NCBI GenBank assembly: GCA_964016885.1
Contig: OZ024743.1
Location: 44,330,001 to 44,394,000 of the forward strand
Reading direction: 5' to 3'
DNA from: Eledone cirrhosa
Taxonomy: Eukaryota
DNA: 64,000 nucleotides
The position numbers and the translations under genes are program-made. The notes under the pieces are model-generated. The model searched no databases. It was not told where the DNA came from and saw nothing but the letters and a program-made list of their open reading frames with translations. Of this stretch, positions 1 through 64,000 are shown in pieces. Positions within the stretch are counted from its first letter, which is position 1, and each line of letters begins with the position of its first letter.

Positions 1-2575
1 AGTCAACAGCACATAAACGACAAGTGCTAAATAGATTGTTTGCCAGAGATCCTAAATCAGTTTATCGCAGCTTCGGTGGCAAAAAATCAATCTCTGTAAA
101 TGACACCCCTTCAAAAGAACGGGTTGAGAACTACTGGAGATCTGTATGGGAAACGGATGATGGATTCAACAGACAAACTAATTGGCTGAAAGAACTGGAA
201 CAGGTCTACTGCCAACATGTCCAGACAAAACAGTATGACATAGATGGGTGAATACTGGAAACAGCTCTACAGAAAATGTCGTATAGGAAATCACCAGGCT
301 CAGATCTCATTACAGGATACTGGTTGAAGAATTTCACTTTCTATCGGCAAGATCTCATACGGCTGTTTACAGAAATCATTAAAGGCACACAAGAACTGCC
401 CAGATGGTTATCAACTGCCACTACTCTCCTGATTCCCCAAAACAACCAAACCATCCTTGCTAAAAGTTAGCGCCCAATAGCCTGCCAAAACATCATATAT
501 AAATTATATACTGGGTGCTTAACCTGTTCTTACAGGATCTCTATGCTATCAACAACATCATAACACATGAGCAAGCTGGTGGAAAGAGGGAGGTGTGTGT
601 TGCATAGATCACCTACTAACTAATAAAATGATTCAAGAAAAAACAACAAAGAATCACAGAAACATGACTGAAGTGTGGCTGAACTATCAAAAAGCATTTG
701 ATAGTGTACCTCATGGGTGGATTGTTAAGGCTTTACAGTTAGCAAAAGTCCAACAAGCACTGGTAGCTGCTGTTGAACGTCTGACCAAAAACTGGTACAC
801 CAATTTGATCTTTAGACGTGAGAAGGAGCAAGTTAAGACTGATAAGATACATTACCAGAAGGGCATCTTTCAGGGTGAGAGCTTGTCAGTGCTACTCTTG
901 GTTCTCTCACTAAATCCACTATTTTACCTACTCAGGAAACAAGGTTGACAAAGAAGTGAGTCCAGAAGTATCTCCCATCTTTTCTTTGTTGATGACCTGA
1001 AGTTGTATGGGCCAAATATCAATGACATCAAGAAACAATTGAACACAATTTTCAACAGACATCAAAATGAAATTTGGTGAGTCCAAGTGTACATATTTGG
1101 CAGTAAAACGTGGAAGAGCCGTGCCCTCCTCTAGAAATCTAGAGATGAACGGCCTGACAATACAACCTCTACAGTCAGGTGACAACTACAGATATCTTGG
1201 ACAGGATGAGAATGTCAGATATGATGGACCCATAAATAAGGAGAGAACCAGAACTGAATACCTCAGAAGAGTAAAGAAAATATGGTCATCAGAACTGCCA
1301 GGGTATAACAAATACATTGCCCACAATACTTATGCTGTGCCAATTGTAACGCCAAAATTTGGCCTGCTGAACTGGTCTTGCAAGGACTAAGTGAGATGGA
1401 TGTTAGAACTCGCAAACTTCTCAGTGTTTCTGGGAACTTTAACATCACTGGTGATGTGGATAGGCTATACTTCTCACGCAAGGAAGGTGGGCGGGGTCTA
1501 AAGTCCATATTAACATCATATGAGACTCGGATAGTAACTCTGAAGCAACATATTTAACAGAGGAGAAATGTTGGTAACCATCTTGCCAGGTTTATGAGCA
1601 TGAAAAAAAAAACATTATTAGAATAGCCACTGATCTGGAGGAGAGATATGGAATAAAGCCTGATATAAATCTCTCACCCAGAGAAATCGGAAGATCCTAT
1701 TCAATGTTCAAACACGATGAAAAAATTTACCAATTTACAGAAAAAGTTATGCATGGATAATTGAGACGTAAAACACAGACCATAGGGAGGATAAACCACT
1801 CAAAAAGCCTGGCATGGAGTTCTGACAAGTTTATGACATCACACCTATGCAATACAGGAACAAGAACTCCCTACCAAATATCTGCTGCACAAAAGAGGAG
1901 GGCCATCAGCTGACAATAAATGTAGACTTTGTAAAACAAAGATCGAGGATGTAAGCCACATTGTTGCCAGCTGCGAAAAAATGTCATCTCGCTACTACCT
2001 ACCCATGAGACAAGATGGAATAGCTAGAACCATCTGGAACGCACTTCAGAAAACAAAATTAACAACAAACGAGGAAGAATATATTGAGACAGATGGCACT
2101 AAGGAATACTGGTGGAACCTGAAAATAAAATCTGCCACCAAATTAAAGCACAACCGGCCTGATATTGTTGTTTGGGACCACACATTGAAAAGGTGTTCTG
2201 TTGTGGAGAACAGCTGCCCACTTCATGTAAACGTTGTCAGAAAAATACAGGAGAAGGAGGACATATACGGACCATTGATGAGGAGTTTACAAATCCAGTA
2301 TCCAAGATACACCTTTAGCTTCATACCCATCATTATTGGAGCTACGGGTTATATACCAACCCGCTTGGACCAAAGTATCACTGAACTTGGATTTGCGGAC
2401 AAAGAGCGCAGCTCCCTAATTCATAGTCTACAAATGGCTGCGATAGCTGGCACCTTCAAAATTTGCAAAACATTCTTGCGATTCAAGGGATGACAATTTA
2501 TTTTCTATTACAACCTTGCCACCAGGAAGGTGGCCGGTCAAAAAAAGTATAGTCGAAATTAAGAGAAAGATATAA
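1..2575 (+). mobile_element. Decayed R4/Dong-like non-LTR retrotransposon (family A), RT + restriction-like endonuclease; runs off the window start
   Basis: Frameshifted ORF pieces: KSPGSD, KAFDSVPH, GIFQGESLS, FFVDDLK (DNA near 980), CRLC..H..C zinc knuckle near 1920-1975, HNRPDIVVWD and FIPIIIGATG. 3' end runs into a CATA repeat at about 2575-2607. Confidence 0.9.
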
Positions 2576-2609
2576 CATACACACATACATACATATATAC
2601 ATACATACC

Positions 2610-5600
2610 CACAAGTCAGTCAACGCGATCAGTCGCACATTTTGGCGTCATTAAATTTAAGTTGAATACTATCTCCGAGAGTAATGCCACAACTACCAGT
2701 CATTTTGAATAATTGGGTATTCTTCTAACTATATCCACGGAATACACCTTTTCTTTACACGAATTCGTAGAGATATCCGACTAAACTCATAATTCATTTT
2801 ACAAGAATTTGCTACAAACAATATGGCTTAACACAACATCAACAACATCAGTGGAATACCGAAGAAAAACGAGAAAGGTAAACAAAATGTATTCAGTTGT
2901 AGCTACAGAAGAAACCGAAATTATAAATTGCGTTTCTCTTGGAGTTGCGAACTTAATGATGATTTATTTAATTGTTATCAAATGGCAAAAAAATAATCCC
3001 TCCGTTGGCTATAAGAATAGAATGAAGCTACACTGGGACGAAATACACCCAGAGCTAAATCATTTCACAGCGAAACAATTACGCCAACAAGCGACGTTTG
3101 TTGAACGTAAAAATAAGATAAATATTATTAACTGTAAGTCCCCCAGAACAAACATGGAATCAACAACACTTGCTAACGGTCGCCATGCTACTAGACTTCT
3201 TAGCAGCCAGGTTGAACAGTGCCGTAAACAATTGTGCCTGTAAGAAATTTGACACCACGTGTACCATCTAAGACTACCTCGAATGATGTGGAAAATACTA
3301 TCGATAATAATTGTTTCTACTTTTTGCACAAGGCCAGCAATTACCCAGTACATTAATGGTACTTTATTTTATCGACCCCTTAAGGATGAAAGGCAAAATT
3401 AAATAATAATAATCAAAAGTATAAACAATTGAAAATTTCCCTCAACGAAATCTTCCAAAGAGAAATTAATTCATGTATAAACCTTTCTCTTGCTGAACGT
3501 ATTAATACAACAATATTTAATAAAAAAACAAATAATGAAATATTACGTGTCATTGACGAAATAGGTGATGAATATTTACGACGGATAAAAACCCAAACAT
3601 TTTGGCAAATCAACGCCTGTTTATATGTCTTAGCAACGACAGTGAAGCATTATCTTGGTGATAGCCGAGATATTAACAACAACAAAACACCACCAAAGAT
3701 ACCATCATATATAACTAAAATAGGAAAAATGATTGCTGACCTACGACAAACCATAGGATATGTGACAATGCTCCTTACATGCAAACAAACACAAAACAAC
3801 TTCACTCCTCACCAACAAAGAGTGAAAAATAAAATAGAGACGATGTTTGGTAACAGTAGAACACGAACACTCCAATATAAGCTGATCACCCTCAAACAGG
3901 AATTGAGAGCTGTTAGCGAAAAACGCCGATACCTGAAGAAGGTAAATGAAAGAAAAGTGCGTAATAAAAGATTCAGAGGAAACCAAACACAGAGTCTATA
4001 GAGATATGACGGGCAAAATAATAAGTATCACTGAGGCCCCATCCCAGAAAGACATTGATTCCCTTTGGACAAAAATATGGGGCGAAAAGAAGAATTTCAA
4101 CGAAGATGCAGTATGGATAAAAGAAATCAAAAAGAACTATTGCTCCTACACTAGAACAACAACATAAGTGAGGGTACTGTGATAGGAAAAAAAGATAAGA
4201 AAACACCAGGAAGAGACATGATTGTCGCTACTGGTAAAAAAAACTGATATTCTATCGGAGATATCTTACCGACCTCTAGTAACAATTTCTTAAGGGAGAT
4301 ACACTTATACCAGAATGGTTGACATATGCACAATCATTACTGGTCCCCAAGTACAAAGACCCCCCCTGGCAAAAAAACTACCGACCCATTGAATGCCAGA
4401 ACGTGATGTATAAAATGTATAAAGCCTGCCTGAGGCTATTCCTCCATGGTCACTGTGAAAATAATAATATCATCACAGATGAACAAACAGCTGGAAAGAA
4501 AGGGCTTTGGGGATGTGCTGAACAACTCCTATTCAACAAGACTGCAATGTCGGAGGTGCGACAACTTAGGAGGAATATAGTTACAGTCTGGCTGGACTAC
4601 AGGAAAGCTTTCGATTATGTTCCCCACTCTTGGATGATAGTGGCCCTCCAACTTGCTATAGTCCCAGACATTATTATTAACACCATAGAGAAGCTGTCTT
4701 CTTGGGCTACTATCCTAAAGTTAAAGACAGAGAGGGAGGACTCGATTTTCACTGATAAAATAAAATATCACAAGGGTATATTTCAGGGAGACAGTCGCTG
4801 TCATTAAACCCCTTGTCCTTTCTGTTCAAGAAATGTGGAGCATACATCAGCTCACAGGAGGATAGAAATACGAACATAACCCATAATTTCTTTGTGGATG
4901 ATCTGAAACTCTATGCCAAGAATATGGATGGGATGAAGAAATATCTTGACCTGATTACAACGTTCTCAAAGGATATAGGAATGGACTTTGGCAAGGATAA
5001 ATGCTCATATATGATTGTAAAGCGGGGAAAAACAACAACCCAATATAGTAACATTTGTATCAATGGCCTAACTGTTTCACCAATATCCGATGAGGACTGT
5101 TGCAGATACCTGGGGATAGATGAGAACATATCCTATAATGGTATCTGTAATAAGGAACGTGTAACCAGGGAATACTACACCTGATTAAGAAAGATATGGT
5201 CATCGGAACTCTCTGCATAACAGACCAGATATTATTATATGGGACAGGTAAAAGAAAGCATGCACAGTAGTGGAAATTAGATGCCCAGCAGATGCCAATA
5301 TAATATCAAAGATTAACGAAAAGGAGAATATTTATGCAGAACTGATTAGAAATCAGCAGATACTCCACCCTGATTACACCTTCAGATTTATGCCTGCGAT
5401 TATTGGGTCATTGGGGTATGTTAGGAACTGCCTCAATACAAATCATGAGAAACTAGGCTTCACAGGAACAGAAAGAACACAACTAGTTACAATTCATTAA
5501 TGGAACAGTAAAAATATGTAAAGCATTCCAAATACGTTGCATCTAATACTGCATATACACATATACAGATACTAAGCATGCACACATACAACTCAAAACA

Positions 5601-5770
5601 TACAGATCCACACATACAATAACATCTATATCTACGCATGCAGTCATACATACATATCTACCTAGTTGATGTTGTGAAAATTCCAATGAGAGAGTCTTGT
5701 GTCTATGTTAGAAACTGACTCTCTCGCTATTGGAAAATATTTGTGAAATTATAAACCCAGAACAACATGC
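2610..5770 (+). mobile_element. Decayed R4/Dong-like element (family B, copy 1) with N-terminal domain, RT and a large internal deletion before the RLE tail
   Basis: GYKNRMKLHWDEIHPE N-terminal motif, NYRPIEC, LDYRKAFD, GIFQGDS, FFVDDLKLY. Sequence jumps at about 5218 to RPDI-type RLE DNA. The 3' UTR matches 8900-9130 and is followed by (TACA)n. Confidence 0.85.
3305..3400 (-). mobile_element. 3' fragment of tRNA-derived SINE inserted in the family B element
   Basis: Matches the tail and central domain of the SINE copies at 12747, 25545 and 53600. Confidence 0.8.
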
Positions 5771-5867
5771 ATATATAAACACATACATACATACATACAT
5801 GCATACATATATACATACATACAGACATACATACATACAGACATACATACATACATACATACATACA

Positions 5868-5899
<32 letters not shown>

Positions 5900-5900
5900 C

Positions 5901-5931
<31 letters not shown>

Positions 5932-5985
5932 CATACATACATACATACATACATACATACATACATACATACATAAATACATACA
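5770..5985. repeat. (TACA)n microsatellite
   Basis: Directly visible; source of the spurious MYVC/HTYI ORFs. Confidence 0.97.
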
Positions 5986-6595
5986 TGGTGGCAGCCAACT
6001 CGTTTTCAAGTACGGCCACTACTTTATATCCATCTAGGAGAACCCCTACCGATGCGCTGAACGAGTGTGAATTTTTAGTCCAGCCAGCGACTTGAAAACT
6101 CTGGTACAAACACTACACTTGTGACAATCATTGACACATAGTACTGGGCCCATGGTACCATGTGACGGCAAGTGCAGAGAGATCTCAAGATATAAAGCAA
6201 TGCCTGTGCCGTGAAGCTTTTATAGTGAGCAAAGGTACTTTACAAAGCCAGTCCCACTCTCTTAACCAAGATGATATTTACCAAAAAGAAGAACAAGTCA
6301 ACATCATTGGATACCATTAGGGTTGCAGGGGTTATATCAGAGATTTCCTTCTCCTAGAATTCTGCCTTGACAAAGGCTAAGGGGTCATCTCTCCCGGTGA
6401 TTTTAGATGGCCATTGACTCTTAAGAGCTCCTTTGCCCTTTGACAGGTTTGTTTTTAGTCCTGCAGGATGTCCAAAGTGCCCCTCCTCACCAAGAAACCT
6501 TGGTGGGGTTGCCAGTTTAGTCGCCAATGAGCCGACCATGGGACAGGTTGTACTGGGATACATGTTACCAGTAGCACCAACTGGTGACATGACAC
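5986..6595 (-). mobile_element. Possible 5' UTR remnant of an RTE-type LINE with a structured, HDV-ribozyme-like 5' end
   Basis: Minus strand carries tagcctttgtcaaggcagaattctaggagaaggaaatctctg, resembling from memory a motif common in RTE 5' UTRs. Hairpin/pseudoknot-like elements at 6510-6592. No convincing ORF. Confidence 0.35.
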
Positions 6596-6735
6596 ACATA
6601 TATATATATACATACACACATATACATTAATAACAATAATAATAATAATAATAACAACAATAATAATATACATATACATATATATATACACACACACGCG
6701 CACACATAAACATATCTATACACACACACACACAC

Positions 6736-7430
6736 GATAGCAACTAACAGCGCTGCGATCGAATGTGGCTTTTTAGCCCAGCCAATGATCTAAAATGTCT
6801 TGCACAGAGTCGGCAACCAAAATATTCACTGGGAATAGCCGGCTGTGGTTGGAGTTCATGTACTTTTGCATGTCGTTTGAGCCCTCCTGCCGATTTACAT
6901 TCTCTACCACATATTTGGCAAGCATGATGAGTAGCATCTTCAACAGCAGCCTGGTAGTCAACCACTGGTCCTACTTTATGACTGCGAAGATGACTTTCGA
7001 GTCCAGCTTTGCTTAGGCTGAGTCTAGCAAAGACGCTGCATGTCAGCACCATAGGAGGACCCTCGCAATCTGGAAGTGCAACAGCAATGCCCTTCCTCAC
7101 ATCCCGCTTTACTTTCTCGTATGCGATTCGAGATGCCTCAAAGGCAACTTTTCCCTCGTATACAGTCTTTCTCCATTTATTACGATCAGCAGCAATATTT
7201 TCCCATGTATCAGCAGAGATGTTAACGTCTTTCAAAGAGACTTTCAAGGAATCCTTATACCTCATTTTTGGTTTATGTGGCGGTCGTTTTCCTTTAAGCA
7301 ACTCTCCATAAAAGAGTTGTTTTGGTATTCTAGAATACTTCATCCTGGCAAGTTGACCACTCCAACGGAGTCGTGGCTTAAGCACAAGAGCTTCTATACT
7401 GTCACACATAGAGCTTTCCAAAATCTCGAC
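6736..7430 (-). mobile_element. 3' fragment of RTE-clade LINE with C-terminal C2H2 zinc fingers
   Basis: RLRWSGQLARM..RIPKQLFYGEL..KMRYKDSLK is the RTE C-terminus, followed by three C2H2-like repeats. Confidence 0.85.
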
Positions 7431-7482
7431 ATACATACATACATACATACATACATACATACATACATACATACATACATAC
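7430..7482. repeat. (CATA)n microsatellite
   Basis: Directly visible. Confidence 0.95.
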
Positions 7483-9132
7483 AAAACAGCGACCCAATCT
7501 AGCAACATTGTCATCAATGGTCTAACTGCTTCACCGATATCAGATGAGGACTGCTACAGATACCTGGGGATAGATGGGAACATATCATATAATGGTATCT
7601 GTAATAAAGAACGCGTAACCAGGGAATACTACACCCGATTAAGAAAGATCTGGTCAACGGAACTCTCTGCGCAAAACGAAACAGTGGCTCACAATGTGTT
7701 TGCTGTGCCTGTCCTAACACCAACGTTTGGAATACTCAATTGGACGATAGACGAAATCCGAGCAATTGATGTTGGAACTCGAAAAATAATGAACAACACC
7801 GGAAACTTCCACATCAACAGTGACATAGACCGCCTTTACTTGAAACGCAAGCAGGGAGGCAGAGGTCTAACATCACTCCAGACAACATTTGAATGTCGCA
7901 TCATATCTCTCCGACAACATCTACAAACCTCGAAGCGTAGGAGCCCGTTTCTCGAGCAAGTCTATCTGCATGAAACAGATAAGATCATGAGAGTTGGGAA
8001 TTCCTTGAGAGATATTCCCTGTGTTATAATAAAAAAACTGACACCCAGGGATGTCGCTCAGTAGTATCGCAGTGAATCCATTGATGGAAAGCTGCATGCC
8101 TATCTGCAAAAAATCAGCATGGATATGTTGCCGGGAAGCTCCAGAGTGAGAGTAATATAGATAAGGAAAGTAGTCTATCTTGGACCAACAACCGCTATAT
8201 TGGCTCCTACTTTGAAGGATACGCTTTTGAAATCCAGGAACAGGAGAATAGCACCAAATACCTGATTCACAAAAGAGATAGGGATGCAGGCAAAACACCT
8301 AGATGTGATAACAAGTGCAGACTCTGCAGAACTAACATCGAGGGAATCGCCCATGTCATCAGCAGCTGTCCAAAGATGTCATCGCGGTACTATCTACCTA
8401 TGAGGCATGATGTAGTGGCTAAAACACTGTACAATGCAGCTCGTAAAAAAGATAGCCCCGATAATAAACAAGCTACAACAATGTGGAAGACATCCATGTA
8501 CATAATATGAAAGAGTACTATTGGAATGTTCCAGAAAACCCTCAATAAAATGCAGGCATACAGACCAGATATTATGATATGGGACAGGGAGAAGAAAACA
8601 TGCACAGTAGTGGAAATTATCTGCCCAGCAGATACCAATATAATATCAAAGATTAGTGAAAAGGAAAATATTTATGCGCGAACTGATGAGAAATCTGCAG
8701 ATACTCCACCCTGATTACACCTTCAGATTTAAGCCTGTGATTATTGGGGCACTGGGATATGTTAGTAACTGCCTCAATACAAATCTTGAGAAGCTAGGCT
8801 TCACTGGAACTGAAAGAATACAACTAGTTAGGAAATTACAAGTACAATCCATTAATGGAACAGTAAAAATATGTAAAACATTCCAAAACTTTTGCATATA
8901 ATAACTGCATATACACATGTACAGATACAAAGCATATACACATGCACACATACAACTCAAAACATCCACATCCACACATACAATAACATCCATATCTACA
9001 CATGCATGCATACATACATATCTACCTAGTTGATGTTGTGCAAATTCCAATGAGAGATTCTTGTGTATATGTTAAAAACCGACTCTCTCTCTATTGGTAA
9101 ATCTTTGTAAAATTATAAAACCAGAAGAACAT
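7483..9132 (+). mobile_element. 5'-truncated R4/Dong-like element (family B, copy 2)
   Basis: Start is similar to 5030-5218. DIDRLYLKRKQGGRGL, CRLC knuckle, YRPDIMIWD, PVIIGALG. Same 3' UTR as copy 1. CATA repeats on both sides. Confidence 0.9.
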
Positions 9133-10079
9133 ACATACATAAATATCATCGATAATATCTAGCCACAATTCTTTAACTAGAAGAAAGTTTACTCTGAAGA
9201 CTAATTTGAGGATTCCTTTCATTAATTATTTATGAAACTTTGTTACTGTAATCAATTGTTCTTTGTAGAAATATCACTGAAGCCAATATTTACAATGCTA
9301 CCATTTTGATATGCTTAAATGTGTGGTTATATAATGGTGAAGCGGTAGGAACCAAGTGAAAATCAAATATGTGCTCAGTTCCGACAGTAATCAATAATTA
9401 TTTCTTTAAAGATTATTAGTTTTACTGTTGAACAATTTAATTGGTTTAAGTCGTGTTTGGGCGGCGGATATTGTCGATTGAGCTGATCGACGAAAGTGAC
9501 TGGTAATTATTTAAATATATGAAGATGAGAGACAGAAAATCTAAAAAAAATCCATGACAACAAATTCAGTTAGTGACATAATTCACTGAAGATTATTGAA
9601 CGCCAATTGGTATTGGTGTTGGTATTTTATAATAAAGAATTAACGAGAGAAAATATAAAAAATTTAGTAAAGACAATTTTTCCAATACGTAGGAGATTCG
9701 ATAATAGCATGGCTGCCAATGCAAAATGACCCCACAGAAAATAAAGTGAGAAAATATAATATAGAGGTAGGTGATAGCTGCAAGCAGAAGAAATCATTAA
9801 AGTGTTGAATAAATTGCTTAGCGGTGTTTGCACCGATTCCCCACGATCTAAGCTCATATCCCGCCGAGACCATCTTTTGACTTTCATTTTTCCGAGGCAG
9901 ATACATAAAGTATTATACCAGTTCTACTCCTACATTTCACTTCTTCATTTCTTTTACTCTGTCCCACATCACGCGATCTAGACGAAATCAACTGTTATCA
10001 AACCTAGAGGGGAGCAGGAAGAAAAAGATGAGCATCAGCACGTGCTGATACACATCTTTTCCTGTCCAGTCAGTTTATA

Positions 10080-10296
10080 CGGAGATTATTTTAGCAGTAT
10101 CGGTAGAGGATCAAACGCCATGCGTTGCAACAGAGAGTTACGGCCCTGAATTAAAATCCCGCCGAGGTTAACTTTGCCTTTCATCCTTACGAGATCGATA
10201 ACATAAAGTACAAGTCACGCGATGAGGTTGATTTAATCGATTTACCACTCCGCTAAAATTGCTGACCTTGTACCTATATAAGAAACAATTATTATT
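10080..10296 (+). mobile_element. tRNA-derived SINE (older, longer variant)
   Basis: Degenerate A/B boxes, central aaatcccgccgaggttaactttgcctttcatcc, tail ccttgtacctatataagaaacaattattatt. Confidence 0.8.
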
Positions 10297-10344
10297 AGGC
10301 TTTTTTATTCAAATTGAAGTTTTCTAATTATAAATATATGTATA

Positions 10345-10705
10345 TACAGAGTGTCCGCTTTGAAACAATTGTTTTGTCTCCGGTATCGTATACAGATGGA
10401 CATTCATGCGACAAAGAGTAGAAAATATGTATATATAGGTGCAACCGACTGAGATTTTAAATCCCATTTCTATAACCTTGCATGTTCCTTCAGACATCTG
10501 CATAAAATATCGCAAATCAGTCTGTTTGAGCAGGTGTGGCGGCTTAAGGACGGCAACAACACTTTTAGAATGGAATTAGACGTCATAAGATGAGCACCGC
10601 CGCTCCACTTAAGAAGATGAAACTGCCGGCATGCCTTGCAGAAGCAGTGGAAATAATAAAACTGAAAGAACACAGTATACACGCGAGTTCTGAAATCGTG
10701 TTTTC
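10345..10705 (+). mobile_element. Decayed Penelope-like element GIY-YIG endonuclease fragment
   Basis: DNA translates to ECPL*NNCFVSGIVY..YIGAT..FK..SFRH..VWRLKD..ACLAEAVEII, parallel to the fragments at 39351-39600 and 59753-60242. Confidence 0.65.
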
Positions 10706-10714
10706 TCTGTTTTG

Positions 10715-11278
10715 TAATGTAGGCGGGAAGCCCCTAGAATTGGTTGAGGAATTCCTGTATTTGGGAGCAAAGATTGTGAATACGGTAGATGATGTGGTTG
10801 AGATGAAGAGCAAAGCCTGGGCGGCGTGCCACAGCTTGAGATTGGTGTGGAAGACGGACCTTCGTAAAGACCTGAATATCCGCTTCTTCATTGCTGTAGT
10901 GGAGTATGTGCTTCTGTACGGGTCTGAGACTTGGACACTGACCAAGAAACTCACTCAGATGGTGGATGGGTGCTACACTGAGCATGAAAAACTCAGAACT
11001 GTATGGGAGCCTCCCAAAAGTCAGCTCAAAAGTGACACAGAGGAGACTGGGGTTAGCTGAACATTCTCACCGGCATCCAGAGTTGACATTGCACTCAATG
11101 CTCCTGTGAGAGCCCCTACATAGACACACTGGAAGAGGAAGACCAAGGTTAACGTATGTTGATGCCCTAAGGAGAGACACTGGTTTGTTGGAAACGCAGG
11201 ACATGGCAGCAATAATGAGGGACAGAGACCGCTGAAGAGAACTCGTCCATGGATCTCGGGGATTTTTCCAGCCCTAGA
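10715..11278 (+). mobile_element. 3' fragment of an RTE-like LINE
   Basis: LELVEEFLYLG and VLLYGSETWTLTK..DGCYT motifs; ends at TA/GA microsatellites. Confidence 0.8.
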
Positions 11279-11298
11279 ATATATATATATATATAGAA

Positions 11299-11374
<76 letters not shown>

Positions 11375-11375
11375 A
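11279..11375. repeat. (TA)n/(GA)n microsatellite
   Basis: Directly visible. Confidence 0.95.
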
Positions 11376-11751
11376 TAATAAATGTGAAGACTAAATCCGA
11401 AGACGGCTCGATAAAGATAATATATAAAACCGTTGAGCAAATATTTATTAAAATAATAGATTAAGGTTTAAGCAAAGATTCTCTTAAACACCCATTTCAG
11501 AAGTTCCCGTTCAGGGTGAAAGCACCGATTCTTTCCTTAAACTTTTATCTGTTGTTTCAGAACATCCCATTCAGTGTGAAAGAATGCATTAGAAAATTAA
11601 AGGTGCCATGAATCTTAACTTACCAAATTTAACTAGCCCAAATATTTTCAGGTTTAACAATCCATTGTCAAGGGAGTATCATGTGAAGTTAAATGTGCTA
11701 AGATAAGATTCTATCGTTATCTTGCATCGTATATTTTTTAAATAATGTAAA

Positions 11752-11852
<101 letters not shown>

Positions 11853-11944
11853 CCAAGGATTAATATGGTTCATTCATTACTCAATGAATATAGTTTTACA
11901 ATAGATTAGAAGCACTCTACAAAAATGTTTTCTGGAGTTATTAA

Positions 11945-12314
11945 TATTATTCAAAATATTAATAGATGCAGACATTCACATAATCAAAATATATGTTTTA
12001 TTATATATATTTCGAAGGTAGTGTGCTGTTTTTTCAGTACGTCTTCGTCAGATAAAATTCATGTATGACATACCTCAACGGTTCATGGTTCAATTCCAGT
12101 ATTGGCAGTGATTTATTACAACAAATCTCAACATTTATATACCACAAATGATAACATGATAAACTTAAATTTAATGAAAAAGATGTGGAGTGAGATAGGT
12201 ATAAGGAGGGGGTGATTATGAGGAAATTCAAGAAGAAATATATAAATACATACATACAAAATTATTTAAATGCGTAAATATACGTGTTAGGGAAGAAAAG
12301 GGAAGAGAGAGAGA

Positions 12315-12357
<43 letters not shown>

Positions 12358-12402
12358 GGAGAGATAGAAAAGAGAAGAAGAAAGACGTAAATGCAAAAGG
12401 GA

Positions 12403-12442
<40 letters not shown>

Positions 12443-13405
12443 GAATGAGGTGTGACCGTTGCTTTCAAATATTAAATCAAATAGAAGCGACCAATTAAAT
12501 ACCATAACATTTGTATTTGGTTATGTTTAAGCTAATTATACTAATATATTATATCAAAATTAAAACAATATAAAAATATTTTCTATAGTAATCAGAAGCA
12601 TAGTTTAATTAATGTATTTATTAAATATTTTGTTACAATATTCAAAAACATTTTTATCTATAAAGCAAATTTAAATACCTATTAAATATGTATAACGATA
12701 TTTACTACAACCTATGCATATATCACTATCAGTATATGTATTTTATATAATTGTTTCTACTTTTGGCACAAGGCCATCAATTATCCCAGTGCATTACTGG
12801 TACTTTATTTTATCGACCTCGTAAGGATGAAAGGCAAAGTCAACCTCGGCGGGATTTGAACTCAGATCGTAAAGGGACGTAACTATGCTGGAAAGCATGG
12901 TGTCTGACCCTCTACCGATACTGCCAATCCACCATATAATGCTAAGAATTATTATCTGAATTATTCTATTTTCATTATAAAATCATTTCAATTCTTTGGT
13001 TGTCATTTCATTTCAGTATTAATAAGTAGTTATATTTACTCTTAAAACTATTATTATTTCGAATTTATTTCTTTAATTAGATCTTATTATATATAGTTTC
13101 CCTTTAAGGATTGTTCGTATATTATTAAACTGTATAAATCATGTTAAATATACATTATCAAGCCATTTGGACAGGACAAAATTATTTACGAAGAATGTAA
13201 ACAAAGGAGGATAACACGTTCAACTTATGTGAACATTTATGATATTTAAGTGCTTTGAAAGTCAAAAGATATTTCAAGCAGCAAATTCAGAAATTTCTAG
13301 TTACACAATGACCATTCTCAATCCAAACTTAGGATACTAATTCTCATCATAAGATTAATTTAATATATAAAAACGATATAGAATGTTTAAGGTAAGGCAA
13401 AACGT

Positions 13406-13441
<36 letters not shown>

Positions 13442-13460
13442 TTAATAATAATAATAATAA
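11945..13460 (+). repeat. Left arm of inverted segmental duplication (partner about 51520-53012)
   Basis: Collinear reverse-complement match including the SINE and GAAA tract; ORFs 12034- and 52531+ share YINVEICCNKSLPILELN. Confidence 0.9.
12747..12935 (-). mobile_element. tRNA-derived SINE
   Basis: Minus strand: A box tggcagtatcgg, B box gagttcaaatcc, central gcctttcatcc..gtcgataaaataaagtaccag, tail ccttgtgccaaaagtagaaacaattat. Confidence 0.9.
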
Positions 13461-13724
13461 TGATTTCTTTATTAACCACAAGGGTTTACATAAAGTAGAC
13501 ATTAAGGACAGTGCAGGACAATGCAGGACGGTACAAATGGGCATTTCTGCGTGTAAAAAAACAAAAATAGAGGATGTAACAAAAATAACAATGAAAATAA
13601 CAATGAAAAATTCCCCAATAGGGGGGGAGACTTCGGAGGGACATTTGTGGAGAAAGCCCAGTAAAAAGCCACAATGACCCTGACCACCAAGGCAAGTGCC
13701 CTCTCCCAGTTTTCCACCTTTAGT

Positions 13725-16700
13725 TTACAGATATATACTCAGAGTCGGCCCATTCACTCGGGCCATTCTTGCTTCTCTCACCCATCTTTCAACAAAATGC
13801 TGGGAAGAGAGCACTTCCTTCTCTACTCTGATTTTCCTTTTCAAATGAAATTTGAAAAAGTCAATCAGAGCATCACCGAAGAGGTAAGTGCTCGTCTTCA
13901 GCCCTTTCAAACGTGTCCACCATACTATCTCTTTCGCCATGGCCACCAGACAGATAAAAACTGCCTGCCCTTCCCGGCTAAAGGAGGAGGGCGGGGCAAT
14001 CCTCACGATAGACTCAGATGATAGCTGGATCCGTCCTAAACGCGACAGCAGGTGTTCGACATAAACCCACAAGTCAGCAATTTTCGGACACTGGACGAGT
14101 GCGTGCAGGACGGTTTCGTCGCCCTGCGCGCATCTCGGACATGCCCGGCTGACGGCACCTCCATGCCTGTAGAGTTTATCCCGAACTGGCAAGGCTCCTC
14201 GGTAGCACTGCCAGGCCAGAGATTTCTGGAAGTTGTCCATAGGCCCTGGCCCGAAGGTTCTTCCGAAGAGATTGGCTAGTTGATTTTCGTCGACGCCTAG
14301 AGTTTCCCCAAGTACGTCGTCGCTCTTCCCCTCCACTAATCCTCTATAGAACGCCGAGGTGGAGTTTCCACCGATCACATTGCCCGATTGGTCGAGGGCT
14401 GTGAGCGCCTGAAGACATTCCAGTCTCCAGGCGCTCCCTCTCGGTCTTCGCTTGACCCAGGACTGCAGCTCCGTCAAGGAAACGAGCTGGGGAAAAACGC
14501 GTCTAGCAAACGGCGACCACACCTGATCACCGTCGAGGAAGAGGTGGAGATGTCGTAGCCTGAGCGCGTGCCTGCGCATCATCAGCCACGGCATGCCCAG
14601 CCCTCCACGTAGCGGGTGTTGACAACAGATGGACCGCCTGACCATCGGAGCACGTCCCTTCCACAAAAAGCGAAAGAGCAAACGCTCCAGCGCAGTCAGG
14701 CGAGGCTTAGGACAAGGTACGACGGTTAGGCGGTAGCAGATGACAGACGCGATGTACGCGTTAGCCACCTCCGCTCGACCTTTCAGGGATAGCTTCCTCT
14801 CCGCCCATTTCTGGGTGAGAGAAGCCACCCTGCTCGTCACCTCGTCCCAGTTTTTGTCCGTCTGGAGGTCCGGACCGAACCAGACCCCTAGCAATTTAAC
14901 CGGTCCGTCCGTCCAGCGCCCGACGACGCTGTTGGACGGCATGGACCTGCCTCTCCAGGTGCCGAGCTGCAGGCCCACTGACTTTTCCTGGTTGATCATT
15001 GCTCCTGTCACCGCTTCGTATTCTCTTAGTGTAGTGCCGATCGCCTCGATGTGTTTGGCGTTCGACACCACTACGGTGACATCGTCCGCATATGCTGACA
15101 CGGATCTTCCGCATCCTAGTTCGCGCGGGACTCCCCTCAACGTCTCCAGTTTGTGCAGTAATGGCTCGAGAGTCAATACGTACAAGAGGGACGAGAGGGG
15201 ACATCCTTGGCGGACCGAGCGCATGATGTTGAACGGTTCCGACAGGTGACCGTTCACTCTCACCACAGAGCAGATGTCGCTGTGCATGGCAGCGATCCAG
15301 CCTCTGAAGACGGGCCCAAAGCCAGCCGCCCTCAGGACTGCCGCTAGGTAACGATGGTCGACCCTATCGAAAGCTTTCGACTGATCTAAATTGATCAAGG
15401 ACCCACCCGTGCCAGGTTCCCTAGCTACCCTCTCTACGATGTATCGCATGAGGTGGAGGTTGTCGTGGATGGATCTGTCGGGAATGGCGCATGTCTGCGC
15501 CTCTCCCACCAGACCACCAACGACAAGCGCCAACCTCTTTGCTAGCACCTTGGCCAAAATCTTAAACTCTGTGTTTAGCAGAGTTATGGGCCGGAAATTG
15601 TCTATGTTATCCCCCTTGTTCGGATCCTTTCTCAGCAGTGCCACCGCTCCTCGGCTCACAGAACTGGGAATTCTCCCGTTCTGTTGCCAGTTGCAGTAGA
15701 CGTCCGCCAAGAGGCCTCCGAACAAGTCTGGCATCTGTACGTAAAGTTCATAGGGCAGACCATCCAAACCAGGCGATTTACCCCTTGTGCAGCCAGTCAT
15801 TGCCTCCCTTACTTCAGCGGCTGTTATCGGCTTTTCGCAACACTTCGCCTCAGTGGCCGAGAGCCGCGGCAGTCCGTCGAGGTAGACACTAAAGTCCATC
15901 CCTCTACCCGGCCCCCCGCTGCCCCCGAACAGCTGAGCGAAGTGTCGCTGAAAAGCTTCACACATTTGCCCGGGATCGAGTAGCATGCGCCCGTCGTGGT
16001 CCACCAAAGACCGGATCGTGGCTTTGTTGCCACGACGCGCCTCCGCCACTCGGGCCCATTGAACGGCTTTCGTCCCCTCGTGTCTGAGAGCACGCACCCT
16101 AGCTCTGACAACGCAGCCTTCGTGCTTTGCATTGAAGAATTGGTCAAGGGCCAATTTCGCCGCAAGCACGTCGGTCGCAATGCCTTTGCTAAGCGCCTCG
16201 TCTAATTTTCTAACTAGTTCTCCCTCTGCTCTATTTTTCTCTATTGCTAAAGCCTTACTAAACCTAATCGATTCTATTCTAATCGCTCTTTTCAGAGCAA
16301 ACCACCACTTGTTGTTGACGATGGCCCCCGTCAACGCCCGCTTAACTAGTTCGCTAATCCGGTCTCTGTAGGCCTTGCGCGCTGGTAAGGACGCGTTTAG
16401 CTTCCAGTAGCCGGGTCCTCGTCTATGAAGCCTATCTAAGTCAAGCACACAGATCACGAATTTGTGGTCCGTGTAGCTGACTATCTTGAATTGTGGACAG
16501 CCTATGCTAGACCTATCTATTTCCCTACAAAATACTCTATCTAGATATGATCTGGATGACCCTATGCGGTTTGTCCAAGTCCACATTGGCACATTCGGGA
16601 AATCCAATCGGTACCTGTCAGACAGTTCAAAACGCCTGAGCAGGTTGGTGAGGCTCTTGCACCCTCCACCCCTATCCGCTAATCCCACACAGTCCCAGCG

Positions 16701-17144
16701 TGCATCTAAGATCCCGTTCCAGTCGCCCACTAACACTAAAGAGCGGGACGTTCCAAGAAAGGTCTCCAGACGCCGGAAGAAATCAGGCCGCCCTGCTCCT
16801 GTCGGGGCATAGACGACCACTAGCCTGAAAGCTTGCCCGTTTCCGCTGGTCACGTCCAGCACCACCAGCTTACCCTCTGGGTCCAGGAAGATGGCCCGTA
16901 TGGCGAGATCCAAACCTCTCCGAAAAAGCACAGCAACTCCTCCACCGGATCCAGGACGGCTGGGAGATGCGTACACATCGTAGCCGCCGAAGATCGGTGC
17001 GAAGGCCCGTGCTTCGGAGATTCTGGTCTCGCTGATGGCCACTACATCTATGTTTAGTGACCTGAGGTCGTTGAGCAGGTGACCCTGCTTCCATGACGAC
17101 CCCAAGCCACGCGCATTTATGCTGCCTATTCTGAGTGAGGTCAT
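13725..17144 (-). CDS. Tx1/L1 ORF2: AP endonuclease, reverse transcriptase, C-terminal CCHC (1139 aa)
   Basis: SINARGL, ISET, VYAP, GDWN, YLDRVF, TDH; GYWKLN; KSPGLDG, NFRPITLLN, LDQSKAFDRV, RQGCPLS, AYADD; CPRC..ETVLHALVQC. Confidence 0.95.
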   Translation of the reverse strand: MTSLRIGSINARGLGSSWKQGHLLNDLRSLNIDVVAISETRISEARAFAPIFGGYDVYASPSRPGSGGGVAVLFRRGLDLAIRAIFLDPEGKLVVLDVTSGNGQAFRLVVVYAPTGAGRPDFFRRLETFLGTSRSLVLVGDWNGILDARWDCVGLADRGGGCKSLTNLLRRFELSDRYRLDFPNVPMWTWTNRIGSSRSYLDRVFCREIDRSSIGCPQFKIVSYTDHKFVICVLDLDRLHRRGPGYWKLNASLPARKAYRDRISELVKRALTGAIVNNKWWFALKRAIRIESIRFSKALAIEKNRAEGELVRKLDEALSKGIATDVLAAKLALDQFFNAKHEGCVVRARVRALRHEGTKAVQWARVAEARRGNKATIRSLVDHDGRMLLDPGQMCEAFQRHFAQLFGGSGGPGRGMDFSVYLDGLPRLSATEAKCCEKPITAAEVREAMTGCTRGKSPGLDGLPYELYVQMPDLFGGLLADVYCNWQQNGRIPSSVSRGAVALLRKDPNKGDNIDNFRPITLLNTEFKILAKVLAKRLALVVGGLVGEAQTCAIPDRSIHDNLHLMRYIVERVAREPGTGGSLINLDQSKAFDRVDHRYLAAVLRAAGFGPVFRGWIAAMHSDICSVVRVNGHLSEPFNIMRSVRQGCPLSSLLYVLTLEPLLHKLETLRGVPRELGCGRSVSAYADDVTVVVSNAKHIEAIGTTLREYEAVTGAMINQEKSVGLQLGTWRGRSMPSNSVVGRWTDGPVKLLGVWFGPDLQTDKNWDEVTSRVASLTQKWAERKLSLKGRAEVANAYIASVICYRLTVVPCPKPRLTALERLLFRFLWKGRAPMVRRSICCQHPLRGGLGMPWLMMRRHALRLRHLHLFLDGDQVWSPFARRVFPQLVSLTELQSWVKRRPRGSAWRLECLQALTALDQSGNVIGGNSTSAFYRGLVEGKSDDVLGETLGVDENQLANLFGRTFGPGPMDNFQKSLAWQCYRGALPVRDKLYRHGGAVSRACPRCAQGDETVLHALVQCPKIADLWVYVEHLLSRLGRIQLSSESIVRIAPPSSFSREGQAVFICLVAMAKEIVWWTRLKGLKTSTYLFGDALIDFFKFHLKRKIRVEKEVLSSQHFVERWVREARMARVNGPTLSIYL

Positions 17145-17179
17145 GTTTAAAATAGAGTGGAAAAGATGGGAAAGACCAC

Positions 17180-19258
17180 TTACCGTACTTTTGGTAGAGG
17201 AGGGATGGTTTTTACATCCCTTTTCACTTGATCGTCTGGTGAAGGGACCGTTGAATCGTCCCTTCGGCTGGTCGTCGGCTCTTCTAAGAGAATGTCTGAG
17301 TATACTCTTCGATTGATGGTTCCTCCTAGGTCCCTGAAATCACCAACTGCGTTGGGGAATTTCGTTTTAATGTTTGTGTATTGTTTCTGTGCTATTTTTA
17401 GCAGTCTTATGTTAGTTGGCGTTTTGATTGGTGCTGGTATTATGTAGTCCTGTTGTGAAATGTCTGTGTGTTCAATTATGTAAGTCATTAGTTTCTTGTT
17501 GTGTGTATTTATTGCCGTGCATTTGTTTTTCTGGGGGTGGGGTGTGGTTCTACTATTTTCTTGTCGTTGTTGCTGGGTGTGTGTGTTTTGTTGTTGTGTT
17601 TGCGATGTTGGTGCTTGTGGTGGTGGTGTTAAAGGTGTTGTTGGCGGTGGTGATGGTGGTGCTAGTGTGGGTGGTGATGGTGTTGGTGTTGTTGCTGCTA
17701 TGGGTCTCTTTGCAGTAGACTTTACCCTTTTCTCATTTCTTTCTTCCCTTTTCAAAGGCGACGATGCGCTGCTTCTGCGTTTGTGCCTTCTTACGACCTT
17801 TTGCCATCCCTCTCCCACCTCACACTCCATGTCTGATTCTGTGAGGTCGGGGAGGGGTACCAGCTCCACTCTTTCACTTGTTGTTGGTGATGTTTGCACT
17901 GGAGTCTCTGTTGCAGCTGCATTTGGTATTGCTGTTGTTGTTGTTAATATTTCCACTGCTGCTGCTGTTTTTGATTTCCGTGGAGTGGGTATGGGTGCCA
18001 CGGACCTATCGTTCCTGGTTGCCGCTTGTCCTGTTGCTGGTAGCCGTGGAGCCGGATTCGGAAGGAGGGGGGTTTTCTCCTTTCTCAGGGTCTTCTCGTT
18101 GCAGAAGGCCCTGAGGTGAGTCTTCGATCCACAGCGAAAGCATTTCGGGCGTTTGCCCTCAACACTTATGGGCAGTTGAGTGCCGTTATCGAAGTCTATC
18201 ACATCCGGGATAGCTTCGATGCACTCCTGGTTGGTTTGGATTAGCATCTCAATGGAGGAGCCGACCCAATCTTCTCTTACTTTTTTCTGTACTTGCAGTA
18301 CAGTTGTTTTGTCCTCGATTCCGACGAGGACAGACGCGGCCAGCCAAGAAGGGGTCATTCCGGGGGGGACGTGGGTCAGTTTGACCCTCACAATTTTTTG
18401 CCCGCAGTAGGAGGGCACCAACACCATTTCCTCGCTCCTTAGGGTCACTACTGATTGGGCCTTTGCCTCCTGGGGTGTGGCAAAAAGTACGTCTACGGTG
18501 GCGTATTTTTTGCCTCGGGTGATGTGCGTTTTCCTCTGCCACACAGACCCCAAGGCTTTTTGTATTTGGGCCTCTGTGGCTCTCTCCACCCTACGGGATT
18601 TTGTACTTACTGTACGGTACGTGACCGTACAGTGCTCTTGGGTTTCGAAAAAATTTTTCGCTGCCTTGCAGATTGCTCGGTGTCCGTTCTTTGTCATCAT
18701 CTTCTTCGCTTCCTCTAATTCCTCATTTGTTATGAGGATTGTTTCCAAGTTTTTCGCAATACCTGCAAATGAGATTGGTTTTTCTCTGCTGTTGTTGTTG
18801 TCGTCAGAGCTGCTGGTACTTTTGTTGTTGCTGCAGGTACTACGACTACTGCCTCCGCCGCTGTTGCTGTGGTTGTTGTTGGTGTTGCTGCTGCTAATGC
18901 TGTTGTTGTTTATGTTGCTGGTGATGCTGTTGCGGCTGCTACTGTTGTTTTCATTGTCACTGTTGCTGTTGTTATTACGGCTGCTACTGCTATTATTCCT
19001 GACGTCAGACGAATGAACTGGGTTTTCGTATTTCCCGCACACCTGTTTCGTCTCTGTCGTCGTCGTCGTGGAGAAACCTTGCACGCTTTGCACGAGACTT
19101 TTCTTTTCTTTCGTCGCTTGCGAAAGAGAAGGGAGGGAGAGAGACACATTTAAAGAAGGGAGGGAGAGAGACAATCTTCTCTCTGCTGTAGTGATGATTG
19201 AGGAAGAAGAAGACGGAATGAGTGGGAATGACGTATGAAATTTCTTTTTCGTAGCCAT
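17180..19258 (-). CDS. Tx1 ORF1 gag-like nucleic-acid-binding protein (692 aa)
   Basis: ISFAGIAK motif, CCHC knuckle CFRCGSKTHLRAFC, WQKVVRR, low-complexity N/S and P/T linkers; lies directly upstream of ORF2. Confidence 0.88.
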   Translation of the reverse strand: MATKKKFHTSFPLIPSSSSSIITTAERRLSLSLPSLNVSLSLPSLSQATKEKKSLVQSVQGFSTTTTTETKQVCGKYENPVHSSDVRNNSSSSRNNNSNSDNENNSSSRNSITSNINNNSISSSNTNNNHSNSGGGSSRSTCSNNKSTSSSDDNNNSREKPISFAGIAKNLETILITNEELEEAKKMMTKNGHRAICKAAKNFFETQEHCTVTYRTVSTKSRRVERATEAQIQKALGSVWQRKTHITRGKKYATVDVLFATPQEAKAQSVVTLRSEEMVLVPSYCGQKIVRVKLTHVPPGMTPSWLAASVLVGIEDKTTVLQVQKKVREDWVGSSIEMLIQTNQECIEAIPDVIDFDNGTQLPISVEGKRPKCFRCGSKTHLRAFCNEKTLRKEKTPLLPNPAPRLPATGQAATRNDRSVAPIPTPRKSKTAAAVEILTTTTAIPNAAATETPVQTSPTTSERVELVPLPDLTESDMECEVGEGWQKVVRRHKRRSSASSPLKREERNEKRVKSTAKRPIAATTPTPSPPTLAPPSPPPTTPLTPPPQAPTSQTQQQNTHTQQQRQENSRTTPHPQKNKCTAINTHNKKLMTYIIEHTDISQQDYIIPAPIKTPTNIRLLKIAQKQYTNIKTKFPNAVGDFRDLGGTINRRVYSDILLEEPTTSRRDDSTVPSPDDQVKRDVKTIPPLPKVR

Positions 19259-19501
19259 GTTGTTTTTTGTTTAAAATGAAATTTTGGGTACAAAACCCCA
19301 ATAACTGGTTATTTAACCCCGAAGGGCCAAATAACGGACAGAAAGACCCCTCTCACGAAGAGGAGGGTGTCTTTATCAACAATTTGGTTCAAGTTTTAAA
19401 CAATTTACAATTGTTTTAACGGTTAAAAATTACTATACCTTACAGAGCCGAGCCTCCGTCAACCATGGCATTCAATAATAATAATAATAATAATAATAAT
19501 A

Positions 19502-20360
19502 AGGGAAGAAGACGCACGAGGTGGTAGAACGTCACGAAATTGCTCCCGTAAGTTTTTTGATTTTTAACATATTTAAATCAATTGTGAAAGAACAATTCTT
19601 AGCACAAATGTTGCATAAAGGCACCGAATGAGGTCCCATAAAGTTTCGGATCCATATTATATTGTTGTATCGCTCAAATATTCAATTTTGTATTCTATAT
19701 TTTGTATTCAAAAAAAGAAAATGGTTATAAATGGAACAAAACACCCTCTGTCTACACGATATAGAACAGCGGCAATTTCAATTTCACCAACACCAGAAAC
19801 TTGATACACTACCTATCCCATCACACTAAATATAACGGCAACTTCACCGGCATCATAATAATAATTACTATTATTATTGTCTCAAATTTTAAAAAATGTT
19901 TAATTCAAATTTTACGGGAATATGTCAACACAAAATATAATGAAAATATATATTAAACATACGAACACAAACTCATAGATACTATATCAGTAACCACAAC
20001 ACCACCGCTTCCACCACCCCACCACATCCATCATCGCCGCCACCACTCATTCAATGCTACTGACACTATTACCCTGTTAACTTGAGAGAGAAAAGGGAAG
20101 GTGGTGGTAGCACTAGACAAGAGAGAGGCTAGCAAAAGATATAAATAGATTGACTTGGTGACCTTGCCACGGACAAACGTCTACATCAACAATTATGGGA
20201 CTGCTGGCTCACCCCTTCCTCACCAACAATATAAAAAGCCCCGGCACCACCACCGACATAGCCAGCAGCAATAACAGCCAACTACAACAAAAAGTATATT
20301 ATATTATTGTAATGCACTGGGTGATTGCTGGCCTTGTCCCTGGAGTGGAGACAATTATTA
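19502..20360 (+). repeat. Unclassified ~860 bp non-coding repeat ending in a SINE-like tail
   Basis: Other copies at 27370-28105 (+), 44957-45815 (-) and 50436-51518 (-). Ends aatgcactgggtgattgctggccttgtccctggagtggagacaattatta. Confidence 0.85.
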
Positions 20361-20364
20361 ATAA

Positions 20365-23300
20365 TTTCATTCTTAAGCCACGCAATGCTCACATTAAGGA
20401 ACCACTCATGATAATAACAATTTAAAAAAAACAACAAAAAGAAAACCCCGTGACCAAGAAATACCGGGATGGCGGCCGGCGGGGAATAGCCATGTCTCTA
20501 GGGGAGAACGACCCCTCTAGTCTTGGTTGACACTCGTTCTAGAAGTGGTAACACGAAAAGATTACCCCTTGGCGGATAAGGATAAAACGCGACAAAATAA
20601 ATTGGATGTCTAATGATGAAATCTCATACCGGATCGGCCGTCACCCGGGTAAAAAAGGGCCGCGTCCCTCAGAGAGGAACCAGACTGGGGTCGAAAAATC
20701 AGCTAATGGTTCAAACCTTCCCATCACTTCGGAGCTGGAGACCTCCCATAACTGGAATACTCCTACTGTTGGCCCTCCATGCTCACCACCAAGAAATCCA
20801 AAGAAAAAGAGAGAAAAATGGTCAAGGGAAGATAATAAAGAAGTCCTTGAGGCTTTCTACACTGCCATGTACTACCCGTCAAATACATCGAATACAGAGC
20901 AAACATATATCAACTGGAAAAAGAAACATCCCGAAAACAGAGGCTATATTGACAGTAACAAACTAGCCAATATACGAAGAAATATTGTAAGAAAAAAGTT
21001 ACTAACTGATATAGAAATTGATCAGATCAAGCTAGTAGCACAAAGTCAGCGAAGGGAAAATGAAGCATGTGTCAGTGAAAACGAGGTAAACTGTAACACT
21101 TCGAATCCCAGAGTTGGGGCGGAATCACTGTCAAAGAACAAATTAAAGAAAGGAGCGAAAAAGTGGAGGGAGTGCATGCTCAGGATGAAACTCCAAATGA
21201 AAATAATGAGATCGTAAATGATAAAGAAATGAATGAGAATGAACTTGCCAACTTGAAGGATGAAATTATGATCGAATGGGTGAAAATGAAAGAATCTGAC
21301 ATGGGGCAACGAGACACCCTCCCTAAGATCCAGAACTCCAAACAGAACCAAAAGATAATACACAAGACTAACATAATTCTCAAAAACATTATCATCACAA
21401 ACAAAATAAACATTACTGACTTAAATCATCTCTATTATGCATCGGCTAAAGTCACCACTCACTTATGTGGAGTGAAGATGAAAAAACAAAGGAATTCCCA
21501 CAAGAAATCTACTTGGCAAGATAACATCAATCGCCAAATAAACCTTCTCCGATCTGACATAGAAATTTTAACAAACTATAAAGTAGGTGAACATGTTAAA
21601 CAACTAAACTTAGAAAATTGAAAAAAAAGTACAGTATAAGATCAACATGTGACATAGACATGCTGATAGAAACAATCAAGCAAAAAGTGTCGGCCAAAGC
21701 TGCTCGTCTAAGGCGCTTTGAAAAACGATCTAGATTCTATAAGGACAATAATATGTTCAAAAACAACCAAAGAAACTTCTACAGAAAAATTGGTAAGTCA
21801 ACAATAACTGCTAAATCAATACCACCCAAGGAGGAAGTGCAAGAATTCTGGGAAAAGATCTGGGCCGAAGAAAAAGTTCATAACATACATGCCCCATGGA
21901 TAGACAGACAAATGAAAGAAACAGCTCACCTTGAAGAACAAACATGGGAAAATATAACAGTTGAGCAGCTGCGCTTGGCTCTAAGAAAAACCAGCAAATG
22001 GAAATCCCCAGGAAAAGACAAAATACAAAACTTTTGGATAAATGCCTTCACAGAGTCTCATGAGCTGTTAGCCCAACTTTACAATGAAATAGTTAAGGAG
22101 CCAGAAAAGATACCATCATAGCTAGTTAACGGCATTACATTCCTGCTACCGAAGAATGATGAGACAAGCAATCCCAAAAATTACAGACCGATAACCTGCT
22201 TGACCACAATGTATAAAATGTTAACATCAGTCCTAACTGAATACACATATGACCACCTGATAACAAATGACCTATTTCCCATTGAGCAGAAAGGGTGTAA
22301 ACGAGGCTCATATGGCTGTAAGGATCAGCTTCTGGTTAACAAAATGATACTGGAAGATTGTCATAATAGACACAAAAATCTATCGATTGCTTGGATAGAT
22401 TATAAAAAAGCATTTGATAGTTTGCCACACAGTTGGATTGAAAAATGTTTAGAGATTTTCAAAATATCCCCCGTTGTCAGGAGGTTTTTGTCATTCAGTA
22501 TGAGGACATGGAGAACGACACTCCTTTTGAATAGTGAAACAAAATCACTGGAAGCTGGAGAAGTTAACATCAATTGTGGAATTTTTCAGGGTGACTCTTT
22601 ATCACCGCTTTTATTCTGCATCGCACTTATACCATTAAGTAAAATGCTCAATGAAACAAAACATGGATATAGAGTCTATGACAAAACCATTAATCACCTG
22701 TTCTACATGGATGACCTGAAACTATTCGCAAAAAATGATGAACAATTGCAAGGGCTATTATCCACTCTGAAGCAGTTCAGTGATGACATTAAAATGGAGT
22801 TTGGACTGGATAAATGCGCCAAAGCAACGTTCACCAGAGGAAAGCTGCTGAAGAGTTCAGACATTAATCTTGATCGGGGGAACGTGATAAGAGAGCTTGA
22901 TCAAGAACAAACTTACAAATATCTAGGTGTTTGTGAAGGAGACGGAATCAAGCACTCGACAATGAGGGAAAGGATAAGGAAGGAATGTTACCGCAGAGTC
23001 AGAGCAATCTTAAGAACGGAATTGAATGCAAGGAATAGGATCGATGCCATAAACACGCTTGCCATACCAGTAGTAACCTATAGTTACAATGTCATCAACT
23101 GGTCAAGCACAGAGATCCGTAGGCTCGATACAAAAATCCGAAAATTCTTAACCATGCACAGAATGCATCACCCTAAGGCAGATACAGATAGAATATATCT
23201 CCCTAGGAAAGAAGGAGGACGTGGGTTAATCCAGTTAGACATTGCGTTGAAAACTGCAACAATTGGATTATCCACATATCTAAGGGAATCACATGATTGG

Positions 23301-24387
23301 ATGATCAAACTCGTTTTGAAACACGAAAGCACCAAAAGATCATATTCCATTACAAAAGATGCACAAAGATACAGTAATGGACTACAAATTTCAGAAGTCC
23401 CATTTACTGCTGAAATGGAAAACACAGAAAAAGCAAAGCAGGTAAAAGTAACTGCAAAGAAAGAACTGCTACAGAAACTGGCTAAGAAATGGCAAGAAAA
23501 GCCTCTGTATGGAAAATACCCAGAACGAGCTAACAATCCTGATGTTGACAAATCTTTAACCCATCAGTGGTTGGCATCCTCTGGACTGAAATCGGAGACT
23601 GAAGGACCGATTATATCAGCACAAGATCAGTGTCTGCCAACAAATAATTACCAAGCCAACATAATAAAAAATGGATGCAGCCCATTATGCCGTGTATGCA
23701 AAAAACAACCAGAGACTATTGACCATATAATTTCAATGTGCAGTCCTATAGCTCCAACCGAATACCTAAACAGGCATGATAGAGCTGCACAATACATTCA
23801 TTGGATAATGTGAAAGCATTTTGACCTGCCCCATCAAAAGAATTGGTGGGAGCATCAACCACCACACATACTTGAAAAAGATCACATCTCAATCTTGTGG
23901 AACTTTAGCATCCAAACAGACCGAAAAATATATGCAAATAGACCTGACATAATACTGAAGGACTTTAAAAAGAGGGTATGCCTGCTAATTGATATGTCCG
24001 TTCCAATAGACAAGAATGTATCAATAAAAACATTGAGCAAGTATAAGGACCTGGAGATAGAAATTGGAAAAATGTGGAAATTGAGAACTAAAACAATACC
24101 AGTGGTTGTAGGCGCTCTGGGAATGATACCTAAGGGGTCTAATGATTACTTATCGCAAATCCCAGGAAACCCGCGTATAGGAGAAATACAAAAGATAGTA
24201 CTAATAGGAACTGCCCATATACTAAGGGAGATTCTGTCAATATAAGTACATCACAAGTCTAAACACTAAAGATGTATGTGTGAGTATGTATGTTTTTCTT
24301 GAACATGGCGGACCGTGTTGTCTCTGGAGGTCACTGGTTGTGACTTGGTGATAACTAGTATTAGCATAAAGCAAGATAAATGCAACT

Positions 24388-24388
<1 letters not shown>
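20365..24388 (+). mobile_element. Near-intact full-length Dong/R4-like element (family C, copy 1), TAA-associated
   Basis: ORF pieces 20606-24245: REKWSREDN N-terminal motif, [51 protein letters not shown]. Only a few frameshifts/stops. Ends in (TAA)n at 24389-24464. Confidence 0.95.
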
Positions 24389-24464
<76 letters not shown>

Positions 24465-24469
<5 letters not shown>

Positions 24470-25508
24470 GAAGAGCAGTGATGTCGATAGACTCTACTTA
24501 ACGAAATCTGAAGGTGGAAGAGGTTTTATTAGCATAGAGGACTGTGTTCAGATGGAGAAAAACAACCTACACAAATAAGTAAGGAGCCAATGCTCAGAAT
24601 TGAACTGAAGGAGATGACAATAGACCAGGGGATGTCCAAGGAGGAAATAACAACGAGGAGAAAGAGCAGCTATCATGAAAAATCCCTTCATAGTACCTTC
24701 TTTGAGAAAACTGATTTCAGAGATCCACAGACATGGAACTGGTTGAAAAAGGAGAACTTAAAAAGGCTACAGAATGAATGCTAATGGCTGCGCAGGAGCA
24801 GGCCCTCAAAACGAAGTGGTTGAAACACCATATTTACAAGGAGGAGGCTAGCCCACTGTGCAGGATCTGTGGAGAGAGAGAGGAGACTGTGGCTCACATT
24901 GTATCCGACTGTAAACACCTAGCCCAGACTCACTATAAGGGCTGGGGACATGATGTGCTGGGCAGGGTGATCCATTGGCACCTATGCAAAGTAAACAATT
25001 TACCACATTCTGAGAAGTGGTATGAGCATAAGCCAGAGTTGGTGATAGAAAACGATCAGGTGAAGGTGCTGTGTGATTTTAGGATACAGACCGACAAGAA
25101 ACTGGAACACAATAGACCTGACCTGGTGGTTGTGGACAAGGAAAACAGATCGTGCCTGATTGTGGATATGGCCTGCCCATTCGACACGAGAGTGCAAGAG
25201 AAAGAGTGGGTGAAAATTAACCGATACCAGGACTTAAAGTGGGAGTTAAGAAAGGATTTGGAACTGCCATGAAGTCAAAGTGGTCCCGAATGTCATAGGC
25301 GCACTAGCTACTATCTCAAAAGGTTTCCAGGGATGGTTAAAGAAAATTGGCCCCACCACGCTTTTGGAACGCTTCAAAAGGCATGCTTGCTGGCAACAGC
25401 AAGAACCCTCCGATACGTGCTGAATATCTGAGACTCCCGGTAGTTGTTTGATATTCATTTCAACAAACTTTCCAGTTAACTAACATCAATGACTGAGACT
25501 CAAAGAAC
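24465..25508 (+). mobile_element. 5'-truncated Dong/R4-like element (family D, copy 1)
   Basis: DVDRLYL..GGRG, MAAQEQAL, CRIC..HIVSDC, HNRPDL; short 3' UTR then (TAA)n. Confidence 0.9.
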
Positions 25509-25544
<36 letters not shown>

Positions 25545-25547
<3 letters not shown>

Positions 25548-25730
25548 TGTGTCTACTTGAGGCACAAGGCCAGCAATTACCCAGCATTACTGGTACTTTA
25601 TTTTAATCGACCCCGTAATGATGAAAGGGAAAGTGAACCTCGCCGGGATTTGAACTCAGATCGTAAAGGGACGTAACTATGCTGGAAAGCATGGCGTCCG
25701 ACCCTCCACCTATACTGCCAATCCACCGCC
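25545..25730 (-). mobile_element. tRNA-derived SINE
   Basis: Same A/B boxes, central domain and tail as 12747-12935; flanked by TAA repeats. Confidence 0.9.
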
Positions 25731-25744
25731 ATAATAATAATAAT

Positions 25745-27355
25745 AATGATTTCTTTATTGGCCACAAGGGCTGACATCAAGAAAAACATTGCAGACAGCA
25801 CAGGACGGTACGATGTGGGTTGTGTGCCTGTAAATATGTTTATTATTTATATAAGAAAAGAAAAGTAAGGTCATAGAAACATATATATATATAAACAATA
25901 AAAATGAAAATTGAAACAATGAAAAATTCCCCAATAGGGAGGAAACCTCTGACGGTTACTCGTGGCGAAAACCACACAAAATACCACGGCCAACCTGACC
26001 ACCAGGGCAAGCGCCCTCTCTCAATGTTTCCATCTCTCAAACTACAGACGTATATTCAGAGCGGTCCCGTTCACTCGGACCATTCTCCCTAAATTCACCC
26101 ACCTTTCAACAAACTTGCTAGAAGGCACACCTGCCTCTCCACCCTGATTTTCTTCTTCAAGTGAAACTTGAAAAAGTTAATTAGGGATTCGCCGAAGAGG
26201 AAGGTGTCTATCTTTAACCCTTTTAACCTTGTCCACTACACAATCTTTTTCGCCATGGCCACCAGGCAGATGAAAACCGCATGCCCTTCCTCCTCGAAGG
26301 AAGACGGCAAGACCATCTGCACAATGGACTCAGTCCATAACCAGATCAGTCCTACACGCGACAGCAACTGTTCGACATAGCTCCACAAGTCAGCAATGCT
26401 CAGGCACTGAACGAGTGCGTGCACGACGGTTTCGTCGCTCTGCGCGCATCTCGGACAGGCTCGACTGACGGCACTTCCGTGCCTGTAGAGCTTATCTCGA
26501 ACCGGCAGCGCTCCCCGGTAGCAGTCTGGCCAGAGATTTATGGAAGTTATCCATAGGCCCTGGGCTGAAAGTTCTCCGGAAGAGAGCAAACAGCTGATCA
26601 TCTTCGACGCCCAGGATCTCTCCGAGAATGTCGTCGCTCTTTCTCTCCACTAGTCCTCTATAGAACGCCGAGGTGGATGGTCCACCGATACTGGTGCCCA
26701 GCTGGCAGAGGGAAGTGAGCGCCTGGAGACATTCCAGTTTCCAAGCGCTATCCCTCGGTCTTTTTTTGACCCAGGACTGCAGCTCCGTCAAGGAGACGAG
26801 CTGTGGGAAAACGTGCCTGGCAAACGGCGACCACACCTGTTCACCATCAAGGAAGCACGAGAGATGTCGCAGCCTCAGCGCATGTTTGCGGATCATCAGC
26901 CATGGCATGCCCAGTCCTCCGCGCAACGGTGTTGACAGCAGATGGATCGTCTGACCATGGGAGCGCGTCCCTTCCAGAAAAAGTGGAACAGGAGGCGCTC
27001 CATGTTGGTGAGAGTTGGGCTGGAGCAAGGGACGACGGTGAGGCGGTAGCAGATGACGGATGCGATATACGCATTCGCCACCTCCGCCCAGCCTTTCAGG
27101 GACAGCTTCCTCTCGGCCCATTTCTGGGTGAGGGAGGCCACCCTGCTCGTCACCTCGTTCCAGTTTTTCTCCATCTGGAGGTCCGGTCCGAACCAGACCC
27201 CGAGCAATTTAACCGCTCCGTCCGTCCAACGCCCCACGACGCTGTCGGACGGCATGGACTTGCCTCTCCAGGTGCCGAGCTGCAAGCCCACCGACTTTTC
27301 CTGGATTATCTTTGCTCCTGTCACCGCTTCGTATTCCTTGAGAGCGGTGCCGAGC
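25745..27355 (-). mobile_element. 5'-truncated, frameshifted Tx1 copy (diverged subfamily)
   Basis: Homologous to about 13460-15040 (EKSVGLQLGTWRG, CYRGALPVRDKLYRHG, CPRC). TAA repeats on both sides. Confidence 0.92.
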
Positions 27356-27369
27356 ATAATAATAAGATA

Positions 27370-28105
27370 AGGGAAGAAGAAGCACGTGGTCATGAAATCG
27401 CTCCCGTAAGTTTTTGATTTTTTGATTTTTAACATATTTAAAACAATTGTGATATATCAATTCTTAGTACAAATGATATATAAAGCACCAGACTCAACTC
27501 TTCGAAAATTCGGATCCATAATATCCTGTTATATCGCTCAAATATTCAATTTTGTATTATAAATTTTATATTCAAAAAAGAAAATCGTTATAAATGGAAG
27601 AAAACACCCCCTCTGTCTACACTATATAGAACAGCCAAATAATAGCATTTTCACCAATACCACAAACTAGATACACCACCTATACCATCACCCCTCTGTG
27701 TACACTAAATACAACAGCCAGATAACTGCAATTTCACCACTACCACCACCTATTCCAGCATAATAATAATAATTACTATTATTATTGTCTCAAGTTTTCT
27801 CAAAATGTTTAATTCCAATATTAAGAAAAATATGTCAACACATATATTAAACATACGTGACAAACCGCATAGATACACAGATCAAACAAACTACAGTCTA
27901 GTCAACGAAACTCAGTAACGACAACGCCATCACCACTCCATCCATCATTGCTACCACTCTCCCATCAGCGCCGCCACCACTCCTTCATTGCTACCACCAC
28001 TATTCCCCCATTGCCTTCTGTTAACTTAAGAAAGGGGAATGTGGAGGGTATCACTAGACAAGGGAGAGGCTAGAAAAAGATATAAATAGATTGACTTAGT
28101 GACTC
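27370..28105 (+). repeat. Diverged, 3'-truncated copy of the ~860 bp repeat
   Basis: gggaagaagaagcacg.. start; collinear with 19502-20160. Confidence 0.8.
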
Positions 28106-28109
28106 GGTT

Positions 28110-29357
28110 AAATTTTCTAAGTTTAGTTTGTTTAACATGTTCACCTATTTTGTAGTTTGTTAAAATTTCTATGTCAGATCGGAGGTTTATTTGACGATTG
28201 ATGTTCTCTTGCCAAGTAGATTTCTTGTGGGAATTCCTTTGTTTTTTTCATTTAAACTCCACATAAGTGAGTGGTGGCTTTAGCCGATGCATAATAGAGA
28301 TGATTTAAATCAGTAATGTTTAGTTTGTTTGTTATAATAATATTTTTGAGAATTATGTTAGTCTTGTGCATTATCTTTTGGTTCTGTTTGAAGTTCTGGA
28401 TCTTAGGGAGGGTGTCTCGTTCCCCCATGTCAGATCCTTTCATTTTCATCCATTCGATCATAATTTCATCCTTCAAGTTGGCAAGTTCATTCTCATTCAT
28501 TTCTTTATCATTTACGATCTCATTGTTTTCATTTGGAGTTTCATCTTGAGCATGCACTCATTCCACTTTTTCGATCCTTTCTTTAATTTGTTCTGTTGTC
28601 AGTGATTCCGCCCCAACCCTGGGATTCGAAGTGTTACAATTTACCTCGTTTTCACTGACACATGTTTCATTTTCCCTTCGCTGACATTGTGCTAATAGCT
28701 TGATCTGATCAATTTATATATCAGTTAGTAACTTTCTTTTAACAATATTTCTTCGTATATTGGCTAGTTTGTTACTGTCAATATAGCCTCTGTTTTCGGG
28801 ATGTTTCTTTTTCCATTTGATATGTCTGTTCTGTATTCGATGTATTTGATGGGTAGTACAAGGCAATGTAGAAAGCCTCAAGGACTTCTTTATTATCTTC
28901 CCTTGACCATTTTTCTCTCTTTTTCTTTGAATTTCTTGGTGGTGAGCATGGAAGGCCAACAGTAGGAGTATTCCGGTTATGGGAGGTCTCCAGCTCCGAA
29001 GTAATGGGAAGGTTTGAACCATTAGCTGATTTTTCGACCCCAGTCTGGTTCCTCTCTGAGGGACGCGGCCCTTTTTGACCCGGGTGACGGCCGATCCGGT
29101 ATGAGATTTTACCATTAGACATTTACTTTATTTTGTCGCGTTTTATCCGCCAAGGGGTAATCATTTCGTGTTACCACCTCTAGGACGAGTGTCAACCAAG
29201 ACTAGAGGGGTCGTCCTCCCCTAGAGACACGGCTATTCTCCGCCGGCCGCCATCCCGGTATTTCTTGGTCACGGGGTTTTATTTGTTGTTGTTTTTTTAA
29301 ATTGTTATTATCATGAGTGGTTCCTTAATGTGGGCATTGCGTGGCTTAAGAATGAAA
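28110..29357 (-). mobile_element. 5' portion of Dong family C (inverted)
   Basis: Reverse complement of 20365-21620 and 30469-31685; ORFs 28252-28557 and 28778-29122. Confidence 0.92.
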
Positions 29358-29374
29358 TTATTAATAATATAATA

Positions 29375-30452
29375 TAAACGGAAAAAATGAAACGAAATTT
29401 CATTTCTCACTCTTAGTACGGCTGTTACTTAAATATAGGTATGTATATGTACATACATATATGTATACAGACGTACAGTAGTATGTATATATATATACAT
29501 ACATGCACATATATATATATGTACATATGGATTCACCGAACATTTATTATAATGCTCGGTGTTTTTGTAAACAAACATCCCTAATTAAGCCGTACAGTGT
29601 GTAGCAACCATCGTTGCTCATTTGTTCAACCCTCACAAAGGAACGCTGTACTACTTTCAAGCTTATTAGCTATAGTCAGCAACGTATACCTTCCGGCCAG
29701 ATGATTGAACGATAGCTAATAAGCTTGAAACTAGTACAGCGTTCCTTTGTCAGGGTTGAACAAATGAGCAACGATGGTTGCTAGACAATGTACGGCTTAA
29801 TTCGGGATGTTTGTTTACAAACACACCGAGCATTATAATAAATTGTCGGTGAATCCATACGTACACATATATATATATATATGGGTGCATGTATGTATAT
29901 ATATATATACATAGTACTGTACGTATGTATACATATATGTATGTACGTATACATACTTATATTTAAGTAACAGACGGACTAAGAGTGAGAAATGAAATTT
30001 CATTTCATATTTTCCGTTTATCGTTTTCGGTACCCCGGCCGATTAACTCACTCGTTATGCCAATTAGGCTGCTCAGCCGTTAATGTGCATAGGGAAAGTT
30101 TATACTTTCAGACGTTCAATCATCTGGCAGGAAGGTATACGTTGCTGACGATAGCTAATAAGCTTGAAACTAGTACAGCGTTCCATTGTCAGGGTTGAAC
30201 AAATGAGCAACGATGGTTGCTAGACAATGTACGGCTTAATTCGGGATGTTTGTTTACAAACACACCGAGCATTATCATAAATGTTCGGTGAATCCATACG
30301 TACATATATATATATGTGTGCATGTATGTATATATATATACATTCTACTGTACGTCTGTATACATATATGTATGTACGTATACATACTTATATTTAAGTA
30401 AAAGCTGTACTAAGAGTGAGAAATGAAATTTCGTTTAATTTTTTCCGTTAAT
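29375..30452. mobile_element. ORF-less Penelope-type pLTR / retrozyme-like repeat: three ~300-340 bp units, one inverted and two direct
   Basis: 29375-29710 is the reverse complement of 30111-30452 and, partly, of 29711-30021. Each unit carries all or part of a hammerhead motif. Confidence 0.75.
30140..30180 (+). ncRNA. Minimal type I hammerhead ribozyme
   Basis: cgttg (stem I) CTGACGA, t-agct-aata-agct-t (stem II), GAAA, palindromic stem III ACTAGT, GTA cleavage triplet, cagcg (stem I'). Confidence 0.8.
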
Positions 30453-30468
30453 ATTATATATTTAATAA

Positions 30469-33400
30469 TTTCATTCTTAAGCCACGCAATGCTCACATTA
30501 AGGAACCACTCATGATAATAACAATTTAAAAAACAACAAAAAAGAAAAGCCCGTGACCAAGAAATACCGGGATGGCCCCTCTAGCCTTGGTTGACACTCG
30601 TTCTAGAAGTGGTAACACGAAATGATTACACCTTGGCGGATAAGGATAAAACGCGACAGAATAAAGTAAATGTCAAATGATAAAATCTCATACCGGATCG
30701 GCAGTCACCGGAGTCAAAAACGGCCGCGCCCCTCAGAGAGGAACCAGACTGGGGTCGAAAAATAAGCTAATGGTTCAAACCTTCCCATCACTTCGGAGCT
30801 GGAGACCTCCCATTACCGGAATACTCCTACTGTTGGCCCTCCATGCTCACCACCAAGAAATCCAAAGAAAAAGAGAGAAAAATGGTCAAGGGAAGATAAT
30901 AAAGAAGTCCTTGAGGCTTCTACACTGCCATGTACTACTCATCAAAGAGATCGAATACAGAACAGACATATATCAACTGGAAAAAGAAACATCCCGAAAA
31001 CAGAGGCTATATTGACAGTAAGAAACTAGCCAATATACAAAGAAATATTGTTAAAAAAAAGTTACTAGCTGATATAGAAATTGATCAGATCAAGCTATTA
31101 GAACAATGTCAGCGAGGGGAAAATGAAACATGTGTCAGTGAAAACGAGGTAAATTGTAACACTTCGAATCCCAGGGTTGGGGCGGAATCACTGACAACAG
31201 AACAAATTAAAGAAAGGATCGAAAAAGTGGAAGGAGTGCATGCTCAAGATGAAACTCCAAATGAAAATAATGAGATCGTAAATGATAAAGAAATTAATGA
31301 GAATGATCTTGCCAACTTGAAGGATTAAATTATGATCGAATGGATGAAAATGAAATAATCTGATATGGGGCAACGAGACACCCTTCCTAAGATCCAGAAC
31401 TCCAAACAGAACTAAAAGATAATACACAAGCCTAACATAATTCTCAAAAACATTATCATCACAAACAAACTAAACATTACTGATTTAAATCATCTCTATT
31501 ATGCATCGGCTAAAGTCACCAATCACGTATGTGGAGTGAAAATGAAAAAACAAAGGATTTCCCACAAGAAATCTACTTGGCAAGAGAACATCAATCGCCA
31601 AATAAACCTTCTCCGATCTGACATAGAAATTTTAACAAACTATAAAGTAGGTGAACATCTTAAAGAAAACTAAACTTAGAAAATTGAAAAGAAAGTATAG
31701 TATAAAATCAACAAGTGACATAGACATGCTGATAGAAATAATCAAGCAAAAAGTGTCGGCCAAAGCTGCTTGTATAAGGCGCTTTGAAAGACGATCTAGA
31801 TTCTATAAGGACAATAATATGTTCAAAAACAAACAAAGAAAATTCTACAGTAAAATTGGCAAGTGAACAATAACTGCTAAATATATACCACCCAAGGAGG
31901 AAATTCAAGAATTCTGGGAAAAGATCTGGGCCAAAGAAAAAGTTCATAATATACATGCCCCATGGATAGACAGATGAATGAAAAATACATCTCACCTTGA
32001 GGAACAAATATGGGAAAATATAACAGTTGAACAGTTGCGTTTGGGTCTTAGAAAAACCAGCAAATGGAAATCCCAAGGAAAAGACAAAATACCAAATATT
32101 TGGATAAATGCCTTCACAGAGTCTCATGAGTTGTTAGCCCAAATTTGCAATGAAATAGTTAAGGAGCCAGAAAAGATACCATTATGGCTAGTTAACGGCA
32201 TTACAACCCAATAACTTGCTTGACCACAATGTATAAAATGTTAACATAAGTCCTAACTGAATATACATATGACCACCTGATAACAAATGACCTAATTCCC
32301 AATGAACAGAAATGGTGTAAACGAGGCTCATATGGCTGTAGTGATCAGCTTTTGCTTAACAAAATGATACTGGAAGATTGTCATTTTAGACACAAAAATC
32401 TATCAATTGCTTGGATAGATTATAAAAAAGCATTCGATAGTTTGCCACACAGTTGGATTGAAAAATATCTCCCGTTGTCAGAAGGTTTTTGTCATTCAGT
32501 ATGAAGACTTGGAGAACGACACTCCTTATGAATAGTGAAACAAAATCACTGGAAGCTGGAGAAGTTAATATTAATTGTGGAATTTTTCAGGGTGACTCTT
32601 TATCACCACTTTTATTCTGCATCGCTCTTATACCAGTACGTAAAGTGCTCAATGAAACAAAACATGGATATAAAGTCTATGAGAAACCATTAATCACTTG
32701 TTCTACATGGATGACCTGAAACTATTTGCAAAAAATGATGAATACTTGCAATGGCTATTGTACACTGTGGAGCAGTTCAGTGATGACATTAAAATGGAGT
32801 TTCGACTAGATAAATGCGCCAAAGCAACGTTCACCAGAGGAAAGCTGCAGAAAAGTTCAGACATTAATCTTGATCTGGGGAATGTGATGAGAGAACTTGA
32901 TCAAGAAAAAACTAACAAATATCTAGGTGTTTGTGAAGGAGACGGAATCAAGCACTCGACAATGAGGGAAAGGATAAGGAAGGAATGTTACCGCAGAGTA
33001 AGAGCAATCTTAAGAACGGAATTGAAATGCAAGAAATAGGATCGATGCCATAAATACGCTTACCATACCAGTAGGATCCTACAGTTACAATGTTATCAAC
33101 TGGTCAAGCACAGAAATCCGTAGGCTCGATACAAACATTGGAAAATTCTCAACCATGCATAGAATGCATCACCCTAAGACAGATACAGATAGAATATATC
33201 TCCCTAGGAAAGAAGGAGGACGTGGGTTAATCCAGTTAGATATTGCGTTGAAAACAGCAACAATTGGATTATCTACATATCTAAGGGAATCACATGATTG
33301 GATGATCAAACTCGTTTTGAAACACGAAAGCATCAAAATATCATACTCCATTACAAAAGATGCACTAAGATACAGTAATGGACTACACATTTCAGAAGTC

Positions 33401-34398
33401 CCATTTGCTGATGAAATGGAAAACACAGAAAAAGCAAAGCAGGTAAAAGTAACTGCAAAGAAAGAACTGCTACAGAAGCTGGCTAAGAAATGACAAAAAA
33501 AGCCTCTGTATGGAAAATACCCAGAAAGAGCTAACCATCCTGATGTTGACAAAACTTTAACCCATCTGTGGTTGGTATCCCATGGACTGAAATCGGAGAC
33601 TGAAGGACTGATTATATCTGCACAAAATCAGTGTCTGCCAACAAAAAATTACCAAGCCAACATAATAAAAAATGGATGCAACCCATTATGCCGTGTATGT
33701 AAAAAACAACCAGTGACCATTAATCATATAATTTCAATGTGCAGTCCTATACTCCAACCGAATACCTAAACAGGCATGACAGAGCTGCACAATACATACA
33801 TTGGATAATGTGTAAGCATTTTGACCTGCCCCATCAAAAGAATTGGTGGGAGCATCAATCACCACACATACTTGAAAAAGATCACATCTCACTCTTGTGG
33901 AACTTTAGCATCCAAACAGACCGAAAAATATATGCAAATAGACCTGACATAATACTGAAGGACTTTAAAAAGAGGGTATGCCTGCTAATTGATATGTCCG
34001 TTCAAATAGACAAGAATGTATATATAAAAACATTTGAAAAACTGAGCAAGTATAAGGACCTGGAGATAGAAATTAGCAAAATCGGGAAATTGAGAACTAA
34101 AACAATACCAGTGGTTGTAGGCGCTCTAGGAATGATTCCTAGGGTGTCTAATGATTACTTATCGTAAATCCCAGGAAACCCGCGTATAGGAGAAATACAA
34201 AAGATAGTACTAATGGGAACTGCCCATATACTAAGGAAGATTCTGTCAATATAAGTACATCACAAATCTAAACACCTAAAGATGCATGTGTGTGTATGTA
34301 TGTTCTGTCTTGAAGATGGCGGACCTTGTTGTTTCTTGAGATCACTGGTTGTGACTTGGTGATAACTCGTATGCACATAAAGAAAGATAAATGCAGCT

Positions 34399-34399
<1 letters not shown>
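30469..34399 (+). mobile_element. Full-length but degraded Dong family C copy
   Basis: Collinear with 20365-24388, with many stops and small deletions; (TAA)n tail. Confidence 0.93.
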
Positions 34400-34435
<36 letters not shown>

Positions 34436-34442
34436 TAATAAT

Positions 34443-35305
34443 AATGCTGATGTTGACAAAACGTTAACCCATCTGTGGTTGGCATCCTCTGGACTGAAAT
34501 CGCAGACTGAAGGATTGATTGTATCAGCATAAGATCTGTGTCTGCCAACAAAAAAAAATACAAAGCCAACATAATAAAAAATGGATGCAACCGATTATGC
34601 CGTGTACGTAAAAAACAACCAGAGACCATTGACCATATAATTTCAATGTGCAGTCCTATAGCTCCAACCGAATACCTAAACAGGCATGACAGAGCTGCAC
34701 AATAAATACATTGGATAATGTGTAAGCATTTTGACCTGCCCCATCAGAAGAATTGGTGGGAGCATCATCGACCTCCCGTACTTGAAAAAGATCACATCTC
34801 AATCTTGTGGAACTTTAGCATCCAAACAGAACGAAAAATAGATGCAAATAGACCTGATATAATACTGAAGGACTTGAAAAAGAGAGTATGTCTGCTAATT
34901 GATATGTCCGTTCCAATAGACAAGAAAGTATCTATAAGAACATTTGAAAAATTGAGCAAGTATAAGGATCTGGAGATAGAAATTGGAAAATTGGGGAAAT
35001 TGAGAACTAAAACAATACCAGTGGTTGTAGGCGCTCTAGGAATGATACCTAAGGGTTCTAATGATTACTTATCGCAAATCCCAGGAAACCCGCGTATAGG
35101 AGAAATACAAAAGATAGTACTAATGAGAACTACCCTTATACTAAAGAAGATTATGTCAATATAAGTGCATCACAAGTCTAAACACCTAAAGATGCATGTG
35201 TCCGTATGTATGTCCTTTCTCGAACATTGCGGACCTTGTCTCTTGAGGTCACTGTTTGTGACTTGGTGATAACTCGTATGAACATGAAGCAAGATAAATG
35301 CAACT

Positions 35306-35306
<1 letters not shown>
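34443..35306 (+). mobile_element. 5'-truncated Dong family C copy (knuckle, RLE, 3' UTR)
   Basis: ORF 34718-35164; starts and ends in TAA repeats. Confidence 0.92.
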
Positions 35307-35337
<31 letters not shown>

Positions 35338-35338
<1 letters not shown>

Positions 35339-37377
35339 TAAATGCTATCACAGCGTATCATGAACTGTTAGCCCAACTTTACAATGAAATAGTTAAGGAG
35401 CCAGAAAAGATACCATCATGGCTAGTTAACGGCATTACATTCCTGCTTCCGAAGAATTATGAGACGAACAATCCCCAAAATTACAGACCGATAACTTGCT
35501 TGACCACAATATATAAAATGTTAACATCAGTCCTAACAGAATATACATATGACCACCTGATAACAAATGACCTATTTCCCAATGAACAGAAAGGGTGTAA
35601 ACGACGCTCATATGGCTGTAAGGATCAGCTTTTGGTTAACAAAATGATACTGGAAGATTGTCATAATAGACACAAAAATCTATCAATTGTTGGATAGATT
35701 ATACAAAAGCATTCGATAGTTTGCTACACAGTTGGATTGAAAAATGTTTAGAGATTTTCAAAAATATCTCACGTTGTCAGGAGGTACTTGTCATTCAGTA
35801 TGAAGACATGGAAAACGACACTCCTTATGAATAGTGAATGAAAATCACTGGAAGCTGGAGAAGTTAATATTAATTGTGGAATTTTTCAGGGTGACTCTTT
35901 ATCACCGCTTTTATTCTGCATCGCTCTTATACCATTAAGTAAAATGCTCAATCAATCAAAACATGGATATAAAGTCTATGACAAAACCATTAATCAATTG
36001 TTCTACATAGATGACCTGAAACTATTTGCAAAAAATTATGAACAATTGCAAGGGCTATTATCCACACTGGAGCAGTTCAGTGAAGACATTAAAATGGAGT
36101 TTCGACTAGATAAATGCGCCAAAGCAACATTCGCCAGAGGAAAGATGCTGAAAAGTTCAGACATTAATCTTGATCGGGGGAATGTGATAAGAGAAGTTGA
36201 TTAAGAGGAAACTTACAAATATCTAGGTGTTTGTGAAGGAGACGGAATCGAGCAATCGACAATGACGGAAAGGATAATAATAATAAATATAAGGAGGGAA
36301 AGGATAAGGAAGGAATGTTAACGCACAGTAAGAGCAATCTTAAGAACGGAATTGAATGCAAGGAATAGGATCGATACCATAAATACGCTTGCCATACCAG
36401 TAGTAACCTACCATTACAATGTCATCAACTGGTCAAGCACAGAGATCCGTAGGCTCAATACAAAAATTAGAAAATTCTTAACCATGCACAGAATGCATCA
36501 CCCTAAGGCAGATACAGATAGAATATATATCTCCCTGGGAAAGAAGGACGACGTGGGTTAATCCAGTTAGATATTGCGTTGAAAACTGCAACAATTGGAT
36601 TATCTACATATCTAAGGGAATCACATGATTGGATGATCAAACTCGTTTTGAAACACGAAAGCATCAAAAGATCATACTCCATTACAAAAGATGCACAAAG
36701 ATACAGTAATGAACTACACATTTTAGAAGTCCCATTTACTTCTGAAATGCAAAAGACAGAAAAAGCAAAGCAGGTAAAAGTAACTGCAAAGTAAGAACTG
36801 CTACAGAAACTGGCTAAGAAATGGCGAGAAAAGCCTCTGTATAGAAAATACCCAGAGCGAGCTAATAATCCTGATGTTGACAAAACTTTAACCCATCAGT
36901 GGTTGGCATCCTATGGACTGAAATCAGAGACTGAAGGACTGATTATATCAGCACAAGATCAGTGTCTGCAAACAGAATATTATCAAGCCAACATAATAAA
37001 AAATGGATGCAGCCCATTATGCCATGTATGTAAAAAACAACCAGAGACCATTGATCATATAATTTCAATGTGCAGTCCTATAGCTCCAACCGAATACCTA
37101 AACAGGCATGACAGAGCTGCACAATACATACATTGGATAATGTTTAAGCATTTTGACCTGCCCCATCAAAAGAATTGGTGGGAGCATCAACCACCTCCAT
37201 ACTTGAAAAAGATCACATCTCAATCTTGTGGAACTTTAGCATGCAAACAGACCGAAAAATATATGCAAATAGACCTGACATAATACTGAAGGACTTTAAA
37301 AAGAGGGTATGCCTGCTAATTGATATGTCCGTTCAAATAGACAAGAATGTATATATAAAAACATTGGAAAAATTGAG
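35338..37377 (+). mobile_element. Internal Dong family C fragment (RT to RLE), truncated at both ends
   Basis: ORF pieces 35206-37381; stops abruptly at KTLEKL and fuses to family D. Confidence 0.9.
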
Positions 37378-39058
37378 GTGAGTATCCTTTACCAGTGCAA
37401 CAATATCCTCAAAGCAACAGAAATTGCGTTGAGGAAATTACTTGGCATAAAAGCGAGAGGAAACAACAAACAAGGAAGATCGGAACATTGGTGGAAGAAA
37501 CGACTGAATGGTCAAATCACGGAAATGAGAAATTACATTGGAAAGCTTGAGTCCCTACTGAACGGGACACTACAAAACATAGACACTAAAATTAGACTGG
37601 AAATAAAGTACAAAACTAGGAGTAAAAAGCTAAATATTATCATATAGGAACTGAAACAACGCATTGTAGCAAAGAGCGCAAAGATTAGGCTATATGAGAG
37701 CAGAGTCAGTTAGTATAGACAGAACCGCATGTTTGACAACAACCAGAAGATGTTGTTTGGACAGCTTGAGGGGAAAGAAAGAGGCAACGACTTGATCCCT
37801 GGGGCGGAACAAACTAAAACATTCTGGAGAGGAATATGGGAACAGGATATTGAACATAATGATCAGACAGTGTGGATTGAGACAGTACAAAAGGAGATTA
37901 ATGAACTGGCACACCAACAAACTGATTTGAGTATCACAGTGGAAACTCTTAAGGGGCAGGCCAAAAAACTAACCACCAGGAAATCACCAGGCCCAGATGG
38001 TGTGCAGGGGTATTGGATTAAAAATATAACATCCCTCCACCCGAAACTGACAACCATGTTCAATGACTGCTTGATGTCAGGTGAGGTACGAGAGTGGTTG
38101 ACAAAAGGTATCAGAGGTCTGGTAATGAAAGACCGAACCAAGGGTAATGATGTTACCAACTATAGACCTATCACATGTCTGTCCGTAATGCGGAAACTGT
38201 TAATAAGCATTGTATCTTAGGGAATCTACCATCACCTCCACATAAACAACTTGTTACCGGACGAACAGAAAGGATTTCGAAAGACGTCCCGTGGTACAAA
38301 GGACCAGTTACTTATTGATAAGATGGTAATGAGGAATTGCAGGAGGAGACAACTGGTCGTGCCAAGGGATGGATAGACTACAAAAAGGCATTCGACATGG
38401 TACCTCATTCTTGGATCTGTGGAGAGAGAAAGGAGACTGTGGCTCACATTGTATCAGAGTGTAAACACCTAGCCCAGACTCACTATGATGGCTGGAGACA
38501 TGATGTGATGGGCAGTGTGATCCACTGGCACCTATGCAAAGAAAACAATTTACGACATTCTGAGAAGTGGTATGAGCATAAGCCCGAGTCGGTGATGGAA
38601 AACGATCAGGTGAAGGTGCTGTGGGATTTTATGATACGGACGGACAAGAAACTGGAACACAATAGACCTAACCTGGTGGTTTTAGACAAGGTAAAAAGAT
38701 CGTCTCTGTTTGTGGATGTAGCCTGCCCATTCGACTGGAGAGTGCAAGAGAAGGAGAGTGAGAAAATTAACCGATACCAGCACTTGAAGAGGGAGGTAAA
38801 AAGGATTTGGAACTGCCATGAGGTGAAAGTGGTCCCAATCGTCATAGGCGCACTAGGTACTATCTCAAAGAGTTTCCAAGGATGGTTAAAGAAAATTGGT
38901 TCCGCCCCGCCTTTTGGAACACTTCAATAGGCATGCTTGCTGGGAGCAGCAAGAACCCTCCGATACGTCCTGAATATCTGAGGCTGCAGGTAGTGGCTTG
39001 ATATTCATTTCAACAAACGTTCCAGTTAAATAACATCAATGACTGAGACTCAAAGAAC
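37378..39058 (+). mobile_element. Dong family D copy 2 with RT core deleted
   Basis: KSPGPDGVQGYWIK, NYRPITCL; KAFDMVPHSWI joined directly to CGERKETVAH; (TAA)n tail at 39059-39121. Confidence 0.9.
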
Positions 39059-39121
<63 letters not shown>

Positions 39122-39122
<1 letters not shown>

Positions 39123-40374
39123 TTTCAAGAATTTTTAAAAGTCAATATTATTTTCTTCATAGTCAGTATTTTTTTCGAAATTTGTATAATGCTTGAAAGG
39201 TTCTTCCAGACTTATGGAGACAAGTTCCGAATAATTATTTTTTCTTATTAATTTGTAATTATTAATAAAGTTTCCAAATTGCAAAGATTGCAATTTGGTG
39301 AAATGGAAGCGTTCCGATAGGAATCAGAACCCTTTAGAAATATTAATTACTCAAGAAATTGAGTTTTTAATATTTTTCTCTTTTAAAGACCATATTAATT
39401 GTGATAATGATGTAGAACATTTTTTATCTGGATTAGAGAATGGATGTTTATTATTGGGAAAGCGAAACTTAAAGTTCGATGAAGTGGCACCAATGTAGTT
39501 ATAAGTATTATTATTATTTGTCTTAATGGTACATTTATATACTAAATTCTTGTCAAGGCAATTATTTTTAAAGGGCATTCAGATTTCCTTCTACAGTTAC
39601 AGTTCAATTCGAAGTTATTTCTATAACCTAAACTATTCGTATTATCATTATTATTTCTAGGTGTTCTACTATTATTCGTATTTAAACTATTGTTATTCAC
39701 ATTAACTAATGTATTATTATTATTATTATTATTGTTATTATCGCTAATTATATGCTGGTTAAAATTAAGAATTTTACTGTTAATATTTTCAATATTTTGC
39801 GCAATATTCATAGTTGTTGAATAAGAAAGTTTAACTGTGTGTCTATTGAAGATAGTGTAATACTTATGTGATCTAGGGAAACATTTATGAAAGGCTTTAA
39901 AGAATAAATGTGCTAAAGGTGTTTTAATAGCTAAAGGTGCCTGGCGGAGCAAACGAAATTATAGATCTACTCCTAATTTTTTTCCCCGATTTATTCCTCA
40001 AGTTGTTATTTTTACAGTCAGTTTATTTTTATTATTATTACTATGAATACTGTGTTTATAATTTATATTATTTTTTATACATATTCAATATTATTTTTAT
40101 ATCCTACTTTATGTAACGCTTCATTATAATATCCAGCTTTAGTATTAAATATGGATCTATTAGCAGATAGTCTGGATATTCGTTGTTGGACACTATTGAC
40201 TATGGCATTAATTATTATTAATAATTACAAATTATGGTAATTTAATTAATAAGAAAAAAGAATAATTCGGAACTTGTCTCCATAAGTCTGGAAGAACCTT
40301 TCAAGCATTATACAAGTTTCGAAAAAATACTGACTATGAAGAAGAAAATATTGACTATTAATAATTCTTGAAAT
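39122..40374 (-). mobile_element. Penelope-like element remnant with inverted terminal repeats (about 39122-39265 and 40235-40374)
   Basis: Minus-strand pieces: HKYYTIFNRHTVKLSYST, CNCRRKSECPL, NLVYKC, YIGATS..FK.RF..STSLSQLIWSLK (GIY-YIG). Ends are reverse complements. Confidence 0.85.
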
Positions 40375-40398
40375 ATTATTATTATTATTATTATTATT

Positions 40399-42839
40399 GT
40401 TCTTTGAGTCTCAGTCATTGATGTTAGTTAAGTGGAAAGTTTGTTGAAATGAATATCAAGCCACTACCTGCAGCCTCAGATATTCAGGACGTATCGGAGG
40501 GTTGTTGCTGTTGCCAGCAAGCATGCCTTTTGAAGTGTTCCAAAAAGCAGGGCGGGGCCAATTTTCTTTAACCATCCCTGGAAACCTTTTGAGATAGTAC
40601 CTAGTGCGCCTATGACAATCGGGACCACTTTGACGTCATGGCAGTTCCAAATCCTTTTTACCTCCCTCTTTAAGTCCTGGTATCGGTTAATGTTCTCCCT
40701 CTCCTTCTCTTGCACTCTCGTGTCTAATGGGCAGGCCACATCCACGATCAGGCACGATCTTTTTTCCTTGTCCAAAACCACCAGGTCAGGTCTATTGTGT
40801 TCCAGTTTCTTGTCGGTCTGTATCCTAAAATCCCACAGCACCTTCACCTGATCGTTTTCTATCACCAACTCTGGATTATGCTCATACCACTTCTCAGAAT
40901 GTGGTAAATTGTTTACTTTGCATAGGTGCCAGTGGATCACCCTGCCCATCACATCATGTCTCCAGCCCTTATAGTGAGTCTGGGCTAGGTGTTTACACTC
41001 GGATACAATGTGAGCCACAGTCTCCTCTCTCTCTCCACAGATCCTGCACAGTGGGCTAGCCTCCTCCTTGTAAATATGGTGTTTCAACCACTTCGTTTTG
41101 AGGGCCTGCTCCTGCGCAGCCATTAACATTCCTTCTTCTTAAGGTCTCCTCTTTTCAACCAGTTCCATGTCTGTGGATCTCTAAATTTAGTTTTCTCAAA
41201 GAAGGTACTATGAAGGAATTTTTCCTGAAGGCAGCTCTTTCTCCTTGATGTTATTTCCTCCTTGGACATCCATTGGCCTATTGTCCTTTCCTTCAGTACA
41301 GTTCTGAGCATTGGCTCCTTACTACCAGTAACGTATTTGTGCAGGTTGATTTTCTCCATCTGAACACAGTCCTCTATGCTGATAAGACCTCTTCCACCTT
41401 CATATCTCCTTCAGTAGAGTCTATCGACATCACTCCTCTTGTGGAAGATGTTGTAGATAGTCAATAGCTTCCTAGTCTTCCTATCCATTTCTTTTTGTTC
41501 AGCAACATTCCATCTCAGAATTCCCGCACTGTACCTAATAATAGACACAGCTCGGGAATTTACTGCACTTATGGCATTCCTACTGTTCAGATGTGACTTT
41601 AATACGCTCCTTACTCTCCGAATGTATTCAGTTCTTATCAATTCCTTCATTTTTTTGTTCTTGATGTCATCAGCCTCCAGTACGCCCAAATAATTGTATA
41701 CTTCTTCAGAGTCAATTTCCTTTATCCACTCACCTGTTGGTACCTGGATTCCGTTACTTCTGCTCAACTTACCCCTTTTCATCACAATGACTCCACACTT
41801 ACTAATACCAAATTGCATACATATATCATTGCTGAAAATACGGACAGTGTCAACAAGCACATCCAACTCTTTCTCACTCTTCCCGAAGAGCTTAAGATCG
41901 TCCATGAAGAGGAGGTGATTGATGGTAAGCCCTCCCTTTCCCAACCCGTATCCTGCCCTCACTTTTCGCAGTACACTGGTCAGGGGCATCAGGGCAAGGA
42001 CAAACAACAGATGGGACAGACTATCTCCCTGGAAGATACCTCTCTTGATCTTCACGCTTCTCAAGGATTCTCCAGTTGATGTTAACTCTGTTTCCCAGGA
42101 CTTCATACTTTTGCCCAACAACTGTCTGATGTTATCTGCCACCTTGAAGATCTCCAGGCTTTTGGTGATCCAAGAATGAGGCACCATGCCTTGTTGTAGT
42201 CTATCCATCCCATGGCAAGACCAGTGTATCTCCTCTTGCAATTCCTCATTACCATCTTATCTCAAAGTAACTAGTCCTTTGTACCACGTGACTTCTTTCG
42301 GCATCCTTTCTGTTCGTCCGGTAACAAGTTGTTTGTGTGAGGTGATGGTAGATTTCCTCAGACATAATGCTTGTCAACAGTTTCCACATTACGGACAGAC
42401 ATGTGATAGGTCTATAATTGGTAACATCATAACTCTTGATTCGGTCTTTCATTATCAGAACTGTGGTACCTTTTGTCAACCACTCTGGTACCTCACCTGA
42501 CATCAAGCAGTCATTGAACATGGTTGTCAGTTTCGGGTGGCGGGATGTTATATTTTTAATCCAATACCCCTGCACACCATCTGGGCCTGGTGATTTCCAG
42601 TTGGTTAGTTTTTTGGCCTGCCCCTTAAGAGTTTCAACTGTGATACTCAAATCAGTTTGTTGGTGTGCCTGTTCACTAATATCCTTCTGTACTGTCTCAA
42701 TACACACTGCCTGGTCATTATGTTTAACATCCTGCTCCCATATTCCTCTCCAGAATGTTTTAGTTTGTTCCGCCTCAGGGATCAAGTCGTTGCCTCTTTC
42801 TTTCCCTTCAAGCTGTCCAAAAGCATCTTCTGGTTGTTG
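40399..42839 (-). mobile_element. Dong family D copy 3 (RT + RLE), 5'-truncated
   Basis: ORFs 42249-42785, 41411-42241 (GIFQGDSLS, FMDDLK) and 40476-41129. Confidence 0.93.
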
Positions 42840-42863
42840 TTATTATTATTATTATTATTATTA

Positions 42864-44952
42864 TTTGCATTTATCTTGCTTTATGTTTATACGAGTTATC
42901 ACCAAGTCACAACCAGTGACCTCAAGAGACAACAAGGTCCGCCATGTTCAAGAAAGAACACACATATTCACACATGCATCCTTAGTATTTAGACTTGTGA
43001 TGTACTTATATTGACAGGATCTTCCTTAGTATATGGGCAGTTCCCATTAGTACTACCTTTTGTATTTCTCCTATACGCGGGTTTCCTGGGATTTGCGATA
43101 AGTAGTCGTTAGACCCCTTAGGTATCATTCCCAGAGCGCCTACAACCACTGGTATTGTTTTAGTTCAAAATTTCCACATTTTTCCAATTTCTATCTCCAG
43201 GTCCTTATACTTGCTCAATTTTTCAAATGTTTTTATAGATACATTCTTGTCTATTGGAACAGACATATCAATTAGCAGGCATACCCTCCTTTGAAAGTCC
43301 TTCAATATTATATCAGGTCTATTTGCATCTATTTTTCGGTCTGTTTGGATGCTAAAGTTCCACAAGATTGAGATGTGATCTTTTTCAAGTATGGGAGGTG
43401 GTTGATGCTCCCACCAATTCTTTTGATGGGGCAGGTCAAAATGCTTACACATTATCCAATGTATGTATTGTGCAGCTCTGTCATGCCTGTTTAGGTATTC
43501 GGTTGGAGCTATAGGACTGCACATTGAAATTATATGGTCAATGGTCCTCCTTCTTTCCTAGGGAGATATATTCTATCTATGTCTGCCTTAGGGTGATGCA
43601 TTCTGTGCATGGTTAAGAATTTTCGGATTTTTGTATCGAGCCTACGGATCTCTGTGCTTGACCAGTTGATGACATTGTAACTGTAGGTTACTACTGGTAT
43701 GGCAAGCGTGTTTATGGCATCGATCCTATTCCTTGCATTCAATTCCGTTCTTAAGATTGCTCTGACTCTGCGGTAACATTCCTTCCTTATCCTTTCCCTC
43801 ATTGTCGAGTGCTTGATTCCGTCTCCTTCACAAACACCTAGATATTTGTAAGTTTGTTCTTGATCAAGCTCTCTTATCACGTTCCCCCGATCAAGATTAA
43901 TGTCTGAACTCTTCAGCAGCTTTCCTCTGGTGAACGTTGCTTTGGCGCATTTATCCAGTCCAAACTCCATTTTAATGTCATCACTGAACTGCTTCACAGT
44001 GGATAATAGCCCTTGCAATTGTTCATCATTTTTTGCGAATAGTTTCAGGTCATCCATCTAGAACAGGTGATTAATGGTTTTGTCATAGACTCTATATCCA
44101 TGTTTTGTTTCATTGAGCATTTTACTTAATGGTATAAGTGCGATGCAGAATAAAAGCGGTGATAAAGAGTCACCCTGAAAAATTCTACAATTAATGTACA
44201 TTCTCCAGCTTCCAGTGATTTTGTTTCACTATTCAAAAGGAGTGTCGTTCTCCATGTCCTCATACTGAATGACAAAAACCTCCTGACAACGGGGGATATT
44301 TTGAAAATCTCTAAACATTTTTCAATCCAACTGTGTGGCAAACTATCAAATGCTTTTTTTATAATCTATCCAAGCAATCGATAGATTTTTGTGTCTATTA
44401 TGACAATCTTCCAGTATCATTTTGTTAACCAGAAGCTGATCCTTACAGCCATATGAGCCTCGTTTACACCCTTTCTGCTCAATGGGAAATAGGTCATTTG
44501 TTATCAGGTGGTCATATGTGTATTCAGTTAGGACTGATGTTAAAATTTTATACATTGTGGTCAAGCAGGTTATCGGTCTGTAATTTTTGGGATTGTTTGT
44601 CTCATCATTCTTCGGTAGCAGGAATTTAATGCCGTTAACTAGCCATGATGGTATCTTTTCTGGCTCCTTAACTATTTCATTGTAAAGTTGGGCTAACAGC
44701 TCATGAGACTCTGTGAAGGCATGTCGCGTTTTATCCTTATCCGCCAAGGGGTAATCTTTTCGTGTTACCACTTCTAGAACGAGTGTCAACCAAGACTAGA
44801 GGGGTCGTTCTCCCCTAGAGACATGGCTATTCCCCGCCGGCCGCCATCCCGGTATTTCTTGGTCACGGGGTTTTCTTTTTGTTGTTTTTTTTTAAATTGT
44901 TATTATCATGAGTGGTTCCTTAATGTGAGCATTGCGTGGCTTAAGAATGAAA
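42864..44952 (-). mobile_element. Dong family C copy with both ends but two large internal deletions
   Basis: 5' UTR fused to the pre-RT region at about 44722; RKEGG joined to the knuckle region at about 43545. Confidence 0.92.
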
Positions 44953-44956
44953 TTAT

Positions 44957-45814
44957 TAATAATTGTCTCCACTCCAGGGACAAGGCCAGCAATCACCCAG
45001 TGCATTACAATAATATAATATACTTTTTGTTGTAGTTGGCTGTTATTGCTGCTGGCTATGTCGGTGGTGGTGCCGGGGCTTTTTATATTGTTGGTGAGGA
45101 AGGGGTGAGCCAGCAGTCCCATAATTGTTGATGTAGACGTTTGTCCGTGGCAAGGTCACCAAGTCAATCTATTTATATCTTTTGCTAGCCTCTCTCTTGT
45201 CTAGTGCTACCACCACCTTCCCTTTTCTCTCTCAAGTTAACAGGGGAATAGTGTCAGTAGCATTGAATGAGCGGTGGCGGCGATGATGGATGTGGTGGGG
45301 TGGTGGCAGCGGTGGTGTTGTGGTTACTGATATAGTATCTATGAGTTTGTGTTCGTATGTTTAATATATATTTTCATTATATTTTGTGTTGACATATTCC
45401 CGTAAAATTTGAATTAAACATTTTTTTAAATTTGAGACAATAATAATAGTAATTATTATTATGATGCCGGTGAAGTTGCCGTTATATTTAGTGTGATGGG
45501 ATAGGTAGTGTATCAAGTTTCTGGTGTTGGTGAAATTGAAATTGCCGCTGTTCTATATAGTGTAGACAGAGGGTGTTTTGTTCCATTTATAACCATTTTC
45601 TTTTTTTGAATACAAAATATAGAATACAAAATTGAATATTTGAGCGATACAACAATATAATATGGATCCGAAACTTTATGGGACCTCATTCGGTGCCTTT
45701 ATGCAACATTTGTGCTAAGAATTGTTCTTTCACAATTGATTTAAATATGTTAAAAATCAAAAAACTTACGGGAGCAATTTCGTGACGTTCTACCACCTCG
45801 TGCGTCTTCTTCCC

Positions 45815-45815
<1 letters not shown>
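44957..45815 (-). repeat. Near-identical inverted copy of the ~860 bp repeat at 19502-20360
   Basis: ORFs 20195-20425 and 44892-45122 translate identically; ends match exactly by eye. Confidence 0.92.
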
Positions 45816-45888
<73 letters not shown>

Positions 45889-46000
45889 GAGTTCAAATCC
45901 CGCCGAGGTTAACTTTCCCTTTCATCCTTACGGGGTCGATAAAATAAAGTACCAGTAATGTACTGAGTAATTTCTGGCCTTGTTCCAAGAGAAGAAACAA

Positions 46001-46005
<5 letters not shown>
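45889..46005 (+). mobile_element. 5'-truncated SINE between (TAT)n and (TA)n
   Basis: Starts at B box gagttcaaatcc; central domain and tail present. Confidence 0.85.
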
Positions 46006-46082
<77 letters not shown>

Positions 46083-46212
46083 GAATAAACACAGTAAATT
46101 GTGTGTTTAGAATTACAAGGGTAGTAAGACCATGTTGGTTAGACGAATATAAACACAGAATCAAACGGAAAATACAAGATAGATTAAAATGTACTGACCG
46201 TTTCAATAACTA

Positions 46213-46305
46213 TTATCTCCCGGACAGATTAGAGATTAATCTGTTTCACCCTGAAAAGTTGTGTTTGTAACAGATAAACCGGAGGCAGTCCTCAGCGGGA
46301 GATAA
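46213..46305 (-). ncRNA. Type I hammerhead ribozyme in a ~280 bp solo unit (46080-46358)
   Basis: Minus strand: ttatctcccg CTGAGGA [41 nt stem II region] GAAA cagatta-atctc-taatctg TC cgggagataa. Perfect 10 bp stem I, 8 bp stem III, GTC triplet. Stem II base is weak. Confidence 0.8.
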
Positions 46306-46359
46306 GATTATATGCAATAAACACCTATCAGAGTAGGTAAAGTAAATAAACACGAGGTA

Positions 46360-46408
<49 letters not shown>

Positions 46409-46409
<1 letters not shown>

Positions 46410-49400
46410 AGTGGCATTTATCTTGCTTTATGTTCATACGAGTTATCACCAAGTCACAACCAGTGACCTCAAGAGACAACAAGGTCCGCCATGTTCAAGA
46501 AAGAACATACATATTCACACATGCATCTTTAGTGTTTAGACTTGTGATGTACTTATATTCACAGAATCTTCCTTACTATATGGGCAGTTCCCATTAGTAC
46601 TATCTTTTGTATTTCTCCTATACGCGGGTTTCCTGATAAGTAGTCATTAGACCCCTTAGGTATCATTCCCAGAGCGCCTACAACCACTGGTATTGTTTTA
46701 GTTCTCAATTTCCACATTTTTCCAATTTCTATCTCCAGGTCCTTATACTTGCTCAATTTTTCAAATGTTTTTATAGATACATTCTTGTCTATTGGAACAG
46801 ACATATCAATTAGCAGGCATACCCTCTTTTGAAAGTCCTTCAATATTATATCAGGTCTATTTGCATCTATTTTTCGTTCTGTTTGGATGCTAAAGTTCCA
46901 CAAGATTGAGATGTGATCTTTTTCAAGTATGGGATGTGGTTGATGCTCCCAGCAATTCTTTTGATGGGGCAGGTCAAAATGCTTACACATTATCCAATGT
47001 ATGTATTGTGCAGCTCTATGATGCCTGTTTAGGTATTCGGTTGGAGCTATAGGACTGCACATTGAAATTATATGGTCAATGGTCTCTGGTTGTTTTTTGC
47101 TTACACGGCATAATGGGCTGCACCCATTTTTTATTATGTTGGCTTGGTAATTTTTTGTTGGCAGACACTGATCTTGTGCGGATATAATCAGTCCTTCAGT
47201 CTCCGATTTCAGTCCAGAGGATGCCAACCACTGATGGGTTAAAGTTTTGTCAACATCAGGATTGTTAGCTCGTTCTGGGTATTTTCCATACAGAGGCTTT
47301 TCTTGCCATTTCTTAGCCAGTTTCTGTAGCAGTTCTTTCTTTGCAGTTACTTTTACCTGCTTTGCTTTTTCTGTGTTTTCCATTTCAGCAGTAAATGGGA
47401 CTTCTGAAATTTGTAGTCCATTACTGTATCTTTGTGCATCTTTTGTAATGGAATATGATCTTTTGGTGCTTTCGTGTTTCAAAACGAGTTTGATCATCCA
47501 ATCATGTGATTCCCTTAGATATGTGGATAATCCAATTGTTGCAGATTTCAACGCAATGTCTAACTGGATTAATCCACGTCCTCCTTCTTTCCTAGGGAGA
47601 TATATTCTATCTATATCTGTCTTAGGGTGATGCATTCTGTGCATGGTTAAGAATTTTCTAATTTTTGTATTTAGCCTACGGATCTCTGTGCTTGATCAGT
47701 TGATGACATTTTAACTGTAGGTTACTACTGGTATGGCAAGCGTGTTTATGGCATCGATCCTATTCCTTGTATTCAATTCCGTTTTTAAGATTGCTCTTAC
47801 TCTGCGGTAACATTCCTTCCTTATCCTTTCCCTCATTGTCAAGTGCTTGATTCCGTCTCCTTCACAAACACCTAGATATTTGTAAGTTTTTTCTTGATCA
47901 AGTTCTCTTATCACGTTCCCCCGATCAAGATTAATGTCTGAACTCTTCAGCAGCTTTCCTCTGGTGAACGTTGCTTTGGCGCATTTATCTATTCCAAACT
48001 CCATTTTAATGTCATCACTGAACTGCTTCACAGTGGATAATAACCCTTGCAATTGTTCATCATTTTTTGCAAATAGTTTCAGGTCATCCATGTAGAACAG
48101 GTGATTAATGGTTTTGTCATAGACTTTATATCCATGTTTTGTTTCATTGAGCATTTTACTTAATGGTATAAATGCGATGCAGAATAAAAGCGGTGATAAA
48201 GAGTCACCCTGAAAAATTCCACAATTAATATTAACTTCTCCTGCTTCCAGTGATTTTGTTTCACTATTCAAAAGGAGTGTCCTTTTCCATGTCTTCTTAC
48301 TGAATAACAAAAACCTCCTGACAACAATATTTTGAAAATCTCTAAACATTTTTCAATCCAACTGTGTGGCCAACTATCGAATGCTTTTTTATAATCTATC
48401 CAAGCAATCGATAGATTTTTGTGTCTATTATGACAATCTTCCAGTATCATTTTGTTAACCAAAAGCTGATCCTTACAGCCATATAAGCCTCGTTTACACC
48501 CTTTCTTCTCAATGGGAAATAGGTCATTTGTTATCAGGTGGTCATATGTGTATTCAGTTAGGACTGATGTTAAAATGTTATACGTTGTGGTCAAGCAAGT
48601 TATCGGTCTGTAATCTTTGGGATTGTTCGTCTCATCATTCTTCGGAAGCAGGAATGTAATGCCGTTAACTAGCGATGATGGTATCTTTTCTGGCTCCTTT
48701 ACTATTTCATTGTAAAGTTGGGCTAACAGCTCATGAGACTCTGTGAAGGCATTTATCCAAAAGTTTTGTATTTTGTCTTTTCCTGGGGATTTCCATTTGC
48801 TGGTTTTTCTTAGAGCCAAGCGCAACTGTTCAACTGTTATATTTTCCCATGTTTGTTCCTCAAGGTGAGCTGTATCTTTCATTTGTCTGTCTATCCATAG
48901 GGCATGTATGTTATGAACTTTTTCTTCGGCTCAGATCTTTTCCCAGAATTCTTGCACTTCCTCCTTGGGTGGTATTGATTTAGCAGTTATTGTTGCCTTA
49001 CCAATTTTTCTGTAGATGTTTCTTTGGTTGTTTTTGAACATATTATTGTCCTTATAGAATCTAGATCGTTTTTCAAAGCGCCTTATACGAGCAGCTTTGG
49101 CCGACACTTTTTCCTTGATTATTTCTATCAGCATGTCTATGTCACATGTTGATTTTATACTGTACTTTTTTTTCAATTTTCTAAGTTTAGTTTGTTTAAC
49201 ATGTTCACATACTTTATAGTGTGTTAAAATGTCTATGTCAGATCGGAGAAGGTTTATTTGGTGATTGATGTTCTCTTGCCAAGTAGATTTCTTGTGGGAA
49301 TTCCTTTGTTTTTTCATCTTCACTCCACATAAGTGAGTGGTGACTTTAGCCGATGCATAATAGAGATGATTTAAATCAGTAATGTTTAGTTTGTTTGTGA

Positions 49401-50431
49401 TGATAATGTTTTTGAGAATTATGTTATTCTTGTGTATTATCTTTTGGTCCTGTTTGGAGTTCTGGATCTTAGGGAGGGTGTCTCGTTGCCCCATGTCAGA
49501 TTCTTTCATTTTCATCCATTCGATCATAATTTCATCCTTCAAGTTGGCAAGTTCATTCTCATTCATTTCTTTATCATTTACGATCTCATTATTTTCATTT
49601 GGAGTTTCATCCTGAGCATGCACTCCCTCCACTTTTTCGATCCTTTCTTTAATTTGTTCTGTTGCCAGTGATTCCGCCCCAACCCTGGGATTCGAAGTGT
49701 TACAGTTTACCTCGTTTTCACTGACACATGTTTCACTTTCCCTTCGCTGACTTTGTGCTAATAGCTTGATCTGATCAATTTCTATATCAGTTAGTAACTT
49801 TTTTCTTACAATATTTCTTCGTATATTGGCTAGTTTGTTACTGTCAATATAGCCTCTGTTTTCGGGATGTTTCTTTTTCCAGTTGATATATGTCTGTTCT
49901 GTATTCGATGTATTTGATGGGTAGTACATGGCACTGTAGAAAGCCTCAAGGACTACCTTATTATCTTCCCTTGACCATTTTTCTCTCTTTTTCTCTGGAT
50001 TTCTTGGTGGTGAGCATGGAGGGCCAACAGTAGGAGTATTCCCGTTATGGGAGGTCTCCAGCTCCGAAGTGATGGGAAGGTTTGAACCATTAGCTGATTT
50101 TTTTACCCCAGTCTGGTTCCTCTCTGAGGGACGCGGCCCTTTTTGACCCGGGTGACGGCCGATCCGGTATGAGATTTTATCATTAGACATTTACTTTATT
50201 TTGTCGCGTTTTATCCTTATCCGCCAAGGGGTAATCATTTCGTGTTACCACTTCTAGAACGAGTGTCAACCAAGACTAGAGGGGTCGTTCTCCCCTAGAG
50301 ACACGGCTATTCCCCGCCGGCCGCCATCCCGGTATTTCTTTGTCACGGGGTTTTCTTTTTGTTGTTTTTTTTAAATTGTTATTATCATGAGTGGTTCCTT
50401 AATGTGAGCATTGCGTGGCTTAAGAATGAAA
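46409..50431 (-). mobile_element. Near-intact full-length Dong family C copy (inverted)
   Basis: ORFs 48931-50190 (419 aa), 48268-48882, 47711-48349 and 46559-47644; TAA tail at 46360-46408. Confidence 0.95.
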
Positions 50432-50435
50432 TTAT

Positions 50436-51517
50436 TAATAATTCTCTCCACTCCAGGCACAAGGCCAGCAATCACCCAGTGCATTACAATAATATAATAT
50501 ACTTTTTGTTGTAGTTGGCTGTTATTGTTGTTGGCTATGTCGGTGGTGGTGCCGGGGCTTTTTATATTGTTGGTGAGGAAGGGGTGAGCCAGCAGTCCCA
50601 TAGTTGTTTATGATGACGTTTGGCCGCTGGCCAGGTCACTAAGTCAATCTATTTATATCTTTTGCTAGCCTCTCCCTTGTCTAGTGATACCGCCACCTCC
50701 CTCTTTCTCTCTCAAGTTAACAGGGGAATAGTGGCGGTAGCATTGAAGGAGTGGTGGCGGCGACGATGGGATAGTGGTAGCAATGATGGATGGGGTGGGC
50801 TGGTGGCAGCGGTGGCGTTGTGGTTACTGATATGTAGTATCTATGAGTTTGTGTTCGTATGTTTAATATATATTTTTATTATATTTTGTGTTGACATATT
50901 CCCGTAAAATTGGAATTAAACATTTTTTTTTAAATTTGAGACAATAATAATAGTAATTCTATAATAGTAATTTTATAATGTGATGGCAGCAGCCAGCGGG
51001 GGAGATGTGGGAGACAGTAGCGGTGGTATCGATACTGAGACAGTGGTGGTGGTGATGTCGATACCGAGGCAGTGGTGGGGGTGATGTGATCGTATTACTG
51101 TAGTGATGGTGTTGTAGCGGTGGTAGCAATGAAGGAGTGGTGGCGGTGGTGATGGGATAGTGGTGGTAATGATGGCAGTAGTGAGTGGTGGTGGTGAAAT
51201 TGCCGTTATCTGGCTGTTGTGTTTAGTGTACACAGAGAGGTGATGGGGTAGGTGGTGTATCTAGTTTCTGGTGTTGGTGAGATTGGTGTTGTTTGGCTGT
51301 TCTCATAGCGTAGACAGAGGAGGGGGGGTGGGTTGTTCTTCCATTTATAGCCATTTTCTTTTTTGAATATACAATGTACAATACAAAGTTGAATATTTGA
51401 ATATTTGAGCCTTATAACAATATATTTTGGGTCCGAATTTTTTTGGGCGCAAGCCGGATGCTTTACGTAGCATTTGTACTAAGAGTTGTTATTTCACAAA
51501 TCATTTAAATATGTTAA

Positions 51518-51518
<1 letters not shown>
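50436..51518 (-). repeat. Diverged, longer inverted copy of the ~860 bp repeat
   Basis: ORF 50371-50601 is nearly identical to 20195-20425; extra GGT-rich block at about 50980-51240. Confidence 0.85.
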
Positions 51519-51519
<1 letters not shown>

Positions 51520-51591
<72 letters not shown>

Positions 51592-53012
51592 ACGTTTCGC
51601 CTTACCTTAAAAATTCTATATCGTTTTTATATATTAAATTAATCTCATGATGAGACTCAGTATCCTAAGTTTGGATTTAGAATGGTTATTGTGTAACTAA
51701 ACATTTCTGAATTTGCGGTTTGAAATATCTTTTGGCTTTACAAGCACTTAAATATCATAAATGTTCACATAAGTTGAACGAGTTATCCTCCTTTGTTACA
51801 TTATTCGTAAATAATTTTGTCCTGTCCAAATGGAACGATAATGTATATTTAACATGATTTATACTGTTTAATAATATACGAACATTCCTTAAAGGGAAAC
51901 TATGTATAATAAGATGTAATTAAAGAAGTAAAATCGAAATAATAATAGTTTTAAGAGTAAATATAACTACTGGATTGAAATGACAACCAAAGAATTGAAA
52001 TGATTTTACAATGAAAATAGAATAATTCAGATAATAATTCTTAACATTATATAAAATACATACAAGTGCAGTGGATCGGCAGTATCGGTAGAGAGTCGGA
52101 CGCCATGCTTTCCAGCATAGTTACGTCCTTTTACGATCTGAATTCAAATCCCGCCGAGGTTGACTTTGCCTTTTATCCTTGCGGGGTCGATAAAATAAAG
52201 TACCAGTGATGCACTGGGTAATTGCTGGCCTTGTGCCTAAAGTAGAAACAATTATATAAAATACATATATGCATAGGTTGTAGTAAATATCGTTATACAT
52301 ATTTAATAGGTATTTAAATTTGTTTTATAGATAAAAATGCTTTTGAATATTGTAACAAAATATTTAGAAAATATATTAATTAAACTATGCTTCTGATTAC
52401 TATAGAAAATATATTTATATTGTTTTAAGTTTGATATAATATATTAGTATAATTAGCTTAAACAACCATATACAAAAGATATTAAAACATTTCATGTTAT
52501 TTAATTGGTCGCTTCTATTTGATTTAATATTTGAAAGCAACTGTCACAAATCATTTCTCTTTCTTTCTTTCCTTCTTTCTTTCCTTCTTTCTTTCTTTCC
52601 TTTTTTGCAGTTACATCTTTCTTTTTCTCTCTTCTATATGTCTCTCTTCCTTTTTCTTCCCTAACACGTATATTTACGCATTTAAATATTTATGTATGCA
52701 TGTATTTATTTCTACTTGCATTTCCTCATACTCACTCCCTCGTTATACCTATATCTCGCTCCACATTCTCTTCTTCATTAAAAGTTTATCATGTTATTAT
52801 TTGTGGTATATAAATGTTGAGATTTGTTGTAATAAATCACTGCCAATACTGGAATTGAACGATCAAGACCGTTGGGGTATCTCATACATCAATTCGTGTA
52901 TTTTATCTGACGCGGACGTACTGAAAAAACAGCACAGTATCTTCGAAATATATATAATAAAATATATATTTTGATCATGTGAATGTCTTCATTTATTAAT
53001 ATCTTCAATAAT
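51520..53012 (-). repeat. Right arm of inverted duplication of 11945-13460, starting with (TAT)n
   Basis: ataacgtttcgccttaccttaa is the reverse complement of ttaaggtaaggcaaaacgttat at about 13387-13408; collinear beyond. Confidence 0.9.
52068..52255 (+). mobile_element. tRNA-derived SINE (paralogue of 12747-12935)
   Basis: A/B boxes, central domain and tail. Confidence 0.9.
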
Positions 53013-53018
53013 ATATAT

Positions 53019-53109
53019 ATCGAAAATGCGACTGGAGTCTTTTTAATAATATATTTTTTTTTCCTTTACAAATAATTATTCTTAAAAAGACTCCAGCTGC
53101 ATTTTCGAT
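53019..53109. repeat. Short foldback with ~30 bp arms
   Basis: atcgaaaatgcgactggagtcttttta pairs with taaaaagactccagctgcattttcgat. Confidence 0.75.
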
Positions 53110-53311
53110 TTCATCTTTTTTCCTCATACTTTCACTCGTGTAGGGCATTTCGTGTTCTTTCATTTAAAAAAAAACCCCTCATTTTCTTATATATATATAT
53201 ATGTGTGTGTGTGTCTGTGTGACTGTGTGTGTGTATCAGAATGGAGGCAGTAAAAATCAGTTATACCATTACTTACCAGAGTACTCGATACTTGGAGTAG
53301 TGGAGTGGGTA

Positions 53312-53588
53312 ATATAAAAACATTCAGGACTCGGACGCCTGAGTTCCGGCGGTTTCAATAGCTAGATCCGAACTGAAGCGCTAGTATTCGGGCAACAGGA
53401 ATCCGGCTTGTCTCCTCAGTGGATACATTGAGACAGCCTGTGTATGAATAATCTTGCACAGGCTGTCTGCCAATATATAGACTATGCTCCCTGACGATAC
53501 CAGCCACCCGAATACCGGCGCTTCAGTTAGGATCTAGCTTTTGAAACTGCCGGAGCTCAGCCGCCGGGGTCCTGGATTTTTCATATAT
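53312..53588. mobile_element. GC-rich MITE-like foldback element
   Basis: ~70 bp imperfect arms (53325-53392 vs 53507-53576), inner hairpin agacagcctgtg..cacaggctgtct, AT-rich flanks. Confidence 0.65.
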
Positions 53589-53599
53589 ATTTATATATA

Positions 53600-53792
53600 C
53601 GGGCGGCGGATTGGCAGTATCGGTAGTGGGTCGCACCCCATGCTTTCCAGCATGGTTATGTCCCTTTACGATCTGAGTTCAAATCCTGCGCCGAGGTTGA
53701 CTTTACCTTTCATCCTTACGGGGTCGATAAAATAAAGTATCAGTAATGCACTGGGTTATTGCTGGCCTTGTGGCTAAAGTAGAAACAATTAT
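53600..53792 (+). mobile_element. Full-length tRNA-derived SINE
   Basis: ggcggcggattggcagtatcgg head, gagttcaaatcc B box, tail ccttgtggctaaagtagaaacaattat. Confidence 0.9.
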
Positions 53793-53816
53793 ATTTGGCA
53801 ATACACCGTATGTTAA

Positions 53817-53853
<37 letters not shown>

Positions 53854-54054
53854 TTAAAGAATGAAGATTAACTCGTTGGCTGTACAATAAGGGCTTTATT
53901 TAAAGTACTGACAATTGTTTCGTTGATCATGTGGGTCTAGAGTTCGTTAATGGCTTGATGTTACGTTATTCGATCTCCAATACATTATTCAGCTATGGTC
54001 AACACATGCGAGCATGTAGATATGAAAATAATTCACTCGAGGCAAGACTTGGCC

Positions 54055-54092
<38 letters not shown>

Positions 54093-54499
54093 GGCCATCA
54101 CCCAGCTGAAGACTTAATTATTCTCTCTTTCTGCCATTCTCATTTCAACAACAAAACCATTTTAAATGTACTCCCTCCTTTAGTCAATTATTCAAAGTAT
54201 TAGCTAGTATCTTTATTTAATATTGTATACAGACTCGTGTATCTTATCATACATACTTTAAAGGGCCATCTTTTTTTTAGTCAATTAAATAGTATTATTG
54301 AATATATTGGTCCTATTTCTATTTAAAGACATTTCTATTTATTTTTTTAATATGAACCTAATATGCCTGAAATAATTCATATAAAGATCATTGCTAGAGT
54401 GTATCTCGCGAGAAAGGATATATTCAACTCTAGCATTGCTAAACAGGTTACTGAAATCACGAAATTAATCAAAGCGACGATTCTGGAATTCTTCACGAT

Positions 54500-57400
54500 A
54501 ACAGTAAATCGATTTGAGAAGAAGATGGATAAGCTGACGGATGCGCATTATGGTTGTGGAACTTGAGATAATTGAGATAATGGGATTAAAAGAAAGCACC
54601 CAGTTTCATGGTGATGCTTTTGATGATCAAATGAAAGATATTGTAAAACAAGATGAGTTGTTGGAAGAATGTGAAAAACAGGAAATAAAGCTTTAAGGTC
54701 GTTCGCGATGAGTTAACATTACTTTCGACGGCTCCGAGAAAATTAAGGGCGACGAAACTTAGACGGAATCCAAAGGTAAGAAGCAGCCATTCTTCAAAGA
54801 GATTTTGGAGATACAAAAAGAAATAAAAAATGATCCGGGTTACCGCAGAGGGAGGATAGTGGCCAGGAAAAGGCGAATTATAGCTAAGTTCCTAGATTTC
54901 GAGGATCGTGAATCTGTCTTGGAAACGTTCACAGAATTGAAATTGTGGGAACATGGAATTAATGTAAACGAGGATTTTTGTAAAAAGACTGTCAATATCA
55001 AAAGAAAGTTACTCCCCCGTAGCGAAAGAACAACTTAGAAATAATGCCCGAGTTTCTTATAAGACTTTGATTAAAGAACGATGGAATGAAGAAAATGCTG
55101 AATGAGAAGCAGAAATCAGACTACATGAATAAATGAGTTTTCACCTATTAAGTGGACACAATAAAAATCCTTAGCTTCTCCATTAATAATCAATATGAAT
55201 AGCACTGAAGATATATCTGACAAAAGTTATGTTTCTGAAGTATTAAATGTTCTGAGAAATAATAACTTACTCGTGAATGATGAAATAGATCCTGATGCTT
55301 TCAGAAAGTGTCATTGACACTCCGTTTTATGACACTCTATTTAGTCTGGAGATCCCGGGTTCTTTTAAATTCGAAAGTCTACAGTCAATTACAAGTTTTA
55401 ACATAAGATCTTTGTAAAAAAAAATAGAAGAAATAAAAATATTGGTATCGGAATTCCATTTTAAATTTTCTGTTTTTTGCCTCCAAGAAACTTGGGCAAA
55501 AGATGAAAAAGAAGGTAATTTACTTTTCAAATATGAATTACCAGGTTATAAATGTTTTTTTATGTACCTCCTAGCGTGCAATGTTATAGGTAGGGGTCTC
55601 TGGATGTATCTAACGAGAGATTCGGACTGCTATGAAAAGGAAGAGCTACAAGTTTGTAATGATGACCTTCACAATCAATTTATTGAAGTAATAAGACCCA
55701 ACAGGAAAGATATATAGACCACATAAAAAGAAAATAAAAGCTTTTAACCAAAATATAACTCAGTTACTCACTACTATTAGGCGGAAACCAATATTTATTT
55801 CTGATGATATTAATATCAACTTATTTGCATAGGAAATATATCCAAAGGTTAAAGATTTATCCGAAATGTGCGGTATGGTTATCTTATACCTTCCGTCACT
55901 AATGTCATCCTCGTAACAACGAATAAAAGCATTTGCATTGACAACATATTCCTTAAATTAAGATATAATCAGGATGTTAAATCTGGCACAGTACGTGCGA
56001 AATAATAATTGTTTCTACTTTTGGCACAAGGCCAGTGTATTACTGGTACTTTATTTTATCGACATCGTAAGAATGAAAGGCACAGTTAACCTCGGCGGGA
56101 TTTGAACCATAAAGGGCCGTAACTCTTTGCTGCAAAGCATGGCGTCAGACGCTCTACCGATACTGCCAATCCACCGCCCTTCAATCTTCCTAATAATAAC
56201 GTATATTCAGTGCAACCCCAAACATCTATAAAAGAAAGTAATGGTTAAAACCTCTTCAACAAGCTCAAAATATGTAATTGGTCACCTGTTATCAACAGAC
56301 GTGACTCAAATAGAGCTTCTGAAAATTTGTAGCAAATTCTGAACGTCTTTGTAATGAATATTTTCCTATAAAAATTGTATGGTGAAAGAAAAGTCTATTT
56401 TGAATAAATAGATTCCTGAAGGAATTTTGTGTAGATCTAAGCAAAAAGGAAACTGTTGTATTTGAAATATATAAAAATATAACTCGCTAGAATGTGGAAA
56501 GGTACAAAAAATAAGCTAAAACTTTTAACGCAGCAAAAAAGAAAACTAACATCTCGTATCAAATCGAAATTGAAAAATACAAATTAAATGTTAAAAAATG
56601 TAATCAATCGTGAAAATAATAATTTCTAAAAACAAGCCTGTTAATAAATATTTGAATAGCATACATAGAAATGGTGTAAAGATGTACAAGAACAAGTTGA
56701 TTGTTGAGCATATTTGTTACCAATGTTGGTCCTCCAAATCTCCCGTCAAAATTAACAAATACCAAAACTTTCTTGACTTCTTAAAAACGACCAACCATTA
56801 TTCAAAATGTATCACGTTACGGATGAGGTATTGAACAAAGCATTCTTTCGTCTGAAGAAGGACAAAGCGTCAGAATATGGCTCCCTGAGCACAAATATTG
56901 TTAAAATTGCATATGAATCAATAAAAGTCCCATTACATGTTTTTCATACTTCATTTGCATCTGGAGTATTACCGGATGAAATAGAAATAGCAAAAGTTAT
57001 GCCGCTTTTTAAATCCGGGGCAGACAGGAGTCGGTAAATACCGACCAGTATCAATGTTACTAGTATTCTCCAAATTGCTGGAGAGACTAATGCACTATCG
57101 TCCTTACGATGTCTTTGAGAACAATTATTGTTTTTATTCTGAACAGTTTGGTTTTCGAAAGAATTCCTGTGTAGTCTATGGCAGATAGAACTCATTAATG
57201 ACATCACGACAGCTATCTCAAATAAACATGTTGCATTCGGAATTTTCATCGAACTCAGTAGGGATTTCGACACTGTTGAGCATAGAAACTCATAAACACA
57301 TTGGAAATTATGAAGTAACTTCAAAAGTTACTTAGGCAAGTTTCTACAAATGGATGACATGAATCCGAGTACAAACATGCGGTATTCCTCGAGGTTCAAT

Positions 57401-57900
57401 ATTATGTTCCCTGTTCTTTCTTATATATGTCGATATATACCATGCAGTTCCACTTCCAAATGTAGTCATGTTTGCCTCTGATACAAAACTGTTCTTATCT
57501 GGTAAAGACAGCTGAGCATTATTAATAAAATGAAGAAATAATTGTCACTCATAAATGGCTGGTATTCGGCAAATAAACTTTTACTGAACGTAGATAAAAC
57601 TAAATACACTCTATTCTGTTCTTCAGCTAATAATGATGATCTGTTTTTACAGCCCCCATAACTTCATTTTGAATCAAAAGAAAACAAATAGCTCATAAAT
57701 ACAAAGTTTATGGGAATCCTTATTGACAACATTTTGAATTAGAAATTGTACATTCAATTGTCTCGAATCATTTTGTGGGGAAAATACTTTTCCAGACTCA
57801 AACGATGTAAAAAGATATATATTAAAAAGATGCTGTTGATTAATCAACAAACTTGTTTGTAGTAAAAACCTAACATTTTAGTAACATTAAATAGATATTA
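54500..57900 (+). mobile_element. Heavily decayed CR1-group (Crack/Daphne-like) LINE
   Basis: ORF1-like IIAKFLDFEDRESVL..INVNEDF; EN FSVFCLQETW; RT PDEIEIAKVMPLFKSG, YRPVSML and GIFIELSRDFDTV-like DNA at 57240-57280. Boundaries are approximate. Confidence 0.7.
56005..56180 (-). mobile_element. tRNA-derived SINE inserted in the decayed LINE
   Basis: Same family motifs; taataa on both sides. Confidence 0.85.
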
Positions 57901-58329
57901 CAAACATTGCATGGGCCGTCATGAAAAGGATGACAGTTTTTTTTTTCATAATCTTTCTCACGAGCATGATAGAGCATTCTCAATGATGATTACCTTATTC
58001 CATTCCTAAAAACTGTTTATTCTCTTCTTTGTAAATAGTGTAGCAAGGTGTTCTTTTATGCAACTTTTTTATAATTTAATTTCATATACAGCTAATGAAA
58101 TAAATGATGAGAAGAAAAATTAATTAGAAGACTTGGCCGTAACTTTGAGTAAATAAAATAGTCTAATAATAACGGGGCATATATAACCACTGAACGGAAA
58201 CATTCACCACTAAAGCCCGTGTAGCAGCGCTGTGGTAACAATAAACGAGTCGTCGATTGGTGTTATGATAGTTTACGTTGCGTGTGAGTGTACTCTTTAG
58301 TAAAGTGTGTGTGTGTGACAGCTCACACC

Positions 58330-58555
58330 TATGCAGGTTTAGCCGGCCTTCCCCAAGGTATATCTCGTTGGAGGTGTCTTAGGTGATTTAATCATAGGGG
58401 CCCCTGTCCTATCATCTCATTCTACAGCTGAGTAAACTGGAGCAACGTGAAATGAAGTGTCTTGTTCAAGGAAACAACATATCACCCAGTGCGAGAATTG
58501 AACTCACAACCTTTCTATTGCAAGCCCAATGCTCTTACCACTAAGCCATGCGCCT
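58330..58555 (-). mobile_element. Second tRNA-derived SINE family
   Basis: Minus strand: ggcgcatggcttagtggtaagagc A box, gagttcaattc B box, CORE/V-like ccttgaacaagacacttcatttcacgttgctccagt domain. Confidence 0.75.
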
Positions 58556-58999
58556 GTGTGTGTAAAGTGCAGCCGTACTAATCTTGTTAGTGAGATCCGC
58601 GCAAGAAGAAGTATTAAAACTGGCTTTTCAACTAGCCAAGCAGTAGTTTACAGCAATATATTTCGAAGATGGCTGGGCAGATTTTAAGTCTAGCCGGTCC
58701 GATGTGCGTATACGTAAACACACATGCACACAAACACACACATACCAAAACACACCACCAGAACCATATATGTGTATTGTGTTGCTGTTATGTGGTGTCA
58801 ATTAATCAGTGATTAGATTCGCAGTCAAAAACATCAAGGAATAAAATCTGGCTAAAGCAAATTTAAGCACCCGACGCCAATGAAGCTTCCCTAATACGAA
58901 TAATGAAGTAGAAAGCATTAGGGTTTTACTTCACTTTATTTATTACGTAACAACTTTTACATGCATGTCGATTGTGTGTGTTGCATAATTTATATATAA

Positions 59000-59157
<158 letters not shown>

Positions 59158-59464
59158 TTGAAAAAGCAAAAGAATGACTTCATTTGTAGTTGGTATTTTA
59201 TAACGATTTAATTTTAGAATCTTAAAATGTTGCTATTCAGATCTAATTAGATCTACATAGCAAAATTATAAAACTATAAAATTGAAAAATTATAGAATTA
59301 AATTGTTATAGAATTTTAACTACAAGTGAAGTCCTTCTTTTCCTTTTTCACACGTACCTAACTGCATCAAGGATCTCACACATTTTCCAATATATATATA
59401 TGTGATCTTTTCATGTTTATTTTAGATATATATATATATATATATATGTCAATCAATTTCTAGT

Positions 59465-59506
<42 letters not shown>

Positions 59507-59529
59507 GTTGTTACACAACAATTAGTTCA

Positions 59530-59580
59530 CCATACCGGAAACAGTTGTTTCACCTCAGCGGATCCTCAGCTCGTAATGGG
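59530..59580 (-). ncRNA. Minimal hammerhead ribozyme in the left pLTR
   Basis: ccattacgag CTGAGGA tccgctgaggt GAAA caactgtt tccggtatgg. Confidence 0.65.
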
Positions 59581-61392
59581 CATGATTATACGGAACAGGA
59601 AGGATAACCGTACGAACGCACATGCGCAGAAACCCGTCAGTTCACACAGGCAATTCTAAAATGCGTGTGAGAGGTGTAAGGGATATAACTGCGAAAGTCC
59701 GAAAAGTTTTTAGTTGATAAGAAAAAATATTGATGCTGTTACAATAATTCATTCAATCCGGAGATTTGTAGTTATGCAATAGGTGTTTAGAGACGTGTGG
59801 AAAACGTGTGAAAAATTCATTTCTCGTGTTTAGGCAATCACTATTGCATAATCTCTTTAGAATATTTATTCGTTCGTCAATACACAGTCCACACGACGGA
59901 TTTCCCCTTGCGTATGGCTTGGACTTAATGATGGCTTTCCATGGATGGAGTATTCTATACTTGAGTCCTTGAGGGACCATATGTGGCTCTCGAGTTTCGT
60001 GGATGAACCGGGTACCTAAAGGTTGACTGATGGTTCAGGAAACGTTCCTTAAATCGGCCCTCTGCCATGTCCACATAGGATTTGACCTCCTGTGGTTGGT
60101 TTGGTCGGTTGAAAGTGGCCACAGCTTCATAAATTACAGCTGGTGTGTTGCATTGCTGTTGAAGGGGGCAACCTTCGGGCTTACTTAAAGAGCACCCTGG
60201 TGGGGTGTTTTTCCTAGGGCTGCTGGTGATGTGGGCCTTCATGTTCTTAGCGCATGAGTATCCTAGTTTTACTTTGTGTCGGTTAAAGATGGAGCGGCAT
60301 TTATGACCTATGGGAAAGTGTCTTGAAATTGTTTGCCTACATTGGTTTTAACGTTGAGTGAGAAGGGACGAGAGAACCAGATAGTTTGTCTATTGTTGTG
60401 CTTTCTTTTCTTATTGCTGTTGTTGATAGTGGGAGAGTAAGTGATATGTTGTGAGAAGCCGCTGTTAGCTAACGCGGTGTTATAGTAGGGTGCCGCCCTG
60501 TCAGTCAAAGATAGCCTTATTAGAAGAGAGGTTTGAGATTCTCGTACTGATATTATTTACGAAGTTTCTAAAAACAGTGGGAGGGTAGCATGAGTTCTTG
60601 TGAATGTAATCGAGTTTTTCGTTTAGCTTATGGAAGGGTATGTGGGTGTGTGTGTGCGAAGGTTTAAATTAATGTCTAAGAAATCTACGCTAAAGAGGTT
60701 GGTAGCTACTGTTATCCTAAGTCCTAACTCATTGATGGTAGAAGTTAAGTCTTTTTTAAACCGGTCGAGGTCGTGATCACTTTTATAGCTCGATAAGGTC
60801 AGTCCATCGTCGCGGTATATTCCCGTGTGGAAGTCCGGGAATCTAACACGTAATATGTCTAAAATAAATAGGGCAACCAAGTCACATACGTCAGCACTGT
60901 CAAATGATCCCATGGAGACGTCGAACAGGTCTGAAGTTGTAGACTTCTTTGTCCAGGCAACTCCGTCGTTGAAGAGGAGGGTTTTTTCGACAGTGAGCGA
61001 TGATTTCCCTGTCTAAACCATCGACGGTGGTGTAAGTGGTAGCGAAGTCCAACGCTTTGTTTAACATGGTCTCTGAGATTGTTTGCACTGTGTATTGATG
61101 AACGAATAAATATTCTAAAGAGATTATGCAATAGCGATTGCCTAAACACGAGAAATGAATTTTTCCCACGTTGTCCACACGTCTCGAAACACCTATTGCA
61201 TAACTACAAAGCTCCGGATTGAATTAATTATTGTAACAACATCAATATTTTTTCTTATCAACTAAACAATTTTCAGACTTTCGCAGTCATCTCCCCTACG
61301 CCTCTCGCACGCATTTTAGTATTGCCTGTGTGAAGTGACGGGTTTCTGCGCATGCGCGTTCGTACGGTTGTCCTTCCTGTTCCGTATAACCA

Positions 61393-61445
61393 TGCCCATT
61401 ACGAGATGAGGATCCGGTAAGGTGAAACAATTGTTCTCGGTATGG
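61393..61445 (+). ncRNA. Minimal hammerhead ribozyme in the right pLTR (core C mutated to A)
   Basis: ccattacgag aTGAGGA tccggtaaggt GAAA caattgtt ctcggtatgg; palindromic ACAATTGT stem III. Confidence 0.6.
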
Positions 61446-61969
61446 TGAACTAACTGTTGTGTAACCACTTCTACCTAACTCGTCCCATGGACTGAACGTT
61501 CTACCACTACGGATATTACCTTCCAGTGTTCTACCACTATATATATAGAAGGGGGTTTAGAGAGAGATTTAGGAGGTTATGTAGATAGATACATATCTGC
61601 GGATGAAAAGAAATGATATTGTTTATCAAAACGTAATGTAATTGTTACAAAATAAATACCCCAAATACGCCATCTGCATGAAGTCCACAGCTGGAAAATA
61701 AGGAGTTGTACATATCTTTCAATGGACCGGTTCTGTCACAAATTATTTTATGTCTAATTCCTTAAAGTTACAAATGTCTGAGTAATGCTCTCCTATTTTC
61801 ATATTAATTTCATGGGTAGAATGCTCCGTTGATTAAATAAGTAGAACACATGTCGGTAGAGGAACAAATATCACTACATGAAGTGACACGACACCAATAA
61901 GATATATTTATGCAGTGACAAAAAGAATTGCACTGAATTTTTTAAAGTTCATCTTATTATTATTTTAAG

Positions 61970-62150
61970 AGTGGTGGATTGGTAGTATCGGTAGAGCGTC
62001 GGACGCCATGCTTTGCAGCAAAGAGATACGGCCCTTTGTGGTCTGAGTTCAAATCCCGCCGAGGTTAACGAGGTTAACGGGGTTGATAAAATAAAGTACC
62101 AGTAATACATTAGGATATTTACTGGCCTTGTGCCAAAAGTAGAAATTTTT
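61970..62150 (+). mobile_element. tRNA-derived SINE
   Basis: A/B boxes and tail; short internal duplication cgaggttaa. Confidence 0.85.
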
Positions 62151-62401
62151 ATTCTGAGCTCATCAGTGATTAATCTGCCGGCGAAATTACGGCGAAAGTG
62201 AAAGCAACATAGTAGGTGAATATTATTTTATTTTTTCGTTTTCACAACATAAGAGTTACTAATTATTTTTTCTTCATTAAATTTGTAACACTAAAATGCA
62301 TGTTTCGTTTATTAAATCAGCTCTTAATTAATATATCCTTTGCCAAATATGCCAACACTAAATTGATGCTTCTGGCATTAAATATATCAACACTGAATTC
62401 A

Positions 62402-62530
62402 TAGGCGGCTGATTGGTCCCGTTCGAGTGTCGAATTAAAAACCGAGATATATGTTCCAGCTCATTTCAGTTTAAGTTCAAATTCCGCTGCATTCAACTTT
62501 GCCTTTCTAGGGCTTGATAAAGTACCATTT
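62402..62530 (+). mobile_element. Old degraded SINE
   Basis: ggcggctgattgg head, agttcaaattccgc, aactttgcctttc..gataaagtacc. Confidence 0.5.
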
Positions 62531-62744
62531 GTGCTGGATAGCGGAATTGTTAAAGGCTGAGTCGAGATATTTTTCCGTATCTGATACCGCTTTAAGCGTT
62601 CTGATTTGATAGCATACCTCCTTCTGATACGAATTTTAACAGAAAGGTAACATTAACTTGCAATATCCATATATGGTCAGTTAACTGGTGTTGCATTCGT
62701 AGGAACGCTATTGTGAAAATATATCTGAACACCACATTGAAAGA

Positions 62745-62768
62745 GAGATAGGGGGAGAGAGTGAGAGA

Positions 62769-62832
<64 letters not shown>
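62745..62832. repeat. (GA)n microsatellite
   Basis: Directly visible. Confidence 0.95.
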
Positions 62833-62833
<1 letters not shown>

Positions 62834-63384
62834 TTAGGAAACATTATGGGAAAGAATCTACCCTATTTATTAAATCTATGCTTTTTGTATTAAATGTACT
62901 AACACTTGATTTGCAATTTTGACAATTGATAGCAATGAATAAATCTTGATACTCTGTTGGTATGAACATGGCCACGATCCAATGAGTAGGACCAGTAAAA
63001 TGAACAAAATAGAATGTCTAATAATACCTAACCGTTTCTAGTGATGCAATGTCTGAAACTGAAATAAAACGTGTCTATTTTTATTTTAGTGTATATTGGG
63101 ATTATCGATCTATATTTTTGCTTAGTTATGAATAAAAAGAACGTCTTCTTACGAGCGATATGTAGCTACAATGAAGAATATTAAAAATTTTCTAAAACAT
63201 TTTCTATAAGATTAATTGGATTATTTTAATTAAATTTCATAAGTGAAATACCAAATTCATGCGAGTGTTTTCCACTTTGTCAGATATGGCTGTGTGGCTA
63301 AAAACTTTGACGTGCAAGCACATTTGTCATAGTGGGCAATTGTCTTCCCTTCCACTATAACCTTGGTGCTCTGAAATCGCGATA

Positions 63385-63681
63385 TATATATATATGAATG
63401 TATGTATAGTAAATTTGGTAATATACCGTATGTTTAATTAAAAACATTTAGACAACCATTCGCTATTAGTTTTAAAGTAGTTACTATGTCACTTACTTAG
63501 CATTTATCAAACACTTACTTAGCGTTCATCAACCAGCTAGAAACAGACTGTCAATCACTCTCCCTTTGCTTTGGCCGAAAATTTTAAAATTATTTTAAAA
63601 CTAATTTAAAGCTAATAGCGAATGGTCATCTAAATGTTTCTAATTAAACATACGGTATATTGCCAAATATACTATACATAC

Positions 63682-63710
<29 letters not shown>
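63385..63710. mobile_element. MITE-like foldback with ~100 bp arms embedded in (TA)n
   Basis: 63385-63482 is an imperfect reverse complement of 63599-63700; spacer has cacttacttagc twice. Confidence 0.7.
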
Positions 63711-63712
<2 letters not shown>

Positions 63713-64000
63713 CGTTTGAATATGTATAATAAAGCCAAAACAATGCAGGTATGGACATAGAAAAGAGAATGCAATTGCAAAAGATGTTGACAATTCGTCT
63801 TTTACCTTAGATTTATTTAAATGTTCTTAATTTTCGAGATAATATCTCTCCTTCAGAGGGAAATAAAGGTCTCAAACCAGCGTTCTAAATATCCTGCCAA
63901 GCCATGCTGACAGGAAATAGTATAGAGTATCTGTTCTATCTCTAATGTCAAAGAGTTAAAATTAGGTGGATAAAGAGTCGTCTCCCTTTAAAAGGGGTTT

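What the first reader, a model, noticed from the sequence alone, without database searches (positions are those of the whole stretch)
28110..42839. Dong array flips polarity at two Penelope-type inverted repeats, and the symmetry extends into the flanks
Seen: at 29375-30452 an inverted hammerhead-bearing repeat has a family C 5' end directly on both sides, giving a palindrome with ~1.6 kb arms (28110-29710 vs 30111-31685). At 39122-40374 a Penelope remnant with inverted ends has (TAA)n plus a family D 3' end on both sides. Dong copies are all + from 30.5 to 39.1 kb and all - from 40.4 to 50.4 kb. Known: Penelope-like elements often form inverted pLTRs. Inference: the Penelope inversion step may copy flanking DNA and seed chromosomal palindromes. 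Alternatively it creates oppositely oriented TAA tracts that nucleate opposing Dong arrays. Either would be an interplay between two retroelement classes that I do not recognise as described.
Basis: partly seen in the sequence, partly recalled or inferred. Interest (0 to 1): 0.8.

Follow-up and report, generated by a model that had tools for sequence, protein, structure and literature searches.

The report
Penelope mirror filled by Dong arrays
One mirror-ended Penelope jumping gene has a TAA repeat in each arm, and unrelated Dong elements piled into both arms, facing each other; inside one Dong copy a small ribozyme-bearing element sits at the centre of a rare 1.3 kb mirror copy of its neighbouring DNA, likely made while it inserted.

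Summary
Both symmetries are real but have different causes. Centre 2 (39.1-40.4 kb) is the middle of one Penelope-like insertion with Hydra-clade motifs, whose inverted arms reach 11.9 and 53.0 kb. Each arm natively carries a (TAA)n tract, and Dong and another LINE expanded both tracts (25.6 and 11.1 kb). The flanking D copies are not sisters, so no flank copying occurred there. This is the only real polarity switch. Centre 1 does not flip the array: Dong is + on both sides. A hammerhead retrozyme sits in one Dong C copy. About 1.27 kb of its 3' flank is duplicated in inverted form and about 123 bp is lost upstream. The shared junction occurs twice in the genome, both here, but the arms are not sisters in trees. 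Flank copying is not routine: no clear case and 1 ambiguous case among 136 other retrozyme ends. In 37 of 68 other simple inverted insertions the inverted arm is not contained in the direct arm. That suggests twin priming rather than fold-back copying. Reads were inconclusive. Somatic L1 analogues are published. New variant of known kinds; interest 0.4.

The parts
11944..13408 (-). Outer part of the left arm (3' region / pLTR) of the Hydra-like Penelope insertion; hammerhead-like core near 12051
   Evidence: Continues uninterrupted genomic copies beyond the tract; nearest relative is the right arm, 93.8%, with 7 shared variants absent from 11 other copies; core motif
13409..13461 (+). Outer remnant of the left (TAA)n tract
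13462..19473 (-). Family E LINE (APE endonuclease + RT + zf-RVT) nested in the tract, opposite polarity to Dong
   Evidence: Pfam; junctions
19503..25508 (+). Full-length Dong C (19503-24388) and a 5'-truncated D (24465-25508)
27356..28107 (+). 5' region of the C-'short' subfamily copy that hosts centre 1; ends about 123 bp before the retrozyme site
   Evidence: Matches the 5' region of C-short copies; gap to the arm start 127-132 nt in most copies
28108..29376 (-). Inverted duplicate of about 1.27 kb of the Dong sequence that lies 3' of the retrozyme
29377..29711 (-). Inverted retrozyme unit, unit positions 92-431; hammerhead core mutated
29710..30449 (+). Two direct retrozyme units (127-431 and 1-431), 3-nt overlap with the inverted unit; intact hammerhead motif at 30139-30185
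30450..34399 (+). Remainder of the host C-short Dong copy, starting at the TA-rich insertion site
34439..39058 (+). Further Dong C pieces and the left D copy (37377-39058, internal deletion of about 1.1 kb at 38417)
39059..39122 (+). Inner remnant of the left (TAA)n tract / tail of D
39123..40210 (-). 3' end of the Penelope ORF, 5'-truncated and broken by frameshifts and stops: RT thumb, CxCx5C linker, C-terminal GIY-YIG
   Evidence: tblastn with ORF pieces of genomic relatives; Pfam GIY-YIG E 0.012, below cut-off
40216..40373 (+). Inverted copy of the last ~160 bp before the tract (start of the inverted arm)
40374..40398 (-). Inner remnant of the right (TAA)n tract
40399..51518 (-). Right Dong array: D (40399-42839) and several C pieces, all on -
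51519..53014 (+). Outer remnant of the right tract (to 51588) and outer part of the inverted arm; hammerhead-like core (mutated) near 52907

Best explanation
One Penelope-like insertion with inverted arms (11.9-53.0 kb) carries a native (TAA)n tract in each arm, independent Dong copies fill both tracts in opposite polarity, and inside one Dong copy a hammerhead retrozyme sits at the centre of a 1.27-kb inverted duplication of its 3' flank that likely arose once, at or soon after its insertion. Shown: the nested anatomy, the sister status of the two Penelope arms, the non-sister D arms, the genome-unique junction, and the rarity of flank copying. Inferred: (1) Dong inserts in fixed orientation into TAA, and each new copy brings a new TAA tail, so each tract grows into a same-polarity array. 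(2) The retrozyme's inverted arm was likely made by a second priming on the RNA (twin-priming-like), as in most inverted copies here. (3) The upstream DNA end was likely not joined normally. Either a second copy of the same nicked target primed the inverted arm, or the loose end invaded the 340-bp inverted unit and copied 1.27 kb onward. It was then joined bluntly to the upstream sequence with loss of about 123 bp. I cannot separate these two routes.
For: Centre 2: outer arms continue the element. They are each other's nearest copy and share 7 variants absent from 11 others. The tract is intact in 20 of 28 other copies and holds a Dong 3' end in 3 of 28, all in the window's polarity. The same split anatomy is seen at L183 and three more loci. 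D arms are not sisters. Dong's TAA target is published (PMC7998251, passages). Centre 1: the junction pattern has 2 matches in 3.0 Gb, both here. Both arms belong to the C-short subfamily, 18 of the first 100 listed copies, and a C-short 5' region abuts the left arm in the right place. All three units share a variant seen in 0 of 116 other units. The arms are each other's top partner for rare shared changes (2). Arm departures (32 and 40 in ~1.2 kb) and unit departures (about 3-4%) are of similar depth. The inverted unit starts at position 92, as do 5 of 78 other inverted arms (91 or 92), two of which cannot be copies of their direct arm (L251, L321). The two direct units share a variant (4 of 122 others) that the inverted unit lacks.
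Against: The centre 1 arms are only 94.8% alike, rank 59 of 61 and 55 of 61 for each other, and are not sisters in FastTree or IQ-TREE. Two rare shared changes are weak: 11 of 190 background pairs reach that, rough chance 0.08. The right arm carries the other subfamily's letter at 3 diagnostic columns where the left arm does not, which needs conversion or recurrent mutation. The junction search was an exact pattern and would miss mutated examples. The window's inverted unit is itself contained in the direct arm, so a simple snap-back is geometrically possible. Timing cannot exclude later host repair. Both tracts filled was seen only in this window among about 30 copies examined.
Confidence: 0.72

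Rival explanations
1. Centre 1 arose later by host repair alone: a break just upstream of an ordinary inverted retrozyme insertion was healed by invading the inverted unit and copying the flank (template switch), with no role for the retroelement enzymes.
For: It gives the same product and keeps the left unit's own variants. Insertions ending at the unit 3' end on both sides exist without flank copying (L293, L318). Flank copying is absent or nearly absent from 136 other ends.
Against: Only 2 rare changes are shared against about 30-38 private ones per arm, so the event falls early in the copy's history, which a random later break would seldom do.
Confidence: 0.15
2. Centre 1 joins two independent C-short copies, each hit by the retrozyme at the same site and later brought together by recombination.
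For: The arms are not sisters in trees and differ by 5%; the right arm has 3 letters of the other subfamily.
Against: The junction occurs nowhere else. All three units share a private variant. The matching 5' region sits directly outside the left arm, and the whole lies inside one Penelope arm whose partner is 40 kb away.
Confidence: 0.06
3. The Penelope inversion step routinely copies flanking DNA and seeds chromosomal palindromes, at both centres.
For: Centre 1 has this shape; L197 has a ~60-bp inverted flank copy that is unique among 328 loci.
Against: D arms are unrelated. No clear case among 136 other ends. In 37 of 68 other simple inverted insertions the inverted arm holds sequence missing from the direct arm, and 56 of 69 (window included) end at an internal TA-rich site.
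Confidence: 0.04
4. The palindromes are assembly artefacts.
For: No listed contig or read bridged the 28107/28108 junction in the runs laid.
Against: The arms differ by 83 substitutions and 9 gaps, whereas artefactual mirrors would be near-identical (inference). The nesting is coherent over 41 kb. The runs lacked the window's private letters, so they probably do not carry this allele.
Confidence: 0.03

Closest known systems
Penelope-like elements with inverted pLTRs, Hydra clade (Craig et al. 2021, PMC8557442; Arkhipova et al. 2013, PMC3846280)
   Same: 5'-truncated copy next to an inverted copy, giving inverted repeats around the unit; C-terminal GIY-YIG, CxCx5C linker, DKT, CxxC and CxH motifs; hammerhead-like core in the repeat; TA-rich ends.
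   Different: Each arm carries a (TAA)n tract that a second retroelement class has expanded to 25.6 and 11.1 kb in opposite polarity. I did not find this in the passages read or in searches.
Non-LTR retrozymes (PMC7229834; bioRxiv 10.64898/2026.07.22.740005)
   Same: Short non-coding tandem units, each with a type I hammerhead; proposed non-autonomous passengers of Penelope-like elements.
   Different: Unit about 430 bp (the paper gives about 300 bp as typical). About half of the insertions here have an inverted arm with a second fixed end point; 'inverted' has 0 occurrences in the main text of PMC7229834. One insertion carries an inverted flank duplication.
R4/Dong non-LTR retrotransposons (PMC7998251)
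   Same: RT plus restriction-like endonuclease motifs; insertion into (TAA)n; same-polarity head-to-tail arrays.
   Different: Nothing in the elements themselves; only the host site (two mirrored tracts in a Penelope element) is unusual.
L1 twin priming and L1-linked fold-back / inverted duplication (PMC10191854; bioRxiv 10.1101/2024.12.14.628481)
   Same: 5' inversion with short microhomology; rare inverted duplication of target DNA (0.3% of somatic L1 insertions); fold-backs that contain the insertion on the primed side.
   Different: The short L1 duplications (about 52-220 bp) lie on the upstream side and are somatic. Here 1.27 kb of the downstream side is duplicated, the element's 3' end is on both arms, and the event is old and in a Penelope-type passenger.

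Membership tests
Hydra-clade Penelope-like element (centre 2) | C-terminal GIY-YIG endonuclease after the RT | tested here: met
   Motif order in ORF pieces of relatives and window; Pfam GIY-YIG E 0.0026 and 0.012, both below the curated cut-off
Hydra-clade Penelope-like element (centre 2) | CxCx5C linker, DKT, CxxC and CxH around the conserved E and N | tested here: met
   Seen in translations of L174, L175, L178, L186 and, for the linker, the window; definitions from PMC8557442 section 11
Hydra-clade Penelope-like element (centre 2) | Hammerhead in the terminal repeat | tested here: met
   Core motif in the left arm and 13 rows from other loci; mutated in the right arm; pairing judged by eye, not folded
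Hydra-clade Penelope-like element (centre 2) | N-terminal RWK motif; RT phylogeny inside the Hydra clade | not tested
   No full-length copy examined and no reference set at hand
Non-LTR retrozyme (centre 1) | Short non-coding tandem units, each with a type I hammerhead | tested here: met
   Tandem units of about 430 bp at many loci; motif with stems; weak Rfam HH9 match
Non-LTR retrozyme (centre 1) | Self-cleavage and circular RNA in vivo | not testable with these tools
   Needs a bench assay; no RNA holder listed
Non-LTR retrozyme (centre 1) | Derived from, or moved by, an autonomous Penelope-like element | tested here: inconclusive
   No similarity to the Hydra arms in the window; shared TA targeting and inverted structure only
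R4/Dong (families C and D) | RT followed by a Cys/His motif and a PD..D..K restriction-like endonuclease | tested here: met
   Pfam RVT_1; motifs in translations; nearest solved structures are R2 proteins
R4/Dong (families C and D) | Insertion into (TAA)n in fixed orientation | tested here: met
   Junctions in the window and at L072, L073, L088; loci
R4/Dong (families C and D) | N-terminal Myb/SANT-like domain; RT phylogeny inside the R4 clade | not tested
   The Atlas search gave only unnamed eukaryotic clusters; the name Dong rests on architecture and target
Twin priming (mechanism, 'works like') | Inverted segment is templated by RNA, not copied from the first cDNA | tested here: inconclusive
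   37 of 68 other simple inverted insertions are not contained in the direct arm; later deletions at the palindrome centre could mimic this; the window's own case is contained

The most novel reading that the evidence does not exclude
Penelope-type inverted repeats are made by twin priming at two fixed TA sites of the RNA (here unit positions ~375 and 431). This would explain the long-noted one-sided 'tail' of these elements. When the upstream end fails to join, the same intermediate duplicates kilobases of downstream DNA in inverted form in the germ line, and centre 1 is a fossil of that step.
Probability: 0.35. Interest if true: 0.65.

Novelty: new variant of a known kind. Interest (0 to 1): 0.4.

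Why it matters
How Penelope-like elements form their inverted repeats is an open question (PMC3846280 proposes self-priming; PMC8557442 calls for mechanistic work). This genome has at least 2,744 retrozyme ends, enough to count insertion geometries. The sample already points to two fixed priming sites and makes twin priming testable in the in vitro system of PMC11167929, where both target strands are cut and extended. The window also shows how a 2-4 kb Penelope insertion can seed a 41-kb block of opposed retrotransposon arrays. It gives no evidence that Penelope elements routinely seed chromosomal palindromes.

Tried and rejected
Naiad identity for centre 2: rejected, the endonuclease is C-terminal. 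A DNA transposon with terminal inverted repeats at centre 1: rejected, units are tandem and the inversion point varies between loci. Shared 5' truncation of two Dong copies: rejected, the site is a retrozyme insertion site in the C-short subfamily. Whole-window Rfam scan: only microsatellite-driven miRNA and snoRNA matches, no hammerhead at E 0.05. Reads: no RNA holder listed. Contigs and RAD reads were swamped by other repeat copies and no listed record bridged the junctions; uninformative. Looking for close opposite-strand pairs of retrozyme ends in listings: none within 2 kb among 100, 97 and 100 listed places. One pair 11.5 kb apart had unrelated flanks. This test is insensitive and missed the window itself. 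The flank test failed its positive control (identity filter too strict) and was replaced, which passed it. L192's 1.7-kb inverted match starts 590 bp into the flank and was set aside without being identified. L264 and L299 hits are common repeats (11 and 44 of 328 loci). The pair at C1:128.98-129.00 Mb has inverted Hydra pieces, but its tracts hold no Dong. The hammerhead core count across units returned nothing because of a faulty pattern. The tally of what follows Dong tails was not used. Earlier-finding look-ups gave nothing relevant. A genome-wide test for enrichment of Penelope repeats at Dong polarity switches was not run.
Full report
Setting. The window is G000:C4:44330001-44394000 in a 3.0-Gb genome. 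Families C and D have an RT most like solved R2 proteins, C-terminal Cys/His and PD..D..K motifs and (TAA)n tails. That fits R4/Dong as described in PMC7998251 (passages). I built no clade tree. All Dong pieces are + from 19.5 to 39.1 kb except 28108-29368, and all are - from 40.4 to 51.5 kb. There is therefore one polarity switch, at centre 2.

Centre 2: identity. The 1.25 kb between the two D copies is the broken 3' end of a Penelope-like ORF on the - strand (39123-40210), joined to an inverted copy of its last ~160 bp. ORF pieces of genomic relatives show RT, DKT, a CxCx5C linker, a C-terminal GIY-YIG and CxxC/CxH motifs. These are the Hydra-clade features listed in PMC8557442 (section 11). 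A hammerhead-like core lies near the element's 3' end.

Centre 2: nesting. In uninterrupted copies the ORF end is followed by a (TAA)n tract and about 1.3 kb more of the element. In the window that continuation lies at 11944-13408 and, inverted, at 51589-53014. Over a 499-column alignment these two outer arms are each other's nearest copy (93.8%) and share 11 departures, 7 of them absent from the 11 other copies aligned. So one insertion with inverted arms spans 11.9-53.0 kb, and everything at 13462-39058 and 40399-51518 is nested in its two tracts. Among 28 other copies, 20 have an intact tract, 3 have a Dong 3' end in it in the window's polarity, 1 has family E, 1 a retrozyme, 2 a short common repeat and 1 is unclassified. 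The split anatomy is seen in full at L183 and at three more loci. Where an inverted arm was seen at those loci it was too short to include a tract, so no opposing array formed.

Centre 2: the D arms. They are 92.6% alike and rank 29 of 32 and 32 of 32 for each other. The right one groups with the D copy at 24.5 kb (the comparison set was 29 top hits to the left arm plus two other copies). Flank copying is refuted here, and the opposed-tract reading holds.

Centre 1: the element. The centre holds three units of a ~430-bp tandem repeat with a type I hammerhead motif, which fits non-LTR retrozymes (PMC7229834, passages; bioRxiv 10.64898/2026.07.22.740005, abstract, introduction and part of methods). 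The family is large: 2,744 exact matches to a 30-nt 3' end followed by TA. The layout is inverted unit 92-431, direct unit 127-431, direct unit 1-431, with 3 nt shared at the inversion point. All three units carry a variant found in 0 of 116 other units, so they come from one insertion.

Centre 1: the flanks. Both arms start at the same TA-rich site about 0.8 kb into a C subfamily that lacks a 48-bp segment (18 of the first 100 of 1,030 listed copies, counted by eye). An exact pattern for this junction matches twice in the genome, both times here. Directly outside the left arm, 27356-28107 is the 5' region of the same subfamily on +, ending about 123 bp short of the site. The simplest history is one C-short copy, one retrozyme insertion, an inverted duplicate of 1.27 kb of downstream DNA, and a small upstream deletion with a blunt joint.

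Centre 1: evidence against. The arms are 94.8% alike, rank 59 and 55 of 61 for each other, and are not sisters in either tree. They have 32 and 40 departures from the column majority of 20 C-short copies and share 4, two of them rare. That makes each the other's best rare-sharing partner, but 11 of 190 background pairs do as well and a rough chance estimate is 0.08. The right arm has the other subfamily's letter at three diagnostic columns, which I cannot explain except by conversion or recurrent change. A duplication soon after the Dong copy landed would leave few shared changes, so the tree test is weak here. The case rests on the unique junction and the geometry.

How common is flank copying? 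I fetched 138 other retrozyme ends: 80 from the first 82 of the 2,744 places (contig C1 only) and 58 of 97 with a short TA flank. Two proved to be internal junctions, leaving 136. With a test that recovers the window as positive control, three had an inverted match to their 3' flank upstream. Two are common repeats and one (L197, about 60 unique bp) is ambiguous. About half of all insertions have an inverted arm. Of 69 simple inverted structures, window included, 56 end at unit positions 365-390, a TA-rich internal site, and 5 end at the unit end. In 37 of the 68 others the inverted arm holds sequence that the direct arm lacks. The routine inversion step therefore does not look like DNA copying. 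It looks like a second priming on the RNA, as in L1 twin priming. Later deletions at palindrome centres could mimic part of this, and self-priming on an antisense template (PMC3846280, passages) is not excluded. A Penelope enzyme cuts and extends both target strands in vitro (PMC11167929, passages).

Mechanism at centre 1 (inferred). Two signs argue against a plain snap-back copy of the right unit. The inverted unit starts at position 92, as do 5 of 78 other inverted arms, just downstream of a 16-bp palindrome present in most units. It also lacks a variant shared by the two direct units. I favour a twin-primed insertion whose upstream end failed to join. It was either primed from a second copy of the same nick, or repaired by invading the inverted unit and copying onward. 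Similar depths of divergence in arms and units place the event near the insertion, but later host repair remains possible. L1 makes related products in somatic cells: short fold-backs in 0.3% of insertions (PMC10191854, passages), and fold-backs holding the insertion on the primed side (bioRxiv 10.1101/2024.12.14.628481, passages).

Artefact check. The arms differ by 83 substitutions and 9 gaps, and the nesting is coherent over 41 kb. Public runs were uninformative.

Novelty. Every component is a known kind. I did not find Dong arrays in mirrored Penelope tracts, twin priming applied to Penelope elements, or flank duplication at retrozymes in searches. Apart from the papers named above I saw listings only; no supplements were read, and subscription papers are not covered. 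The two symmetries are a predictable by-product of target preference (centre 2) and a rare accident (centre 1). The most useful lead is the two-site geometry of inverted retrozyme insertions. Verdict: new variant of known kinds, interest 0.4.

Noticed in passing
L189-L268, L271-L328 (retrozyme insertions): One end of an insertion lies at unit position 431 and the other, when inverted, at ~375; the 56-nt difference resembles the one-sided 30-40 bp 'tail' described for Penelope elements.
   Followed up: partly
window 30093-30113; most genomic units: A perfect 16-bp palindrome with a TATA-like centre lies just upstream of unit position 92, where inverted arms recurrently begin; it could be a promoter element or a reverse-transcription stop. 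It is mutated in the window's copy.
   Followed up: partly
window 13462-19473 and 25731-27353: An APE-type LINE family (E) also inserts into (TAA)n tracts, always opposite to Dong, including in the Hydra tract at other loci (L079, L337, L335/L336).
   Followed up: partly
L197, about 1.9 kb upstream to 0.1 kb downstream of the anchor: Two retrozyme insertions flank a ~600-bp hairpin element, and ~60 unique bp of the 3' flank recur inverted at the far end; a possible second short flank copy or an older inverted repeat.
   Followed up: partly
L192 (C1:5.41 Mb): A 1,679-bp, 100% identical inverted repeat brackets a retrozyme insertion, starting about 0.6 kb from it on each side; a very young duplication or an assembly feature.
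   Followed up: no
window 19474-20594 vs 44722-45843; 22042-23220 vs 43544-44722: Two Dong C segments in the opposing arrays are 99.5% and 98.7% identical and meet at 44722 with an internal deletion: a young close relative of the 19.5-kb copy, or conversion between the arrays.
   Followed up: no
window 20312-20359: The majority C subfamily carries a 48-bp segment between ATTATT repeats that also occurs as part of a short dispersed repeat at many loci.
   Followed up: partly
window 60009-60997 and 10346-10557: Remnants of other, more distant Penelope-like ORFs (tblastn).
   Followed up: no
window 6747-7553 (-): An open frame with C2H2 zinc-finger matches; possibly a host exon or part of another element.
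   Followed up: no
G000:C1:128.98-129.01 Mb (L329-L332, L176): Another inverted pair of Hydra pieces, 18 kb apart, with three family E copies between them.
   Followed up: partly
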